NCBI GenBank assembly: GCA_020639315.1
Contig: JACKGM010000001.1
Location: forward strand, 146,511 to 210,510
DNA length: 64,000 nucleotides
Reading direction: 5' to 3'
Source of the DNA: Candidatus Nomurabacteria bacterium
GTDB lineage: Bacteria > Patescibacteriota > Saccharimonadia > JAGOAT01
Each line of letters opens with the position of its first letter. Within the stretch, counting starts at the first letter, position 1. Positions 1 through 64,000 of this stretch are shown piece by piece. The notes under the pieces were generated by a model. That model had not been told where the DNA came from. It saw only the letters and a program-made list of their open reading frames with translations, and ran no database searches. Both the position numbers and the translations under genes were made by a program.

Positions 1-1812
1 ATTGATCATCGGCAAGCTAATAGTAGAGAGATTGTTGTAGGTAGTATCTCCAAAATATTTTCTAGGGTAAATCCCTACCTGCTCAATATCTGCTGGCAAA
101 TTGATTACCACATCAATTGCATCTGAAATATCGCTAATATTGTCAGCACTAAAGGTAGCAGTATTGTTGATCACTTGATCGTCAGGACAACCTGCATAAT
201 TGACAGAAAAACTTACATATTTGCTCTGGTTTGGTAACATATTACCTAGACCAGTCCAGTCAATTACCTCAGATCCTAGAGTAGTATCATCGAGCACCCC
301 ACCAGTGCTGATATTGCTAATCCTCGTACCGGGAGTAGCTACTCCGCATTGGTTGGCTAGTTTATCATAGATATCACTCAGATCATCGCTGATACTAGCA
401 TTGAAGATAGTTTCTACACCGGTAAACTGATTGATTGCGTTGGAAATCTTGATATAGTAGGTGACTTGAGGGGTATAGCCAGCAGTTGCATTATCGTAGA
501 CATAGTGAATATAGTTGTAATAAAAAGTCCCCGACACTGTCTTGTCAATCACTGGCTTGGGAGTAGAGATTAGTTCGGTTAGGTTCTTTTGGGCTCCACT
601 GGTAGTCTTGTCACTGTCACTAGTGACTGGGGCTACTGGAGACTCGGCTCCAGCATAGGCTTGAGTATGATAAAGGATACCATTTTCCCAACCATTTAAG
701 GTCTTAAGCTTGTAGGTTAGTTTGCCAGTGTATCCTGCCTTGAGACACCCTAGATCCCAGTAGACTGAGTTGGCTGGGATAGTAGTGTCCCCTATAGTGA
801 TTTGACTAGCGGTATATGCTCCGTTGTCACTAGCTTCGATCAAGCTGGGATTGGGGTTTTGACCATAGCTAGGAGTATAATTGTCGACATAGTTATCAGG
901 GTCTGTAGCTCCTGTCTCAGGAAGAGGTGCGTAAGCTACTACCTCACAAGCCTCAGCATAAGAGACTGATAGCCTAAGGGTATTGACAATCACTTGACCG
1001 ACTTCTACTTGGTCTGGGGTTAAGTGATCGATTAGTAGGACTGGTAATGGAATCCAGCTAGCTTTGATCTTAGATACTACTGGAGCAGGAATACTACCTG
1101 CTAGGTTGTCCATTACTACTTGGACTCGGATGCAGTCATACCCAGTCGGTGGGATATGATTAAGACTAGAGATGTCTACTACTCCACCAGAGAGGGTGAG
1201 GTTTTGAAATCCTGGGATTGGAGTATTGGGGACAAGGTTATCATCACAAGTCAGGAGATTAATCTTAATGGCATTGGTACTAGAGTAGGTAGCTTCTAGC
1301 TCTACTTGATTCCAACCATCGAAGGAGTTGGGTCTGATTTCGACGGTGGAGACTGTAGCAGTATTGCCTCCTGCTGGATCAATACTGACAGTACCAGCAA
1401 TATTATTACTTAGATAGTTATTACTAATGCCTCCAAACCCACCATTGGGTACTACTCCGGCATCATTACCAATGAAGTCTACATAGTAAAATCCATCTGA
1501 GTCGTTTTGGAGGTAGGCTGCTTCAGCTGAATCAGAAACCTCACTAGCTACTTGACTCAGATCGTCAATCACTTGACTAGCTAGATTACTAGCTACTTGA
1601 CCTGCTTGGTTAAGGGGGCTACTTGAGGTAGTATTATCTACTTCTGTTTGAGCTAGCTGACTGACTTGCCTGGATGATTGGGATGACTTACTTAGCTGAT
1701 CGGGCGAGTTGGGGATTGGTGTGATCTGGGCATAGCTGAGGGCTGGGAGCAAGGTGTTGAGGGTGAGTAGGAGGGTGAGGGTGAGACTACGAAAAACTTT
1801 CCGGGTGTTCAT
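1..1812 (-). CDS. secreted large surface protein (3' part runs off window edge)
   Basis: Hand translation from ATG at 1812-1810 gives MNTRKVFRSLTLTLLLTLNTLLPALSYA (signal peptide). The frame was checked open at several points down to position 1. Thr/Ser/Asn/Gly-rich. Start overlaps the upstream stop (ATGA). Absent from the ORF track because there is no stop in the window. Confidence 0.7.
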   Translation of the reverse strand, partial: MNTRKVFRSLTLTLLLTLNTLLPALSYAQITPIPNSPDQLSKSSQSSRQVSQLAQTEVDNTTSSSPLNQAGQVASNLASQVIDDLSQVASEVSDSAEAAYLQNDSDGFYYVDFIGNDAGVVPNGGFGGISNNYLSNNIAGTVSIDPAGGNTATVSTVEIRPNSFDGWNQVELEATYSSTNAIKINLLTCDDNLVPNTPIPGFQNLTLSGGVVDISSLNHIPPTGYDCIRVQVVMDNLAGSIPAPVVSKIKASWIPLPVLLIDHLTPDQVEVGQVIVNTLRLSVSYAEACEVVAYAPLPETGATDPDNYVDNYTPSYGQNPNPSLIEASDNGAYTASQITIGDTTIPANSVYWDLGCLKAGYTGKLTYKLKTLNGWENGILYHTQAYAGAESPVAPVTSDSDKTTSGAQKNLTELISTPKPVIDKTVSGTFYYNYIHYVYDNATAGYTPQVTYYIKISNAINQFTGVETIFNASISDDLSDIYDKLANQCGVATPGTRISNISTGGVLDDTTLGSEVIDWTGLGNMLPNQSKYVSFSVNYAGCPDDQVINNTATFSADNISDISDAIDVVINLPADIEQVGIYPRKYFGDTTYNNLSTISLPMIN

Positions 1813-2534
1813 TGGGCTGTTTGGTTAGTTTGCTCATCAGTCGGGTCAGACTCGGCGCTAGCTGGATCATCTGCTCTCTGTTGCTGCTCGAGGGCACTAT
1901 TGAACTCTTGCTCAAGCTCTTGATTTTCGGCTTCTGCTTCTGAATTATCACTAATAATACTAAAATCTAGCTCAGTCAATTTGGCTGGGTGTTCCTGATC
2001 CAAGTAAACCTCAATCCTGTAAGTTCCCTTCTTGCCAGGGTTTGGGATGGTCACAAAGAGGTTCTCGCCACTCTTGATTTGACCAATCGTAATCGTCTTG
2101 AGTGGTTCAGTCTTAGCTGTATCAGCTAAATCTTGAGCATTTGGCTGGCTAGAAACCTCAAAAACCTTGATATCAAGATTGATGACCTGATCATCGTCTA
2201 GGTCATCAAGCTCAAAATCCAAGCCTAATTGGATTGGATCTGCATAATTGAAGTCGGTTTGGGCCTGTCTGGCTTTATCCCTACTCGATTTTGAAAGGTA
2301 GGTGGTGGCTTCGAGGTCGTGGATTGGATTGCCTTTGTCTAGTATTTTGTGAGCGAAGAGTGTGATCGCTAGGATTAGGATTATTAGTCCAATTGCTTTG
2401 GTAATTCTTGACCAATCAAAAGATTGCTTTTGCTTGATCGGTTTATTATCAGGTTGCTTTGAGGCTACCTTGGCAGTCTGTTTTGACTCAGACTTCTTTA
2501 CTTTTGGCCTGACATCCGTAGTAGGCTTTTTCAT
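1809..2534 (-). CDS. hypothetical membrane-anchored protein (basic N-terminus, one TM helix, acidic tail)
   Basis: 241-aa ORF with GGGAGGG just upstream of the ATG. TM segment AIGLIILILAITLFAHKIL. Translationally coupled to the downstream surface-protein gene. Confidence 0.6.
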   Translation of the reverse strand: MKKPTTDVRPKVKKSESKQTAKVASKQPDNKPIKQKQSFDWSRITKAIGLIILILAITLFAHKILDKGNPIHDLEATTYLSKSSRDKARQAQTDFNYADPIQLGLDFELDDLDDDQVINLDIKVFEVSSQPNAQDLADTAKTEPLKTITIGQIKSGENLFVTIPNPGKKGTYRIEVYLDQEHPAKLTELDFSIISDNSEAEAENQELEQEFNSALEQQQRADDPASAESDPTDEQTNQTAQ

Positions 2535-2650
2535 TTACCCTCCCAATCTCACATTTTATAAAATAATATAAATTTTATTTGGGGGTTTTGTTTTGATATC
2601 TACCTACACTACCTCGATAAACATAATCATTATACCAATCAGACTGCTTA

Positions 2651-2856
2651 ATGCAAATGCAAAATACTGGATCCCCCGTAAACTCCTTCGGAGTTTCGGA
2701 GGATGACAAGAGAGAGGCGGAGTTTCGGAGGATGACAAATGCTCGCCTCCTGTCATCTTCGGATTTCTCTAAAAGAGAAATACCGGAGATCCACCTCCTC
2801 CTGTCATCTTCGGATTACCCTTTAGGGTAATACCGGAGATCCAGTATTTGAATTGA
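2651..2856. repeat. hairpin-unit repeat cluster (TACTGGAT-hairpin-ATGACA family)
   Basis: Forward type-1 unit ggatcccccgtaaactccttcggagtttcggaggatgaca, one half-unit, and two reverse type-2 units (tgtcatcttcgga...taccggagatcc). Confidence 0.9.
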
Positions 2857-2858
2857 GC

Positions 2859-3158
2859 CTACAGTATTTGGCTATATAAATCTATCCAGCCAGGGTTGTC
2901 TTCCTCTATCATAGCTATTTTTCTTAACCTAGAAAGTTTTTTGACTTTCTTTTCTGTTGATATCGCCAAATCTATAGTGTCAAACACTTGGTAATAAACT
3001 AAATTGGTCACATTATACTTACTAGTGAATCCTGGAATTAACTTCAACCTGTGTTCCGCTATTCTTTTTGGTAAATTTGTAGTGACCCCGATATAAAGTG
3101 TAGAGTAGGGGGCTGAAGCTAAAATATATACTACTGGCAGAAATTCATAATTACTCAT
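2859..3158 (-). CDS. GIY-YIG nuclease superfamily protein (UPF0213-like)
   Basis: YILAS..STLYIGVTTNLPKRIAEH...GFTSKYNVTNLVYYQVF...EKKVKKLSRLRKIAMIEEDNPGWIDL matches the small GIY-YIG family. Start moved to the internal ATG at 3158 because the track ORF N-terminus (SSSEVRRTYGGSS) is repeat-encoded. Confidence 0.8.
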   Translation of the reverse strand: MSNYEFLPVVYILASAPYSTLYIGVTTNLPKRIAEHRLKLIPGFTSKYNVTNLVYYQVFDTIDLAISTEKKVKKLSRLRKIAMIEEDNPGWIDLYSQIL

Positions 3159-3252
3159 AATAAATCCTAAACCTGTAAATACTACTATTATTGAGCAAAT
3201 AGTAGCTATAAAGCAAGCATAGGCACTTTTCGGTATTTTTATGGTAGTCGGG

Positions 3253-3352
3253 ATACTGGATCCCCCGTAAGTTCTCCGAACTTCGGAGGATGACAAGAGA
3301 GGGGCGGGTTTCGGAGGATGACAAGAGAGAGGCGGGTTTCGGAGGATGGCAA
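3253..3352. repeat. hairpin-unit repeat cluster
   Basis: One type-1 unit followed by two 28-29 bp half-unit reiterations (gtttcggaggatgacaagagagaggcgg). Confidence 0.9.
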
Positions 3353-3366
3353 ATGCCCGATAAACC

Positions 3367-5673
3367 CTAGACTAGCCTTTTGCCAGTCTTGATCTGACTA
3401 GACAAAGGTCTTGGCTGAGTAGCCTTGACAGTTCTCCGAATCCTACCAGAACCCTTTGGCTTGGCGATCGAGTCTCTTGTATCTTTGATATTGTGGTCAA
3501 TATTATTAAGCTTAACCCTAGACTTGACTCTGTCGATCGTCTTACCAACCTTTACCCGGTCTACTGAACTTCGGGCTGGCTTCGACGATTGACCTTTCTC
3601 TTCACTTTTTTGAGTTTTAGTCGGTAATACTACCTGATCCATTAAATCATCTACCTCATTAGACTCCTGGGTCACTGGACCCTTTGGCTCAGGTTTACTA
3701 CTTGACCTGACAAGATTGATCTTTTTGAGATAGTCAAATGGACTCTTTATATCTGATTGATGGGGTTTGATCTTGGATAAGGCGTCATAATCTATCAAGT
3801 CCAGATCTGCCAAATCTTGCCTAACCTTGTCTAGGCTGTAGACATCATTATTGGCACTGACTAGCTGTCTAGTCAGTAGCAGACTAGCAGCAATCGCCAA
3901 TACCAGCCCGACCGTGACTAGGCTATACTGCCAACGAACTACCCCGACCGACCGACCGATATCATAGACTTTATCTGCACTGCGTTGTAGCAATACTACC
4001 TGCTCGTTTAGGCCGTCAAAACCCCAGTCCAAAAAACCAATGTGATAACTCTGGGCTGGTGCTAGCGAGCTAATCTTGATCTGCCTCTGTAGTCCCGGGA
4101 TATTTACTACATAACTGTCCCCTATTTGGTTGAGAGGAGCACGAATATTGAGGCTGTACCAACTAAGACCTGGAAATATCAACCTCTGATCCAATTCTAT
4201 CCCAGCTACTGCATTACTGATCTCGACATCATTGAGAACCTTTATCTCAGATAGTGAGTAACTGTCAAAACCCAGGTTGCCCCTGACTACATCTACCTCA
4301 TCATTCACCCCAAAACTCGAAAAAGCAATATGGCTAGTATCTGCTAGGCCAAGGTTGTTGTATTTCTGATACCAGATAGAATCGAGTGGTACCCAACCCA
4401 AATCTGGGATATAAACCTCTAGCCAAAAATGTTGGCTGTCGGTCATACTGTCAGTCAGTTTTAGTTTGTCTGAGTAAGCATAGCCAAATTCCATCCTAGT
4501 CGGAACTCCAAATCTCCGCAGAATCGTCAGCATCAAATCTTGATATTCAAGGGAGGATAATGCCACATCGCTACTAATAGTCTCGATTACCGGAGCTCGA
4601 AACTGATCAATCCGTTTGACTGGTGAGTACTTATGATTATCCTTCATATAATTTTGAACACTTCTTATAATCCCGACTATTGATTGGTCAAGAATTTCAA
4701 TTGCATTGGTTTGGATCAAGAAAGCAGGATCTTTACTCGGCCAATTTTCAGTCGAATCAAGATACTTACTAGTAATCTCAGCCGGTAAATCTTCTAATCC
4801 AACACTGCTGACAAGATTATATTTTTCCTGCCTAACTGCTAGATTGATATCGCTAACAAATTTTATATTCTGCCCTGGATCAAGCTGATAAATAGCTACC
4901 ACATTGCCATCTTGATCCAAGTAAGTATTATCTGGCAGTGGTTCGATACTATTGATATATACTTCTTGGTTGATTGTATTTGGTGGTAAAAGTACTTGGT
5001 ATTCCTCTAAATCCTTGGTCGTATTGTTTATCTCAAGGTTTAGAGTAAGGTTGTAAATCACGCTATCGCCGAATTGGATTGCCAAGGGGTCCTGATCAAA
5101 ACCATCGACTTGATAAACCTGACGGTCGTTAGCTACCTCCAAGGGGGAGATATTGGTGCCGAGATTGGTCGGTACTTGCCAGGCTACCGGATAATCAAAA
5201 ACGACATTAGTCAGATTGATTGCTTGATCATCCAAAGGGGGGACATAAAGCTCAAAATTGTCACCAAACCGTCTGACCAAGTTGGTCGCTAGATATTCAA
5301 TCTCCAGCTCTATATCTTGGTCTTGATTGGTTAATTTCTCAAGATCGACTCTGACTGTCTGATATGGGTAGCTTAGCCCTCTAAATGTCCTCTGAGTTTT
5401 TTGGAGACTGGATGGCAACTCTTGACCATCTGAGCTTATATTTAGGTTGGTAAACTGATCAGTAATGGTATTAAATCTAAAGGCACTGAGAAGCTCTAGC
5501 TCGGATTGTTTGTGAATCTCGACTTTTTGTCTGACTAATACTGTATCATTGCTACTTAAAAAGAAATTGAGTTCGGTATCGACTTCAGACTCTGCCCTCG
5601 CGACCCCACCCTGATAGAATAAAGTCAAACTCAGACCAACCACTACCAAGCCAGCCAAAAAATACTTACGCAT
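3367..5673 (-). CDS. transglutaminase-like domain membrane/secreted protein
   Basis: Signal-like MRKYFLAGLVVVGLSLTLFY at the ATG at 5673. Core LTILRRFGVPTRMEFGYAY...QHFWLEVYIPDLGWVPLDS resembles a transglutaminase core, but the expected nucleophile Cys position reads Tyr (LEYQD). C-terminal TM helix plus basic tail. Confidence 0.6.
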   Translation of the reverse strand: MRKYFLAGLVVVGLSLTLFYQGGVARAESEVDTELNFFLSSNDTVLVRQKVEIHKQSELELLSAFRFNTITDQFTNLNISSDGQELPSSLQKTQRTFRGLSYPYQTVRVDLEKLTNQDQDIELEIEYLATNLVRRFGDNFELYVPPLDDQAINLTNVVFDYPVAWQVPTNLGTNISPLEVANDRQVYQVDGFDQDPLAIQFGDSVIYNLTLNLEINNTTKDLEEYQVLLPPNTINQEVYINSIEPLPDNTYLDQDGNVVAIYQLDPGQNIKFVSDINLAVRQEKYNLVSSVGLEDLPAEITSKYLDSTENWPSKDPAFLIQTNAIEILDQSIVGIIRSVQNYMKDNHKYSPVKRIDQFRAPVIETISSDVALSSLEYQDLMLTILRRFGVPTRMEFGYAYSDKLKLTDSMTDSQHFWLEVYIPDLGWVPLDSIWYQKYNNLGLADTSHIAFSSFGVNDEVDVVRGNLGFDSYSLSEIKVLNDVEISNAVAGIELDQRLIFPGLSWYSLNIRAPLNQIGDSYVVNIPGLQRQIKISSLAPAQSYHIGFLDWGFDGLNEQVVLLQRSADKVYDIGRSVGVVRWQYSLVTVGLVLAIAASLLLTRQLVSANNDVYSLDKVRQDLADLDLIDYDALSKIKPHQSDIKSPFDYLKKINLVRSSSKPEPKGPVTQESNEVDDLMDQVVLPTKTQKSEEKGQSSKPARSSVDRVKVGKTIDRVKSRVKLNNIDHNIKDTRDSIAKPKGSGRIRRTVKATQPRPLSSQIKTGKRLV

Positions 5674-5797
5674 AGAGTATATTATAGCAAGTTTTCTTCC
5701 TCCACCTATCCCCCCTACCACCAATCCAGAGTCCCCAGCCTCGTAAATTTGAGTTCAGTATCAGGGTAATTCAGAAATACTGACTTTTCATCCCCAA

Positions 5798-5894
5798 GGT
5801 GTCACCGTACAAATCAAGTGATTTATGGCATAATCCAGGTAAATGGTATCTTTTTGTATCAAAAATACCTGCGAGGTACCTGCGAGGTGTCACC
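5798..5894 (+). repeat. ~90-100 bp low-copy repeat bounded by GGTGTCACC
   Basis: Aligns by eye with the reverse complement of 28643-28728. Both copies sit in divergent promoter gaps. Confidence 0.7.
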
Positions 5895-5910
5895 CCAATA
5901 AACCCCAATA

Positions 5911-5966
5911 AATGCAAATACGGGATGCTGGATCCCCCGTAAGTTCCCCGAACTTCGGAGGACTAG
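5911..5966 (+). repeat. degenerate single hairpin unit
   Basis: gctggatcccccgtaagttccccgaacttcggaggactagtcc. It encodes the false N-terminus of the track ORF 5912..7420. Confidence 0.8.
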
Positions 5967-6019
5967 TCCCCTGTCAACCAAACCTACCAGAAGACATCAA
6001 AGTCCTATATAATGATCCT

Positions 6020-7420
6020 ATGCAACAAATCAAAAAAACCAAAATAATTGCTACGGTTGGCCCAAGCTGTTGGGAAGATGATCAGCTAGTAGCGATGACC
6101 AAAGCCGGAGTCAATGCTTTCAGACTCAATATGTCTCACTTCAACCGCAGACACTTCATAAGGGTAATCACAGTGTCTAGAAGAATAGCTAGAAACGATG
6201 ACCGAGCCTTGAGTATCATTGCTGACCTCCAGGGTCCAAAAATCCGTCTGGGGATCCTACCTGATACTGGGATCAAGCTAGAAGCAGGTCAGAAGATCAA
6301 AATCCAGCTAAGTGATAAATACCAAGATGGTATTCTCCCAAGTCAATTTGATTTCTTCGATTATATTGCCAAAGGTGATCGGGTACTATTGCGTGATGGC
6401 CAGATTCAACTAGAAGTTACCAAAGTTGACAAAAAAAGCGTAGACTGCAAAGCCCTCAATACTGGGATTGTCTTCTCTCGCCAGGGAATCAATCTACCAG
6501 ATACTATTATCAAAAACTCCAGTATTACCAGTAAAGACCTAGAGGACATTGAATTTGCAATCGAAAATAATGTCGACTATATCGCCCTTTCTTTTGTTCA
6601 AGAAGCCAAAGATGTCGAACAGCTCAGACAAATTCTCAAGCGTCACAATGCAGAACATATTGGCATTATCTCAAAAATTGAGACCCAAGCTTCACTCAAA
6701 GGACTTGAGTCAATCATCGTTAGTAGTGACGCTGTAATGGTCGCTAGAGGAGACCTCGGTGCCGAGACCCCGATCGAAAATGTACCAATGATCCAGAAAC
6801 GAATTATCAGATTGGCTAGACTTTCTCAAAAACCTGTCATCGTAGCCACTCAAATGCTAGAGAGTATGATCAATTCACCTTTGCCGACCAGAGCAGAAGT
6901 CAGCGACATTGCCAATGCCGTAATCGACCAAGCTGATTGCTTGATGCTTTCAGGAGAAACTGCAGCTGGCTACTATCCGATAGAGGTGGTCAGCATGATG
7001 AAAAAGACAATCCTAGCTACCGAAGCCAATCTAGACTATCAAAACCAACCGCAAAGACCGGCTAATCAAAATCCTCAGCTTGCTCTAGCAGAAGCTGCCA
7101 CTAGTCTCGCCCAAAGACTAGACCTCAAAGTGATGATTGCTTCAACCTCTTCCGGCACGACTGCAAGAAACTTATCTAGCCTAAGGCCTGGGATCAGTAT
7201 TTATACTGTTACTCACAACCGAAGGTTATTTAACCAAATGGCAATCGTTTGGGGGACAAAGTCAATTCTTTGTAACCCAAACCAAAATGGAACTAGGGCA
7301 ACAATTGACCACCTCTTAAAGAATAAAATTATTAAGCCAGGTGAGATTGTGGTCAGCTTATTTGGTAAACACAAAGGGGAGTCGGGTGGTACTGATACAA
7401 TCCGGTTGTTTAGGACTTGA
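6020..7420 (+). CDS. pyk: pyruvate kinase
   Basis: MQQIKKTKIIATVGPS..., GVNAFRLNMSH, MVARGDLG and the C-terminal domain are present. Start set at ATG 6020, downstream of the repeat. Confidence 0.9.
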   Translation: MQQIKKTKIIATVGPSCWEDDQLVAMTKAGVNAFRLNMSHFNRRHFIRVITVSRRIARNDDRALSIIADLQGPKIRLGILPDTGIKLEAGQKIKIQLSDKYQDGILPSQFDFFDYIAKGDRVLLRDGQIQLEVTKVDKKSVDCKALNTGIVFSRQGINLPDTIIKNSSITSKDLEDIEFAIENNVDYIALSFVQEAKDVEQLRQILKRHNAEHIGIISKIETQASLKGLESIIVSSDAVMVARGDLGAETPIENVPMIQKRIIRLARLSQKPVIVATQMLESMINSPLPTRAEVSDIANAVIDQADCLMLSGETAAGYYPIEVVSMMKKTILATEANLDYQNQPQRPANQNPQLALAEAATSLAQRLDLKVMIASTSSGTTARNLSSLRPGISIYTVTHNRRLFNQMAIVWGTKSILCNPNQNGTRATIDHLLKNKIIKPGEIVVSLFGKHKGESGGTDTIRLFRT

Positions 7421-7443
7421 TAGAGACTACTTGAGTAACCCAG

Positions 7444-8135
7444 ATGATGCCAACTGAAGAACAGAAAGAGTGGATTAAGAAAAATAAAACACGTCTTCTG
7501 GAAAAATATTGTAGTCTTGACAAGTATAGGCGTGAAGACAACCCAGTAACTACATTCATGGCAGGTACTCCCGGATCTGGTAAGACTGAGTTTTCTATAA
7601 AACTCCTAGAGCAATTCCAAACGCTAGTCGTTAGACTTGACCCAGATAATATTAGAAAAGAATTCCCTGGATATAACGGTAATAATTCTAATTTATTCCA
7701 AGCATCTGTTAATAAGATAATAAATATTATATATGATGAGTATCTAAGGAATCGACAAAGTATTCTCATAGATGGTACTTTTGCCTACAAAGATTGGGAA
7801 AAAAATATTAGAAGGTCGATAAAGAGAAATCGAGAGGTTGATGTATACTATCTTTATCAAGACCCTGAAATAGCTTGGGATTTCTCAAAAAACGTGAATC
7901 TATGCCAAGCGGTAGATTAGTACCTAGGGAGGTATTTATAAAAAGCTATACCGAAATCATATCCAATATTGAGGATCTCTTGGATAAATTTCCTCAAATA
8001 AATGTTACTGTGGTAGTCAATGATTATAATAGCAAAAAGCTTAAAAAGCTTCATATAGGAGTAGATAAAGATCAATTCAAGAGTCTTATTCCCCGTATCT
8101 ATTCAAAAAAAGAGTTAAATGATATAATCAAGTAA
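7444..8135 (+). CDS. zeta-toxin-family P-loop kinase, split over two frames (7444-7920 and 7875-8135)
   Basis: Walker A is GTPGSGKTE and LDPDNIRKEFPGY is zeta-toxin-like. The second ORF continues the family (GRLVPREVF...). The frames join by a -1 shift at A AAA AAC (7887-7893). Confidence 0.55.
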
Positions 8136-8302
8136 TGATTTCAGAATTTATTAAAATAATATTTTCTAAAAAACGGAATAGCTATATTACCAATGATTAC
8201 TCCGATTTCTCCAGACTTGCTAAGTCAAAAGAAAAAAAGAAAAAAATCAAGATTGCCATTATGGAGGCGAATAAACTCCAACAAAATATATCTATATACT
8301 AA
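8135..8302 (+). CDS. possible 55-aa Lys-rich small protein
   Basis: ATG overlaps the upstream stop (TAATG). Hand translation: MISEFIKIIFSKKRNSYITNDYSDFSRLAKSKEKKKKIKIAIMEANKLQQNISIY. Below the ORF-track cutoff; no homology evidence. Confidence 0.25.
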   Translation: MISEFIKIIFSKKRNSYITNDYSDFSRLAKSKEKKKKIKIAIMEANKLQQNISIY

Positions 8303-8308
8303 AATATT

Positions 8309-10216
8309 TTAATACACCCTCTCAACCAACTGGTCATCGAGGTCATCAAGAAACCTAGAAGGGCGATTGTTCATTGGTCTTCCGTAGAGCGTCCGATAAT
8401 GGGTATGCGTCAGATACAAGTTTTGTTTCGCTCTAGTCATCCCGACATAGCAGAGCCTTCTCTCTTCCTCGAGATCACTTTGCTCCTCCATCGAATTGAT
8501 ATGAGGCAAAAGTCCTTCCTCCATCCCTACTAAAAATACAGTGTCAAACTCCAGACCCTTTGCCGAATGTAGGGTCATCAGATTAACCTTCTCTTGACTA
8601 CTATCCCAATTGTCAAAGTCTGTTAGTAGAGCAATATCCGAAAGAAAATCCGCTAGGTTACTATCTTGGTAGGATTTTGCCACCGAGATTAGCTCTTTGA
8701 TATTCTCTACTCGATCATGCCCTTCACTCGTCCCATCTTCATAAAATTTGTACAGCCCAGTCATCTCTAGTATCTCTTCCAGCACTTGATGTAATGGCTC
8801 ACTCTTGATTGACTGATACTTACCAAGGATTAGTCCCAGCTGCTTGACTCCAGCTAATGCCCTTGCCTTGAGCCCATATTGCTCTGGTGATTTGATCAGG
8901 TCGTGATAATCGGCGTGACTGGCTTCAAGCTTAGAATTAATACCGGCTAGTGTCTTATCTCCCACCCCTCTACTAGGCTTAGAGATTGCCCGCCGAAATG
9001 CTACTGAATCTTTTGGTTGAACCAAAATCTTAAGATAAGCCAGGGCATCTTTGACCTCCATCCGGTCGTAAAATCTCGTACCTCCAACAATTGTATAAGG
9101 GATGTTGTAGCGGATAAAAAATTCCTCCAGATTACGAGACTGGGCATTGGTTCGATAAAGAATCGCTACATCATTAAGGTCCACTCCCCTGCCATGCAGC
9201 CTAGTAATCTCGTCAAGGATATAGCTAGCTTCCTGTTTATCACTATATAGAGTACTGAGCTTGATCTTCTCTCCCTGACCTGCTTGAGCATAAAGCTTCT
9301 TGTCGGAACGATCTTTGTTCTTAAGAATTACACTATGCGCTCCGTCTAAAATGTGTTGGGTAGAGCGATAATTCCGCTCTAGCTTGATAATTTCGGTGTC
9401 TTGCCAATCATCCTGAAAGTTTAAGATATTACTATAATCCGCACCCCGCCAAGAATAAATACTCTGCCAATCGTCTCCAACTACGCAGATATTCTTGTGT
9501 TTGGCAGCTAGTAAGCTGACTAGACGATATTGAACCTTGTTTGTATCCTGATACTCATCGACTAGAACATACTTAAACTGTTCTTGATATTCAGCCAGTA
9601 CATCAGGAAACTCCTCTAATATCCTGACCAAATAAACTAGTAAGTCATCGAAATCTAGTGCTTGATTCTGTCGTAACAACTTCTGGTATTCGGGATAAAT
9701 CTTAGCGACAACTTCGGTAAAATAGCTACTTGCCAGCTGGCGGTAGACCTCTGGGGTTACCAGCTCATTCTTGGCGCTAGAGATTTGATGTTTGACGGCT
9801 GATGGGTTTAACTTATCACTTGTAAGACCTAGATTTTTGATCGCTTGCTTGATTAGCCCGAGCTGGTCCTCACTATCAAAGATAGTAAAACTTGATTCAA
9901 AATTTAGTAGACTGATCCGGCTTCTCAAGATCTTGACCGCAATACTATGAAAGGTACCAAGATATGGCAAGATCATATCTCGATCATCAAGCAACCTATA
10001 GAGTCGTGTCCGCATCTCTTGGGCAGCTTTATTGGTAAAAGTTACGGCCAAGATATTACTAGGAAAGATAGATTTTTCTTGGACTAGGTAGGCAATCCGA
10101 TGGGTCAGAGTCTTGGTCTTACCACTGCCAGCTCCAGCTAGTATCAAAAGTGGGCCATCAGTGTGGGCAACTGCTCTGGCCTGTTCTGGATTGAGTCCCT
10201 CTAGGAGTTTGGTCAT
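8309..10216 (-). CDS. pcrA: ATP-dependent DNA helicase PcrA/UvrD (short form)
   Basis: AGAGSGKT, DEYQDTN, YRS and TLHSAKGLEF motifs. Confidence 0.9.
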   Translation of the reverse strand: MTKLLEGLNPEQARAVAHTDGPLLILAGAGSGKTKTLTHRIAYLVQEKSIFPSNILAVTFTNKAAQEMRTRLYRLLDDRDMILPYLGTFHSIAVKILRSRISLLNFESSFTIFDSEDQLGLIKQAIKNLGLTSDKLNPSAVKHQISSAKNELVTPEVYRQLASSYFTEVVAKIYPEYQKLLRQNQALDFDDLLVYLVRILEEFPDVLAEYQEQFKYVLVDEYQDTNKVQYRLVSLLAAKHKNICVVGDDWQSIYSWRGADYSNILNFQDDWQDTEIIKLERNYRSTQHILDGAHSVILKNKDRSDKKLYAQAGQGEKIKLSTLYSDKQEASYILDEITRLHGRGVDLNDVAILYRTNAQSRNLEEFFIRYNIPYTIVGGTRFYDRMEVKDALAYLKILVQPKDSVAFRRAISKPSRGVGDKTLAGINSKLEASHADYHDLIKSPEQYGLKARALAGVKQLGLILGKYQSIKSEPLHQVLEEILEMTGLYKFYEDGTSEGHDRVENIKELISVAKSYQDSNLADFLSDIALLTDFDNWDSSQEKVNLMTLHSAKGLEFDTVFLVGMEEGLLPHINSMEEQSDLEEERRLCYVGMTRAKQNLYLTHTHYRTLYGRPMNNRPSRFLDDLDDQLVERVY

Positions 10217-10737
10217 AGTTGGTCGTAGGCATTGATTGCCTCGACCACTACCTTGACACCTTCTTCTCTACCTTTGTGACCAGTGATCTCTACTACACCT
10301 GGTGCTTTCTTAATATCTTTGTAGTGTTTGAGGTAGTGGATTATTTCTTCGATTAAATGCGGAGATAAATCACTCACATCATTGACTTGGTCAAAGCGCA
10401 TATCTTCGACCGGTACCAAAAGCACCTTATCATCTTGCTCTCCCCCATCATCCATATAAATCACACCGATTACTCTAGCTTCGACCACGCAGGCTTGAGT
10501 CAAATCAAAACTAGAAAACAAAAAGCCATCCAAGTGGTCCCCGTCATCACAATGAGTATCGGGAATAAATACATAGTTTTGGGGACAAGCCATCGCGGTA
10601 TATTGGACTCGGTCGAGCTTAATCACATCCATCTCTTCATCGTATTCGTATTTATTGTGATCACCCCTTGGGATTTCAATCACAGCATTAACAATCTCTG
10701 GTGCAGCCTGACCAATCCTAACATCTCTTAGACTCAT
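10213..10737 (-). CDS. ppa: inorganic pyrophosphatase
   Basis: Family I PPase pattern (EIPRG..NKYEYD, DGD..D). 4-bp overlap with pcrA. Confidence 0.9.
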   Translation of the reverse strand: MSLRDVRIGQAAPEIVNAVIEIPRGDHNKYEYDEEMDVIKLDRVQYTAMACPQNYVFIPDTHCDDGDHLDGFLFSSFDLTQACVVEARVIGVIYMDDGGEQDDKVLLVPVEDMRFDQVNDVSDLSPHLIEEIIHYLKHYKDIKKAPGVVEITGHKGREEGVKVVVEAINAYDQL

Positions 10738-10799
10738 GTTTCCTCCTTAGGTTACAAGTCGTATTATAGCATACCCAATACAAAATAACTCTAACGATG

Positions 10800-11166
10800 C
10801 TCTGTCATGCTCAGAACTCCCTGAGTTCCGTCATTCTCAGAGCCTTGCTCTGGGAATCCAGAAAACAAACAACAAACATTAAAAGTAACTGGGGCTTAAT
10901 TCAAATTCGTTATCCATAGACCCATCCCTCCTGTCATCTTCCAAATTTCCGTAGGAAATTATGGGAGATCCACCTCCTCTGTCATCTTCGGATTACCCGG
11001 AGGGGAATACCGGAGATCTAGTATTTGAGTTGAACCCCATAAATGCAAATACTGGATCCCCCGTAAACTCTTTCAGAGTTTCGTAGGATGACAGAAGAGG
11101 GGGTGGATTTTCGTAGGATGACAATGCCTTCCTGCCACCAAACCAAAATACTGCATCCCCGTAGGC
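10800..11166. repeat. hairpin-unit repeat cluster (includes type-4 units)
   Basis: gtcattctcagagccttgctctgggaatccag plus type-1/2 units and half-units. Fills the whole ppa-tpiA gap together with the adjacent MITE. Confidence 0.85.
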
Positions 11167-11167
11167 T

Positions 11168-11331
11168 TATAGCAAGCTCAAAACAAAACCGGACAATTTG
11201 AGCTGTACTATAGAGAACTAGAAAGGTAGTTCTTCTTAAGAGCCATATCCATAGATATGGTGAGTAAGAAAACTAGCTTTATAGACTCTAGAGTTGGGTC
11301 AAAAGTCTGGTTTTGGTTTGGGCTTGCTATA
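11168..11331 (-). mobile_element. 164-bp MITE, family 2 (TATAGCAAGC...GCTTGCTATA ends)
   Basis: Near-identical (reverse complement) to 62747-63074 once the nested element there is removed. Terminal inverted repeats are tatagcaagcycaaaacmaaaacc. Confidence 0.85.
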
Positions 11332-12147
11332 ATTAAACCTACTGATAATCTCAAAAAACCCATCAGGAGTATTACTAGCTCCACCAATCAGTGCCCCATT
11401 ACAAACCTTACCGACAAACTGGGTGACACTACCAGCATCTACGCTACCACCATATAGATATTCCACTGACTCAGCAGCTACTCGATCATAGTGCGCCACA
11501 AGGTAATCGTAAATACTACTAGTCACCTGCTCTACATCCTTAGGCTCGGCAACCTTACCAGATCCAATTGCCCAAACTGGCTCATAGGCTATAACCAGCC
11601 CAGCAATCTCCTGATCACTCAACATGGCTAGCCCACTAGATAATTGGTCAATAATCACCGACTTGGTATGACCATCTTCTTTTTCTTTGAGTGTTTCTCC
11701 GACACAAAGCACTGGGGTAATTCCATGTCGGACTGCAGCAGCTACTTTCCTGGCAATCAGTTGTTGGCTCTCACCAAAAATTCTTCTTCTCTCACTGTGT
11801 CCGATTATTCCATAGCCAACCATTCCTCTTAATGCACCGATCGATGTCTCTCCAGTATAGGCACCCTTGTCCTCACTATAAAAATTTTGACTAGCTAAAC
11901 TAATTCGATTAGCAAGATTATTTCTAGAAATGTATTCGTACACTGGGTGCAAAGCCAAACTACTCGGTGCAAGTACTATTTCTAATCCTAAGTTTTGCTC
12001 GACTGTATCAAGCTTACTAGCAAGCAACTGGCAGTATTCAAGACTCTCGCGAACATCAAGGTTCATCTTCCAATTCGCCACTAGCCTGACTGGATTCTTT
12101 AGATCAGCACCACGATGCAAATCTAGCTTGAGCTTATTTGAGCTCAT
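11299..12147 (-). CDS. tpiA: triosephosphate isomerase
   Basis: ANWKMN, GHSERR and AYEPVWAIGSG motifs. The last 10 codons plus the stop lie inside the family-2 MITE. Confidence 0.9.
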   Translation of the reverse strand: MSSNKLKLDLHRGADLKNPVRLVANWKMNLDVRESLEYCQLLASKLDTVEQNLGLEIVLAPSSLALHPVYEYISRNNLANRISLASQNFYSEDKGAYTGETSIGALRGMVGYGIIGHSERRRIFGESQQLIARKVAAAVRHGITPVLCVGETLKEKEDGHTKSVIIDQLSSGLAMLSDQEIAGLVIAYEPVWAIGSGKVAEPKDVEQVTSSIYDYLVAHYDRVAAESVEYLYGGSVDAGSVTQFVGKVCNGALIGGASNTPDGFFEIISRFNYSKPKPKPDF

Positions 12148-12440
12148 TTTGTATCATTGTAATAGCTCTGCAATATCCCTGTGCCAATACTTGTAACAAG
12201 CCATAATAATAAGAAACTTACACCAGCACTTGGCTGACTTTTGGTTACAGTATCTACAGCTTGAGAATACTTCCAAAGCCACCAGATATAGACAAAAGGT
12301 ATTATTATCAACCAGGCGGTGGGTACATCCCCTCCTCTCTGATTAAGTTCATCCTTGGTCACAACAAACCAGTACAATTGATAAATACCAAAAGTGATAA
12401 AAGATAAAATCACTACCGCTACAGGATTACGTTTTTGCAT
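12144..12440 (-). CDS. small membrane protein, DUF4234-like
   Basis: Three hydrophobic helices. FGIYQLYWFVVTKDELN resembles the DUF4234 signature. Confidence 0.5.
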   Translation of the reverse strand: MQKRNPVAVVILSFITFGIYQLYWFVVTKDELNQRGGDVPTAWLIIIPFVYIWWLWKYSQAVDTVTKSQPSAGVSFLLLWLVTSIGTGILQSYYNDTK

Positions 12441-12527
12441 TATTCCTCCTTATGCTTAATTATTACACTATTGTATCACATAGCTAAAGCTCAACTAGAG
12501 CTATTTGATAGCAGTAGGGGTAGTACA

Positions 12528-12935
12528 GGATACTGGATCCCCCGTAAGTTCTCCGAACTTCGGAGGATGACAGGAGTCGAGTCATCCTCAACTTTTCCGC
12601 CCTTGATTTGAAGAAAAAGTTGGGGATCCAGAACTCTAGATAATGTACTTAGATTAACTCAATTACTTTTAATGTTTATTGTTAGTTTTCTGGATACCCA
12701 GAGCAAGCTCTGAGTATGACGGATGCAAATACGAGATACTGGATCCCCCGTAATCCTCTATGAGGATTCGGAGGATGACAATCCTCTCCCTGTCATATTC
12801 CAAAATCCTGTAAGGATTTATGGGATATCCAGTATTTGAATTGAACCCCAGAAATGCAAAATACTGGATCCCCCGTAATCCTCTATGAGGATTCGGAGGA
12901 TGACAAAAGAAACGGGTTTCGGGAGAAGGCGGAAG
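12528..12935. repeat. hairpin-unit repeat cluster
   Basis: About six units of types 1, 3 and 4 in both orientations. Abuts the mutM stop codon. Confidence 0.9.
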
Positions 12936-12941
12936 CCTGAT

Positions 12942-13787
12942 CTACTTTTGGCAGTTAGGGCAATAATGGGTTCCCCGTCCAGCATGCTTGACCTTGACGA
13001 TTGGGGCACTGCAAGTCTTGCAAGGTTGCCCTTCCCTATTATAGACTTGGGCAAAATCAAGATATTTGCCTTTCTTGCCATCAACATCTAGATAGTTACG
13101 GCTTGTCGATCCCCCTAGCTCAATACTCTGCTTGATGACTTGGTTTGCTGCCTGATAAACTTTGGCAATTTCATCCACTGACAAGCTTGAGACTAAACGA
13201 TCTGGCCTAACCCCCGCACTGTGGGTAGCCTCATCTGCGTAAATATTACCAATCCCTGCGACCACTGTCTGATCCAGTAAAGCTGCCTTGATACTAGATT
13301 TGGCTTTTCTTTTGAGATTATTCTCAAACCCCTTCAGGCTGATCTCTACAATATCTGGTGCCAACTTCTTGATAAATGGATAGTCGGCCAGAGAGTTAGT
13401 CGGCCAAAGCTCAATATAGCCAAACTTTCTAAGATCATTAAAGTACAAGCTGTAGTCCTCTAGCTGGATAATCACCCTGGTCGACCGATCGGGCATCTTG
13501 CCAATTAGGCTATGGTTGGGATGACCTGCACCCCATTGATGATCCTTGCCTACCACGATTAATTGTCCAGTCATTCTCAAATGAATCAGCACAGAATAAC
13601 TATTATCTAGACCGATCACTAGTAGCTTACCTTTTCTATCAAACCACAAAATTCTAGCACCTACTATCTTACCAGCATCTCCCCTAAATGATTTGGGGCT
13701 TAAGATCTGACAATCAACAATTTTTTGCTGACCAAGGTATTGCCCCAAGCCCCTTCTGACAATCTCTACCTCTGGCAGCTCAGGCAT
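12942..13787 (-). CDS. mutM: formamidopyrimidine-DNA glycosylase
   Basis: MPELPEVE N-terminus, H2TH region, and a C-terminal CxxC...CxxC zinc finger. Confidence 0.9.
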   Translation of the reverse strand: MPELPEVEIVRRGLGQYLGQQKIVDCQILSPKSFRGDAGKIVGARILWFDRKGKLLVIGLDNSYSVLIHLRMTGQLIVVGKDHQWGAGHPNHSLIGKMPDRSTRVIIQLEDYSLYFNDLRKFGYIELWPTNSLADYPFIKKLAPDIVEISLKGFENNLKRKAKSSIKAALLDQTVVAGIGNIYADEATHSAGVRPDRLVSSLSVDEIAKVYQAANQVIKQSIELGGSTSRNYLDVDGKKGKYLDFAQVYNREGQPCKTCSAPIVKVKHAGRGTHYCPNCQK

Positions 13788-13791
13788 TTGA

Positions 13792-16287
13792 CTAAACCTT
13801 CAGGTTGGTGATTTCTCTCATCTCACCAAGATTCTGCCCGACCTTAACACCTGCACTAAGAGGAATCGAAAAGCTCCAAACACCTTCCATAATCTGCTTT
13901 ATTTGTTGTGATACTTGATCTACCTGAGCTTGATCCACCTCAACTACAAGCTCATCATGTATTTGCATAATCAGCCTAGCCTCTCGAGGTAATTGTTGAT
14001 CTAACTCAATCATTGCTAATTTCATCAAATCAGCTACTGTACCTTGGATCGGAAGATTGATTGCGGCGCGTTCGCTTGCCATTCTAAGCTGGAAAGACCT
14101 GGCATTAATCTCTGGAAAATGTCTCCTCCGCCCAAAATAAGTGTCGACAAACTGATATTCTCTTACAAACTGCTTAACCGACTCCAGATAAAGCTTTAGA
14201 TCTGGTAATGCTCTAAAATATCGCTCTATAAAATCTTCTGCTTCCTGATAATCTATCCCAGAAGTTCGCACCAGGCCATGAGCTCCCATACCGTATAAAA
14301 CCCCAAAATTTATCGCCTTAGACCGATATCTCTGCTCGCTAGTGACCTGATCAACTGGTACTTGATAAATCAAGCTAGCAGTTCGCTGGTGAATATCCTC
14401 TTGGTTCCTAAAAGCCTCTAGTAAGTTCTTGTCCTGACTCAAGATAGCTGCTATTCTCAGATCTATTTGAGAATAGTCGACTGCAATCAATCTTCGACCT
14501 TCTGGGGCAATAAAACAACTTTTGACTGCTCTACCTAGCTCTGTTCTGGTCGGGATATTCATTAGATTGGGGTTAACGGAACTCAGACGACCTGTCTGTG
14601 CACCAATCTGATTGTAAGTAGTGTGAACCCTAGCATGTTTATCTGCGAGTTTTGGCAGAGTCTCTAGATAGGTATTAAGCAATTTGCTAATCATTCGATA
14701 ATCCCTAATCAGATCGATAATTGGATGCTGGCCTTCTAGCTTATCGAGCTCACCAGCGGCCAGAGAAACTCCTGTCTTGTTGCGCTTGAGTCCCTGACTT
14801 GATATCTTAAGCTTATCAAACAAAATAGTCTGGAGTTGCTTGACCGAACCCAGATTGAAATCCTCCCCAGCTATCTTTTTGGCCTTTAGCTCAATCTTAG
14901 AGATCTGACCCTTGAGAGTATCGGTCTGTTTACTGATTTGATCAAGATCAAGCATTGCACCATAGTCTTCCATTCTCTTTAAGACTGGCGTCAAGGGCCA
15001 CTCCAGCCTCTTTGCCATCTCCCAAAGATCCCAGCCAGCACTCAACCAATCATATTCTTGATTGAATAAGCTAGTTTGGAGATTAGTCTGATCTGACTGG
15101 TTGGTATTTTTCATCAGCTTATAAGCTTCAATAAATTGCTCTGGTACACTATTTGAATCAAAGTTTTTTTCAACAATCTGGCTAGCAATATCCAGATCAA
15201 ATAATATCAGCTGGCTACCTCCTGTTAAATCCAGACCTTTAAGCTGATTACCTACCAAATAACCTTGCTTTGGTAGCTTGCCCTGGTCAACAGCATCAAA
15301 ATCTAGATCTGTTGCAACTAGACCCTGAAGATCTTTTGTCTTAATCTTGGCTTCAAAATCTAGTGGTAAGACATATAGACTATTATTCGAATCTGACACT
15401 TTGATATCTGACCCTTCTTTGTTTGGTAATAGGCTTAATAAGCTATTAAGATCATATTGCTTAATCACCTCAAGAGCCTGCTCTGCTTGATACTTAGTAC
15501 AATCCAACTGTTCAAAATCAAGGTCCAGATTGAGGTTGGTCACAATTGTAGCTAATTGCTTACTCGTTATCGCCAAATCAATATTTTCCCCAATTAGCTT
15601 TTGCCATCTCGGCTTAATCTGATCCAGATGACCAAGAATATCTTCTAGATCTTGATATTGCCCTAGTAACTCTTTAGCCGACTTGTCTCCTATGCCAGGC
15701 ACCCCAGGTATATTATCACTACTATCTCCTGCCAGGGCTTTATAGTCAATTAGGTGAATTGGGTCAAAACCATACTCTTCCTTGAAGCTTTGTTCTGTAT
15801 AAAGTTTCTCTTTACCAAAAGTCCTTAGAAGTAATACTTGAACATTTTCTGATAGCAACTGCAACTGATCTCTGTCACCCGTCACAATCATCACCTGATA
15901 CTGATCACTATACTGACTAGCAATTGACCCTACTAAATCATCCGCTTCATAGTTAGCCAGACCCAACACCTGAAAGCCTAGCTTCTCTAATACCTCCTGA
16001 CTTGTTCCAATCTGATCAACCAGTTCTTGGTCAGGTGCTTGACGATTTGCCTTATACTCTAGATATAATTTATTACGAAAAGTTGGACCTGGTTGATCCC
16101 AGGTAACGATACAGTAATCCGCCTGATATCTTCGATTGATCTCTAGGACAGTTCTGGCAACCCCATAGATTGCCCCGGTCGGGCGTCCTGATTTGTCCTT
16201 GAGATTGGGCAAGGCATGAAAACTTCGATGAAGTAGAGCATGTCCATCGTAGATGACCAGCTTTGGTTTTTTGCTCTGCTGAGCCAA
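13792..16287 (-). CDS. polA: DNA polymerase I
   Basis: 5'-nuclease domain (YDGHALLHRSFHA). Motif A is DYSQIDLRIAA and motif C is QIHDELVVEV. Confidence 0.95.
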   Translation of the reverse strand: MAQQSKKPKLVIYDGHALLHRSFHALPNLKDKSGRPTGAIYGVARTVLEINRRYQADYCIVTWDQPGPTFRNKLYLEYKANRQAPDQELVDQIGTSQEVLEKLGFQVLGLANYEADDLVGSIASQYSDQYQVMIVTGDRDQLQLLSENVQVLLLRTFGKEKLYTEQSFKEEYGFDPIHLIDYKALAGDSSDNIPGVPGIGDKSAKELLGQYQDLEDILGHLDQIKPRWQKLIGENIDLAITSKQLATIVTNLNLDLDFEQLDCTKYQAEQALEVIKQYDLNSLLSLLPNKEGSDIKVSDSNNSLYVLPLDFEAKIKTKDLQGLVATDLDFDAVDQGKLPKQGYLVGNQLKGLDLTGGSQLILFDLDIASQIVEKNFDSNSVPEQFIEAYKLMKNTNQSDQTNLQTSLFNQEYDWLSAGWDLWEMAKRLEWPLTPVLKRMEDYGAMLDLDQISKQTDTLKGQISKIELKAKKIAGEDFNLGSVKQLQTILFDKLKISSQGLKRNKTGVSLAAGELDKLEGQHPIIDLIRDYRMISKLLNTYLETLPKLADKHARVHTTYNQIGAQTGRLSSVNPNLMNIPTRTELGRAVKSCFIAPEGRRLIAVDYSQIDLRIAAILSQDKNLLEAFRNQEDIHQRTASLIYQVPVDQVTSEQRYRSKAINFGVLYGMGAHGLVRTSGIDYQEAEDFIERYFRALPDLKLYLESVKQFVREYQFVDTYFGRRRHFPEINARSFQLRMASERAAINLPIQGTVADLMKLAMIELDQQLPREARLIMQIHDELVVEVDQAQVDQVSQQIKQIMEGVWSFSIPLSAGVKVGQNLGEMREITNLKV

Positions 16288-16290
16288 ACC

Positions 16291-16575
16291 CTACGCGGTT
16301 CCTGTCAAAGCACCAAGAACAAAGTTCACAAGTGCATATGATAATAGTACTACGGCTATTCCGACCATAGCCCAAATCAGTCCGTGAATATGTTTCTCAA
16401 TTTTTTTGGGGTCACTACCACCAATGATAATCATGAGGCCATTATACATCACGATAAAAACCGCTACGATTCCAACAATTGCTAGTATCAGCTCAATCAC
16501 ATTACTAGACCTCGCAAAAAAGGCATCGGTATCTTGTGGTGCACCCGATATAGCTGGTATCTTGATCTTATCCAT
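16291..16575 (-). CDS. VirB2/TrbC-like (T4SS-type) pilin family small membrane protein
   Basis: 94 aa with two TM helices flanking IIGGSDPKKIEKHIHGLIWAMVG. This pattern recalls the small 'pilin' proteins common in CPR genomes. Confidence 0.45.
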   Translation of the reverse strand: MDKIKIPAISGAPQDTDAFFARSSNVIELILAIVGIVAVFIVMYNGLMIIIGGSDPKKIEKHIHGLIWAMVGIAVVLLSYALVNFVLGALTGTA

Positions 16576-16643
16576 TATAATTTATTTTAGACTATAGCCG
16601 TCAAAAAAACAAAAGGAATAATCTGGGTCTAAGTCAATTTTTC

Positions 16644-17273
16644 TCACCCTACCTTTACTCCTCCTATATTTTCAATGATTGCCCTGACAATTACCCCTGC
16701 AAATAATGCTACTGCCATACCGATAATTGCGTACAATATGGTGTTTTTGGCAGACTCAATTGCCTTGGGGTTCCCACTCGAAGTCAACATCTTGATCCCA
16801 GCCGTAATAAACATATAGACCGATACGATCCCAATGATTGCCGTTAACAAGACGACAAGGTTTGCAATAATCTGTTGAGCGATTGAGACTAGATTGCCTT
16901 CCGTGAAATTTGTTCCTTTAAATATTGGCCCATCCTGGCTTAGTAAGTCCAAGATTACATTAAAGCCAATCACTCCGAACAAAGCTGTAACTATCCGGGT
17001 GATTCTTTGCTTGCCTTGCTTGATCTGCTCTGGCCCAACGCCTCCTAACATAATCTGAATACCAGAAAACATAATGATTGGCACAGCAACTCCTACTGCT
17101 ATCACTACCAAGATATTAGCAACATTGTTAACAATCTCATAGACTAAATCCAAGCCCTCAGCACTGCTTCCTTTGCAAAACTGATCGAAGAAACTGCTAA
17201 CCTCTGCTTTGCCACAAGTAGCACCGACTGCTTTTATTGCTGTTTCTCCAAATTGATATCCAAACATAAGCAT
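16644..17273 (-). CDS. tandem-duplicated VirB2/TrbC-like pilin family protein
   Basis: Two copies of the helix-GG.P....K-helix module (IMLGGVGPEQIKQGKQRITRIV and MLTSSGNPKAIESAKNTILYAIIGMAV). Confidence 0.45.
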   Translation of the reverse strand: MLMFGYQFGETAIKAVGATCGKAEVSSFFDQFCKGSSAEGLDLVYEIVNNVANILVVIAVGVAVPIIMFSGIQIMLGGVGPEQIKQGKQRITRIVTALFGVIGFNVILDLLSQDGPIFKGTNFTEGNLVSIAQQIIANLVVLLTAIIGIVSVYMFITAGIKMLTSSGNPKAIESAKNTILYAIIGMAVALFAGVIVRAIIENIGGVKVG

Positions 17274-17295
17274 ATTTTATCACGAAACTTAACCT

Positions 17296-17484
17296 AAATA
17301 CTGGATCTCATAATTTCCTAAAGGAAATTTGGTTTGGTGACCCAATTCCTGTCATCCTCCGAAGTTCAAAGAACTTACGGGGGATCCAGTATTTTGTATT
17401 TCTGGGATTCAATTCAAATACTGGATATCCCATAAATCCCTCTGGGATTTTGGAATATGACACGGGGGATCCAGTATTTGCATT
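17296..17484. repeat. hairpin-unit repeat cluster
   Basis: Three to four units, including type 3: ggatatcccataaatccctctgggattttggaatatgaca. Confidence 0.9.
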
Positions 17485-17663
17485 AGACTTGTCCCCCAAT
17501 AATTTTTGAGCATAAAATTGCCTAGTTTGAGACTAGAATAGTCTTTTCGTAAAGAGCCCTAACAGAGTTAAGGTGATGAAGTGAATAGATTATTATAGTC
17601 CAAAATAGGTGATTTGGGACCGAAAATCTTACTTATAGCAAGTCTAATAGGGTTATTACTTGA

Positions 17664-18578
17664 CTAAAACAACCGACCCCGGGTCTTTGTGAATTTTTCT
17701 AGCAACTCTCTCTGGGCTTTTGAAAGCCTTTTCGGCACTATCACATTGATGATCACCAAGTGATCACCTTTAAGGTGCCCATGGTCTACTCCTTTGCCCT
17801 TGACTCGCAAAATGGCATTGGGTTGGGTACCAGCTGGAACCTCCAACTTCTCTTTACCATAGACCCCATCAATCTCCACTGTCTTACCCAGTGCTGCTTC
17901 AACCATCCCAATTTCTAGCTCAGAAACAATATCCGGACCTCTTCTCTGAAAATGTTTATCTGGGCGAACTTGAATATGAATTATCAAATCACCTGAATTG
18001 CCTTGACTATCTATTGAACCCTGAGACCTAACCCTAATTGATTGTCCATCTTCAATCCCGGCTGGAATCTTAACCTTGATCTGGCGATTTTCTTTTTCAC
18101 CCTTCTGGTGATTGTCTACTCTTAAGCTAATATCTTTGGTAGTGCCTTTGATCGACTCCATAAAATCAATCGCCATCTGGACCTGGATTGGTCGACTACT
18201 ACGACCAAATCCAGATCCAAAGCCACCTCCAAACATCCCTTCGAGAATATCACCGAGACCACCCAAGTCCCCAAAGTCAAACTCAACATTTTGACCAGAG
18301 AACCCAGAGAAACCAGAGAATCCTGAGAACCCCTGAGGACCAGCCCCAGCTCCAGCCTGATTGGCACCAGCACTATGCCCAAACTGGTCATAAAGCTGTC
18401 GCTTCTTAGGATCCTTTAAGACCTCATAAGCCTCATTGGCTTCCTTGAACTTAGCCTCATCTCCACCCTCTCTATCAGGGTGGAGCTTAACAGCTAGCTT
18501 TCTAAAAGCTTTCTTGATCTCTTGATCGCTGGCAGTCTTTGATACGCCTAGTACCTCGTAATAGTCTCGCTTTGGCAT
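17664..18578 (-). CDS. dnaJ: J-domain co-chaperone DnaJ/CbpA type (no zinc-finger domain)
   Basis: The J domain has HPD, followed by a G/F-rich region and C-terminal substrate-binding domains. No CxxCxGxG repeats are present. Confidence 0.9.
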
Positions 18579-18585
18579 TGGTAAG

Positions 18586-20463
18586 TTACTCTACTACTTC
18601 ACCTTCTACTGGCTCATCACCGGCGTCACCCTTCTCGTCTTCTTTACTATCAGCCTGCTCTTGACTCTGCTTGTAGACTATTTCACCAAGCTTTTGGGAC
18701 TTCTCACTCAGCTCCTTGATTGCAGCTTCGATTGCTTCCTTGTCCTCTCCAGTTAATTTATCCTTGAGAGTGGCTAGAGCTTCCTCGATCGCCTTAGTGT
18801 CAGCTTCTTCTAGCTTATCTTTGTGCTCTTCGAGACTTTTTTCGGTACTATGGGCTAGAGATTCTGCCATATTCTTAGTCTCTGCAAGCTCACGCTTTTG
18901 CTTGTCTTCTTCGGCATGACTTTCGGCATCTTGTCGCATTTTCTCAACCTCAGCCTTGTCTAGGTTGCCAGAGTTTTGGATAGTAATCTTTTGCTCTTTA
19001 CCGGTACCCTTATCTTTGGCTGAGACATTCAATATCCCATTGGCATCGATATCAAAGGTTACCTCTACCTGAGGTACTCCCCTTGGTGCTGGAGGTATGC
19101 CATCCAAGATAAATTTGCCTAGACTCTTATTGTCAGCGGCCATTTCTCTTTCTCCTTGCAAAACATTGATTTCAACACTTGGTTGATTGTCCGCAGCAGT
19201 CGAGAAGACTTGAGACTTAGATGTCGGAATGGTTGAGTTGCGTTCAATTAGCTTAGTGGATACCCCACCCATAGTTTCAAGTCCTAGAGACAATGGTGTA
19301 ACATCCAGTAGTAATACATCTTTGACATCACCTGCTAGCACCCCTCCTTGAACAGCAGCACCTAAAGCAACTACCTCATCTGGGTTAACTCCAGTCAATG
19401 GCTCCTTACCAAAGAACTCTTTTACCTTGGATTGGACTAAAGGCATTCTAGTCATACCACCGACTAAGATTACTTCATCAATATCTGATTTACTTAAGCC
19501 AGCATCCTTGAGGGCTGCTTGACATGGCTTGAGGGTCTTTTCGACTATTGGGCCGACTAGTTTCTCTAGCTCTGCTCTGGTCATAGATATTGTTAAATGT
19601 TTTGGTCCATTGCTATCTGCGGTGATAAATGGCAGATTGATTTCTGTGGTCGGAGCTGACGAGAGTTCGACCTTGGCTTTCTCAGCTGCTTCTTTGACCC
19701 TCTGCATTGCAGTCTTGTCATTGCTCAAATCAACACCTTGATCAGTCTTGAACTGATCAACAAGCCAGTTGATAATAGCAAGATCAAAGTCATCACCACC
19801 AAGGTGGGTATCCCCATTGGTACTCTTGACCTCAAATACACCGTCCCCAAGCTCCAAGATTGAAACATCAAATGTTCCACCACCCAAGTCGTAGACTACT
19901 ACTTTTTCTTCTTTTTTCTTGTCAAGCCCATAAGCCAAAGCGGCGGCGGTCGGTTCGTTGATGATCCGCTTGACTTCTAATCCTGCAATCTTACCTGCAT
20001 CCTTAGTAGCTTGACGCTGGGCGTCATTGAAATAAGCAGGGACAGTGATCACTGCTTCGGTAATCTTTTGACCCAAATACTTCTCGGCATCAGCCTTGAG
20101 CTTGGACAAAATCATAGCTGAAACTTCTTCTGGAGTATAATCCTTGTCTCCCATCACTACCTTGACACCGTTACCGCTCTTCTTGATTTCATAAGGCATC
20201 AGTTTGATATCTCTTTGAACCTCCGGATCATTAAACTGACGACCAATCAACCTCTTGACTGAAAATATTGTATTCTTCGCATTGACAACCGCTTGGCGTT
20301 TGGCAGCCTGACCGACTAACCTTGTCTTATCTTTAGCAACCGCAACTACACTAGGTGTAGTCCTGCTTCCTTCAGCATTTGTAATAATTGTTGCCTTGCC
20401 ACCTTCCATTACTGCCATCGCAGAATTGGTAGTACCAAGATCTATTCCTATAATCTTTCCCAT
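18586..20463 (-). CDS. dnaK: chaperone DnaK (Hsp70)
   Basis: [10 protein letters not shown] and DLGGGTFD motifs, with an acidic C-terminus. Confidence 0.97.
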
Positions 20464-20960
20464 TATTTATTCTCCTTACTGGGTAATTCTTTACCCTTAC
20501 TAATTTTTACCTTTGCATATCTGACAATCTTATCTTGATAAGCATATCCAGTAGCTATTTCCTCTACTACTTCTCCAATTGGCTTATCAGAATAAACTTC
20601 TTCTATCGCCTCGTGCTTACCAGGATCAAATTGTTGACCCACACTGACCAACCTAGTCAAACCTATATTTTGAAACACAGTTTCGAGCTGACTAGCAACT
20701 GCTCTCATTCCTATCACCCATGAGTTATTTTTGATCTCATCCGGAGTAGACTTATCTGCCAAATCTAGATTGTCCAAGACTGGCAAAAACTCTTCCAAAA
20801 GACCGAACTTAACTCGTGAAGATATTTGCGCGTTCTCTTCATTGGTGCGTTTACGATAATTGTCAAACTCAGCTTGCAGTCTTTGCAAAGAATCTGTCAA
20901 ATCTTTTATTTGTTTATCTTGGTCTTGATCTGATTTAAGCTTCTTATCTGACGCTTTCAT
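20463..20960 (-). CDS. grpE: nucleotide exchange factor GrpE
   Basis: Coiled-coil N-terminus ([11 protein letters not shown]), a GrpE C-terminal beta domain, and position between hrcA and dnaK. Confidence 0.9.
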
Positions 20961-20961
20961 A

Positions 20962-21687
20962 TTATTCCAATACCTCCTCTAATAGATTACTCATAAAACC
21001 GACTGTCATAATCACCTTCTTGTAGCTTTGCCTAGTAGGTCCAACAATGCCCAAGTAATTACTATGTATTTGATCTTGACCAAATCCAGTAACAATCATT
21101 GTAAGACCGCTAGCACCGATCACTGGGTTTTCCAGTCCTATATAAACATTTACATCATGCCCGAGCTCACTTCTCCCCAACCATTCCGCAAGGCTATCTA
21201 AGAATCTAGCAGCATCCATACTCCTAGTATGGTCTCGCAATTCTGGCTGAGCAAAAAGCCTTCTAAGCCCCGAAAAATAAATATTCTTTCGATCATAGAT
21301 GAAGGCTGTATTGTCTGAAATACTTTCAAGCATCGCTACAGACCTCCTGATCATTGCTTCTCGATTTTCTGACAGTGAATTGATCGCTCGCTCTATACTC
21401 ATATATCCCCTAGACATCAACTGTCCAGTCTGACTATTTAGGTTGTTGACATAATACCTATAGCCTTTGTCTGTTGGGTAGCGTCCGGAGCTAGTATGAG
21501 GTTGCTTGATGTAGCCCAGATTTTCTAGCTGAGCCATCTCAGACCTAATAGTTGCTGAGCTACATTCAAAGTCTTGACATAGCATCTTCGACCCTACAGG
21601 GGTCGTAAGTTCGGCATATATTTCAACGATTCTGGCTAATACTTCTGCTTGCCGTGCAGTTAGTTGATCTATTTCTTGTTTAGCCAC
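20962..21687 (-). CDS. hrcA: heat-inducible repressor HrcA (short, 241 aa)
   Basis: N-terminal winged HTH (LTARQAEVLARIVEIY...PVGSK). First gene of the hrcA-grpE-dnaK-dnaJ operon, with a CIRCE element upstream. Confidence 0.8.
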   Translation of the reverse strand: MAKQEIDQLTARQAEVLARIVEIYAELTTPVGSKMLCQDFECSSATIRSEMAQLENLGYIKQPHTSSGRYPTDKGYRYYVNNLNSQTGQLMSRGYMSIERAINSLSENREAMIRRSVAMLESISDNTAFIYDRKNIYFSGLRRLFAQPELRDHTRSMDAARFLDSLAEWLGRSELGHDVNVYIGLENPVIGASGLTMIVTGFGQDQIHSNYLGIVGPTRQSYKKVIMTVGFMSNLLEEVLE

Positions 21688-21705
21688 ATTACTATATTAA
21701 ACTAG

Positions 21706-21732
21706 TTAGCACTCTCATGTCAAGAGTGCTAA
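21706..21732 (-). promoter_or_regulatory. CIRCE operator (HrcA binding site)
   Basis: TTAGCACTC-N9-GAGTGCTAA is a perfect match to the consensus, 19 bp upstream of the hrcA start. Confidence 0.9.
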
Positions 21733-21776
21733 TTGACTTTTTTAAAGTATGCTATAAATTAAGGTGTTGGGTCTAT

Positions 21777-22004
21777 AAATACTGGATCTCCGGTATTACC
21801 CCAAGGGGTAATCCGAAGATGACACGAAGGAGGCACTGTCATTCTCCGAATCCTCATGAGAGGATTACGGGGGATCCAGCATCCCGCATTGTGAGTTATC
21901 ATCCTCCGAATTCTCCTTGAGAGAATTACGGGGGATCCAGTATCCCGAGCGTTAGTCATCCTCCGAAACCCGAAGGGTTTACGGGGGATCCAGTATTTTG
22001 TATT
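21777..22004. repeat. hairpin-unit repeat cluster
   Basis: One forward type-2 unit and three reverse type-1 units. Ends at the rnj stop codon. Confidence 0.9.
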
Positions 22005-23883
22005 AGATACTATTCACCACTACAAGCACCATGGGTGTCTTGTCGGTCTGGTTGGTCAAGACCTCGCCAATCCTCTCTCTAAGCTTATTTTTGAACTGTT
22101 GAGACTGGGCTGAATTACCAGCGGCAGTGATTAGGCGCTTGGCGAGCACCCTAGCTTTATAAATCAGCTCCTCGTTGTCCTTCATATAGACAAAGCCTCT
22201 AGAAATAATATCTGGACTGTGCAACAAAGCTCCAGTACGCTTATCAATATTAGCAACCAAGACAAATACTCCATCTTCTCCCATAGACTTACGATCCTTG
22301 ACTACTACTGGGGATATTTCTTGAGCCCCAGTCCTACTACCCCCGAGCAAAATAGGTCCGCTAGGGAATTTTGGCCCGAGCTTACCCTTGGCTATACCAT
22401 CTACCAAACCAAACTCGACTGACTGTCCATCTTCAACAACAAAAATATTCTCCTTACTAATCCCTGAGCGTTCAGCGTTAATCCCATTACGAACCAAGAA
22501 GTTGTAATCCCCATGGATCGGTATGAAGTATTTTGGACGCACTAGTGAGATCATCTCCTTGGTCTCCTCCGCACCCGCGTGACCACTAGAGTGAATGTTT
22601 TCAACCTGGTCAAAATCCCTAAATGAATCTTGATAAACATAGGCTCCCAATCGCATCAATTGATCTACTAGCTTACTAATCGCCTGGTCATTACCGGGAA
22701 TAATACTATTGCTCATCACTACCGAGTCACCCCTCTTGAGCTCAATACTAGCATGTTGCTTGCGAGCAATCCTAGCAAGTGAAGCATAGTATTCACCCTG
22801 ACTACCAGTACAAAGAATCAAGGTCTTGCTATCTGGAAATTTTTTCGATCCCTTGAGGGGGGTAATTGCTCCGGGCTTAGCATTGATATATTTGTATTTG
22901 ATCGCTAATTCAATATTGTTTAGCATTGAACGCCCATCGACCAAAACGATTCTCTTGTGTTTGTAAGCCAGATCTAGAATCATTTGTAACCTAGTAATAC
23001 TACTAGCAAAAGCTGAAACGATCATTCTCGTGTTCCCTGCTTTTTCAAATACTTCCTCAAGCCCTTTGACTACAGTCTTCTCAGATACTGAATAACCTGG
23101 CTTGTAACAGCTTGTACTGTCCGCCATCAGAAGCAAGACTCCTTGGTCTCCTAGCTCTTTAAACCTAGCCTTATCAGCGTGAACTCCATCATAAGGGTTA
23201 TCATCAAAGCGATAATCCCCAGTATTGATAATCTTGCCGACAGGGGTGCCAATCACCACAGCACAAGCATCAACTATCGAGTGAATTACCCTAACAAACT
23301 CAACATCAAAAATCCCGATCCTGACTTTTTCGTGCAAATCAGGATCAATAGTTCTAAACTGGGGCTTAAAAGTAAACTTGAACTCACTGATGTTCTTTTC
23401 AATAAACTTGACTGTAAACTTTGAGCCATAGATAGGTACTGGGAATTTTGGCAAGATATAAGGGATACCCCCGATATGATCCAAGTGAGCATGGGTGATC
23501 AAAAGCCCCCTAATCTTATGCTTATTGACTTCCAAATATGTAGGATCGGCAATAATATAATCTATTCCTGGCGTCTCTTCGGTCGGGAAAGCCATCCCCA
23601 TGTCTACTATCAAGATATCGTCTTGATATTCGATTGCCATCATATTCTTACCAATCCCCTCCTTACCAACTCCACCCATCGGGATAATTCTTAGGGTGGC
23701 TACTGGCACAGGGGTTAGATTTGGCAATTTTGCTGGTTCGGTTTGTTTTGACGGCCTTTTTACCTGTTGATCTTTTGGCCTATTGTTTTGTCTAGGCGCA
23801 CTTCGTCTAGGTCTTTGTTCACGCCTACTTTGTAGCGGTTCTGCACTAATTGAAAACCGACTTTTTCGAACTGGTTTATCCAT
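22003..23883 (-). CDS. rnj: ribonuclease J
   Basis: Metallo-beta-lactamase motif HAHLDHIGG, beta-CASP and C-terminal domains, and a basic N-terminal extension. Confidence 0.9.
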   Translation of the reverse strand: MDKPVRKSRFSISAEPLQSRREQRPRRSAPRQNNRPKDQQVKRPSKQTEPAKLPNLTPVPVATLRIIPMGGVGKEGIGKNMMAIEYQDDILIVDMGMAFPTEETPGIDYIIADPTYLEVNKHKIRGLLITHAHLDHIGGIPYILPKFPVPIYGSKFTVKFIEKNISEFKFTFKPQFRTIDPDLHEKVRIGIFDVEFVRVIHSIVDACAVVIGTPVGKIINTGDYRFDDNPYDGVHADKARFKELGDQGVLLLMADSTSCYKPGYSVSEKTVVKGLEEVFEKAGNTRMIVSAFASSITRLQMILDLAYKHKRIVLVDGRSMLNNIELAIKYKYINAKPGAITPLKGSKKFPDSKTLILCTGSQGEYYASLARIARKQHASIELKRGDSVVMSNSIIPGNDQAISKLVDQLMRLGAYVYQDSFRDFDQVENIHSSGHAGAEETKEMISLVRPKYFIPIHGDYNFLVRNGINAERSGISKENIFVVEDGQSVEFGLVDGIAKGKLGPKFPSGPILLGGSRTGAQEISPVVVKDRKSMGEDGVFVLVANIDKRTGALLHSPDIISRGFVYMKDNEELIYKARVLAKRLITAAGNSAQSQQFKNKLRERIGEVLTNQTDKTPMVLVVVNSI

Positions 23884-23916
23884 TGTTCTCCTTTTTGTTA
23901 AATAGTTAGATTGTTA

Positions 23917-24477
23917 TTATTTAAATTTCTTAATCTTTTTTAGGGTTTGCTGGACTACAGCAAACCCCTCTGATAAAATCTCCGTGTTACTGGGGTTGTA
24001 TAGGGTAGTCGCGGGGTGAAAAAGTGGGAGATAGAGTCGATCATCTTTTTTGTAGAGCTTGGAGTGTGCTTCTGAAATCTTAACTCCCGGGAAAAATATA
24101 TTGAGAGCATGCCTACCCATCAGTAAAATTAGTATTGGATCAATCACAGACAGTTGCCTATCTAGATACTGAATACTCCTGGCTATTTCCTCTTGCCTAG
24201 GGTCTCTGTTCTCAGGTGGTCGATATTTTACGACATTGGTGATAAAGACTTGTTCGCGACTAAGACCTATGCTGTCTAGCATCTTATCTAAAACTTTACC
24301 ACTTCTACCGACAAAAGGTTCTCCTATCTGATCCTCCTGCTGACCAGGAGCCTCACCGATAATCACCAAGTTGGCATCTGGATTACCACTTCCTGGGACT
24401 GGGTTCAAAGCCCCAGGATACAGCCTGTCAGCTGCTATAGCTTCGGCTATCTCCTGGAGCTTTGAATATTTGCTCAT
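23917..24477 (-). CDS. uracil-DNA glycosylase, family 4
   Basis: GEAPGQQEDQIGEPFVGRSG motif and a C-terminal HPA. Confidence 0.85.
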   Translation of the reverse strand: MSKYSKLQEIAEAIAADRLYPGALNPVPGSGNPDANLVIIGEAPGQQEDQIGEPFVGRSGKVLDKMLDSIGLSREQVFITNVVKYRPPENRDPRQEEIARSIQYLDRQLSVIDPILILLMGRHALNIFFPGVKISEAHSKLYKKDDRLYLPLFHPATTLYNPSNTEILSEGFAVVQQTLKKIKKFK

Positions 24478-24486
24478 GGCTAATCG

Positions 24487-26652
24487 CTACTGGTTGGCAG
24501 CCCTTTTGCTTAATTTGACCCTACCCCGATCATCGACTCCAATCAATTTTGCTTCAAACTGATCTCCTACTACTACCTCTTGAGCTATATCCTCAATCCT
24601 CTTATCAGCAATCTCTGAGATATGAATCATGCCTTCTTTGCCTGGTAAATACTCGACAAAAGCCCCAAAGTCTAAGACTTTTACAACCTTGACCTGATAA
24701 ACCTTGCCAATCTCGGGCTCCGCTACCAATCCCTGAATAATCGCAATCGCCTTATCACTAGCAATTTGATCAGGAGAAGTGATCAGGATCTGCCCGTCAT
24801 CTTCGATATCAATCTCTACGCCAGTATCTGCAATGATCCCCTGGATAGTCTCTCCTCCCTTGCCAATAACTGCCCCAATCTTGTCTGGATCAATCTGAAT
24901 AGTAATAATTGCTGGAGCGAAAGGACTAAGACTAGCTCGCGGTTGGTCAATCACTTTGAGCATTGAGTCCAAGATCGATAATCTTCCTTGCTTGGCTTGA
25001 TCTAGGGCTTTACCTAGGATCTCAAGAGTTAGACCCTTGACCTTAATATCCATTTGCAAGGCAGTAATACCCTTACTAGTCCCCGCTACCTTGAAATCCA
25101 TATCACCAGCGAAATCTTCAGCATCTTGGATATCACTTAAGATCTGATAGTTGCCTGAATCATCCTTGTCTATGACTAGACCCATCGCGATACCAGAGAC
25201 TGGCCGCCTCAAGGGGACGCCCGCATCCATCAATGAAAGGGTTGAGCCACAAACACTAGCCATTGAAGTCGACCCACTACTAGAAGTGATGTCTGATACT
25301 ACTCGAATAGTATATGGGAACTGAGTCTTATCTGGTATCATCGGTACAATCGCTCTTTCTGCCAATGCCCCATGCCCAATTTCTCGCCGACCAGCAGACC
25401 GCATTGGTCTCGCATCCCCGACTGAGAAAGGTGGGAAATTGTAATGATGCATATAGCGCTTATCTGTATCTTCCTCCATTGTATCTACTAGCTGAGCAGA
25501 GCCGGCCGATCCAAGCGTGGCTACTGAGATAGTTTGAGTAGCTCCTCTAGTAAAGATTGCCGAACCATGAGTCCGTGGTAAGAACCCAACTTCCATTGAT
25601 AAGGTTCTGATATCAGTTGATTTACGACCATCTGGTCTTTCCAGGTCTACTAAAATACCTTGACGAACTTGCTTATGCACTAGACTTTCAAAAGCTTCCA
25701 ATACCTCACCCTTTGGATATCTACCAGCAATATCATCACTGGATATCTCACGGGCTAGCTCTGGGGTATATTCACTGACTGCCAAAGCCTCGATCACCTG
25801 ATCCCTGAGGCTACTAATGACTTCCTTGCGATTATTGTTTGAGTTTAGCTTAAGCTTGTCACTCCAATCATCACCAAGAAATTCAATGATCTTATCTTCA
25901 ATCTCTTGGCCAGGTTTAAATAGTTGGTAAGGTGTAGTCTCTATCCCAAGCTCACTAACGATCTGTTTCTGCAACTCTATTACAGGTTGCCAAGCTTCAA
26001 TCGCTTGCTCAAAAGCTTTGAGAATTGTTTCCTCCTGGACTTCACTTGCACCAGCCTCAACCATCATAATTGAGTCTTGCTTACCAGCCACTACTAGCTC
26101 CAGTCTACTATCCTGATCCTCGTCCATGCCGGGGTTTAGTTTTAGTTTGCGATCAATAATACCGAATTTAGCAGCGGCAATTGGCCCATCGAAGGGGACC
26201 CCAGCCAAAACTGTCGAGATTGATGCCGCAATAATCCCAAGCACTTCAGTTGGGATCGAGGAGTCAACACTAAGAGCAGTGATCACAATCTGGACTGAAT
26301 TTCTATATCCTTTAGGGAACAATGGCCTAATTGGGCGGTCAATCAAGCGTGAGATTAGGACAGCCCGATCACTTGGTCTACCCTCTCTCTTTACAAACCT
26401 AGAGCCAGCAATTTTACCGCTAGCATACCATCTCTCCTGATACTCTACCATCAGCGGGAAAAACCCAGCTGCTTCATTGGGCTGCTCAGAAACCGTGGTG
26501 GTAGCTAGAAGCACCGTATCACCATAGCGCACTAGAGCTGACCCTGTGGCCTGAAAAGCTACTTTGTTAACTTCTACTATTAGTTTTTTGTCGGCAAAAG
26601 TCGTCTCATATTTGTGATATTTTTTGCCAAAAGGATGAACTATATTATTCAT
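24487..26652 (-). CDS. pnp: polyribonucleotide nucleotidyltransferase (PNPase)
   Basis: Two RNase PH domains plus KH and S1 domains at the C-terminus. Located downstream of rpsO. Confidence 0.95.
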   Translation of the reverse strand: MNNIVHPFGKKYHKYETTFADKKLIVEVNKVAFQATGSALVRYGDTVLLATTTVSEQPNEAAGFFPLMVEYQERWYASGKIAGSRFVKREGRPSDRAVLISRLIDRPIRPLFPKGYRNSVQIVITALSVDSSIPTEVLGIIAASISTVLAGVPFDGPIAAAKFGIIDRKLKLNPGMDEDQDSRLELVVAGKQDSIMMVEAGASEVQEETILKAFEQAIEAWQPVIELQKQIVSELGIETTPYQLFKPGQEIEDKIIEFLGDDWSDKLKLNSNNNRKEVISSLRDQVIEALAVSEYTPELAREISSDDIAGRYPKGEVLEAFESLVHKQVRQGILVDLERPDGRKSTDIRTLSMEVGFLPRTHGSAIFTRGATQTISVATLGSAGSAQLVDTMEEDTDKRYMHHYNFPPFSVGDARPMRSAGRREIGHGALAERAIVPMIPDKTQFPYTIRVVSDITSSSGSTSMASVCGSTLSLMDAGVPLRRPVSGIAMGLVIDKDDSGNYQILSDIQDAEDFAGDMDFKVAGTSKGITALQMDIKVKGLTLEILGKALDQAKQGRLSILDSMLKVIDQPRASLSPFAPAIITIQIDPDKIGAVIGKGGETIQGIIADTGVEIDIEDDGQILITSPDQIASDKAIAIIQGLVAEPEIGKVYQVKVVKVLDFGAFVEYLPGKEGMIHISEIADKRIEDIAQEVVVGDQFEAKLIGVDDRGRVKLSKRAANQ

Positions 26653-26803
26653 CTTCCTCCTTAAAATGTTATTAGTACTCTTATGAGCCTAAGCCTCCTG
26701 AACTTATCCAAGTAAACTATATCACTAATTAGCTTAGATAAATCCAGATTGGGCTGACTAGGCTCAGTCCGATCTTGATCTTTAGATTAAAACCAGACTG
26801 AAA

Positions 26804-27067
26804 CTACTTGCGTAAACTGAGCTCTTTGATTAGTTTTGTGTATTTATCGGGGGCTGTCCTTTGTAAATAATTTAGTAATTTTCTTCTCTTGCTAACCATT
26901 GCTAGTAGCCCTCTACGAGAGTGATTGTCTTTTTTATGAAGCTTGAGGTGCTCGGTCATTTCGACGATTCTCTCAGTCAAAATAGCGATCTGTACTTCAG
27001 CAGAGCCTGTATCTTGCTCAGTCTTGGCATGTTTTTTAATAATATCTTGCTTGGTTGTAGCCTTCAT
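26804..27067 (-). CDS. rpsO: 30S ribosomal protein S15
   Basis: [14 protein letters not shown]...[12 protein letters not shown]...RRKLLNYL. Confidence 0.95.
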
Positions 27068-27088
27068 AATACTAAGTATAGCATTTTT

Positions 27089-27772
27089 TTACTGGTTAGA
27101 CAACCTTAGGCTTCCTATGGCCAATCTTCTTAGTGATTTGAGGTAGGCTCCAGTGCCTAAAATTGTTCCTAGATCGTTAGCAATTGAGCGGATATAGGTA
27201 CCACTACTTACCTCTATTTTAAACCTGACAAAAGGATATTGATAGTCGAGATTGTCAATTGAGATTACCTTGACCGATCGGAGCTTCATCTCTGGTTGCT
27301 TACCCTCTCTAGCAAGCTGGTAGGCTCGCTTGCCCTGAAGCTTGATTGCGCTATAGATTGGTGGCACCTGCAAATAGTCACCTGATAATATTGCTAGGGC
27401 TTGCTTGATTTGAGCCAAACTAGGCTTACTGAGACTAATCTGACTAATCTCACCTTCTGGGTCAAAGCTTGTACTATTCTCTCCTAGGCTGACTTCGGCA
27501 AAATAAGTCTTATCATGTCCAAGGTAATGGTCTGACAATTTAGTATACTGCTTACCAACCATAATAATCAGTAACCCAGTAGCAAATGGGTCTAGAGTCC
27601 CAGCATGACCGACCTTTTTTACCCCTGATAATCTACGCACTCTAGCTACGACATCAAAAGAGCTCCAGCCAGTCGGCTTATCCACTAGATAGATTCCCTC
27701 TGGGATAATCTGATTCTGCTCGTCAATCTTAAGCTCCCTAAAATCAGGGTTTAGCCCTGGTTGAGCTGTCAT
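27089..27772 (-). CDS. truB: tRNA pseudouridine(55) synthase
   Basis: GHAGTLDPFATGLL catalytic motif. Confidence 0.9.
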   Translation of the reverse strand: MTAQPGLNPDFRELKIDEQNQIIPEGIYLVDKPTGWSSFDVVARVRRLSGVKKVGHAGTLDPFATGLLIIMVGKQYTKLSDHYLGHDKTYFAEVSLGENSTSFDPEGEISQISLSKPSLAQIKQALAILSGDYLQVPPIYSAIKLQGKRAYQLAREGKQPEMKLRSVKVISIDNLDYQYPFVRFKIEVSSGTYIRSIANDLGTILGTGAYLKSLRRLAIGSLRLSNQ

Positions 27773-28590
27773 CTAGGCTTTGAGCTTTTTTTCTTGTCCT
27801 GAAACAATGCCTTTACGACTGCTTGCTGATCGGCACCCGCAGCTAACATCTGAGCGGCTACGGTCATACTCTTGGCGGTAGTTTGAACATTGCAAAAACG
27901 ATTGGTATTGCTCATAATACCCGCAAATAGGCTGGTCGCAATCTCTGGATCTAGTAAGTTTTGACCCATTGACTCAAATAGAGCGACCAATATCTCTGAT
28001 ATACTGCTAGCCTTAGAGTCTACAAAATTGATGCTACCGTAATTGGTATTATTCCTATGATAGTCAACATTGATCAAGTGATAGCCATCAAAAATAGTTG
28101 GATACTTCTCCTGCAGTCTATCTATTCTAGAAAAGTCACTGACCCCCAATGCCACTACCAAGTCAAAGTTGAAGGTTCCATAGTGATACTCAATTGATTT
28201 TGGATCAATCTGACCCTTATCTGGCATTACGCTTATTAGAAGCCGGCCATCATCTAGCTTGTAATGCAACCTCTGCAAGTTTTTGTCTCCCAGCTCAAGA
28301 CTGATCACCAGTTCCCTTGAGCTCTCTGGTGAAGTAGCGATATTCTCAGTATTGATCACTTCAGCTATCTTTGGCAAGGGATCAGTTACTACTACTAAGC
28401 TGGTTTTACCCACCTTGCGCATTACACTTTCAAAAGCCGAAACCCCAGCTATCTGATCATTGTTGGGATTTTTGGCAGTAACGACTAAAATATTACTCGC
28501 TTCTGCCAAAAGTGTATTGATCTGTTGCTTGGGATTGATTGGCTTTACTCGATCTTGCTGTAGCTGTACCTGATTCATCTTCCCTACCAT
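27769..28590 (-). CDS. DHH/DHHA1-family phosphoesterase-like protein (NrnA-like, DHH motif reads DYH)
   Basis: INVDYHRNNTNYG and the DHHA1-like C-terminus (GIMSNTNRF...AAQMLAAGAD). Confidence 0.6.
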   Translation of the reverse strand: MVGKMNQVQLQQDRVKPINPKQQINTLLAEASNILVVTAKNPNNDQIAGVSAFESVMRKVGKTSLVVVTDPLPKIAEVINTENIATSPESSRELVISLELGDKNLQRLHYKLDDGRLLISVMPDKGQIDPKSIEYHYGTFNFDLVVALGVSDFSRIDRLQEKYPTIFDGYHLINVDYHRNNTNYGSINFVDSKASSISEILVALFESMGQNLLDPEIATSLFAGIMSNTNRFCNVQTTAKSMTVAAQMLAAGADQQAVVKALFQDKKKSSKPR

Positions 28591-28642
28591 ACCACATTAG
28601 CCCAACTTTTGCAAATATTAATACTCTTCCGGGGGTTTTCAG

Positions 28643-28728
28643 GGTGACACCTCACGGGGTTTTTTAATGCAAGAAGATACAATTTACCTAGATTATGCCA
28701 TAAGTCAGTTGATTTGTACGGTGACACC
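28643..28728 (-). repeat. low-copy repeat bounded by GGTGACACC (partner of 5798-5894)
   Basis: Reverse-complement alignment by eye to 5798-5894. Confidence 0.7.
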
Positions 28729-28844
28729 TCAATATAAAAATCTTACTTAAGGGACAAGTCTAATAGGCACACATTATCCTATGAAAGCTTGACCAAATAA
28801 ATAGCTAGACTTAAAATAACACTAACGATTATTAGTTTGTATTT

Positions 28845-29576
28845 ATGCTAAGCGATATTATTACATGGCTATTCCCTGATAGTTGCTTATCCTGCAACTC
28901 TGAGGGTCAGTTGCTCTGCCTAGACTGCCGAGACAGGCTTAATCCTCATCCAGAGATCTGTTTTGGTTGCAAAAAAACCCAATCAACTTCTGGTTATTGC
29001 CAAAACTGCCAGACAAATTCGGGGCTATTCTCGCTCAAAGCTTGTTACCAATTTGATAACCTTGCAAAACAACTAGTCTACGAAGCTAAATACCAGCTCA
29101 ACCCCAACGCTCCAAAACTGATCAGTCAATTGATACTTGAATCACTGGGGTCAACTTTTTGGCAAGACTTTGACTTGATTAGTTTTATCCCGAGTAGTAG
29201 GCAAAAGCTTAGGCTCAGGGGTAGCAATATAGTCAAAACTGTTGCTAGGAATTTATCGATTGGCTCGGGTTTACCAATAATCGCCTTACTAAATCGGACA
29301 AATAACCATGAACTTGTCGGTCTCAGTAGAGCTGACCGAGTAAAGACTATTATAGGAAGCTTTGAATTAAATACTAAGGCCAAGTCTTTAGATTTGGCTG
29401 AAGTTAGACTGCTACTAATCGATGATGTCTTGACTTCTGGAGCCACCCTGCAAGAAGCCGCTAAGACACTATCTGGGTATGACTTGCAGGTATCGGGGCT
29501 AGTCTTTGCTCATAAGCTTGAGCCAGGGACTGAAAGCCTTATCGCAGGAACAAATCTAATACTGAATCTCCCATAA
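28845..29576 (+). CDS. comFC: ComF-family phosphoribosyltransferase
   Basis: N-terminal Cys clusters (CLSC...CLDC) and the PRTase motif LLLIDDVLTSGATL. The last codons run into a hairpin unit. Confidence 0.8.
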   Translation: MLSDIITWLFPDSCLSCNSEGQLLCLDCRDRLNPHPEICFGCKKTQSTSGYCQNCQTNSGLFSLKACYQFDNLAKQLVYEAKYQLNPNAPKLISQLILESLGSTFWQDFDLISFIPSSRQKLRLRGSNIVKTVARNLSIGSGLPIIALLNRTNNHELVGLSRADRVKTIIGSFELNTKAKSLDLAEVRLLLIDDVLTSGATLQEAAKTLSGYDLQVSGLVFAHKLEPGTESLIAGTNLILNLP

Positions 29577-29896
29577 TTTCCTAAAGGAAATTTGGAAGAT
29601 GACTCAACTCCTGTCATCCTCCGAAACCCGGAGGGTTTACGGGGGAACCAGTATTTTGCACTTCCATGGGTCTAACTCAAATACTGGATCTCCGGTATTT
29701 CTCCCTTGGAGAAATCCGAAGATGACACAAAGAGGGCATTGTCATCCTCCGAAACCTGTCCCTGTCTTGTCATCCTACAAATCTTCATAGAGGATTACCG
29801 GAGATCCAGAGCATTAGTCATCCTCCGAAACCCGCCCCTGTCTTGTCATCCTCCGAAGTTCGGAGAACTTACGGGGGAACCAGTATTTCTGCATTT
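29556..29896. repeat. hairpin-unit repeat cluster
   Basis: About six units and half-units in both orientations. Confidence 0.9.
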
Positions 29897-29980
29897 GATA
29901 GTTTTGGAACTCTGGGGGTCATTGGATTTTGTTTTTAACATGCTATAATAGGATTAATCTTTTAATTTAACTATATAATA

Positions 29981-30427
29981 ATGAAAAAATCCCAACAAAT
30001 AGTTGGCAGAAATGATTTACTGGAAATCTACACCGATGGGGCAAGTAGAGGCAATCCTGGCAAAGGGTCCGGTGGCTTTGTTTTTCTGGTCAGTGGCAAT
30101 ATTATCTATCGAGATGCTCAGTACTTCGGAGATATCACCAACAACCAAGCCGAATATCGGGCTCTACAATGCGCACTAGATGTAGCTTTGGAATATACTC
30201 GCTGGAAAATTAAAGTCTATTCAGATAGTCAGATTATGATCAACCAGCTCAATAAGCAATGGAGGATCAAGGATCAAGCCCTCAAATACCTTTATCGTCA
30301 GACAATGTTTGCAGCAATGGCTTTTGAGTCTGTTGAATACTTACATGTCTCTCGCAACAACTCCTATATATCTGAAGCTGATCGGCTCTGCAACAGTTGT
30401 CTTGATGAGAAGCTAGGTCTGCTCTAA
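29981..30427 (+). CDS. rnhA: ribonuclease HI
   Basis: IYTDGASRGNPG...NNQAEYRAL...YSDSQ carries the DEDD pattern. Confidence 0.85.
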   Translation: MKKSQQIVGRNDLLEIYTDGASRGNPGKGSGGFVFLVSGNIIYRDAQYFGDITNNQAEYRALQCALDVALEYTRWKIKVYSDSQIMINQLNKQWRIKDQALKYLYRQTMFAAMAFESVEYLHVSRNNSYISEADRLCNSCLDEKLGLL

Positions 30428-31408
30428 CCTACTAAGCCCAACTGAAGCTATAGTAACCAGGCAGGCAGCTAGCAGTGACTCGATCGGCATCGACAAAGGG
30501 AAGAAGATGCCAATCACACCGTAAATAACCCATTGAAAGAAATAAACCCTAGTCACTTTTGCACCCAAATCAGCAACCACGCTAGTAAATCTGATCGGTA
30601 ACTTTTGGCTAAGCCATCTAATAAATACTACATAAACCAAAACAAAAGCTGATGCCAATAATAGCTCGATGAAATTCATATGAGCATAGACATAACTATG
30701 CTCTGTCGGAAATAAGTACCAAACCCCTATCCCAGATAAGATCAAAGTGATTATCCAGTCTAACTTATCAAGTAAATTGTAACTTCTGCTGATAATACCC
30801 AACAAAAAGAAACTAGCCCAAGGGATAATCCCAAAAGCCCCATAAGCGTCTGTGGCAACTAAGAAATTTGAAAGATAATCCAAAACTGAGTTTGAATTAT
30901 CTACCTTCTTAAGAATACTGCCTGCCATAGCTATGGCCAAATATCCAACAATCAACAACCACCGAAATTTGCGCCCTTTTGCCCCCACTAAGTCAAGCCA
31001 ACCTTTTGCAATCATTAGCCCTAGCAAACAAGCCCCGGCTAGCTGCAGGATTTCAACTCTTGCCAGAAGATTGATTATTGGTAAATCGGTACCAAAAAAG
31101 TAATTGCTAATCGAGGCTGGTAGTGCCAAACTAAATAAATTGATCAGGTATCCAAGCGCCAATAGCTTGAATATTCTCTGTATATAATACAGGTAGCTAC
31201 GCTTCTTAAACCCTACACTATAACCAAAAGCCCAGAGAAAGACCGGTGCAGCTGGCAAGGTACCGACTATAAAAACTAGCTTGCCATATTGGGACTGAAT
31301 CAAGCTAGAATCTCCAGCTATAATCACAGAATGCTGAAAGATCATTGCTAATACGGCTAGCCCTTTCAGAAAATCTAGCCAAAGTAATCTACTCTGAACT
31401 CTATTCAT
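30413..31408 (-). CDS. polytopic membrane protein, acyltransferase/DUF1624-like
   Basis: LWLDFLKGLAVLAMIFQH N-terminal motif and about 9-10 TM helices. Confidence 0.45.
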   Translation of the reverse strand: MNRVQSRLLWLDFLKGLAVLAMIFQHSVIIAGDSSLIQSQYGKLVFIVGTLPAAPVFLWAFGYSVGFKKRSYLYYIQRIFKLLALGYLINLFSLALPASISNYFFGTDLPIINLLARVEILQLAGACLLGLMIAKGWLDLVGAKGRKFRWLLIVGYLAIAMAGSILKKVDNSNSVLDYLSNFLVATDAYGAFGIIPWASFFLLGIISRSYNLLDKLDWIITLILSGIGVWYLFPTEHSYVYAHMNFIELLLASAFVLVYVVFIRWLSQKLPIRFTSVVADLGAKVTRVYFFQWVIYGVIGIFFPLSMPIESLLAACLVTIASVGLSRLEQT

Positions 31409-31442
31409 ATTAAAAGCCCATAAAGAATAATCTAAAGCTTAT

Positions 31443-31533
31443 TGGCGGAGAGACAGGGGTTCGAACCCTGGAAACGGTAGACCCGTTTACACGCTTTCCA
31501 AGCGTGCGCCTTCGACCACTCGGCCACCTCTCC
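31443..31533 (-). tRNA. tRNA-Ser(GGA), CCA encoded
   Basis: Hand fold: acceptor GGAGAGG/TCTCTCC, anticodon stem CACGC/GCGTG with loop TTGGAAA, long variable arm, T arm CAGGG-TTCGAAC-CCCTG. Confidence 0.9.
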
Positions 31534-31560
31534 ACTACTCTATTATATAGCAAGGCTGTA

Positions 31561-33648
31561 CTACCTATCTAACAAATCTGGATTTTCTTGTAATAATCGC
31601 AACAAATTACCCCTAACCCAATTTGCATCATCACCCCAAAAATCTTCCCTACCATCTACCCCAGCTCCAGGATTATTCTTAAGGTATTCATCCCTGACCT
31701 CCGCATGACCCTTTACAAGTTCTTCAATCCCACCCTCAATAGTAGGGGCATTTTCTAGCTTCTCAGCTAGTTCTGGCGTACTCTTTATCATATACAGTAA
31801 CGAGTAGACTAGCTGTTCAAACTGCTCTTTTGTAATATCCTCATATTTTTCGGCTTCTACTTCAACCCCTATACTTACCTCACTGTATGGTGGATTATGT
31901 ACGCCCCAAACATTAAAGGGTGCAAACTGGTAAGTACCTTCACTACCAACAAACATGTGAACCATTTTTCCCTTATCTGCCATTGAGTTAAATAATCTAC
32001 CACCTTCACTAGCGGGAACACCCAGGTTATCTGCTTGTGCCTGCCTCAGTGGTTCTAGATTAGCCGCTGTAAAATGAAGTGTAATAAATTCTACAGGACC
32101 GGGGAACTCCCCTCGAATAAACCGTTCTCGTTGTCCCGATATTGAGATGATCGAGGTATCTAGGCTATTAATAAATTCTTGGTAGCCCTCACGACTAAGC
32201 TCAAGCGAAGGTCTACCCTCTTGATTATCGAGGTTAGCCGCAACTGGCCCAAGCTGTGGAATCTGTTCTGTTTTATCGGGCTGACTAATCTGTATAACCC
32301 CCATTGAGCCACCTGCCTGCAAAGCAACCCACACCTGACTCGCAAGCTTTACAAGCTTATCATAGTACTCAGGGTCTGTGGAATATCGAAGACCTTCGCT
32401 GTCAGTAATCGCTCCTATGAAAGACTCTGCACTTTGCTTATCGGACTCAGATAATCGATAGTTCTCTAGCCTATCACGAAATGCCCCAAAAGACTTTTCG
32501 GGGCTACTATACTTATGAAAAAGTGCATCAACCTCAACTTGATACTGATTACCTTCTTCCCCCACTACACGTACGGTCAAGTCAGTATTGTGCTTGAGGT
32601 TGAATTCCTCAAGTCTTCGTTGCTCTTGAATTAGTTGATCCTCAGTAAAATATTCGGCGGTCTTTTTAATATATACTTGATCTAGGCTGTTGATAGCACT
32701 ATAATCTCTAACCTTTAAGCCAAAAAGGTTGTTTGCCTCCCTAGCAAGTTCTGAAGTACCTCCGTCCGATTCTAGGTAAGCCATAGCCAATACGGCATCC
32801 ACTGGTAGTCCAGTTTGACGAGCTGCCTCTTGGTATTGATTGGTAAAAGTGCTCAGCTCATTGACTTCACCTTCTACTTGATCACTAGTTTCAGCTTTGC
32901 TAGACAAAGGTATTTTTATGACCTGACCTGGTTTTAGGTCAGTAGGTTCTATCCCGTTGGCAGTTATTAGATCCGCTACGCTAACCCCATACTTTTGGGC
33001 TATAGCATATAGAGTATCACCTTTTGAAACAATATAACTAGCTTGATTCAATTCAAATCGGGGACTTGGGGACACGACCAAGTATCCACCTTCAGGCAAC
33101 TCAAACATTATCTGACCAAAGTCTCCCGTATTGTAACCAAAGCCATCAGCAGTACTCAGTGCTTCCTCCAAGCTATCACAAACAACTAAGCCTGGAATTA
33201 GATTAACATAAATATTACGATCGTCTTCCGCGATCAATGATTCAGCCCTTGGGTCACCTGGTGCTAAATTTGGATAGAAGTTAGCAATTATCTCCTGCTT
33301 GTATTTCGTAATATTATCAACTTTATCTTTTGGGTAGACTAGTGATAAGCTGGTTGGCTGTTTATATTTATCACTGCTCTCACCGTTTTCCATCGTATCG
33401 ACTACTAGTCCAGAGTAGCCAGCTTTGGCCATTGGTACTTCAATCATTTCAGCTAAGGTATTGTCACAATAATTTGCTTCATTATCCGAACTAACCACCT
33501 TATGAGCAACAACCGACAAAACTGCCACTGCCAATAATCCTGCCAGCCATTTTCTTGTTCTTTCGTTAAATCCTGGACCAGATTCAGGATTGCCAAACTG
33601 TTCTGGATTGACTTCAATCGGGCCGGTATCTGCTCTATTATCATTCAT
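31561..33648 (-). CDS. multidomain peptidoglycan hydrolase (TM anchor, LysM, glucosaminidase-like, amidase_2-like)
   Basis: LysM is YIVSKGDTLYAIAQKYGVSVADLITANG. The GH73-like segment is AMAYLESDGGTSELAREANNLFGLK. The C-terminal amidase-like segment is ITLHFTA...SIGVEVEA...GHAEV. Confidence 0.6.
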   Translation of the reverse strand: MNDNRADTGPIEVNPEQFGNPESGPGFNERTRKWLAGLLAVAVLSVVAHKVVSSDNEANYCDNTLAEMIEVPMAKAGYSGLVVDTMENGESSDKYKQPTSLSLVYPKDKVDNITKYKQEIIANFYPNLAPGDPRAESLIAEDDRNIYVNLIPGLVVCDSLEEALSTADGFGYNTGDFGQIMFELPEGGYLVVSPSPRFELNQASYIVSKGDTLYAIAQKYGVSVADLITANGIEPTDLKPGQVIKIPLSSKAETSDQVEGEVNELSTFTNQYQEAARQTGLPVDAVLAMAYLESDGGTSELAREANNLFGLKVRDYSAINSLDQVYIKKTAEYFTEDQLIQEQRRLEEFNLKHNTDLTVRVVGEEGNQYQVEVDALFHKYSSPEKSFGAFRDRLENYRLSESDKQSAESFIGAITDSEGLRYSTDPEYYDKLVKLASQVWVALQAGGSMGVIQISQPDKTEQIPQLGPVAANLDNQEGRPSLELSREGYQEFINSLDTSIISISGQRERFIRGEFPGPVEFITLHFTAANLEPLRQAQADNLGVPASEGGRLFNSMADKGKMVHMFVGSEGTYQFAPFNVWGVHNPPYSEVSIGVEVEAEKYEDITKEQFEQLVYSLLYMIKSTPELAEKLENAPTIEGGIEELVKGHAEVRDEYLKNNPGAGVDGREDFWGDDANWVRGNLLRLLQENPDLLDR

Positions 33649-33955
33649 AGGTTTATTTTTATTTTTTATTAACTCTACAGTTATAAATTATCATAGGTTA
33701 CTTATAATAGTCAACCTAAGAGACCTTTACTTTAACCTCAGCTCGACATAACTAAACAGCTAAATAACCCCAACCAGTAATCTTTTTTCTCTTTGGTAAA
33801 GTTATACTATGGTTTGATTTCGGACCTCTGCCTGCTCTATTGCTGTGCGGCTGGGCAGTATTTGATTCAATTGACCTATATGCTTCATAACTTTATAGGC
33901 ATACACAAAACTATATAAAGTTACAAGACATGCTCGATAGCTTTGGTCAGCTTTT

Positions 33956-34957
33956 TTACAGTAACTTTTTCTTAAACTTCTCGACTAGCTCAACCGCCAC
34001 AGCATCGACATGGTTGAGTTCTGCCAGGTATGCACTCAGATAGTCTCCAGCTAGAATCGTCATAAAAAGTTGCTGAAGGTAAGTCTGACCTGGAGCCTTA
34101 AATGTATGATGGACAAAACCATACTCTTCTAGAAGCTTGGGCATCAAATGCATCCTCTTAAGGTTCCTGCCATTGTCTAGGCCAGATACCAGCTGAACAA
34201 CTACTAAATTATCCTTGCTACTAGGTAAGATCCAGCCATTCATCTCATTGTGATTAAGCTCGGGATAATAATTATAGAAGGCTAGATTTTTGGCATTCTC
34301 ATTGATATCAATCTTCCACTTATACCCTGCACTTTGCAGATTACTACTAGTATAGACCATCGGAATTTTACCAGACAATTTACTTGCCAGATCTTTGATC
34401 TGATTATCCCCAGTATTATCCAGACTGAACTGCGCTTTATAAACATCTAGCCAGTTGGCTAAATCCATCAGTTCTCGATCGATATCGGAAAACTCGAGCA
34501 GATTGTAATAATCCAAAATCTCCACTAAGGCTTTGAGATTGGCAAATACTGCCAATCTGGGCTGAACATTTGGTGCCAGTCTAGCGATATCAAACCCCCT
34601 CTGGTCTGCCTCTTCGAGCAACTTACCACCGCTAGTAATCACTGCAATCTGGGTATTGAGTCTAATCGCTTGTTCTAGGCAAACCAGTGTCTCTTCGGTA
34701 TTGCCCGAATAGCTACTGGCAATAAATAGCGTGTGTTCATCTAGCATTTCTGAGACACTGTACCCCCTCGATATTTCTAGGGGCACTCGCAAGGTATCCC
34801 TGAAGGCTTCTTTGACTATTTCCGCACCCAGAGCGGAACCTCCCATACCTGCGACCACCACCCTAGTAATGCCTTCGGCTTTATCTGATGATTTTGCCCT
34901 AAAATAGTCTTGTCTCAGCTGGGCTGGCTGAGAATCAATCATAGTAAATATATCCAT
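33956..34957 (-). CDS. bifunctional phosphoglucose/phosphomannose isomerase (SIS domain)
   Basis: VVAGMGGSALGAE and SYSGNTEE motifs. The track start at 34981 lies inside a MITE, so the start was moved to ATG 34957 (uncertain). Confidence 0.75.
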   Translation of the reverse strand: MDIFTMIDSQPAQLRQDYFRAKSSDKAEGITRVVVAGMGGSALGAEIVKEAFRDTLRVPLEISRGYSVSEMLDEHTLFIASSYSGNTEETLVCLEQAIRLNTQIAVITSGGKLLEEADQRGFDIARLAPNVQPRLAVFANLKALVEILDYYNLLEFSDIDRELMDLANWLDVYKAQFSLDNTGDNQIKDLASKLSGKIPMVYTSSNLQSAGYKWKIDINENAKNLAFYNYYPELNHNEMNGWILPSSKDNLVVVQLVSGLDNGRNLKRMHLMPKLLEEYGFVHHTFKAPGQTYLQQLFMTILAGDYLSAYLAELNHVDAVAVELVEKFKKKLL

Positions 34958-34967
34958 ATTTAGAGTA

Positions 34968-35131
34968 TATAGCATACTCAAAACAAAACCAGCCCTTTAA
35001 CCCACTACTAAAGTACAAAAATCTAGTTTTTCTATTCGCCTTATCATAAGTAAGGTTCACAAAAAAGAACTAACTTTCTAGCTCTTTATTAGTAGTCCCA
35101 AATTGTTTGGTTTTATTTTGGATATGCTATA
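34968..35131 (+). mobile_element. 164-bp MITE, family 2, divergent copy
   Basis: tatagcatactcaaaacaaaaccag...caaattgtttggttttattttggatatgctata has the same length and end structure as 11168-11331. Confidence 0.65.
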
Positions 35132-35184
35132 GCACCCGCAAGCAACCTACGATTTACTAACCCCGTTGCCTCGATAGCGAGCCC

Positions 35185-35386
35185 AAATACTGGATCTCCG
35201 GTATTACCCCAAGGGGTAATCCGAAGATGACAGGAAAGGGTGGATCTCCGGTATTACCCTCCGGGTAATCCGAAGATGACACGGGAAGGGCATTGTCATC
35301 CTCCGAAGTTCAGAGAACTTACGGGGGATCCAGAGCATTAGTCATCCTCCGAAACCCAGAGGGTTTACGGGGGATCCAGTATTTTT
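35185..35386. repeat. hairpin-unit repeat cluster
   Basis: Two forward type-2 and two reverse type-1 units. Preceded by a ~57-bp module (35128-35184) that recurs inverted at 48161-48216. Confidence 0.9.
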
Positions 35387-35481
35387 TGTACTCGCGTTGA
35401 TTATACTCAATCTCAAACACGCAGGATAACTCTACTTGCAAGAACGATTCTGGAGAAAAGATTTATGGAGTAACGTAGCCC

Positions 35482-37110
<1,629 letters not shown>

Positions 37111-37122
37111 CTATTCTCTCCT

Positions 37123-37392
37123 TTATTCTACTACTGCTAAAACATCTTCTTCTTTTAATAGAAGAATTTCTTGACCTTCTATCTTATAATTGGTTGGACC
37201 ATATTGGCTATACAAGACAACCTGTCCGACCTTTAATTCCTTGACATCCACACCGATTGCTAACACTTTGCCTTGTTCGGTTTTCTCCTGAGCGTTTTCT
37301 GGCAAGATAATTCCCGCTGGTGACTTAACTGTCACCTCAATCTTTTCAAGTACTACTCTATCCGCCAAAGGTTTTAATGATACTTTACCCAT
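37123..37392 (-). CDS. groS: co-chaperonin GroES
   Basis: [13 protein letters not shown]-terminus, 89 aa, directly upstream of groEL. Confidence 0.95.
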
Positions 37393-37431
37393 TGATTCTG
37401 TTCTCCTTATCTCTAATAAATAATTTGGCTC

Positions 37432-37458
37432 TTAGCACTCTTGGTCTTTGAGTGCTAA
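37432..37458 (-). promoter_or_regulatory. CIRCE operator upstream of groES
   Basis: TTAGCACTC-N9-GAGTGCTAA, a perfect match. Confidence 0.9.
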
Positions 37459-37468
37459 CTTAAGTTTA

Positions 37469-38110
37469 TTATTCCCTTTCTATTTTGTCAAGAACAGCCG
37501 AAACAGCATGGAGACTAAGCAGATCTCTCTCGACCACCGTAAATGACTTGATGGTGATATTTCTAGCCTGGGCGAAAGTCTTATATTTGTGTAAGCTAAA
37601 TACAAACTGATCAATCCAGCCCAAAACCTTACTCCCAGTATTAGACCAAAACCAGCTACTATTATTATCACTGATCACCCCCCCTTGATCGACCCCAATA
37701 GCCTGCTGACTGAACAATGGCTCAAGCCCGAGCGTTTGATACCACTTCTCTTCCCCGTACACTGGAATCATCACATTGATGTTCTCGCTAGTATAATCAA
37801 GTAGGGGACTAAGCTTGATCTGCCAAGCACTAAACTTTGTCGATATTACTGTCCCTAGACTAAACTTACCAGATTTTGAGACTGAGTTCTCCTTGATATT
37901 AAGCAAACTAAATACGAACAGATACCAAGCTTTGGTCAAATAAATCCGATTGGGCCTAACTAAGGCAACCAAATCAATATCACTAGCTGAAGTTGCTTGC
38001 CCTTTGGCTACACTCCCGGTGACCAAAATTGCCTCTACCCAGGGTAGACAAGATAGTAAGGCCTGGTATCTCTTTGCTTTATCCACTAATTGCTGACTAT
38101 TGAAGCTCAA
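37469..38110 (-). CDS. nucleotidyltransferase (Pol-beta fold) domain protein
   Basis: The GS...DIDL motif is present (VTGSVAKGQATSASDIDLVALV). Confidence 0.55.
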   Translation of the reverse strand: MSFNSQQLVDKAKRYQALLSCLPWVEAILVTGSVAKGQATSASDIDLVALVRPNRIYLTKAWYLFVFSLLNIKENSVSKSGKFSLGTVISTKFSAWQIKLSPLLDYTSENINVMIPVYGEEKWYQTLGLEPLFSQQAIGVDQGGVISDNNSSWFWSNTGSKVLGWIDQFVFSLHKYKTFAQARNITIKSFTVVERDLLSLHAVSAVLDKIERE

Positions 38111-38112
38111 TA

Positions 38113-39468
38113 CTATTGACCTTCAATAAAATTGACCAGTTCGGTTAATGCTTGGCTAGTTAGCTCTTGGCTCTTTGACTCGAGGTTGATTCTCAGATAC
38201 GGCTCGGTATTGGATGCACGAATATTTGCCCACCAATCTCCACTATCTATACTAACCCCGTCCAAAAAGTTCAATTTCTTATCCGAGTATTTACCAGCCA
38301 AAGCTTCCAAAACCTGATCTTTGGCTTCTACTTCCAGGTTGATCTCCCCAGACGAATCGTAGCTAACAAATCGTCTCCTAATCTCTGCCAGAGTCAACTT
38401 CTTATCCTCTAGATATTTAATTACCTTGAGAGTAGTCAATAATCCGCTATCTATCATATAATTGTCGGCAAAATAGTAATGTCCTGAGGATTCTACCCCT
38501 AAGTCTGCCTGATGGCTAATCATTGCCTCCCGGATCGAAAGATATCCAGCCTTACTAATGATGGTTTCAATCCCCAGGCGCTTAGCTAGATCTAAGACAT
38601 TGCGAGATATTCTGATTCCATGCACCAATTTAAGCTTCTTATCTGGATACTGATCCCTAAGGGCCAATACTAAGACAATCGCAGTCAGATTCCCGTCAAT
38701 AAAATCTCCATAATTGTCGACAAAAAATGCCCTGTCGCCATCACCATCAAAACCAACCCCCAAGTCAAGCTTTTTATCTTGCACCAACATAGCAAGATCC
38801 CTCATGTTTTGAGGCAACATCGGGTAGGCTGGGTGATTGGGGAAGCTTCCATCTAGCTCCTGATAAATAGCATCTAGCTCTAGCTTAGTTTTTTGCTTAA
38901 GCTGGTCTACAAATATCCCAGCCATTCCATTGCCCGAATCATATCCTAGCTTGATTTTTGATAGATTGCCGACCACGCCCAGGCAGTGGTCAATCCAGAT
39001 ATCTAAGACCTCCTTGTTTTCAACTTTGCCTGACTGATCAGAGGTAGGGTTAAACTCTTGATTTATTATCTTATCTCTTAATACTTCTAGCCCGGTACCC
39101 AAACCAAGTGAAGTAATACAGCCATTTCTTAACCCCCCAGATACTTTTATCCCAGAATATACTCCAGGATTATGGCTAGCTGTCACCATAAATCCTCCTG
39201 AGTAACCGAACTTGGCAATTGAAAAATTCAACATATCCGTAGTAACCAAACCCAGATCTACTACTTGGCGTCCTTGGACTACCAACCCTTCAATGATTGA
39301 GCTGGCTAATTCTTGAGATTCGGGTCTCATATCTCGACCGACTACAATTATCCCGGCAGAGAAGTAATCTGCCCCAGCTTTACCCAATAAAAAAGCTAGT
39401 CTCGGACTAACATCCTCGACTAGCCCACGAATATCATAACTTTTGAACACATCAAAATTAAGTTTCAC
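38113..39468 (-). CDS. phosphohexomutase (phosphomannomutase/phosphoglucosamine mutase family)
   Basis: TASHNPGVYSGIK active-site loop and GFDGDGDR metal loop. Start set at GTG 39468, 6 nt after GGGAGG. Confidence 0.8.
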   Translation of the reverse strand: MKLNFDVFKSYDIRGLVEDVSPRLAFLLGKAGADYFSAGIIVVGRDMRPESQELASSIIEGLVVQGRQVVDLGLVTTDMLNFSIAKFGYSGGFMVTASHNPGVYSGIKVSGGLRNGCITSLGLGTGLEVLRDKIINQEFNPTSDQSGKVENKEVLDIWIDHCLGVVGNLSKIKLGYDSGNGMAGIFVDQLKQKTKLELDAIYQELDGSFPNHPAYPMLPQNMRDLAMLVQDKKLDLGVGFDGDGDRAFFVDNYGDFIDGNLTAIVLVLALRDQYPDKKLKLVHGIRISRNVLDLAKRLGIETIISKAGYLSIREAMISHQADLGVESSGHYYFADNYMIDSGLLTTLKVIKYLEDKKLTLAEIRRRFVSYDSSGEINLEVEAKDQVLEALAGKYSDKKLNFLDGVSIDSGDWWANIRASNTEPYLRINLESKSQELTSQALTELVNFIEGQ

Positions 39469-39746
39469 GTGAAACCTCCCAATAGAAAATCCACCGTGTG
39501 TCACACCACACGTTCAAAAAGCAACACACTATACCGTCATTTCCCCTTTGATTACCTCTGTAGACAACCACCAGAGAAACCCATTTTTGTTTTACCTACC
39601 TATTGTATCACGGTTAAGTTAAATGTAAAGGGGGCCCTAGGTTCATAAAAAACTAGATTTTTAGACTTTAGTAGTGGGTCAAAAGTCTGGTTTTGTTTTT
39701 AACTTGCATATCTAAGGATAAGCCTCTCTTTAGAAAGAGAACTATT

Positions 39747-39907
39747 AACCCTGTTGCCATATAAACTTGCGAGGTCAAAGCTGATGATTTTTATTCCAGA
39801 CTACCAAAACACGACAAAGCATAACAGGAGTTACGCTGCGAAGTGTTTTGCTAGTCTGGGGCAAAAATGGCAGTTTTGAAGCCGTGAGGTTATATGGCAA
39901 CAGGGTT
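39747..39907 (+). mobile_element. 161-bp MITE, family 1, copy 1
   Basis: 18-bp perfect inverted ends AACCCTGTTGCCATATAA. Flanked by the direct repeat ATT. One difference from copy 3. Confidence 0.9.
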
Positions 39908-40015
39908 ATTACATAGCCCATACTCAAGAATTTATTGCGGCAAGACATAGTGTTAGGTCTATATTCAGGAAATTGGGGAATTGGATTTTGTTTTGAGCTT
40001 GCTATAATATTCTCT

Positions 40016-41038
40016 ATGTCCAAAATCAAATCTACTACAAGAAACTTTAAGCTAATCGACAACCAACAAGAATGGGATAGCTTGATTCAAGAGTCCATAG
40101 ACAATCACCCTCTTCAACTCTGGGGCTGGGGGGAACAAAAAATAAACTTTGGCTGGCAAGCTTACAGGATATACTCTGCACCAACAAACATGGCTATGCA
40201 GGTTTTACTAAAACCAATACCAGGAACTCGTTATTTGTTTGGACATATTCCTAGAGGACCAGTCCGCATACATGCCCAAGCAACCCAGGCGCAATCTTCT
40301 AAAGTTAAGCTTCAGGATATACTTAAATTCTTTAAAATGAACCATGTAACATCCTTGAGGTTTGAACCTAGTACTCTTGATTCCGAGGTCAACCCCTTTA
40401 TAATACTAAACCCAAGCAAAACCTACTCAAGTCATATTCTAACAAACCATACTTTGGTCATAGACTTAACCCAAGGCATTGATGAAATCAGATCAGGTAT
40501 GTCTACTAGTTGCCGTTATAGTGTCAACAAATCAGCCAAACAAACCTCGATAGTTAGCCTACTTGATCACCCGGAATATTATCCAGATGTCTACAAGATA
40601 TACCAAGAGACAGCCAATAAGGCAGGTTTTGGACTTTATAGTTTCGACTACTACAAAGCACAGTTGACTAATATGCTTGGTAGCCTGGATGTTTTAATTA
40701 GCCTAGATAATCAAACAGGCAAGCCTATTGCTTTCCTCTGGAACGCATATAGTAGAGATATTGCCTTTGAACTTTATGCCGGAGTCAGTCATCAGGGTCG
40801 CAAATTACGTGCCAACTATAACCTTAAATACCAAGCAATCTTAAATGCAAAAAAGAGGGGTCAAAAGGTTTATGATTTCAACGGTAGGCTTAATGATCGG
40901 GTAGACTCCTTTAAACAATCTTTCGGACCTACTATAATAGACAGGGTACCTACCAAAAAAATAGCCTTGAGTCATCTTGATAAGCCGATGGAAAGTTTGG
41001 AATATATCTATAGGCAGTATAAAAGGTACCGAATATGA
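40016..41038 (+). CDS. FemAB-family peptidyltransferase (peptidoglycan interpeptide bridge formation)
   Basis: About 340 aa. The C-terminal half (LYAGVSHQGRKLRANYNLKYQAILNAKKRGQKVYDFNG) fits the FemAB/GNAT-like fold. Start moved to ATG 40016. Confidence 0.7.
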   Translation: MSKIKSTTRNFKLIDNQQEWDSLIQESIDNHPLQLWGWGEQKINFGWQAYRIYSAPTNMAMQVLLKPIPGTRYLFGHIPRGPVRIHAQATQAQSSKVKLQDILKFFKMNHVTSLRFEPSTLDSEVNPFIILNPSKTYSSHILTNHTLVIDLTQGIDEIRSGMSTSCRYSVNKSAKQTSIVSLLDHPEYYPDVYKIYQETANKAGFGLYSFDYYKAQLTNMLGSLDVLISLDNQTGKPIAFLWNAYSRDIAFELYAGVSHQGRKLRANYNLKYQAILNAKKRGQKVYDFNGRLNDRVDSFKQSFGPTIIDRVPTKKIALSHLDKPMESLEYIYRQYKRYRI

Positions 41039-42051
41039 TCAAATCCTTACAATTTAAAAACTATAATTCTAAACTCAAATCCCAACACTTCCAACAGCTA
41101 TATACCTGGGCCCAATTCAAACAATCTACTGGTTGGAATCCTTTTTATCTAGAATTTGATGATTTACCAATCTTGGTGCTTAGTAAAGACCTACCTTTGA
41201 TCGGAACCGTATTTCAAATACCAAAGGGTCCAGTACTTAGCATTGATGATTATGAAAAGTTTAGCCAATCAGTGCAAGATTATATCCGAACAAACTACAA
41301 ACATCCAGCTATTTTGAGAGTTGACCCTCATATCCTAGAATCTCAATTTAAAGCTCCTGGTAATTGGCAAAAAGAAAATACTAGTATGCAGTTTTCCTCT
41401 ACAGTTCTTTTGGACATTAGCGACCCGCTGGATCCTGTCCTAGCAAGCTTTAAGCAAAAAACTCGCTATAATATTCGCCTAGCTAATAAAAAAGGGGTGG
41501 AGATAATCAATAGTCAGAAATCTCAAATCAGTATCGAAAACTCGGTCGATACTCTGTATAAATTAATGGCAATCACCCAATCTAGGGCAGGTTATTTCTT
41601 GAGACCAAAAACATATTTTGCAAACTACTGGAATAGGTATCATCAGGCCGATCATGGAACATTTATCTTTGCCAAGTATCAAGATCAAATTATTGCTGGG
41701 GGGTTCTTTATATACCATGACCAGCTTGGCTACTACAAAGATGGTGGTTCCAATGGTCAACATCGTTCGAGCATGGCTCCTTATTTATTGCAGTGGGAGG
41801 CAATGTCCTACCTCAAATCTCAAGGGGTAGAGCAGTATGACTTTGTCGGAGCACCTCATTCTACCCAGCTTGATAACAACCATCCTTTTGAGTCGATCTA
41901 TAAGTTTAAGTCGATGTTTAACCCTGAGATTACTGACTATGCTGGTATTTACAATGTTCCCCTTGATCCAGATCGATATAAACGCTACCAGAAGTATTTT
42001 AGATACTATAATTCAATTTATATTAGAACAAAGAAAGATATTTTCTACTAG
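41035..42051 (+). CDS. FemAB-family peptidyltransferase, second paralogue
   Basis: YYKDGGSNGQHRSSMAPYLLQWEAMSYLKSQGVEQYDFVG. 4-bp overlap with the first paralogue. Confidence 0.7.
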   Translation: MIKSLQFKNYNSKLKSQHFQQLYTWAQFKQSTGWNPFYLEFDDLPILVLSKDLPLIGTVFQIPKGPVLSIDDYEKFSQSVQDYIRTNYKHPAILRVDPHILESQFKAPGNWQKENTSMQFSSTVLLDISDPLDPVLASFKQKTRYNIRLANKKGVEIINSQKSQISIENSVDTLYKLMAITQSRAGYFLRPKTYFANYWNRYHQADHGTFIFAKYQDQIIAGGFFIYHDQLGYYKDGGSNGQHRSSMAPYLLQWEAMSYLKSQGVEQYDFVGAPHSTQLDNNHPFESIYKFKSMFNPEITDYAGIYNVPLDPDRYKRYQKYFRYYNSIYIRTKKDIFY

Positions 42052-42073
42052 AGATTTGCTCCCTATACTCGAC

Positions 42074-43087
42074 CTAAATCTCTTCAAGACTTGAATCAAT
42101 CTCAAGCTTGACAGGAATCTTATGCTTAATCATCTGATAAGCAAGAGCACCGATCATTGCGGCATTGTCTGTACATAGGCTTCTATCTGGCAAAAAGACC
42201 TTTGCGTGATCAGAAAACCGTTTTACAAGCTGTTCTCTTAGTCTAGTATTCGCCATCACCCCACCCCCTAAGATAATCGAAGCAGGATCAGTTCGCTCGT
42301 AAGCTAGCTCAAACTTATCGACTATTGTATCTACAACATTCTTTTCGAAACTAGCAGCCAAATCTTTTCTGGTCTGATCATTCCATTGACCAGAATCCTT
42401 CAGCTCAGTGACCAGCCTCAATACAGCCGTTTTAAGCCCCGAAAAACTAAACTCTAAACTATCTCTGCCCAAACGAGCTTTTGGTAACTGATAGACCTGA
42501 CTATCGCCCTCTACAGCAATCCTTGAAAGCTTAGCACCCCCGGGATAACCAAACCCAATCAATCTTGCTACTTTGTCAAAAGCTTCACCGGCTGCATCAT
42601 CCCGGGTTGCCCCCATCAGTTCGTGCTTGAGATTTTGATCGATAAACTGAATATCAGTATGAGCTCCCGATACTACCAAGCTCAGAGTAGGGAAGTCTGG
42701 CCAGGCTTCGGGGCCAGTTGGGTTGATAAAATTGACAAAACTATGAGCCAAGACATGATTGACCCCAATCAAAGGTATTGTATATAGCTCCGATAAGGTT
42801 CTGGCAAACATATTGCCAATGATTAACGCCCCCATTAGACCAGGTCCGCGAGTGACAGCAATATAATCAATCTGATCGATATCGATTCCGGTTTGCTTCA
42901 ATAGTTCTTCTAGTAAGGGCAAAATAGTAGAGAAGTGCTGCCTAGAGGCTACCTCTGGAACTACTCCTCCATACTGATTATGAATCTCGACTTGACTAGC
43001 CACCAGGTGTCCAAGTAGCTTGTAGCCATCCTCTAAGATTGCCAGAGAGGTTTCATCGCAAGAGCTTTCTACTGATAATATTTTCAT
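42074..43087 (-). CDS. tsaD: tRNA N6-adenosine threonylcarbamoyltransferase
   Basis: ILSVESSCDETS N-terminus and the GVNHVLAH motif. Confidence 0.9.
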   Translation of the reverse strand: MKILSVESSCDETSLAILEDGYKLLGHLVASQVEIHNQYGGVVPEVASRQHFSTILPLLEELLKQTGIDIDQIDYIAVTRGPGLMGALIIGNMFARTLSELYTIPLIGVNHVLAHSFVNFINPTGPEAWPDFPTLSLVVSGAHTDIQFIDQNLKHELMGATRDDAAGEAFDKVARLIGFGYPGGAKLSRIAVEGDSQVYQLPKARLGRDSLEFSFSGLKTAVLRLVTELKDSGQWNDQTRKDLAASFEKNVVDTIVDKFELAYERTDPASIILGGGVMANTRLREQLVKRFSDHAKVFLPDRSLCTDNAAMIGALAYQMIKHKIPVKLEIDSSLEEI

Positions 43088-43100
43088 AATTTCACTTCAA

Positions 43101-43177
43101 TGGTGTACCTGGAGGGAGTCGAACCCCCGACCTTTGGAACCGCAATCCAACGCTCTATCCAACTGAGCTACAGGTAC
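43101..43177 (-). tRNA. tRNA-Arg(GCG), CCA encoded
   Basis: Hand fold: GTACCTG/CAGGTAC acceptor, anticodon stem TTGGA/TCCAA, loop TTGCGGT. Confidence 0.8.
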
Positions 43178-43226
43178 AATAATACTGGTAGTTCTCCAAA
43201 GAACAAGTCTATTATATAATCAAACT

Positions 43227-43631
43227 ATGAAAATAGAAAAGCTTAGCTGGGAAGCAACCCTAGATCATAGACTTAATAGAAATCAATTCCAGTCTTGGCT
43301 AGCCTTACTGGTTATCGGTCTGGTTTTGACAGTGTTTTTTCGGTCCTGGCTGGTTTCTCTGGTAATCTTTTTAATTATTATTCTAGTAATAGTTAACCAA
43401 CAAAGACCTCCTCTGACACTTCAATACCAACTGACCCCCAAATCTATCATAATTAATGGCTCTGAATATCCATTTAAAGACTTTAGTAGTGTATCAATAC
43501 CTAGAAATAATACCCTGGTTCTTAACTTTCAAAAACGATTCAAACAAGCTAAAGAGATTCATTTACCAAATACCCTTGAGAAGCAATATAAAATCACTGC
43601 AATCCTTAGCTCCGTACTCCCGATAGAATAA
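43227..43631 (+). CDS. hypothetical two-TM membrane protein
   Basis: 134-aa ORF with two adjacent hydrophobic helices, then a soluble domain. No recognisable motif. Confidence 0.45.
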   Translation: MKIEKLSWEATLDHRLNRNQFQSWLALLVIGLVLTVFFRSWLVSLVIFLIIILVIVNQQRPPLTLQYQLTPKSIIINGSEYPFKDFSSVSIPRNNTLVLNFQKRFKQAKEIHLPNTLEKQYKITAILSSVLPIE

Positions 43632-43680
43632 CCCCGCTACTATAGCTTGAAACAAACGAGTTAGAGTAGCTATTTGTAGG

Positions 43681-43813
43681 CTCACCCTTCCGAAACCAGG
43701 CCTCTTGTCCTGTCACCCTCCGAACCCTCCGTCTCTCTCTTGTCATCCTCCGAAACTCCGTCTCCCCTGTCATCCTCCGAAACCCGGAGGGTTTACGGGG
43801 GATCCAGTATTTC
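43681..43813. repeat. hairpin-unit repeat cluster (reverse half-unit reiterations plus one full unit)
   Basis: tgtcaccctccgaac.../tgtcatcctccgaaactccg.../tgtcatcctccgaaacccggagggtttacgggggatccagta. Confidence 0.85.
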
Positions 43814-44193
43814 ACACCTTTACTCATCACACTATATGTCTATATATAAGTATCATCAAAAGGCCTTGGTGGACAAGCCAGCTACACTTAGTAGACTGGT
43901 TACAAATAAACTTAAAGAGCAATGCTACTATAGTAGCACAAGTACCACAGAGGCATGCTAAGGTTTACGAATGAGCCACACCAAAAGCCTACTACCTTTT
44001 ATATACCTAATTTACAAAAATACCAAATCTAATCGAAATATATTATCTGGCGGGACAGTAGAAACGATGTTCGAAACCGCAACACAGCGTGAGTATACCT
44101 CATTGAGTGAGGTAATATATGGCTTGCGAGCCTTCAAGATACTGCTAGAGAACATTTTCAGCAGCACCGCAATAACTGGGGCACTATATAGGT

Positions 44194-44484
44194 ATGAACT
44201 ATAGCAACCGCACCGTGCTGACAGACAGCACTAATCAGGCAATCAAGGGGCTTGTAGGGCTGATTGACGCTATACAGGACGCACCACTTGGCGGTGACGG
44301 CAACTCTGGCACGTTTACACTCAGTGACGGCACGCAAGTTACACTCAACTACCAGATAAACAACAGCAAATCTACCACTACTATTACAGTAAGGAGAGGT
44401 ACTTCGAAATACACTATAGTTGAGGAGAACGAAACGGAACAACTGGCACAGGAGTTTCGTAATGATAGACCTTCTCACCTCTAA
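44194..44484 (+). CDS. hypothetical protein (element-encoded)
   Basis: 96-aa ORF on the same strand as its neighbours and overlapping them. No motif recognised. Confidence 0.4.
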   Translation: MNYSNRTVLTDSTNQAIKGLVGLIDAIQDAPLGGDGNSGTFTLSDGTQVTLNYQINNSKSTTTITVRRGTSKYTIVEENETEQLAQEFRNDRPSHL

Positions 44485-44878
44485 TGAGATAGTGAGATAT
44501 AGGGCACTGGGGCTGAGCCTTGATAACATCGCCAAAATCACAGACGTAAGCAAGCCAACGGCAGCCACCGTCTGCAAGCAAAGAGCAGATGACATTACAC
44601 AGGCAAAGCTCACAGCCTCACAGGTTGCTGCTACTGATACGGCCGAAGCCATCACAAGGCGTAAGGTTGTTTATGGGCTGCTACTTGATAAGGCGTACAG
44701 CAGCCTGCTAACAAAAGACTTCGATACTATGAAGCCAAAGGAACTCGCAGGTATGATTCACAGCATTGAACGTAGCTTGTACCTGTTGAACGAGCCCAGT
44801 AATATAAAATCCGCGAGCGAGTATAGCAACATTAGTGATGACACGCTAAGGGCTATGCTTCAATCCGTTGCTAACTAA
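44462..44878 (+). CDS. helix-turn-helix protein (element-encoded; possible regulator or recombination directionality factor)
   Basis: The N-terminus LTSNEIVRYRALGLSLDNIAKITDVSKPTAATV looks like an HTH. Start taken at the internal ATG at 44462. A weak hairpin (44885-44908) follows. Confidence 0.5.
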   Translation: MIDLLTSNEIVRYRALGLSLDNIAKITDVSKPTAATVCKQRADDITQAKLTASQVAATDTAEAITRRKVVYGLLLDKAYSSLLTKDFDTMKPKELAGMIHSIERSLYLLNEPSNIKSASEYSNISDDTLRAMLQSVAN

Positions 44879-45062
44879 AAGTTTACCGTTTCTTTACTAG
44901 TAAACGGTGTTCGCTTTCGTCCTTTTGGACTCATCAGCACAAATACACATTTGTGGAGCGAATATGACAAGCAGACATAGGGTTATAGAAAAACATCACG
45001 GAGGCCGTGAACCTAAGGTATGAACCCATATCCACTTGCCATACTCGCTCTGGAGCTTGTTA

Positions 45063-45662
45063 CTAGACGGTGAAGCCTGCCATGGCCTTCTCCGCCTCAC
45101 TGCGACTCGTATGGAAGCCCATGATGACCAGCGGGCCGGTGAGCTCCCACTCGGGGATGTGCTTGGTGCCGGGGTGGCGCGCCGTGCCGATGAAGAACTG
45201 CGCGACGGCTCCGCCGAGGTCACCCTCGTCGTAGCGCTTGAGCGACTCGTCGACGACCTTCTGCAGCCAGGCACGAGCCTCGCAGTCGGGCACGGTGCTG
45301 ACCTCGCCGGTCTGACGAAGCTGGTCGACGACCTTCTGCGCCGAACCGTCGCCGCCGTTGTCGCGGTCGAAGCCCCGCGGGTCGAACGTGTTGTCGTCCG
45401 TGAGGTCGAGCTTGAGACAGCGGCCGTACAGGTAGTCGAAGTAGAGCTCGGGTAGGCCGGGCAGGTTGATGTCACCGTAGTCGGGCGTGACCGTGTTGCC
45501 GAGTTCGGTCAGCTCCGCCGCCCACTCCTTGGTCATGACGTACGGGCCGTTCTGGAACTGCAGGGCACCCATGCGACGTGGAGCCTCGGCGGCGTTGAAT
45601 AGTGCGGCGAGAACGTCGGCCTTGGACAGGTCGGCGATGTTGACGGTGGGTCGGTCGGACAT
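45063..45662 (-). CDS. high-GC hypothetical protein (199 aa), foreign codon usage
   Basis: Only this one of five overlapping frames has protein-like composition. Nearly all codons end in G/C. GAAGGAAGGA lies upstream of ATG 45662 (the track starts at 45683). Confidence 0.65.
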   Translation of the reverse strand: MSDRPTVNIADLSKADVLAALFNAAEAPRRMGALQFQNGPYVMTKEWAAELTELGNTVTPDYGDINLPGLPELYFDYLYGRCLKLDLTDDNTFDPRGFDRDNGGDGSAQKVVDQLRQTGEVSTVPDCEARAWLQKVVDESLKRYDEGDLGGAVAQFFIGTARHPGTKHIPEWELTGPLVIMGFHTSRSEAEKAMAGFTV

Positions 45663-45732
45663 GATGTCTATTCCTTCCTTCATCTCTGGCGGAGGTGCCT
45701 CTCACATAGCGAGCGTGTGTTTTTCCTATACA

Positions 45733-45784
45733 CACAAGATGAGGTGCAAAAGCGGCTATTGCCGCACTTGCACCTCATCTTGTG
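45733..45784. promoter_or_regulatory. 52-bp perfect nested palindrome in divergent intergenic region
   Basis: CACAAGATGAGGTGCAA / TTGCACCTCATCTTGTG (17 bp) encloses GCGGC-tatt-GCCGC. Confidence 0.5.
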
Positions 45785-45995
45785 GTTGTCTGCTTGTCAA
45801 AGTACCTCGGAGTAACTCTTTACTCAACGAGTACATAGATATTAGCATACTTTAGTTATTTTGTCAATACTCAGCTCTGTATACAACCTAGAAAACATCC
45901 AATTTACTGCGTATGCTGGTAATTCGAAGCATAATCAGACCGACAAACATGTAGTAAAATAGTGCACAGAATATATAATCCTTCGAAAAAACGTA

Positions 45996-47637
45996 ATGGA
46001 ACAGTACCAATCAACCCTAGACTACGAAGAACGGAGCAAGATTTACCGCTACAAGATATATGCTCGTAAATCTTCGGAGGAAAAAGGTCGTCAGGTTCGC
46101 TCCATTGACGATCAGATAAAGGACTATCTGGCACTGGCTCACAAGCAAGGCTTGCAAGTCATAGGTGAGCCAATCAAAGAGGAGAAATCAGCGAAAGTTG
46201 CTCTGGCAGACGACCGCTGTTCAAGGCTCTACTGAAAGAGGTGAAGGACGGCAAAATAGACGGCATCATAGCATGGCACCCCGACAGGCTTGCTCGCAAT
46301 ATGGTAGAGGCTGGCAAGATTATAGATATGCTCGATAAGGAGTTGCTGCGTGACCTGAAGTTTCACTCTCACGCTTTTGACAACAGCTCGAACGGCAAGA
46401 TGATGCTCAGTATGCTGTTTGTGTTCGCAAAACACTACTCTGACGACCTGTCGGATAAGGTGAAGCGAGGGGTTAGGAATAGGGCTGGCGAAGGTAAATC
46501 TGGTGGCACACCGAAACATGGCTACAAACAGGTACAGGGTATCTACTCTGTCGATACCCACAATAACAACCACGAGCTGATAAAAACAGCATGGCACATG
46601 AGGGCTGAAGGCACAGCTCTGCCAGAAATAGCGAAGTACCTGAACGACAACCAATACTCGAAGTACTACACCACAGATGATGATTACCGAATAATGAAGG
46701 TAAGCCCAGCAGCCTCAGTAAAATGTTCAACGACCCCTTCTATTTTGGATGGCTAATACAAGATAAAGGCAAAGCATTTTTACCTGATATGGGCGTAGGG
46801 TTCGTGCCGATGATAACCGAGGAGCTATTCACCACAATACAGCTACTCACACACTCCACGCGCAAGGGCAAGACAAAAGCCAATCAAGAGAGGCTACCCC
46901 TGCGAGATGTTATTTATTGCAATATTTTCCACGGTAAAAATGCGATGATACCTAACGTGCCGAGCAGATACAAACCGAACCCCTACCTATACTTGAGCTG
47001 TAAAAATAAGGGGTGTAGCAGAAGCAAGCCAACAAACGTACGCGCAAAAGTGATACTAGAGGCTATAGAGCCAGTGATTGCCGATGTCATTTCGAGGCTC
47101 ACAGGGGACGCGTACAAGGCTTATTTACGTGAAGCAAAGGAACTCTCGTCTACACAGAAAAAAGCCCTCAGGAGCGAGATGGTGAGGCTACAAGCCACAG
47201 TAGAACGCATAAAGAGTGACAACAACGCCTTGTCACTCAGCCTAGCTAAAATGACAGACGAGAACGTAATCAGGGAAACAAACGGCAAGCTATCTGACGG
47301 ACTGAGCGAAATCAACAAGCTGGAGGTCAGGATTGACGAGGCAGAGCGCAAGCTCAAGCGCCAGGAGAGCCAACACAAAGTACTCACACCACAGGAGTTC
47401 AGTGAAATAATCGAAAAAACAGCGTCAGTATATAAAAATGGCGATGTTTCTCGAAAAGAGCGAATAATACGTGAAATGTTTTCGAAATTATCTTATGGTA
47501 AAGAAAAAGTGGAGTCCTACACCTTACAGGAACCGTTCAGAACGCTTCTTGCGGTGTCAAATGACTCCACTGTTTCTCCTGGCGGAGAGGGAGGGATTCG
47601 AACCCTCGCACCAGCTTTCGCCGGTCTACCGGTTTAG
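45996..47637 (+). pseudogene. large serine recombinase, interrupted by two frameshifts (45996-46235 / 46241-46756 / 46723-47637)
   Basis: YARKSSEE nucleophile motif. RRPLFKALLKEVKDGKIDGIIAWHPDRLARN is readable only after a frame change near 46200-46215. SLSKMFNDPFYFGW follows a second shift near 46697-46700. A Cys-rich zinc ribbon and coiled coil follow. The 3' end reads into the tRNA. Confidence 0.8.
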
Positions 47638-47672
47638 CAAACCAGCCCCTTCAGCCACTTGGGTACCTCTCC
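47580..47672 (-). tRNA. tRNA-Ser(GCU), CCA encoded
   Basis: Hand fold: GGAGAGG/CCTCTCC acceptor, anticodon loop TTGCTAA, variable arm ACCGGC-GAAA-GCTGGT, T arm GAGGG-TTCGAAT-CCCTC. Confidence 0.9.
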
Positions 47673-47790
47673 GGGTAAACTTTTACTTTTGGATTGCAAA
47701 AGTCTTAGGAGATTATAGCAAAATTATTGCTAAATCGAAAGTCAAATTTGTTTTTGTCAAATTTGAATTATGAATGTCAGGGGAATGCTG

Positions 47791-48163
47791 AAATACTGGA
47801 TCCCCCGTAAGTTCTCCGAACTTCGGAGGATGACAAGACAAGAGAGAGTGTCGGAGGATGACAATACCCTTTTTGTGTCATATTCCAAAATCCCAGAGGG
47901 ATTTATGGGATATCCAGTATTTGAATTGAATCCCAGAAATACAAAATACTGGATCCCCCGTAAACCCTCTGGGTTTCGGAGGATGACAATGCACAATGCC
48001 AGAATGCTGGATCCCCCGTAAGTTCTCCGAACTTCGGAGGATGACACAAGACAGGGGGCAGGTTTTGGAGGATGACGGAAGAGTAGTAGGCTTCGGAGGA
48101 TGACAATCCCCCTCCTGTCATCTTCGGATTACCCGGAGGGGAATACCGGAGATCCAGTATTTG
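47791..48163. repeat. hairpin-unit repeat cluster
   Basis: At least five units (types 1-3) plus half-units. Followed by the inverted 57-bp module at 48161-48216. Confidence 0.9.
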
Positions 48164-48222
48164 AGCTCGCTATTGAGGCAACAGGTTTAGTAAATCGCAG
48201 GTTGCTTGCGGGTATACTACAC

Positions 48223-49320
48223 TTAAGACCTGAGTGGCATTATTAGCTGTAGTTGGTCTGGATTTACTGGGGAGGAATTGATCACCACTGGGTCGTTTTG
48301 ACTCACGACATTAACTAAGATATCTTCAGAGTCAATCGCCTTAATAGATGGCAATAGATAATTGGCGTTTAGGCTAATATTGAGATCTTCCTTGTCATAA
48401 CTAATAGCAAGATCAGTACTGTTGTGACCAAACTGGGTGTCAGAACTCTTGACAGTCAGATTACCATTTCTAAATAGTAAAGTAATGATATGGGAGTTTT
48501 CCCGAGAGAATACATCTGCCATCCTGATAGCATCAATCAACTCCTGACGATTGAGACTAACTTGATTATTTAATTCAGTTGGTACGATCATTTGATAATC
48601 GGGGAAATTTCCCTCTATTAATCTAGTAATAAATCTAATCTCATCGATGATAAACAAGGCTTGTTTGTCATCTGATAGTACCTGTACCTCTTTAGCCTCA
48701 GATTGAGAGATTATCCTGATTAGTTCTGTCACACTCATTAGTGGCAATAATAACCCTGATTCAATCTGACCTTCAAATCCTATCTTGTATTCAGCCAGGC
48801 GATAGGAGTCAGTTGCTACCAATACCACCTGATCAGATTTTTTATATAAATAAACCGAGGATAGAGAAGGGTGATTTTGATCGACACTAGAGGCAAAAGA
48901 AGTTTTTTGTAGTCCTTCCAAAAGCTGTTCCGATTTTAGCTTTAAAGGCTTAATAGTATTATCAAAACTAATCGTTACGAAATCTTCTGGATTTGCGAGA
49001 TTCAACCTAGAGTCAAACCCCTCACTTACCACTTCGAGCACCCCACCTTCAGCAACAAGTTGTAATTTATCGGCTTTAACATTACTCACGATATCAGTAA
49101 TTAATTTAGCTGGTACCAGGATCTCTCCAGCCACTTCAGTCTTGCAGCCCAATTCATAGATCATTGAAGTTTCTAGGTTACTAGCCTCCAAGACTAGTCC
49201 TTGTTCGTTAGCTTTAAACAGAATATTACTCAATATAGGAAGAGTAGTTTTACCAACTGTAATTCTAGATATGCTGATTAGAGCCTTGGCTAATAGTTTT
49301 TGAGAGACTGATATTTTCAT
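48223..49320 (-). CDS. dnaN: DNA polymerase III beta sliding clamp
   Basis: 365 aa with a three-domain clamp pattern. Directly downstream of dnaA. Confidence 0.9.
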   Translation of the reverse strand: MKISVSQKLLAKALISISRITVGKTTLPILSNILFKANEQGLVLEASNLETSMIYELGCKTEVAGEILVPAKLITDIVSNVKADKLQLVAEGGVLEVVSEGFDSRLNLANPEDFVTISFDNTIKPLKLKSEQLLEGLQKTSFASSVDQNHPSLSSVYLYKKSDQVVLVATDSYRLAEYKIGFEGQIESGLLLPLMSVTELIRIISQSEAKEVQVLSDDKQALFIIDEIRFITRLIEGNFPDYQMIVPTELNNQVSLNRQELIDAIRMADVFSRENSHIITLLFRNGNLTVKSSDTQFGHNSTDLAISYDKEDLNISLNANYLLPSIKAIDSEDILVNVVSQNDPVVINSSPVNPDQLQLIMPLRS

Positions 49321-49526
49321 AGTATTTCCTTTCTAATTAATAATAAATAAAAATAGTAGTAATAGTAAGCTATGTGAATAAATAGGATAAGTAATTATCA
49401 AACCTAAACAAACCAAACAAAATACCAATGAATAAAGGTGTTTGTTGGTTGGGGTGATTTTGGGGAATAAGCCAAATCCAACTAATTGGCTGTTGATAAA
49501 TAGTGAGTTATCCATAGGTTTATCCA

Positions 49527-50861
49527 TTAGTTATTAATTAGCTCCTTTAGGGTATCGCGATCACTTTTGATTTCGGTTTGCTCTTGATCTAGTTGTTTTT
49601 TTATTTTTTTTACCCCATAAAGAATGGTGGTGTGATCACGATTTCCGATAATAGTAGCAATCTGGGGGTAGCTCATATTGAAGTCATAGTAAAATAGATA
49701 CATTGCCATCTGTCTAGGGTAAGCAATCTCACGACTTCGTTTTTGTCCCAGGATATCAGCAACAGATACCTCAAAATATTCAGCAACCCTTTCTAGTACT
49801 TGACGGGGTTTGAGGCGTTTTTTGTTTTTGTTTACCCCAAGGATACCCAATACTTCTTGACTAGTTAGAAGTTGGTTTCTAAGCTGTTGATGGGCACCGA
49901 TCTTCTTGACCGCTCCTTCTAAGTCTCGGATGTTTGATTTGACATTTTCTGCTATTACAGATATTACCTCTTGACTCAGAGAAACTTCACTAGATTTTGC
50001 GGTATTACTGACGATTGCTTCACGGGTTTCGTAGTTTGGTAATTGAATATCGGCTACCATTCCTCCTTCAAATCTCGAACGAAGTCTTTCTTCTAGGGTT
50101 GGGATTTCTCCAGGGGGTCGATCTGAGGTCAGGACAATTTGCTTGTTGGCATGATAGAGTGCGTTGAAGGTGTGAAAGAATTCTTCTTGGGTAGCATCCT
50201 TACCAGCAATAAACTGCATATCGTCTACCAAGAGTAGATCAGCCTTACGGTATTTGTTGGTAAATTTTTGACCCTTTTTAATTGCTGAAATGAATTCGTT
50301 GGTAAAATCTTCAGAGGTAATATAGTGGCTAATAATATCTGGAAAAGCTTGCTTGAGACTGGATTTGATTGCCCAGAGTAAGTGGGTTTTACCAACTCCG
50401 GGTGGACCATAAATAAACAGTGGATTGTAGCGTTCTCCTGGATTTTGGGAGACATGCAAGGCTGCTGCATAGGCAAGGTTGTTGCTTGACCCAACCACAA
50501 AATTACTAAAGGTATATTTATCTAGTAGTCCATTTGTCTTGGTTTGGATTGGGTTTTGAGTCTGGGGCTGGTTGGGGGTTGGTTCGGATTTTGGTTTGTT
50601 GTTACTAGTCTGATAGCTGACTTTGATGCCGGTCTGAGCTAGTTTTTTTTCTAAAACCGCGATTATTTTATTGTTTAGTTTGTCTTTTGCAAATTTTTGA
50701 GCGAAGCTACTATTGAGTACTAATATGTAGCGACTAGGGTCTGATTGGTTCAGCTCAGAGTTTCTAAGCCAGATATATTGGCTACTACTAAGATCAGCCT
50801 GCAACTCACCTAGGCACAGACGCCAAATAGTAGAAAGATTGTGATTGTTTTGCCCCTCCAT
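49527..50861 (-). CDS. dnaA: chromosomal replication initiator DnaA
   Basis: Walker A GPPGVGKTHL, box VII, and a C-terminal DNA-binding domain. Confidence 0.95.
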   Translation of the reverse strand: MEGQNNHNLSTIWRLCLGELQADLSSSQYIWLRNSELNQSDPSRYILVLNSSFAQKFAKDKLNNKIIAVLEKKLAQTGIKVSYQTSNNKPKSEPTPNQPQTQNPIQTKTNGLLDKYTFSNFVVGSSNNLAYAAALHVSQNPGERYNPLFIYGPPGVGKTHLLWAIKSSLKQAFPDIISHYITSEDFTNEFISAIKKGQKFTNKYRKADLLLVDDMQFIAGKDATQEEFFHTFNALYHANKQIVLTSDRPPGEIPTLEERLRSRFEGGMVADIQLPNYETREAIVSNTAKSSEVSLSQEVISVIAENVKSNIRDLEGAVKKIGAHQQLRNQLLTSQEVLGILGVNKNKKRLKPRQVLERVAEYFEVSVADILGQKRSREIAYPRQMAMYLFYYDFNMSYPQIATIIGNRDHTTILYGVKKIKKQLDQEQTEIKSDRDTLKELINN

Positions 50862-50889
50862 TTAGTAATCATTATAGGCTAGGTTATAG

Positions 50890-51000
50890 TTTTCCACAAG
50901 TAAAAATTGCAAGAAATAATAATATTTATCCACAGAAGCCAACTCTCCCTATATCTGTATTTAAGATAAAAAACATTTGTGTGGATAAAACTGTGGAGAA
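50890..51000. other. oriC / dnaA-promoter DnaA-box cluster
   Basis: TTATCCACA is perfect at 50926-50934 and, on the reverse strand, at 50980-50988. One-mismatch boxes lie at 50890-50898 (TTTTCCACA) and 50992-51000 (reverse TTCTCCACA). Confidence 0.75.
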
Positions 51001-51009
51001 AATAAAGAC

Positions 51010-51038
51010 TTGTATTTTTATGAGGTTTTAGCTATAAT
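51010..51038 (+). promoter_or_regulatory. sigma70-type promoter of rpmH operon
   Basis: TTGTAT, 17 nt spacer, TATAAT; 9 bp upstream of the rpmH ATG. Confidence 0.5.
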
Positions 51039-51047
51039 AACCAAGTT

Positions 51048-51182
51048 ATGAGTTTAACCTACAGAGCCAAGAAACGTAAAAGACAGCGCAAGCACGGGTT
51101 TTTTAAGAGAATGTCAACCCGAGCAGGTAGAGCTGTATTGGCTAGAAGAAGAAACAAATTACGCAAAAGACTTACGGTCTAG
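51048..51182 (+). CDS. rpmH: 50S ribosomal protein L34
   Basis: Hand translation: [44 protein letters not shown] (44 aa, below the track cutoff). Confidence 0.9.
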
Positions 51183-51200
51183 ATTTGGGTAGGTTGGCTG

Positions 51201-51569
51201 ATGCTTGCTAGAAGCCAGAGATTGAGAGAGTCTGGGCTAATTCAGATGGTTTTAAGGAGAGGCAAGAGGGTTGATCTGGGTTGGGCGAAGCTATATCTGG
51301 GAAGGTTTGATAAAAAAAGATCATATAACCAGATCGGTCAGCTAAGAGCTGCAGTGATTGTCAGTAAAAAAGTTAGCAAGAAAGCAACAGTTCGCAACCA
51401 AATTAAAAGAAAAATCTATGAGCAATTAAGGCTACTGACTAGAGAACAAGCAGAAGTCTATGATATAGTAATAGTCGTGAGACAAGAAGTCTCCCAGCTT
51501 GATTCAAGTATGATTTATCAAAAGATATCAAGGGCAATGATAAGGGACAATAAAAATGGTTGCAAATAA
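51201..51569 (+). CDS. rnpA: ribonuclease P protein component
   Basis: Basic 122-aa protein immediately after rpmH, in the conserved order rpmH-rnpA-yidD-yidC. Confidence 0.75.
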   Translation: MLARSQRLRESGLIQMVLRRGKRVDLGWAKLYLGRFDKKRSYNQIGQLRAAVIVSKKVSKKATVRNQIKRKIYEQLRLLTREQAEVYDIVIVVRQEVSQLDSSMIYQKISRAMIRDNKNGCK

Positions 51570-51789
51570 ACTAGCAATTAGACTAATAAAAGTCTATCAA
51601 GCAACTCTTTCACCCGATCATGGCCTGATGAAATTTCGTTATCCTTTTGGGTACTGTTCCAGTCCAGAGACATGTAGTGAGTATGGTCTTAGGCAGTATC
51701 AAGAACAGGGATTTTTGAGAGCAACAATTAATACTACTAAAAAAATCATAAGCTGTAACCCACTGGAGGGAAGAAAAAATAATGGATAA
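51556..51789 (+). CDS. yidD: membrane protein insertion efficiency factor YidD
   Basis: LIKVYQATLSP...CS.PETCSEYG...SCNP. Confidence 0.85.
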   Translation: MVANKLAIRLIKVYQATLSPDHGLMKFRYPFGYCSSPETCSEYGLRQYQEQGFLRATINTTKKIISCNPLEGRKNNG

Positions 51790-52555
51790 GTTATTTAGCT
51801 TTTTGATTACACCAATGCTTAATCTACTAATGCTAATATATGCATTGCTGCCCGGTAACGATTTTGGGATTGCAGTAATCATAGTGACAATTATTATTAG
51901 GTTAATACTATGGCCTCTCAATAGCAAGCAACTTCATTCTCAGAAAAAGCTTCGGACACTACAGCCTAAGATCCAAAAGATCAAGAAGCAGGCCAAAGGC
52001 GATCGCCAGAAAGAGCAGGCCTTGCTCGCCCAGCTCTATAAGGATGAAGAAGTTAATCCGGCCGGTTCGTGCTTGATGGCAATAGTCCAGCTTCCTTTTA
52101 TGACCTCACTGTATTTTGTTTTTCAGAAGAGCTCGAAGGATTTTGGAGATGTCTTCAATAGTCTTTATGGGTTTTTGCAAAACAACCAATTCATCCTAGA
52201 TCTTAAGAACAACCCCAGCTTGTACGATCCAAGTTTGCTTGGATTTATTCACCTCACAAAGCCCAGTATAGTTTTGGCAGTTTTGGCGGGTCTTGGCCAG
52301 TTTATCCAAACAAGGATGTTACAAGCCAATCAGTCTAAAGATAGGTCAAAGGATAAGAAAAGACAGCCCAACCCCCAAGAAGATATGATGAAGGGTATGA
52401 CCTATGCTTTTCCCCTATTTACAATATTTATTGGTAGTAGATTGCCAGCGGCTCTTTCGCTTTATTGGCTAGTATCTACTATTGTAAGTATTATTCAACA
52501 ACATCTAGTATTAAATAAGGAAGTAAAGAAGATGGAAGGGGGTGACAATGAATAA
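51782..52555 (+). CDS. yidC: membrane protein insertase YidC (short form)
   Basis: AVIIVTIIIRLILWPL, KIQKIKKQ and the C-terminal TM helices. Confidence 0.9.
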   Translation: MDKLFSFLITPMLNLLMLIYALLPGNDFGIAVIIVTIIIRLILWPLNSKQLHSQKKLRTLQPKIQKIKKQAKGDRQKEQALLAQLYKDEEVNPAGSCLMAIVQLPFMTSLYFVFQKSSKDFGDVFNSLYGFLQNNQFILDLKNNPSLYDPSLLGFIHLTKPSIVLAVLAGLGQFIQTRMLQANQSKDRSKDKKRQPNPQEDMMKGMTYAFPLFTIFIGSRLPAALSLYWLVSTIVSIIQQHLVLNKEVKKMEGGDNE

Positions 52556-52982
52556 CCAAGAGATACTAGATTGGCTAGGGCGAGTAATAGGACTATTTGA
52601 TCAGGATGCCAAGCTTGAATACGGTGATTTGGACAAACCAGAGTTTAGGGTAGTGTCAGAAGACAGCTTAGTAATAAAAAACCGAGCAGAGATTATCAAA
52701 GCATTAGAATACCTAATCAGTCAAATTGCTCCATACCAGGAAGGAATTAGGCCAAGCCTAGATATCAACGGTTACAAAAAAGAACGCCAAGAAAAGTTAA
52801 TGATGATGGCAGAAAACACTGCAGATCAAGTCGTTGGTACTGGTAGAGACAAGGTTTTGCCAGAAATGAACAGTTTTGAAAGAAGGATTATCCATATAGT
52901 ACTTGCTGATCGGGATGATGTCGTTACCGAAAGTGTTGGTGAAGGTAGGCTAAAAAGGGTTAAGATTTTGCCCAAACAATGA
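52542..52982 (+). CDS. jag: RNA-binding protein Jag/KhpB (KH + R3H)
   Basis: R3H motif ERRIIHIVL. Located downstream of yidC. Confidence 0.8.
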   Translation: MTMNNQEILDWLGRVIGLFDQDAKLEYGDLDKPEFRVVSEDSLVIKNRAEIIKALEYLISQIAPYQEGIRPSLDINGYKKERQEKLMMMAENTADQVVGTGRDKVLPEMNSFERRIIHIVLADRDDVVTESVGEGRLKRVKILPKQ

Positions 52983-53530
52983 AGCTAATAGCTGAACCCC
53001 TAAAAGGGGTAAAGGTTATCGAAGGGGAGAGGTATAAAGACCTCAGGGGTCATTTCAATCAAGTTAGTCAGCAAGACCAGCTACGAGAGGTAGGAGTCGA
53101 TCAGAGATTTGTTCAGACTAACCACGCCTTTTCGTATCAAAATGTTATTAGGGGTCTGCATTACCAGACTAACCAAGCAAAACTGATTTACTTGGTCAGT
53201 GGTAAGGTCTTAGATGTGTTTGTGGATGTTAGGCATGACTCATCAGATTTTGGCAAATGGGGAAGTGTTTGGCTGGAACAATCAGATACCAAGCTAGTCT
53301 ATATACCAGTTGGTGTTTTACACGGTTTTGTAACTGTATCCAAAAAGAGTAACCTTATCTATCAGATGACTGCCAATTGGGATCCAGCTAAAGAAGGAGG
53401 GATTAATCCTTTAGACCCTAGATTGGATATAAATTGGCCATTAGTAGGAAGTGCAATATTATCTGACAAGGATAAAAGCTCCCAGGCTTTTGGTCAAATT
53501 GATTGGGAGTTAATACAGTGGCAGATGTAA
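52979..53530 (+). CDS. rfbC: dTDP-4-dehydrorhamnose 3,5-epimerase
   Basis: YKDLRGHFNQV and RGLHYQ motifs on a cupin fold. Confidence 0.85.
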   Translation: MKLIAEPLKGVKVIEGERYKDLRGHFNQVSQQDQLREVGVDQRFVQTNHAFSYQNVIRGLHYQTNQAKLIYLVSGKVLDVFVDVRHDSSDFGKWGSVWLEQSDTKLVYIPVGVLHGFVTVSKKSNLIYQMTANWDPAKEGGINPLDPRLDINWPLVGSAILSDKDKSSQAFGQIDWELIQWQM

Positions 53531-54381
53531 TCATACTTGGATCTAGAGGTCAACTAGGAGTAGAGTTAAGCTTGCGGATTGATGGAGCTAGGCAATACTC
53601 ACACCAAGACATAGATATCACTGATTTAAAACAGTTAAGGTTAGTCAGGATAGATCAAGACAGTTTAGTAATCAACGCTGCCGCTTATACCAATGTAAAT
53701 TTAGCTGAGATAGAGCAAGAAGCTGCCTGGAAGGTTAATGCCAATGCTTCAGCAAATCTAGCGATCTGGACTCAAGAGGCAGGTGCTAGATTAATTAATA
53801 TCTCTACAGATTATGTGTTTAATAAAGATTATCGAGATTCCGGTAAGTATGGTGGTATATTGAGCTCCGAGACGCCTAACCCAATTTCGACATATGGCAT
53901 TAGTAAAGCTGCAGGGGAGTTGGCTACTACTCTTAATCCGAGAAGCTACAACATTAGGACCACTTGTGTCTATGGGTCAGGTAACAATTTTGTCCGGACA
54001 GTCTTGAGGTTGGCTAAAGAGGCTGGGACACTGAAAATGATCAATGACCAGCTAACTAGACCGACTTGGGCGGGTGACTTGGCTGAGTTTATTATAGCTC
54101 TGACTACTAGAGGCGATCACCAATTTGGGACTTATCATTATACCAATTCCGGGGAAGTGGTAAGCTGGTTTGAGCTTGCTAACTATATTGTTATGCAGGC
54201 AAAAGTCGAAGCGAAAGTCTTACCGATTGGTACCAAGCAGTATATAGAGATGCAAGCAGATCAGGTAATTGCACCGAGACCAAAATATGCGATTCTAGAT
54301 ATTAACAAGGAATCAAAGATATATGATGCCGATTGGAAAGATAGTCTTAGAGCTTATTTAAAAGCAGAGCTTAAGAAGTGA
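53518..54381 (+). CDS. rfbD: dTDP-4-dehydrorhamnose reductase
   Basis: ILGSRGQLG Rossmann motif and YGISKAAGE. GTG 53518 is preferred (GGGAG lies 8 nt upstream) over the track TTG at 53503. Confidence 0.8.
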   Translation: MADVIILGSRGQLGVELSLRIDGARQYSHQDIDITDLKQLRLVRIDQDSLVINAAAYTNVNLAEIEQEAAWKVNANASANLAIWTQEAGARLINISTDYVFNKDYRDSGKYGGILSSETPNPISTYGISKAAGELATTLNPRSYNIRTTCVYGSGNNFVRTVLRLAKEAGTLKMINDQLTRPTWAGDLAEFIIALTTRGDHQFGTYHYTNSGEVVSWFELANYIVMQAKVEAKVLPIGTKQYIEMQADQVIAPRPKYAILDINKESKIYDADWKDSLRAYLKAELKK

Positions 54382-55400
54382 AGATCCTAATTACCGGTGG
54401 AGCAGGGTTTATTGGTAGTAATTTTGTCAGATATATGGCTACTAGTTACCCAGATTATCAGTACTTGGTACTAGATAAGCTGACCTATGCCGGGAATTAC
54501 TCCAATATAGAAGAACTGGTTGAGCAAGGAAAGGTAAGATTTATCAAAGCAGATATTGGCAATCCTGCAGAACTCGAACAGTTGTCTAGCGAGGGGATCA
54601 ATCAAATAGTGAATTTTGCAGCCGAAACCCATGTCGATAGGTCTATCACTGATCCAGGATTGTTTATTAGGACCAATATTCTAGGGGTTAATAACCTACT
54701 AGACTTGGCAAGGAGGTTAGAGATCAGATTTCATCAAGTATCAACCGATGAGGTATTTGGTAGTCTCTCACTAGTGAATCTTGATGCTAAGTTCTTAGAG
54801 ACAACTCCATATGACCCCAGGTCACCCTACTCAGCTTCAAAAGCTGGGGCAGATCATCTCGTCAATGCCTATCATCACACCTATGGTCTATGGACTACAA
54901 TCAGTAATTGTTCCAATAATTATGGACCGTATTGTTACCCGGAGAAGTTAATACCGTATTTTGTTATCAGTATGACCAAAGGTCTCAATGTGCCAGTCTA
55001 TGGTAATGGTAAGAATATCCGAGATTGGCTATATGTGGAGGATCATTGCCGGGCAATTGATCAGATTATTCATCATGGGAGAGCTGGGGAAAGTTATTGT
55101 GTTGGTGGGGGAGAGGAAAAGTCTACGATCGAGATTGCTGATATTATAGCTGATCAGCTTGGATTGGATTATGAACCAAAAGTTTTTACTAAGGATCGGC
55201 CTGGGCATGATCAAAGGTATGCGATAGATCATACTAAAATATCAACCGAGCTGGGGTACAAACCTCAGTACAGCTTTGAAAGTGGGATTAGACAGACTAT
55301 TGACTGGTATCTAACCAATCCAGGTTGGTGGGAGCCGTTACTGAGTGGGCTTAAGAAACAGGACTTTATAGACAGTGGGAAATTTTTGTCAAGCTTGTAG
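54378..55400 (+). CDS. rfbB: dTDP-glucose 4,6-dehydratase
   Basis: TGGAGFIGSNF and YSASKAGADHL motifs. Confidence 0.9.
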   Translation: MKILITGGAGFIGSNFVRYMATSYPDYQYLVLDKLTYAGNYSNIEELVEQGKVRFIKADIGNPAELEQLSSEGINQIVNFAAETHVDRSITDPGLFIRTNILGVNNLLDLARRLEIRFHQVSTDEVFGSLSLVNLDAKFLETTPYDPRSPYSASKAGADHLVNAYHHTYGLWTTISNCSNNYGPYCYPEKLIPYFVISMTKGLNVPVYGNGKNIRDWLYVEDHCRAIDQIIHHGRAGESYCVGGGEEKSTIEIADIIADQLGLDYEPKVFTKDRPGHDQRYAIDHTKISTELGYKPQYSFESGIRQTIDWYLTNPGWWEPLLSGLKKQDFIDSGKFLSSL

Positions 55401-55409
55401 GTATACAAA

Positions 55410-56600
55410 ATGCCTTTAATCGACTTACGCAAAACCTCGGGCTCTCCAGGATCATTTTCCAGTGATTCAGAAGTTATTTTATCTGATGGAAGCGATACCT
55501 TAGTATCGGCGACAGCAGAAAAAGGAGTTCTGGACACTGGAGGTGAGTCTGGGAGCTCAGGGATTTTGCGTAAGTCAAGTTTAAGAGAGCTAAGTTTAAA
55601 CAATTTTAGAAATTACCATAGCCTAGATTTTGAGTTTAGTGCACCGATTACGGTAATAATAGGACAAAACGGCAGAGGTAAGACAAATCTAATCGAAGCG
55701 ATTTATCTGACTAGCCTCAGTAAATCGTGGAGAACAAAGGATCAGAATCTAATCGGGGAGGGAGGTCAGGGTTACAAGGTTCAGGCTGATTGGGTCGAGC
55801 ACAAGATTTCAGTCGAGTATCATCCAGATACCAGGAAGGTGATTAAGCGATCTGGTATAGAGATCAAGCCTGGGCAGCTAGTGGGGCTTAGTCCATTAGT
55901 ATTGTTTGAGCCCAGTAGTCTAAACTTATTTATTATGGGACCCAGTTATCGCAGGGGCTACTTAGACCAGACGCTTTGCCAGATAAGTAGCCATTATTTA
56001 GTCAAGCTCAATAAATATAATAAGGTAATGAGGCAGCGTAATCAGGCGCTCAAGCAACAATTGAGTCAGGATTTGATATTTGCCTACAATTTACAGCTGG
56101 TTGAGTATGGGTGGTTTATTTATGAGCAGAGGACAAGGCTTATAGACTACTACAATCAGAATCTCAGCCATTGGTACCAGGAGATCAGTGGTCAGAAAGA
56201 AGATATAGCAATAGATTATCTAAGCAACCTGGGCTCTGATCCAGACCAATATCTGCTAAATCTAGAGAAAAGTTTTAGTAAAGATATAGTCAGGCAATCT
56301 ACCTCAATCGGTATTCATCATGATGATATCTTAGTAAAAATTGACGATCAAGAAGTGAGGGACTATGCTAGTCGGGGTGAAAGTCGGACCGTGGTACTGG
56401 CAATGAAGCAAGTAGAGCTAATCTATATTGAAGAGGTTCTAGGGAAAAATGCGATTTTACTGCTCGATGATGTGGTGAGTGAGCTTGACTATTTAAGGCG
56501 CAAACAGCTTGTGGCAATGCTCGGCAAGCAGCAGTCGATTATTACAACTACAGAAGCAATTTCAGATCTACCTGATAGCTCTACGGTTTTCAGCCTTTAG
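55410..56600 (+). CDS. recF: DNA replication and repair protein RecF (start uncertain; TTG 55566 would remove a Ser/Gly-rich extension)
   Basis: LSLNNFRNY, Walker A GQNGRGKTNLIEAI and the LLLDDV signature. Confidence 0.85.
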   Translation: MPLIDLRKTSGSPGSFSSDSEVILSDGSDTLVSATAEKGVLDTGGESGSSGILRKSSLRELSLNNFRNYHSLDFEFSAPITVIIGQNGRGKTNLIEAIYLTSLSKSWRTKDQNLIGEGGQGYKVQADWVEHKISVEYHPDTRKVIKRSGIEIKPGQLVGLSPLVLFEPSSLNLFIMGPSYRRGYLDQTLCQISSHYLVKLNKYNKVMRQRNQALKQQLSQDLIFAYNLQLVEYGWFIYEQRTRLIDYYNQNLSHWYQEISGQKEDIAIDYLSNLGSDPDQYLLNLEKSFSKDIVRQSTSIGIHHDDILVKIDDQEVRDYASRGESRTVVLAMKQVELIYIEEVLGKNAILLLDDVVSELDYLRRKQLVAMLGKQQSIITTTEAISDLPDSSTVFSL

Positions 56601-56640
56601 AACTTGTTATAACAAGCCTTCCAATCGTCAAATCAATACC

Positions 56641-57450
56641 GAATGCTGGATCCCCCGTAAGTTCTCCGAACTTCGGAGGATGACAATGCCCTCTGTGTGT
56701 CATCTTCGGATTACCCGGAGGGTAATACCGGAGATCCAGTATTTGAATTGAATTCCAGAAATGCAAAATACTGGATCCCCCGTAAGTTCTCCGAACTTCG
56801 GAGGATGACAATCCTCTCCCTGTCATATTCCAAAATCCTGTAAGGATTTATGGGATATCCAGTATTTGAATTGAACCCCAGAAATGCAAAATACTGGATC
56901 CCCCGTAAACCCTCTGGGTTTCGGAGGATGACTAATGCTCTGGATCCCCCGTGAGTTCTCCGAACTTCGGAGGATGACAATCCTCTCCCTGTCATATTCC
57001 AAAATCCCAGAGGGATTTATGGGATATCCAGTATTTGAATTGAACCCCAGAAATGCAAAATACTGGATCCCCCGTAAGTTCTTTGAACTTCGGAGGATGA
57101 CAATGCACAATGCCAGAATACTGGATCCCCCGTAAGTTCTCCGAACTTCGGAGGATGACAATGCCCTTCCGTGTCATCTTCGGATTTCTCTAAAAGAGAA
57201 ATACCGGAGATCCAGTATTTGAATTGAATTCCAGAAATGCAAAATACTGGATCCCCCGTAAGTTCTTTGAACTTCGGAGGATGACAATGCACAATGCCAA
57301 AATACTGGATCCCCCGTAAGTTCTCCGAACTTCGGAGGATGACAAGAGAAAGGTGGGGTTTCGGAGGGATGACAAGAGGGAGACGGAGTTTCGGAGGATG
57401 ACAGGACAGGAACGAGTTTCGGAAGAGGATAGAAGATGACTCGGAGGGTA
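56641..57450. repeat. largest hairpin-unit array (~810 bp, 12+ units and 3-4 half-units)
   Basis: Alternating forward type-1 and reverse type-2/3 units are joined by ccagtatttgaattgaayyccagaaatgcaaaatactgg linkers. Ends with 28-29 bp half-unit reiterations. Confidence 0.95.
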
Positions 57451-57624
57451 CTAATTTGGGCAGATCTATTGTAGGATAAATATAGCCACCGCAAGACAAA
57501 ACCTGTCTATTTTGAGCGATGGATTGTGAGCCGAGAATATTAATAATAGCTTTGTTGGTTGTTAGTTTTACCTTGGGAATCGCTTGCACCTACTATTGTC
57601 TTTAGAATAATGCACTCAGCTATT

Positions 57625-57785
57625 AACCCTGTTGCCATATAAACTTGCGAGGTCAAAGCTGATGATTTTTATTCCAGAATAGCAAAACACGACAAAGCAT
57701 AACAGGAGTCACGCTGCGAAGTGTTTTGCTAGTCTGGGGCAAAAATGGCAGTTTCGAAGCCGTGAGGTTATATGGCAACAGGGTT
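57625..57785 (+). mobile_element. 161-bp MITE, family 1, copy 2
   Basis: Same ends and ATT flanking duplication. Three differences from copy 3. Ends 44 bp upstream of the Mur ligase ATG. Confidence 0.9.
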
Positions 57786-57829
57786 ATTATTGTAATATTA
57801 TTGTTCAGGATATTAAAAAAGGAGATAAA

Positions 57830-59149
57830 ATGGTGAAAAAGTTTCTTAAAAAAATTGTTCCCCAGTCAGTTTTTAACTTGTATCACTTGGGGTGGTCGGT
57901 TGGCTCAAATCTGTATTACCGATTTCCGAGCAAGAAGCTAACGGTAATCGCAATCAATGGGTCAAAAGGTAAGACTACTACAGCCAATATGGTTAGGCAG
58001 ATTCTGGAGGCCAATGGAGATAAGGTCGGGATGATTAGTACAGCCAATATTGTGATCGGCAAGACCGAAAAGCTCAACCCCTATCATATGACCATGCCAG
58101 GCAGGACTAAATTACAGAAATTGATTAGATCAATGGTTGATCAGGGGTGTAAATACCTAATCCTAGAAGTTACTTCTGAAGGGCAGGTACAGTATAGGCA
58201 CTGGGGGCTAAATATAAACTACTTGGTTTATCTCAACCTTACTGATGAAAGGCAAGAGGCTCATGGATTTAGCTATCAGAGGATGAAGCAGGATAATGCG
58301 AAAATGTTTAGGACGATGGCAAGGCAAAATAATCTAGATCGAGGTCAGGGTCAAGTAAAAAGGCTTTTAATAATCAATAGAGATGATAATGAGGCAGAGT
58401 TTTATATTGGGCAGTATGGATACGCAACCAAAAGTTTTGGCAAGAAGCAAGAATACGACTATCATCTAGGAGAGATTACAGAGGACAAGTCCGGGGTTAG
58501 TTTCAGGGTAAATAACAGTAAGTACCATATTCCGATTGGTGGTAGCTTCAATGGGGATAATGCTTTGGCAGCGATTGCTGTCACTAGTGAGATTGGGGTT
58601 AGTCAAGAGATTATTACTAAGACCCTTAATAATCTTGAGCAAATACCAGGGCGATTTGAGAGAATTAGTCAGGGACAAGATTTTGAAGTGATTGTGGATT
58701 ATGCCTACGAACAAGCAGGTATCAAGGGTCTTTTGGAATCGGTCAATAAAATAAAAGGTCCTGAATCAAAAGTCTGGGTTCTGATCGGTGGTCAAGGAGG
58801 GGGTCGCGATAAGAAGAAACGGCCAGAAATAGGTAAGATCGCGATGGAAAATGCTGATAAGGTAATAGTCACAGATGATGATCCATATGAAGAAGACCCA
58901 ATCAGTATCATCAAAGACATTGAAAAGGGTATCAGGGAGGTTTCGAAAGCTAAAGACCAAGATTACTTTTTGATTCAAGACAGAAGAGAGGCGATTGCTT
59001 TTGCCCTAAGATCTGCCCAGCCCCAAGACGTCGTGGTAATAGCTTGCAAAGGGGCAGACCAACTAATGATGCGCAAAGAGGGACCGATACCTTGGGATGA
59101 TCGGGCAGTAGTGCGAGAAGAGCTTAAAGCACTGGTAGGGAGTAGATAA
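57830..59149 (+). CDS. Mur ligase family protein (MurE-like)
   Basis: AINGSKGKTTT P-loop. Central and C-terminal Mur ligase domains (EVTSEG, IACKGADQ...PWDD). AGGAG RBS. Confidence 0.6.
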   Translation: MVKKFLKKIVPQSVFNLYHLGWSVGSNLYYRFPSKKLTVIAINGSKGKTTTANMVRQILEANGDKVGMISTANIVIGKTEKLNPYHMTMPGRTKLQKLIRSMVDQGCKYLILEVTSEGQVQYRHWGLNINYLVYLNLTDERQEAHGFSYQRMKQDNAKMFRTMARQNNLDRGQGQVKRLLIINRDDNEAEFYIGQYGYATKSFGKKQEYDYHLGEITEDKSGVSFRVNNSKYHIPIGGSFNGDNALAAIAVTSEIGVSQEIITKTLNNLEQIPGRFERISQGQDFEVIVDYAYEQAGIKGLLESVNKIKGPESKVWVLIGGQGGGRDKKKRPEIGKIAMENADKVIVTDDDPYEEDPISIIKDIEKGIREVSKAKDQDYFLIQDRREAIAFALRSAQPQDVVVIACKGADQLMMRKEGPIPWDDRAVVREELKALVGSR

Positions 59150-59169
59150 GTTCGCTATAATCTTGTTAT

Positions 59170-60021
59170 ATGATCAATATCGGACTTATGCCTTATAGCC
59201 TCGGAGGAGGAGTAGTCGAGACAGAAGCGGGTGCTCAGGCGATCTTTGAGCAATTAGCACCTCACCTCGAACAAAGAGGGCTAAGTTATGGCCTATTAGA
59301 TGCAGTTGCACCTAGTGGGTTACCTCGAGTCAGTAACTCGAGGGTTAAGAATTATGCTGCTCTAATCGGCCTCAATCGGTCGCTAAAATCAAGTTTGATT
59401 TCTAGTATTAGTGAGCAAGAAGAGACACTTTTGACCATCGGGGGAGACCGGGGGTCAGTGCTTGGGTCTGCTTTTGCTACCAAGGAGCTTTATCCCCAAG
59501 CGGCTATTATCTATTTCTCAGGATTTGGGGATAGCTTTATGCCAGGTAATGGTTCAGGAGAGTGGCTCAATAATTCAATAGTCCCTAGCCTACTTGGTAG
59601 AGCAGCAGCAAAAGACTTACCGACCAAAGGTTATCGAGATTTTGAGATGATAATAGTAGGACCACAATACCTTGAGCGTTCAGAGCTAGAATATATCAAA
59701 GGACAAAATATCAAATATTTTGGGATCAATCAAATCCTAGTGGGAGGGTTCAAGCCTCTTATCCAAGCGATTCGTCAGACCCTTGGCCATAAACCAGTCC
59801 ATATTTTCTTTTCTATGGATACTATGAATTTCCAAGATTTTCCAGGTATTAGCCAGCCCAATCAAGGAGGTCTTAGCTATCGCGAGATCAAGCTGGTGTT
59901 TTCTGAGCTTGCGAAAAAGCAGATCAGGGGGATAACTATTGCCGATCAAGCACCAGACTATGATCAAGATGAGAGGACCCTTACTCTTGCTACTGAGTTG
60001 ATCCTAGATCTACTGAGTTGA
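59170..60021 (+). CDS. arginase/ureohydrolase-fold protein with substituted metal ligands
   Basis: TIGGDRG replaces GGDHS, FSGFGD replaces DAHxD, and SMDTMN replaces SxDxD. C-terminal ADQAPDYD. Confidence 0.45.
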   Translation: MINIGLMPYSLGGGVVETEAGAQAIFEQLAPHLEQRGLSYGLLDAVAPSGLPRVSNSRVKNYAALIGLNRSLKSSLISSISEQEETLLTIGGDRGSVLGSAFATKELYPQAAIIYFSGFGDSFMPGNGSGEWLNNSIVPSLLGRAAAKDLPTKGYRDFEMIIVGPQYLERSELEYIKGQNIKYFGINQILVGGFKPLIQAIRQTLGHKPVHIFFSMDTMNFQDFPGISQPNQGGLSYREIKLVFSELAKKQIRGITIADQAPDYDQDERTLTLATELILDLLS

Positions 60022-60022
60022 T

Positions 60023-60051
60023 TTGCCGAAATCGTCTCTAGGGGGTATAAT
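60023..60051 (+). promoter_or_regulatory. sigma70-type promoter of tRNA-fMet
   Basis: TTGCCG, 17 nt spacer, TATAAT; about 30 bp upstream of the tRNA 5' end. Confidence 0.5.
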
Positions 60052-60083
60052 TAGATATTGTTACAGTCATTGGTGTAAACAGA

Positions 60084-60160
<77 letters not shown>

Positions 60161-60173
60161 TTTATATAGAATT

Positions 60174-60282
60174 TATAGCAAGTCAAAAACAAAACCAGAC
60201 TTTTGACCCAGCTCTAGAGTCTATAAAGCTAGTTTTCTATAGTACAGCTCAAATTGTCCGGTTTTGTTTTGAGTTTGCTATA
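60174..60282 (+). mobile_element. family-2 MITE with internal deletion (109 bp)
   Basis: Both ends are conserved. The central ~55 bp are missing between ctagtt(t)tc direct repeats. Contains the intact target site of the family-1 MITE. Confidence 0.75.
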
Positions 60283-60315
60283 TACTGTGCCACTAATCAG
60301 TATTTTGGTTAGCCA

Positions 60316-60525
60316 CTAGAAATGCAAAATACTGGATCCCCCGTAAACTCCTTCGAAGTTTCGGAGGATGACAATGCACAATGCCAGAATACTGGATCCC
60401 CCGTAAGTTCTCCGAACTTCGGAGGATGACAAGACCTCCTCAATCACCAGCCCAAATTTCCGTCCCCTTCCTCCGTCATCTTCGGATTACCCGAAGGGTA
60501 ATACCGGAGATCCAGTATTTGCATT
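60316..60525. repeat. hairpin-unit repeat cluster
   Basis: Two forward type-1 units, one degenerate unit and one reverse type-2 unit. Confidence 0.9.
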
Positions 60526-60529
60526 ATTC

Positions 60530-60907
60530 CTAACCAAACAGAAACTCTAGCCAATGCAGATAATTGGCTTTTTTGGTCTGTGTCTCTTGATCAGTCAAAG
60601 TTTGGACAGGCTCTTCTCCGGGAATAATCACTACACTTTCATTCTCTTTTTTCAGACCAAGCCTAGCCCGAGCCTCTCTTTCCTGATAGGAGTCAGACTT
60701 ATAATATTCCAGTTGGTAACGCAATTGGTTATTCTCTTCCTCTAGGGTGCTGATGTCGGTCTCAAGATTGGAAATTTTCGGATTAAAAAATCTAGTACTA
60801 GAACTAACACGGATTACGGCAAAGGTTAGATAGAGTACAAATAGAACCCCAATCAGGACAATAATCTTCTGAGTATTACGGTTGTTGAGATCTAGAAGCT
60901 CATTCAT
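60530..60907 (-). CDS. ftsB: septum formation initiator (FtsB/DivIC family)
   Basis: N-terminal TM helix, coiled coil (LEEENNQLRYQLEYY), then SDSYQEREARARLGL. Confidence 0.7.
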   Translation of the reverse strand: MNELLDLNNRNTQKIIVLIGVLFVLYLTFAVIRVSSSTRFFNPKISNLETDISTLEEENNQLRYQLEYYKSDSYQEREARARLGLKKENESVVIIPGEEPVQTLTDQETQTKKANYLHWLEFLFG

Positions 60908-60912
60908 CTAGT

Positions 60913-62628
60913 TTAGTTTGTGGAGTTGGTGCTAGATTGATTACTGTTTGTGCTATTGTCTGTAGTGTCCGTATCAGACTGTTCATCATCGGCAGTATCT
61001 GTAGTCTCTACGGGTAGCTTCCACCTCCAAGATTTTATGATATCCGTATAGTTGAGCTGGGCAAATTCTTCACCAAAACTGCCGTCTAGGACAAATCCGC
61101 CATAGCTACTACCGTTGTATAGATAGAGGATTGGAGCCTTGACGATGATTGCACTACGATTTTGTGAGCTATCACTTCCTTCGTCATCAGATTTACTCGA
61201 TGAACTCGAGCTGATAGTGCTACTAGCGGGCTTGTAAATAATAGATACCGCCTCAACACTGTCGATCAAAGTTTCTTGTTCTTTAACTATCTCGACACTA
61301 CTACCTTGCTCTTGTTTCCACTCTGCTACGACTTTTTCTATGGTTTCATACTCCCCTTTGAGTGGTGAGACGACAAAATCATTGTCTTGTTTTTGACCAT
61401 AGGTAGTATCTAGCTTGCAGTCTTTGCTGCTACTCAGTGAATTGTCCGATCTCATCACAAAGTTGAAGCAGTATCGGTCTACCTCAGATAGGCCACTAGC
61501 AATGGTAGTCCTTGAAATTTTCTCTAGACTATCAGCTTGGGCTTGTTCTAGCTCGGCTGGGGTTGGTTCGGGATCGGGTTCTGGCTCGGTGACAGTTACT
61601 GGGTCTGGAGTCGGGGTAGAGTTGCTTCCAGAGCCACTTAGTAGGCTAACTACTATTAAGATGATACCCAAAAAACCCAGTAATGCACCGCCGGCAATAA
61701 TCCCAATCTTCTTGATATCAGGACGGTTGCTGATTGGTGGAGCAAATCCATCAAGGTCATCATCGAAGTCTAGGTCATCACCCGAACCCGAGCTAGATGC
61801 TGGAGTAGGTGCTGGAGCTTGACTAGGCATAGGGGTCGGGGTTTGAGTGGGTACAGGGTCAGAGCCAATCGAATCTAAGCTAACTGATGGTTGGTTTTGA
61901 CTACTTAGGTCAAAGGCGTTTGGATCAAAGTTTCCCAAAGGATCACCAGAAGGAATAGGAGACGGTTCACTAGGCATTTGATGAAGGCTAGGATCGAAAG
62001 GTTCACTGGCAGGAGGGGTAGGTATTGGCTGAGGGGTTGAGGCTTGGGTAGATGGCTCAGCTGGTGAGCTGGCATGAAGTCCACTGAGACCAGGCTGGGG
62101 TTGATCTGATTGGGATCCGAGGCTTGACAGGGGTAGATTGTCTATATTGGTAGGGTCACTACTGGTGGTTGAAGGTTGAGCACTGGAAGCGATCGGGTTA
62201 TTTTGTCCAGGTGAGCTAAACTCTGGGACCCCATTACTCTGGGGGCTGGGTTGGTAGGGCTGGCCAAAATCAGGAGAACCAGTGGTAGGTGGGGCTGTTT
62301 GGGGTTGGCTAAAGTCAGGTACTGGGTTGGCTGGGAGAGAATTCTGGGGATCGGGGACGGGGGTTGGATAGGGAGAACTATCAAGCGGAGGTAAGCTAGA
62401 CCCTTGATCGTATTGACCTATCTGGGGTACGAGGGGTTGGCTTGGTATTTGATTATCAAATGAGGGGTTGGGTTGAGGTGTTGAAGGAGGAACCGATCCA
62501 GGGGTGGATCCTCCTGTCATCTGGACTAAGGGGTTATGTTGGGGTGATAAAGGCTGAGGATTTGTGCCTGGGGCAGGTGGAATAGGATTAAAGCTATTGT
62601 TATTTGGATCTGGCTGGATTGGTTGCAT
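60913..62628 (-). CDS. Pro/Ser/Thr-rich single-pass membrane protein
   Basis: About 330 aa of low-complexity P/S/Q-rich sequence, TM helix IGIIAGGALLGFLGIILIVVSLL, then a globular C-terminal domain. Start set at ATG 62628. Confidence 0.6.
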   Translation of the reverse strand: MQPIQPDPNNNSFNPIPPAPGTNPQPLSPQHNPLVQMTGGSTPGSVPPSTPQPNPSFDNQIPSQPLVPQIGQYDQGSSLPPLDSSPYPTPVPDPQNSLPANPVPDFSQPQTAPPTTGSPDFGQPYQPSPQSNGVPEFSSPGQNNPIASSAQPSTTSSDPTNIDNLPLSSLGSQSDQPQPGLSGLHASSPAEPSTQASTPQPIPTPPASEPFDPSLHQMPSEPSPIPSGDPLGNFDPNAFDLSSQNQPSVSLDSIGSDPVPTQTPTPMPSQAPAPTPASSSGSGDDLDFDDDLDGFAPPISNRPDIKKIGIIAGGALLGFLGIILIVVSLLSGSGSNSTPTPDPVTVTEPEPDPEPTPAELEQAQADSLEKISRTTIASGLSEVDRYCFNFVMRSDNSLSSSKDCKLDTTYGQKQDNDFVVSPLKGEYETIEKVVAEWKQEQGSSVEIVKEQETLIDSVEAVSIIYKPASSTISSSSSSKSDDEGSDSSQNRSAIIVKAPILYLYNGSSYGGFVLDGSFGEEFAQLNYTDIIKSWRWKLPVETTDTADDEQSDTDTTDNSTNSNQSSTNSTN

Positions 62629-62746
62629 TTGTTTTTGTTTGCTCCTTAACGTACTGTTTTTAAGACCGTTTATGTTTATAGTACATAGTATTTGATAAAA
62701 ATGCAAATTTAACTTATTAGATTTGTTCCTAATAATAAACCCGACC

Positions 62747-63074
62747 TATAGCAAGCCCAAACCAAAACCAGACTTTTGACCCAACTCTAGAATCTATAAC
62801 CCTGTTGCCATATAAACTTGCGAGGTCAAAGCTGATGATTTTTATTCCAGACTAGCAAAACACGACAAAGCATAACAGGAGTTACGCTGCGAAGTGTTTT
62901 GCTAGTCTGGGGCAAAAATGGCAGTTTTGAAGCCGTGAGGTTATATGGCAACAGGGTTTATAAAGCTAGTTTTCTTACTCACCATATCTATGGATATGGC
63001 TCTTAAGAAGAACTAGCTTTCTAGTTCTCTATAGTACAGCTCAAATTGTCCGGTTTTGGTTTGGGCTTGCTATA
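62747..63074 (+). mobile_element. family-2 MITE carrying a nested family-1 MITE (164+161+3 bp)
   Basis: The outer sequence matches 11168-11331 (reverse complement) except for the 161-bp insert plus a TAT duplication. Confidence 0.9.
62798..62958 (+). mobile_element. 161-bp MITE, family 1, copy 3 (nested)
   Basis: Flanked by a TAT/TAT duplication. Its internal 17-bp stem is perfect. Confidence 0.9.
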
Positions 63075-63100
63075 TCAAAACTATCTAGTGGTAGCAAGGC

Positions 63101-63345
63101 TTGTCATCCTCCGAAGTTCAGAGAACTTACAGGGGATCCAGGGCATTAGTCATCCTCCGAAACCCAGAGGGTTTACGGGGGATCCAGTATCTCTGCATTT
63201 ACAGGTATTCAATTCAAATACTGGATCTCCGGTATTTCTCCCTTGGAGAAATCCGAAGATGACAGGAGAGGGTGGATCTCCGGTATTACCCTCCGGGTAA
63301 TCCGAAGATGACGCGAAGTGGGCGGAAATTTGGAAGATGACACTA
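63101..63345. repeat. hairpin-unit repeat cluster
   Basis: Two reverse type-1 units, two forward type-2 units and half-units. Confidence 0.9.
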
Positions 63346-63449
63346 GAAAAGCATTGTCGTCTTTCATGATAAAAAAAAGTTTTTGTGTAATAGGTATAGG
63401 CTGGGTTAAAAGTGTTTCTGTAGGATGGGTAGATTGCTATAATGATTCA

Positions 63450-64000
63450 ATGAGTAAGGTGACCAAACAGGTTGAAGCTGAATTGGCAAGACTTGGGGTA
63501 AGAAAGGATAGTAAGTTACTTTTGGCATTCTCGGGTGGGGTTGATTCAGCAGTGTTGCTAGATATCTTAGGTCAGATTGGGTATCCAAATATAGTTCTAG
63601 CCTACTATAACCATAGTCTCAGACGAGATAGCGACCGGGAGAATTTGCTAGTTCAAAATATTGCTAAAAAATATCAGCTCAAACTAATAGAGGCTCGTTA
63701 TAGTCTGACAAGATCAGATGAAGCGAGCTTACGCAAGGCTCGCCATCATTTCTTAGATAGCAGTCTAGTAAAAAGTAAGGCAGATTACTTACTCTTGGCT
63801 CATCATCAAGACGATCTGATTGAAACAATCGTCGCCAATGACCTCAGGGGTGCTGGTCTCAAAGGATATGTGCCGTTTAAGGATAGTAAGACAGTTATTA
63901 GGCCAATGATCAATCTGACAAAAAACAGCCTTTATAAATATGCCCATCTAAGGGAGTTAGGGTTTATCGAGGACTATACCAACTATCAGCTTGATTATCA
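63450..64000 (+). CDS. tilS: tRNA(Ile)-lysidine synthase, N-terminal part (runs off window)
   Basis: Hand translation from ATG 63450: MSKVTKQVEAELARLGVRKDSKLLLAFSGGVDSAVLLDIL (PP-loop SGGxDS), then LAHHQDD. Confidence 0.8.
   Translation, partial: MSKVTKQVEAELARLGVRKDSKLLLAFSGGVDSAVLLDILGQIGYPNIVLAYYNHSLRRDSDRENLLVQNIAKKYQLKLIEARYSLTRSDEASLRKARHHFLDSSLVKSKADYLLLAHHQDDLIETIVANDLRGAGLKGYVPFKDSKTVIRPMINLTKNSLYKYAHLRELGFIEDYTNYQLDY

Follow-up and report, generated by a model that had tools for sequence, protein, structure and literature searches.

The window (the whole stretch of 64,000 nucleotides analysed) contains 14 intergenic clusters of a short hairpin-forming repeat and, between the first two of them, a small nuclease gene, ssn. 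The complementary strand of each unit, relative to the one described in the initial annotation of this DNA, reads TGTC-AT..AT-CCAG; its TGTC end is referred to below as the tag. A covariance model (CM), trained on 29 distinct units and searched with the filters off, finds 56 full units in the window, 50 of them scoring at least 54 bits. All 56 matches fall within the 14 clusters, which total 3,868 bp or 6.04% of the window, confirming the earlier hand count of 14 clusters, ~3.9 kb, ~6% and ~60 units. ATACTGGAT occurs 38 times in the 64-kb window against 0.9 expected, the subtype-neutral pattern AATACTGGATNNCCNNTAN{10,26}GANNATGACA has 26 matches against 0 expected, and a regular expression combined with a stem test returned 52 units with 32 distinct cores. 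One unit core is present in nine identical copies. All units are intergenic, mostly between same-strand genes, and about a quarter of the intergenic regions carry a cluster. The features are as follows (clusters and their parts are given without a strand; CM marks covariance-model support).

2651-2856: cluster 1, 3 full units and one half-unit, directly downstream of ssn; CM matches at 2663 (+), 2751 (-) and 2802 (-)
2859-3158, minus strand: ssn, gene for a 99-aa single-domain GIY-YIG nuclease (Pfam PF01541, E 2.4e-13, 50.6 bits)
3253-3352: cluster 2, 1 full unit and 2 half-units, ~95 nt upstream of the ssn start codon; CM match at 3252
5911-5966: cluster 3, one degenerate unit (CM match 5924-5964, 36 bits) between the divergent transglutaminase-like and pyruvate kinase genes
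10800-11166: cluster 4, 4 units and half-units in the pyrophosphatase / triosephosphate isomerase gap; CM
12528-12935: cluster 5, 6 units in the DUF4234 / fpg gap; CM
17296-17484: cluster 6, 3 units and a truncated 5' piece in the T4SS-pilin / dnaJ gap; CM
21777-22004: cluster 7, 4 units; CM
29556-29896: cluster 8, 5 units and half-units; CM
35185-35386: cluster 9, 4 units; CM
43681-43813: cluster 10, 3 half-units followed by 1 unit, at the left edge of a GC-rich island; CM
47791-48163: cluster 11, 5 units and half-units between tRNA-Ser and the dnaN 3' end; CM
56641-57450: cluster 12, the focal cluster, 12 full units and a run of half-units; CM
56744-56766: example of the 23-nt spacer TGAATTGAAYYCCAGAAATGCAA, conserved in tag-outward dimers
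57345-57450: half-unit array in cluster 12, 3-4 degenerate half-units with a period of ~29-30 nt
60316-60525: cluster 13, 3 units in the tRNA-Met / divIC gap; CM
63101-63345: cluster 14, 4 units and one half-unit; CM

Structure of the repeat unit

On the TGTC strand the tag is TGTC in 44 of the 56 units, AGTC in 7, CGTC in 4 and GGTC in 1, and the other strand has GAC in 55. The palindrome both begins and ends with AT in 54-56 units and is followed by CCAG, the first C of which is present in 55/56. The flanks and positions 1, 2, 5 and 6 of the basal stem are invariant, and positions 3, 4, 7 and 8 vary among at least seven subtypes; the initial annotation was right that several sequence subtypes exist, but four was too low a number. 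The top of the unit consists of a bulged base, a variable apical stem of 6-7 bp and a loop of 3-5 nt; two short subtypes, at 10829-10865 and 12686-12721, instead combine 10-bp stems with 3-4-nt loops. In the mismatch columns C and A are each present in 55/56 units, and the bulged T in 53/56, so both irregularities described before are borne out. On the TGTC strand the C/A mismatch becomes a T·G wobble and the bulged T a bulged A. DNA folding reproduces the hand-drawn architecture shared by the subtypes, with an energy of -9.4 kcal/mol on the TGTC strand versus -7.8 kcal/mol on the opposite one, and inverted doublets fold into long hairpins (-25.5 kcal/mol, z -6.2).

Covariation of the stems, also claimed earlier, holds on a formal count. 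Among distinct units 95.8% of stem cells pair versus 75.7 +/- 1.3% after shuffling (none of 500 shuffles reaches the observed value), a control that overstates significance since unit copies are kin. Ten of the 14 stem pairs have changed on both sides, with 87 compensatory cells against 28 expected, and pairing falls to 31-57% if the 3' partner is slid by 1-3 columns. The slid-partner control, together with many independent apical-stem sequences, supports real selection for pairing. The flanks and stem irregularities had been read as a signature of protein recognition, and they do resemble one.

There are no T-runs at the units. When the window was searched with Rfam 15, tRNAs alone reached the gathering thresholds and no repeat family appeared; on the focal cluster, even at E<=10, Rfam returned sub-threshold miRNA-like hairpin matches and no family.

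The hairpins also encode spurious peptides, e.g., VIPAKAGIQ and PAFAGMT, on which a literature search yielded nothing useful. As noted before, the units create false reading frames: LSSSEVRRTYGGSSIP is a spurious N-terminal extension of ORF 2859-3296, which runs into a repeat unit. Similar repeat-derived ORFs are present in the related contig L005.

Cluster composition and variation among relatives

The clusters are mosaics of alternately oriented units joined by a small linker vocabulary; with imperfect hairpins, alternating orientation and few linkers, their earlier description as REP/BIME-like stands. Both unit orientations occur inside one cluster, and no orientation bias relative to replication or transcription was found (19/18 left and 7/12 right of the origin). 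Neighbouring units form 11 tag-outward (HH), 15 tag-inward (TT) and 16 tandem (HT) pairs. HH spacers measure 22-25 nt in 10 of 11 cases and are mostly near-identical, whereas TT spacers are variable. Single units and half-units are common, and the internal spacers are themselves repeated modules. Clusters usually terminate in outward-facing AATACTGG ends, which results in 19-nt imperfect inverted repeats; visual inspection of the edges of the window clusters found no target-site duplications.

In cluster 12 the units start at 56642, 56698, 56767, 56821, 56890, 56936, 56990, 57059, 57117, 57172, 57243 and 57301. Type 1 units share one orientation, types 2 and 3 have the opposite one, and the cluster is composed of repeated blocks of 151-162 nt. 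On the TGTC strand a half-unit of the array at its right end (57345-57450) consists of a pyrimidine-rich spacer followed by the tag and 5' arms only; the same sort of array is present in L005.

In a sister genome (GCA_017983775.1; pyruvate kinase 82% and RecF 71% identical), 20 kb contain 5-6 units and a further 17.5 kb contain none, compared to 56 in the window; the unit density in the window lineage is about ten times higher. The comparison of orthologous intergenic regions proposed in the initial annotation finds units missing from the sister at several cluster sites and shared at cluster 4, where a degenerate unit of the sister lines up with the one at 10932-10977. The sister has no unit at the cluster 6 site (L005 has a cluster of another composition there), lacks clusters 10 and 11, and has an 895-aa transporter gene with no units at the site of cluster 12. 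At cluster 13 the window carries an insertion of ~310 nt that the sister lacks, and its right boundary is sharp. Cluster content differs between strains. The tenfold density, the many identical copies and the strain-variable clusters indicate recent repeat activity, and the counts show a lineage-specific expansion.

Short-read MAG contigs end at window positions 48078 (cluster 11) and 56680 (cluster 12), and the repeat clusters break short-read assemblies of this lineage. L005 and L006 are suggestive of insertion polymorphism but could be assembly artefacts: the coverage of L005 is 1.7x and this contig leads into a different gene, and the divergence of L006 sets in immediately past another repeat (MITE).

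Scanning of genome contigs with the subtype-neutral pattern has found three single matches in unrelated phyla (Cloacimonadota, Rhodomicrobium and Gracilibacteria), which are uninformative on wobble conservation as the pattern fixed the mismatch C and A. Among metagenome contigs it matched two short contigs of close relatives and one more by chance; the viral contigs scanned gave no match. Inspection of the translated ORFs beside the distant matches in L002 and L003 revealed no obvious enzyme. A cyanobacterial repeat (HIP1, SDR or Nezha-type) was ruled out, as HIP1 occurs once and the proteins are those of Saccharibacteria. The GC-rich island at 43.97-47.6 kb was likewise rejected as a partner, being a degraded integrative element with serine-recombinase fragments. 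Our literature search found no link between Saccharibacteria or CPR and REP/RAYT.

The ssn gene and the probable identity of the repeats

The initial annotation saw no candidate transposase in the window; the 99-aa GIY-YIG reading frame at 2859-3158 (-), flanked by the repeats and 52% identical to a Neisseria SsnA orthologue, is a candidate partner enzyme. NCBI annotates the same 99-aa product, and it has no Pfam domain besides GIY-YIG. The alignment with the 94-aa SsnA orthologue of N. gonorrhoeae covers 92 aa without gaps (E 2e-33); the comparison sequence was this translated orthologue and not the N. meningitidis entry CAX49033.1. By the published rule for homologues (<150 aa, single-domain, BLAST E<1e-10, at least 75% of the length) ssn belongs to the family, with 92 of 94 residues aligned. 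The catalytic Y6, Y17 and E64 of SsnA have their counterparts in its Y11, Y22 and E69, and all 21 columns invariant in a 31-sequence alignment are kept. An NCBIfam search with the protein gave no match, a PADLOC search was uninformative, and PDB sequence matches were weak (Slx1 and UPF0213, E 0.03-0.13).

The gene is single-copy in the window, and units lie within about 100 nt of each of its ends, at 2751-2798 and 2802-2848 downstream and 3252-3295 upstream. The published layout, with one or more motifs no farther than 500 bp away on each side, is thus found at ssn and likewise in three other assemblies; the cluster 1 flank recurs in three other assemblies. As clusters occupy about a quarter of the intergenic regions, roughly 6% of genes could, by our estimate, be flanked by two of them by chance. 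The N. gonorrhoeae ssnA orthologue has 7 NTS within 700 bp of the gene, ssn homologues of Aeromonas, Azospirillum and Vibrio have canonical SRMs on both sides, and a homologue on a metagenomic contig has one on at least one side.

These NTS and SRM sequences belong to a described system. N. meningitidis SsnA (NMV_0044/NMB0047, 94 aa, GIY-YIG cd10448) cuts ssDNA beside NTS hairpins (Chenal 2025, Nat Commun, PMC11893778), and Ssn-related motifs (SRM), or NTS, are generally sites cut in single-stranded DNA by small GIY-YIG nucleases (PMC11893778). SRMs are present on both sides of 42% of the ssnA homologues, and the ssn-SRM association is statistically strong across phyla (PMC11893778). The N. 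meningitidis site is most sensitive to mutation at the C after the palindrome, for binding, and at the 3 nt before it, for cleavage; changing the palindrome while keeping the hairpin abolishes activity, and in vitro SsnA still cuts if the loop is swapped for unrelated or stem-lengthening extensions (PMC11893778). The motifs are the same as the CGTC-tagged REPs, which have an unpaired CGTC (or TGTC/CCTC) tag, an 8-9-bp stem starting with A-T, T-A, loops of 4-5 nt and a 3-nt CCA-like tail (PMC3733652). This superfamily includes Neisseria dRS3, Rickettsia RPE-4/6 and Wolbachia CGTC-4 and was described in 5 phyla, mostly Alphaproteobacteria (Di Nocera 2013, PMC3733652). None of its families is linked to RAYT or IS200 genes, even in genomes encoding them (PMC3733652).

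In 55 of the 56 units HGTC is followed by AT and the unit ends with AT-CCAG, which fits both the CGTC REP definition and the NTS consensus CGTCATTCCCGCGMAVGCGGGAATCYRG. The two mutation-sensitive sites of N. meningitidis are near-invariant in the window units. The family, taken for an undescribed one in the initial annotation, therefore corresponds in its TGTC-AT..AT-CCAG form to the CGTC-tagged REPs (PMC3733652) and to NTS/SRM (PMC11893778). The structure first drawn is real, but the strand that Ssn-family enzymes cut is the other one, with the T·G wobble and the bulged A. The published SRM pattern, HGTCWYN(0-2)YYVSBRHN(0-5)WNVSBRGN(0-2)RNCYNB, has no match in the window, solely because the loops span 12-20 nt instead of 0-5; allowing 0-30 nt in the loop term raises the number of matches to 45, of which 42 are units in clusters. 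We consider it likely that the repeats are lineage-specific, structurally extended Ssn-related motifs (CGTC/TGTC-tagged REPs of the Neisseria dRS3/NTS superfamily) and that ssn at 2859-3158 (-) is their partner. As the subtypes differ at stem positions 3, 4, 7 and 8 and the N. meningitidis palindrome is sensitive to change, one enzyme may not serve all of them, and another may be encoded elsewhere in the genome, of which the analysis covered 64 kb.

The locus corresponding to ssn in the sister genome carries a two-unit dimer and no gene, and none of the ssn homologues found belongs to the sister. Since its units have the same special hairpin shape without a detectable ssn, either units can persist without the enzyme or the sister MAG is incomplete.

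Proposed mechanism, alternatives and known systems

The mechanism proposed here starts from the repeat anatomy, covariation, gene identity and flanking layout observed above; that the ssn protein binds and cuts the window units, at which position and in what biological role, we infer from its homology to N. meningitidis SsnA. When DNA turns single-stranded, as incoming transforming DNA, at the replication fork or during repair, the 5'-TGTC-AT..AT-CCAG-3' strand would fold into a hairpin. In this hairpin the nuclease would bind the GTC tag, the basal stem of 8 bp and the C that follows the palindrome, and its cut would fall a few nucleotides 5' of the tag. Neither RNA nor double-stranded DNA is expected to serve as a substrate, nor is the opposite strand. 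Reading by the enzyme would explain the invariance of the flanks and of stem positions 1, 2, 5 and 6. The apical stem would occupy the loop position and remain unread, so it would only have to pair, hence its hypervariable yet covarying sequences. On the opposite strand, the T·G wobble and bulged A of the strand being read would then show up as the invariant C/A mismatch and the bulged T. Likely outcomes would be restriction or modulation of recombination by motif-bearing single-stranded DNA, and local growth and reshuffling of clusters.

A different partner, a HUH Y1 transposase, was expected in the initial annotation, and the repeats could be seen as REP/REPIN elements moved by such an enzyme (RAYT or IS200-type TnpA) encoded elsewhere in the genome. 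The imperfect hairpins with a fixed unpaired flank, the inverted doublets that fold into long hairpins, the BIME-like mosaic and the absence of target-site duplications at cluster edges agree with such movement. Against it, the tag is TGTC/CGTC and not GTAG, CGTC families are not tied to RAYT or IS200 genes (PMC3733652), the unit-flanked gene codes for a GIY-YIG nuclease, and none of the 26 window ORFs scanned has a Y1 domain. This makes the transposase very unlikely and points to a small GIY-YIG ssDNA nuclease as the partner type. The same absence of target-site duplications argues against miniature inverted-repeat elements moved by a DDE transposase, an idea suggested by the outward-facing AATACTGG cluster ends, whose 19-nt imperfect inverted repeats would serve as terminal ones at the outward ends of doublets; given also that single units and half-units are common, that internal spacers are repeated modules and that the window has no transposase gene, we find it hardly credible.

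The units might instead work mainly as RNA, whether as stabilising or terminating hairpins or as processed small RNAs, the G·U wobble being an RNA feature. They are indeed stable hairpins, intergenic and mostly located between same-strand genes, and G·T pairs in REP stems were previously taken as a sign of RNA function. But the mixed orientations within clusters follow neither transcription nor replication, T-runs and Rfam matches (even at E<=10) are lacking, SsnA does not bind RNA (PMC11893778), and the invariant unpaired flanks are those of a DNA-enzyme site. The structured-RNA module considered in the initial annotation is accordingly quite improbable as the main function; an RNA side-effect of the units is possible. 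We also regard it as improbable that the hairpins are relics left with no functional partner, the neighbouring GIY-YIG gene being coincidental or inactive on them. Such a view would accommodate the lack of strict SRM matches, the units retained in the sister without ssn and the long-held belief that CGTC REPs have no dedicated enzyme, but it conflicts with the signs of recent activity (a density about ten times that of the sister, many identical copies and strain-variable clusters), with the full set of catalytic residues kept in the ssn protein and with the strong ssn-SRM flanking association across phyla (PMC11893778).

Under the preferred assignment to the Ssn/SRM system, four features are new: the host, a member of Saccharibacteria (CPR) with a tiny genome; the variable 6-7-bp apical stem replacing the usual 4-5-nt loop; the T·G wobble and bulged A, both conserved, which lie on the presumed substrate strand of the enzyme; and the very high copy density relative to the sister genome. 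A more far-reaching and rather doubtful possibility is that the two-tier hairpin with its obligatory T·G wobble, bulged A and free apical stem constitutes a new recognition architecture and that, in addition, the nuclease drives the multiplication of its own sites. The latter is suggested by the sister, where the hairpin is of the same type, the ssn locus has a dimer without the gene, and units are about ten times fewer. Sites might be copied without a transposase, for example, by cut-and-repair or by reinsertion of released ssDNA, and the half-unit arrays 5' of full units could be footprints of such copying. Related genomes with and without ssn make it testable whether the nuclease spreads its own sites.

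The host group is naturally competent (PMC10633639), and ~6% of the region is given to repeats despite a very small genome. The units bear out in nature that long paired extensions can occupy the loop of the site; the published motif definition therefore misses whole families, and SRM diversity is underestimated. The conserved wobble and bulge could define a new cleavage specificity, and Ssn enzymes have been proposed as ssDNA tools (PMC11893778).

Among known systems, the subterminal hairpins of IS200/IS605 elements (IS608, ISDra2) are also imperfect, carry an extrahelical base and are recognised on one DNA strand only, but they are the ends of a TnpA-encoding element, and the window contains neither such an element nor such an enzyme. 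E. coli REP/BIME and Pseudomonas REPINs are similar in being short imperfect ssDNA hairpins next to a fixed unpaired motif, arranged in alternating mosaics with few linkers; their enzyme gene is also flanked by its own repeats, and the doublets resemble gene-less derivatives of a gene-carrying element. Their tag is GTAG and their enzyme a HUH Y1 transposase (RAYT) which cleaves and rejoins DNA, unlike the GIY-YIG nuclease here, which is not known to join DNA. Neisseria NIMEs (RS units bounded by dRS3) likewise combine clusters of dRS3-type hairpins with recurring spacer modules and are concentrated near particular genes. Their spacer modules and hairpin shape differ, and dRS3 is an integration target of filamentous prophages there, with nothing similar seen here.

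CGTC REPs are closer, with the unpaired CGTC/TGTC tag, the 8-bp stem starting with A-T/T-A, the CCA tail, the intergenic location and no RAYT association; in both, tag-outward dimers have conserved spacers and tag-inward ones variable spacers. They have 4-5-nt loops, occur mostly as tag-outward dimers and rarely form clusters, while in the window tag-inward (15) and tandem (16) pairs each exceed tag-outward ones (11) and large clusters are usual. From the Ssn/NTS system the repeats differ in having a bulged base, a 6-7-bp variable stem and a 3-5-nt loop in place of the loop, a conserved T·G wobble instead of C-G at stem position 5, TGTC instead of CGTC as the tag, and a Saccharibacterium as the host, a phylum absent from the main text of PMC11893778. 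They share with it the (H)GTC tag, an 8-bp stem that starts with AT and the C-Y-R-G tail. In both, repeats flank a small single-domain GIY-YIG gene on its two sides, the proteins being 52% identical with the catalytic residues kept, and the copy density here is of the order of hundreds in a symbiont, as PMC11893778 describes for other SRM-rich species.

Structure and abundance of the hairpin units

The repeat unit is a hairpin module of about 40 nt, ordered on the strand read in the initial annotation (CTGG..GACA) as (A)ATA-CTGG, an 8-bp basal stem, a bulged T, an apical stem of 6–7 bp, a loop of 3–5 nt and GACA. Near-invariant columns are T6, G7, G8, A9, T10, C13, C14, T17 and A18 in the 5' half and, in the 3' half, the T pairing with A18, the G and A facing C14 and C13, and the terminal A, T, G, A and C. 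The C/A mismatch described earlier as invariant (A opposite C13) is present in 55 of 56 units, and the bulged T in 53 of 56. Basal-stem positions 3, 4, 7 and 8 vary with every change compensated; the single architecture proposed for the subtypes holds, and their number, put at four or more, rises to at least seven for the basal stem. The apical stem, noted as hypervariable yet self-complementary, occurs in about ten distinct versions, all of which pair.

Among distinct units, 95.8% of cells are paired against 75.7 ± 1.3% in shuffles, a generous control since the copies are related. Ten of the 14 stem pairs have changed on both sides, compensatory cells number 87 against 28 expected, and sliding the partner by 1–3 columns lowers pairing to 31–57%. 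Selection on pairing nevertheless finds support in the slid-partner control and in the many independent apical stems, in agreement with the covariation claimed from hand folding. DNA folding yields the same structure, with -7.8 kcal/mol for the CTGG..GACA strand and -9.4 kcal/mol for the other one, where the mismatch becomes a T·G wobble, as had been noted, and the unit reads TGTC-ATCCTCCG-[A-apical hairpin-A]-CGGGGGAT-CCAG. We refer to the latter as the TGTC strand and to the unpaired CGTC or TGTC located 5' of the stem as the tag.

In the window, ATACTGGAT occurs 38 times (0.9 expected) and a subtype-neutral pattern 26 times (0 expected). A regular expression combined with a stem test found 52 units with 32 distinct cores. 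A covariance model trained on 29 distinct units and searched with filters off found 56, with 50 scoring at least 54 bits and none lying outside the 14 clusters noted earlier (numbered here along the window). The summed cluster span is 3,868 bp, or 6.0% of the window, close to the hand estimate of about 3.9 kb and roughly 60 units. All units are intergenic, the flanking genes are mostly on the same strand, and no bias of unit orientation relative to replication was found in the window. The features discussed most are:

2651-2856, cluster 1, intergenic group of units
2859-3158 (-), ssn, GIY-YIG nuclease gene
3253-3352, cluster 2, intergenic group of units
56641-57450, cluster 12, 12 full units, half-unit run at the right end

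Clusters are mosaics, within which type 1 is always oriented opposite to types 2 and 3. The inverted pairs reported earlier comprise 11 adjacent pairs with tags outward, sharing a conserved spacer of 22–25 nt (TGAATTGAAYYCCAGAAATGCAA), and 15 with tags inward and variable spacers; another 16 pairs are tandem, with ATGCACAATGCCAR in four of them. Cluster 12 also contains 151–162-nt blocks (three repeats). Many clusters are terminated by half-unit arrays with a period of 29–30 nt, always located 5' of a full type 1 unit; on the TGTC strand, a half-unit consists of the tag and the two 5' arms, preceded by a pyrimidine-rich spacer.

The ssn gene between clusters 1 and 2

The initial annotation saw no candidate transposase in the window; the ORF 2859-3296(-), which has units on both sides, matches the Pfam GIY-YIG domain (E 2.4e-13). 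Its N-terminal part is read-through of a repeat unit, an example of the fake ORFs ascribed to the units; the actual product, also annotated by NCBI, has 99 aa and is encoded by 2859-3158(-). ssn is the sole gene of its kind in the window, and its flanks were found again in three other assemblies. In N. gonorrhoeae the protein matches one locus only, at 50–52% identity over its whole length; this locus encodes a 94-aa protein and has seven NTS (the Neisseria form of the Ssn-related motif, SRM) within 700 bp. Y11, Y22 and E69 align to the catalytic Y6, Y17 and E64, and the protein keeps all columns that are invariant in an alignment of 31 family members. Homologues in Aeromonas, Azospirillum and Vibrio metschnikovii have canonical short-loop motifs on both sides, and a metagenomic homologue (63% identical) has at least one motif nearby. 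The best non-self homologues are proteobacterial, at 55–63% identity. As this exceeds the identity of housekeeping proteins outside the genus, it suggests that ssn may have been acquired horizontally.

In the interval matching window 2751-2848, the second unit downstream of ssn is of a different subtype in L023, an assembly from another sample (2139-2269; ATCTCCTA../..TGGAAGAT, apical stem AATTTCC); the window and two other assemblies share the other subtype. Cluster content beside the nuclease gene differs here at the strain level. In Photobacterium sp. GJ3 (NZ_CP073579.1, locus L011, 2655-3940), seven copies of ATGGATTCCCGCCTGCGCGGGAATGAC about 200 nt apart form a regular array of canonical-type hairpins, and an Ssn homologue is encoded elsewhere on the same replicon.

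Genomic setting and comparison with related genomes

The window corresponds to the origin-of-replication region in a genome of Candidatus Saccharibacteria (rpmH-rnpA-yidD-yidC-jag, dnaA, dnaN and recF are present), with GC skew changing sign near 44–50 kb. The only close relative on record, GCA_017983775.1 (the sister genome), has RecF and pyruvate kinase 71 and 82% identical; the remaining homologues reach at most 39 and 49%. Synteny is perfect across both loci compared. In the 17.5-kb origin locus of the sister genome, no unit is found at the positions of clusters 10–13; the second locus (20 kb) has 5–6 units of the same special shape, including wobble and bulge, one of them orthologous to a cluster 4 unit. 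Strains differ in cluster content as well. The site of cluster 1, ssn and cluster 2 is occupied in the sister genome by a tag-outward dimer of two units with no gene between them, and a sister ssn was not found among the nuclease homologues, in a MAG that may be incomplete. Therefore, the hairpin family is older than the split, and its copy number has risen about ten-fold in the nuclease-keeping lineage.

An 8.6-kb contig of a fragmented MAG encoding the window's proteins spans cluster 11 to cluster 12 exactly (48078-56680); therefore, the repeats break short-read assemblies. Between recF and murE, the sister genome carries a gene for an 895-aa ACR_tran protein (RND-type transporter; locus L012, 11026-13982). 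tblastn found no trace of it in the window, where the same interval (56600-57830) holds the largest repeat cluster and a MITE copy; either the gene was lost at the cluster or it was gained in the sister genome. A related metagenomic contig, L005 (1-930), shares with the window (17664-18578) a unique spacer of about 190 nt and the first cluster 6 units at 95–100% identity. Beyond this part, a gene for a 294-aa protein replaces dnaJ and the unit run is different, the cause being either a rearrangement at the cluster or chimeric assembly at low coverage (1.7x).

A GC-rich island of about 3.6 kb (43970-47640; GC ~0.50 against a window average of ~0.42) is located between clusters 10 and 11, adjoins tRNA-Ser(gct) (47580-47672(-)), has no clean long ORF and is absent from the sister genome. 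Its ORF 46241-46756(+) matches the N-terminal domain of resolvases (E 1.5e-11), and the next ORF (304 aa) overlaps it; the two probably represent a large serine recombinase gene disrupted by a frameshift and belonging to an integrative element that has degraded. Within the island, 44909-44963(-) resembles a hammerhead type III ribozyme (38.4 bits against a gathering score of 48.5; E 6.5e-6 in a 4.2-kb search). The 148-aa ORF directly 3' of cluster 8 (29981-30427(+); RNase H / RVT_3 domains) is probably an ordinary RNase HI. Two other repeats are present:

39744-39909, 57622-57787 and 62797-62961, MITE-like palindrome of ~165 nt, three copies, 97–99% identical
near 11160-11200, 60256-60290, 62745-62790 and 63041-63075, third short repeat, roughly TTGTCCGGTTTTGNTTTGRGCTTGCTATA, both orientations

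The former is a single long hairpin, giving a spurious miRNA-like Rfam match, and has no relation to the hairpin units; the latter adjoins several clusters and the MITE.

Family assignment and possible function

We take the unit flanks to resemble the widespread hairpin CTGGATTCCCGC..GCGGGAATGAC. BLAST with a sequence of this type against a plasmid collection matched Neisseria, Azospirillum, Legionella, sphingomonads, Cupriavidus, Photobacterium and Aeromonas, several matches having many copies per record. Apart from two short contigs from close relatives, collection scans yielded only single hairpins that share the unit flanks, in Rhodomicrobium, Gracilibacteria and Cloacimonadota.

CGTC-tagged REPs are defined by an unpaired CGTC, often TGTC, a stem of 8–9 bp starting with A-T and T-A pairs, a CCA tail and conserved spacers in tag-outward dimers, and include Neisseria dRS3 (Di Nocera et al., 2013, PMC3733652). 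SsnA is a 94-aa GIY-YIG nuclease with a single domain, and the motif typically flanks its gene; it binds the NTS (oriented 28-nt form CGTCATTCCCGCGMAVGCGGGAATCYRG) and cuts ssDNA only, on the NTS strand only, a few nucleotides upstream (Chenal et al., 2025, PMC11893778). Extensions at the loop position, whether arbitrary or lengthening the stem, are tolerated in cleavage (PMC11893778); this would account for the freedom of the apical stem to vary if paired. In the window units, near-invariance extends to the two sites most sensitive in mutagenesis (PMC11893778): the C that follows the palindrome, important for binding, and the three bases preceding it, important for cleavage.

We consider it probable that ssn and the units are an Ssn/SRM pair working as in Neisseria. 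The TGTC strand, when single-stranded, would fold, and the nuclease would read the basal stem and flanks and cut just 5' of the tag. Such a pair may have a role in ssDNA handling; Saccharibacteria are naturally competent (PMC10633639).

That the units are relics lacking a working partner seems unlikely to us, and a primary function at the RNA level slightly more so, as Rfam has no family for them. Mobilisation by a RAYT, as in REPINs, is improbable given that CGTC-tagged REPs are explicitly without an associated RAYT or other transposase (PMC3733652), and an origin as DDE-type MITEs is very improbable.

The Ssn/SRM reading places the units, which the initial annotation did not recognise as described, in a kind of system already known (2013, 2025). 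The published SRM pattern has no strict match in the window, but 42 units match with a loop of up to 30 nt, as they carry every sequence term except loop length. Only two positions set their conserved core apart from the canonical NTS: stem position 5, where C is replaced by T to form T·G, and the first base of the tag. Judging from the literature searched, the new elements are the host phylum, the high density in a reduced genome, the two-tier hairpin escaping the published definition of the motif, the conservation of wobble and bulge, and the natural comparison of genomes with and without the gene.

Follow-up and report, generated by a model that had tools for sequence, protein, structure and literature searches.

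Nested insertion of a MITE that very probably derives from a DDE-transposase insertion sequence in a repeat-rich Saccharimonadia genome

How did a 161-bp sequence come to lie inside a different, 164-bp repeat, and what kind of enzyme could have placed it there? This is the question raised by positions 62747-63074 of the DNA analysed here, a stretch of 64,000 nucleotides (the window) from a Candidatus Nomurabacteria bacterium of the Saccharimonadia. The genomes of Saccharibacteria and other CPR bacteria are very small and, in most descriptions, contain little mobile DNA, and a CPR genome of the type of this host is roughly 1 Mb in size and belongs to an epibiotic organism. The genes of the window include those for GroES/GroEL, a phosphomannomutase-type enzyme, two FemAB-type proteins, TsaD, RecF, a Mur ligase, an arginase-family protein and DivIC. 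The repeats of the window have a cyanobacterial look at first sight, but a cyanobacterial origin was rejected, as the proteins resemble those of CPR bacteria and the exact GroEL and arginase-family sequences are assigned to Candidatus Saccharibacteria. Distributed among the genes are several families of short repeats, of which the 161-bp element is here called family 1 and the 164-bp element family 2.

A preliminary description, made from the letters of the window alone, reported three 161-bp copies of family 1 that differ from one another at one to four positions, with 18-bp perfect inverted ends, an internal 17-bp stem and an overall fold resembling a rod. Pairwise comparison of the copies, inspection of the ends of all three and folding against shuffled sequences bore out each of these points. 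Copy 1 occupies positions 39747-39907, copy 2 positions 57625-57785 and copy 3 positions 62798-62958, all on the + strand; the three thus lie within 23 kb and have the same orientation, and their flanks are unrelated. Each is exactly 161 bp long. Copy 3 differs from copy 1 at one position and from copy 2 at three, and copies 1 and 2 differ at four, which corresponds to mutual identities of 97.5-99.4% (0.6-2.5% divergence). Copy 1 is situated between the divergent phosphomannomutase-type and FemAB-type genes, and the ATG of the Mur-ligase gene is 44 bp downstream of the end of copy 2. The perfect inverted end has the sequence AACCCTGTTGCCATATAA, with its exact reverse complement at the other end. 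When up to three mismatches are allowed, this 18-mer is found at six sites in the window, all of them ends of family-1 copies, against 0.04 sites expected by chance, and none of 100 shuffled sequences reached six. The rod is nearly continuous and contains the 17-bp internal stem. Its minimum free energy, computed with DNA parameters, is -51.5 kcal/mol, compared with -17.8 ± 3.0 kcal/mol for the shuffles (z = -11.1). The element is non-coding, the sole overlapping open reading frame being a mechanically called 95-aa frame starting with TTG at copy 1. A scan for promoters and terminators around copy 3 gave nothing that exceeds the shuffled background, and the strand asymmetry of the RNA fold was small and inconsistent from copy to copy.

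The third copy had been described as lying inside a 164-bp family-2 element, in a span of 164 + 161 + 3 bp, and restoration of the host element confirmed this arrangement. The span 62747-63074 measures 328 bp. The left part of the interrupted element (its positions 1-51 of 164) covers 62747-62797 and the right part (positions 52-164) covers 62962-63074, both on the + strand. A comparison of the flanking repeats places TAT at both junctions, at 62795-62797 on the left and at 62959-62961 on the right. Deleting positions 62798-62961 (161 + 3 bp) leaves a sequence of 164 bp that matches positions 11331-11168 at 97.6% and free of gaps. This intact family-2 element, 164 bp long and located on the - strand at 11168-11331, carries the uninterrupted 21-bp target ctctagagtcTATaaagctag in reverse-complemented form at 11273-11293. 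The same target is present at 60212-60232, in a family-2 element on the + strand (60174-60282) that sits just after a tRNA-Met gene. The two other family-2 copies with an uninterrupted target that had been proposed are therefore both found, with the qualification that the one at 60174-60282 is internally deleted, having a length of 109 bp and being without the central 55 bp. At both empty sites the TAT is single (60222-60224 and 11281-11283). The empty sites for copy 3 are thus paralogous repeat copies inside the same window.

Direct repeats of ATT, ATT and TAT had likewise been noted around the three copies, and we find them at every one: ATT at 39744-39746 and 39908-39910 for copy 1, ATT at 57622-57624 and 57786-57788 for copy 2, and the TAT pair given above for copy 3. 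A fourth copy, in the metagenome contig L072, is a 164-bp element that is 78% identical to family 1, has the same ends and is flanked by a perfect AAT duplication. Duplications are thus perfect in four of four MITE copies. PIF-Harbinger elements and several IS5 subgroups produce duplications of 3 bp. The earlier claim of recent transposition stands; the length assigned to the duplication stands less firmly, a 4-bp duplication with a 160-bp element fitting the four copies equally well. In that case the element would read ACCCTG...CAGGGTT and the duplications ATTA, ATTA, TATA and AATA, the base after the 3' repeat being A in all four copies and equal to the first base of the element. A further variant, with a 159-bp element and a 5-bp duplication (TATTA, TATTA and TAATA), fits three of the four copies and requires a mutation in copy 3. 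We consider both of these longer duplications unlikely, as the 161-bp element has ends that are symmetric to the last base (AACCC...GGGTT), and position 1 belongs to the end of the corresponding insertion sequence (see below) in copies of it with differing flanks (A or G). The symmetry of the ends, read from the sequence, favours a 3-bp duplication and a 161-bp element, and we use these lengths in what follows.

According to the preliminary description, the window holds no autonomous partner of family 1, and the 18-bp ends were to be sought on either side of a transposase gene elsewhere. On the first point, a tblastn search of the window with the transposase described here gave a best E value of 0.24, in agreement with the claim. 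On the second, the outcome was positive: L097, a 1261-bp contig from a different metagenome than the organism of the window, contains an insertion sequence of about 1.08 kb with a DDE transposase. The exact 18-bp ends occur there in inverted orientation, 1084 bp apart, and enclose an open reading frame of 320 aa. The predicted protein matches DDE_Tnp_4 (PF13359) with 85.8 bits (cut-off 24.8, E 3.2e-24) and, in its N-terminal part, HTH_Tnp_4 (PF13613) with 39.9 bits (cut-off 27, E 3.1e-10); DDE_Tnp_1 is also matched above the Pfam cut-off. The sole NCBIfam match is NF033581 (transpos_IS5_4), which with 62.6 bits is below its cut-off of 140 bits. The residues of the catalytic triad, D146, D221 and E265, are invariant in an alignment of 10 transposases that extends down to 40% identity.

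The search with the 18-mer covered several collections. Among genomes, with one genome per species, it returned 28 single matches in unrelated taxa, with about 17 expected by chance on a rough estimate, and no element. Among viral contigs and plasmids there was no match. Among metagenomes it gave 87 stretches, most of them single chance matches and three of them informative (L072, L097 and the contig L106 discussed below). Homologues of the L097 transposase are numerous (2557 at E <= 1e-10) and are encoded mostly on contigs of about 1.0-1.4 kb, a length range typical of multi-copy insertion sequences, which tend to assemble separately. Related insertion sequences whose transposases are 77-92% identical to that of L097 measure 1082-1096 bp, and their ends deviate from the 18-mer at one or two positions. 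Among annotated transposases, the nearest are encoded on cyanobacterial plasmids and labelled 'transposase family protein', with 40-46% identity and different ends (TAGAGTTGTTGGGAAATA). In one set of insertion sequences, with an 84%-identical transposase, the resemblance to the MITE extends over 35-42 bp at each end. In the insertion sequence encoding the protein P0010, the right end corresponds to the left end of the MITE over 42 bp at 88%, and the left end to the right end of the MITE over 36 bp at 86%. Given this subterminal likeness beyond the terminal inverted repeats, the MITE is best read as a derivative of the insertion sequence that has kept about 40 bp of each end. The two flanks of full-length insertion sequences on metagenome contigs differ from each other (AGT/ATT, AAT/ATT, ACT/AAT and TAT/AAT), and for this reason the 3-bp duplication is documented for the MITEs only. 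Chimeric short-read assembly, in which flanks of different copies of a multi-copy insertion sequence are joined, may account for these unmatched flanks. In L097 itself (positions 100-176), the insertion sequence directly follows a Walker-A motif (IAIDGRGGSGKTT) of an open reading frame and, from the sequence of that frame, appears to interrupt a gene for a P-loop NTPase or kinase.

From these comparisons, we conclude that family 1 is very probably a non-autonomous MITE that retains the ends of an insertion sequence of about 1.08 kb with a 320-aa transposase of the HTH_Tnp_4 + DDE_Tnp_4 architecture (IS5 / PIF-Harbinger type). The element is small, non-coding and present in multiple copies; it ends in inverted repeats, is flanked by target-site duplications, and has both a filled site and an empty paralogue of that site. 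In the mechanism that we propose, a transposase supplied in trans would bind the 18-20-bp terminal inverted repeats of the 161-bp element and excise or copy it. Insertion would then take place where a short A+T-rich sequence (ATT, ATT, TAT or AAT) has been cut with a stagger, and repair of the stagger would yield the 3-bp duplication. Copy 3 would have entered the stem of a 164-bp family-2 repeat that was there before it, and other copies of this repeat have kept the unoccupied site. As the family-1 copies are near-identical, this activity would be recent. We infer that the transposase family represented in L097 moves the family-1 MITE, that it does so by cut-and-paste chemistry, and that a copy of such a transposase exists, or existed recently, in the host genome.

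The 161-bp unit could also be viewed as a structured non-coding RNA gene, or as a REP/BIME-like palindrome disseminated through recombination or by a Y1 (RAYT) transposase, rather than as an element mobilised by a DDE transposase. The stability of the fold and the shared orientation of the three copies in the window would be in keeping with this, as would 9 of the 66 base pairs of the rod, in which both partners differ between the window copies and L072 while pairing is retained. In the controls, none of 500 column shuffles reached nine such pairs, and structures slid by one to three columns gave none to two; the count comes from one comparison with a single divergent sequence (L072, 78% identity). 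Against this stand the target-site duplication at every copy, the identity of the ends with those of the DDE insertion sequence in L097, the unrelated flanks, and the location of one copy within a repeat whose paralogue shows the empty site. An Rfam scan of the whole window returned only four tRNAs and left the family-1 element unmatched, and a permissive scan of positions 62600-63400 gave just sub-threshold, spurious matches to microRNA hairpins. REP and BIME sequences are palindromes of 20-40 bp with a GTAG or CGTC head, and REP elements are not known to produce target duplications; the family-1 element measures 161 bp, is flanked by duplications and shares its ends with a DDE insertion sequence. 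The preliminary description had named a conserved non-coding RNA at fixed orthologous sites, free of flanking duplications, as the finding that would speak against a MITE. What we find instead are unrelated flanks, duplications everywhere and no Rfam family, and we regard an origin of the 161-bp unit as an RNA gene or REP-like palindrome as highly improbable.

With family 1 read as a MITE, the double-sided changes in the rod could result from the way such elements form, or from selection, as far as the aligned sequences indicate. That selection keeps the rod, because transposition depends on a hairpin or cruciform or because a structured transcript acts on neighbouring genes such as the Mur-ligase gene downstream of copy 2, seems doubtful to us. 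If true, it would, together with family 2 and the dense hairpin modules described below, mean an active repeat expansion in a CPR genome with regulatory consequences.

The junctions of the nested insertion were compared with an independent metagenome contig, L106, which reproduces the left junction with 99.7% identity over 954 bp (window positions 62008-62961). The MITE in L106 differs from copy 3 at two positions. After it, at positions 976-1064 of the contig, AAT and hairpin-module sequence replace the right half of family 2. Either L106 is a chimera that passes through the repeat, or the population has another copy with that flank; unless the contig is chimeric, its right flank implies at least one further MITE copy elsewhere. 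An assembly artefact, or a segmental duplication or recombination between repeats in place of an insertion, is the least credible account of the nested arrangement and can be set aside: short-read contigs do break at the repeats (L029 ends inside copy 1 and L136 starts just after copy 2), and in L106 a different right flank follows the left junction of copy 3, but both family-2 halves abut the element exactly and with a perfect 3-bp duplication, removal of 164 bp gives a gap-free element, as is not expected from misassembly or recombination, and the left junction has the independent backing of L106.

The effect of these repeats on assembly is apparent from related genomes. Positions 35326-39793 of the window are 100% identical to contig JAGQMQ010000057.1 of the metagenome-assembled genome GCA_020428505.1, which ends inside copy 1, and another contig of the same genome begins immediately past copy 2 and stops just short of the family-2 copy at 60174. 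Because of these repeats, short-read assemblies break into contigs of 2-5 kb, and look-ups of flanking proteins for polymorphism between strains gave only short contigs that end at repeats. In L031, from a 98.7%-identical strain, the block from GroEL to phosphomannomutase is shared and synteny is lost at position 39630. Past this break, L031 (positions 1-1508) contains two different genes and a short family-2-like sequence. A clean empty site for copy 1 was not obtained in L031, synteny being lost at the edge of the adjacent repeat cluster. Repeat clusters may thus mark points of rearrangement.

Sequences related to the MITE and to the insertion sequence probably occur in other Saccharimonadales genomes too, to judge from the genes next to them. 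L072, which carries the diverged MITE, also contains a fragment of an arginyl-tRNA synthetase gene, and the best organism-named matches of its product are from Candidatus Saccharimonadales, Saccharibacteria and Patescibacteria, with 61-70% identity; this contig probably comes from another Saccharimonadales genome. L141 contains a relative of the insertion sequence (77% protein identity, ends AACCCTGTTGCCAATTAA) that adjoins a gene for ribosomal protein L25. The only organism-named match of this L25 is from Saccharimonadales, with 63% identity, and several homologues are encoded on contigs of 0.66-1.19 Mb, a length expected for complete CPR genomes; a Saccharimonadales origin of L141 is likewise probable.

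Family 2, the host of copy 3, is itself MITE-like in sequence: it is 164 bp long, has inverted ends of about 23 bp (TATAGCAAGCCCAAACCAAAACC) and folds into a rod (z = -9.7). TA is found at both edges of every family-2 copy and could be a TA duplication, as in IS630/mariner-type elements, or part of the ends. In addition to the copies described above, the window contains a diverged full-length family-2 element at 34968-35131 (+ strand, 72% identity) and a family-2-like half copy at 39647-39707 (- strand), 40 bp from copy 1 of family 1. Two further candidates for nesting were rejected. Family-2-like ends near copies 1 and 2 (39982-40006 and 57481-57505) fail to pair, which speaks against a second nested arrangement there, and L056, considered as a case of family 2 inserted in family 1, was dismissed on account of an alignment that is too weak. 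In L056 (positions 1-128), the first 66 nt are unrelated sequence; they precede the right-hand 62 nt of a family-1-like element (85%), after which comes AAT. This element has either been truncated or been interrupted by another sequence.

A third kind of repeat consists of hairpin modules of 40-60 nt, which form dense clusters on both strands in many intergenic regions of the window. They are found at 2630-3370, 10920-11100, 12500-12960, 17320-17450, 21770-22020, 29540-29900, 35180-35390, 43760-43830, 47760-48190, 56610-57450, 60300-60545 and 63080-63370. The modules have conserved flanks, either GGATCCCCCGTA ... TCGGAGGATGACA or TGTCATCTTCGGATTACCC ... GGTAATACCGGAGATCCAGTATTT, and stems that vary and stay complementary (AAGTTC/GAACTT, AAACCC/GGGTTT, AATCCTC/GAGGATT and AAACTCC/GGAGTTT). 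Between recF and the Mur-ligase gene, about 1 kb is almost wholly made up of hairpin modules. Such a load of hairpin-module repeats is unusual for a CPR genome.

The window also contains a probable integrated element at about 43900-47640, adjoining the tRNA-Ser(gct) gene at 47580-47672. It encodes a large serine recombinase that is split into two open reading frames (46241-46756 and 46723-47637). A gene flanking the insertion sequence in L128 is 41% identical to this recombinase. Within the integrated element, a block at 45000-45700 with 65% G+C (window 42% G+C) holds a 206-aa open reading frame. A candidate hammerhead type III ribozyme (RF00008) with the full CUGAUGAG...CGAAA core is located at 44909-44963 on the - strand; its score of 38.4 bits is below the gathering score of 48.5, with E = 7.7e-07 for the 501 bases scanned. 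The block with the ribozyme candidate recurs in the unrelated contig L132, at 88% over 69 bp, and a relative of the insertion sequence is present on that contig too.

The presence of two MITE families, one inside the other and with near-identical copies, provides direct evidence, from sequence, that this lineage has seen recent transposition. The mechanism as such is textbook knowledge, and the interest of the locus lies in its host, a reduced CPR genome with several repeat families, in the effect of the repeats on assembly and in a possible tool. Saccharibacteria have only recently become genetically tractable, and a native transposon tool for them could be built from the 18-bp ends and the 320-aa transposase. 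In a literature search for earlier reports, none mentioned Saccharibacteria together with MITEs, and the two that mentioned Patescibacteria together with MITEs did so only incidentally.

Compared with known systems, the partner insertion sequence resembles the IS5 subgroups ISL2, IS1031 and IS427 of the ISfinder classification, which produce duplications of 2-4 bp: it is about 1 kb long, encodes a single transposase of about 320 aa with a DDE triad and has a TGTTG core in its ends, and the MITE that shares these ends is flanked by a short duplication. It differs from these subgroups, whose ends start with G, in that its ends start with AACCC, and its transposase scores far below the cut-off of the NCBIfam IS5 model (62.6 against 140 bits). 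The likeness to the Tourist and PIF-Harbinger elements lies in the DDE_Tnp_4 domain of the partner transposase and in the combination of short elements having terminal inverted repeats with an A+T-rich 3-bp duplication. Nested insertion into other MITEs is common among the Tourist MITEs of eukaryotes. Harbinger elements depend on an additional Myb-like protein, and their duplications are specifically TWA; the partner insertion sequence, in contrast, has a single open reading frame with an N-terminal HTH_Tnp_4 domain, and the MITE copies, which are bacterial, are flanked by ATT, TAT or AAT.

Judged by analogy, the closest described bacterial case is Nezha, a MITE of Anabaena and Nostoc. According to the summaries of Zhou et al. 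2008 in PMC3184786 and PMC3049150, it is matched by the insertion sequence ISNpu3 in another species, and its mobility is deduced from empty and filled sites. Nezha shares with family 1 a length of about 130-170 bp, terminal inverted repeats in common with an insertion sequence, direct repeats at its flanks and a predicted fold of high stability, as well as a matching insertion sequence found in another organism and a mobility inferred from a comparison of empty and filled sites. The likeness is one of kind, and the host of family 1 belongs to the Saccharibacteria/CPR and not to the cyanobacteria. Moreover, whereas the empty site of Nezha is an orthologous locus, that of family 1 is supplied by paralogous copies of the host repeat within one genome.
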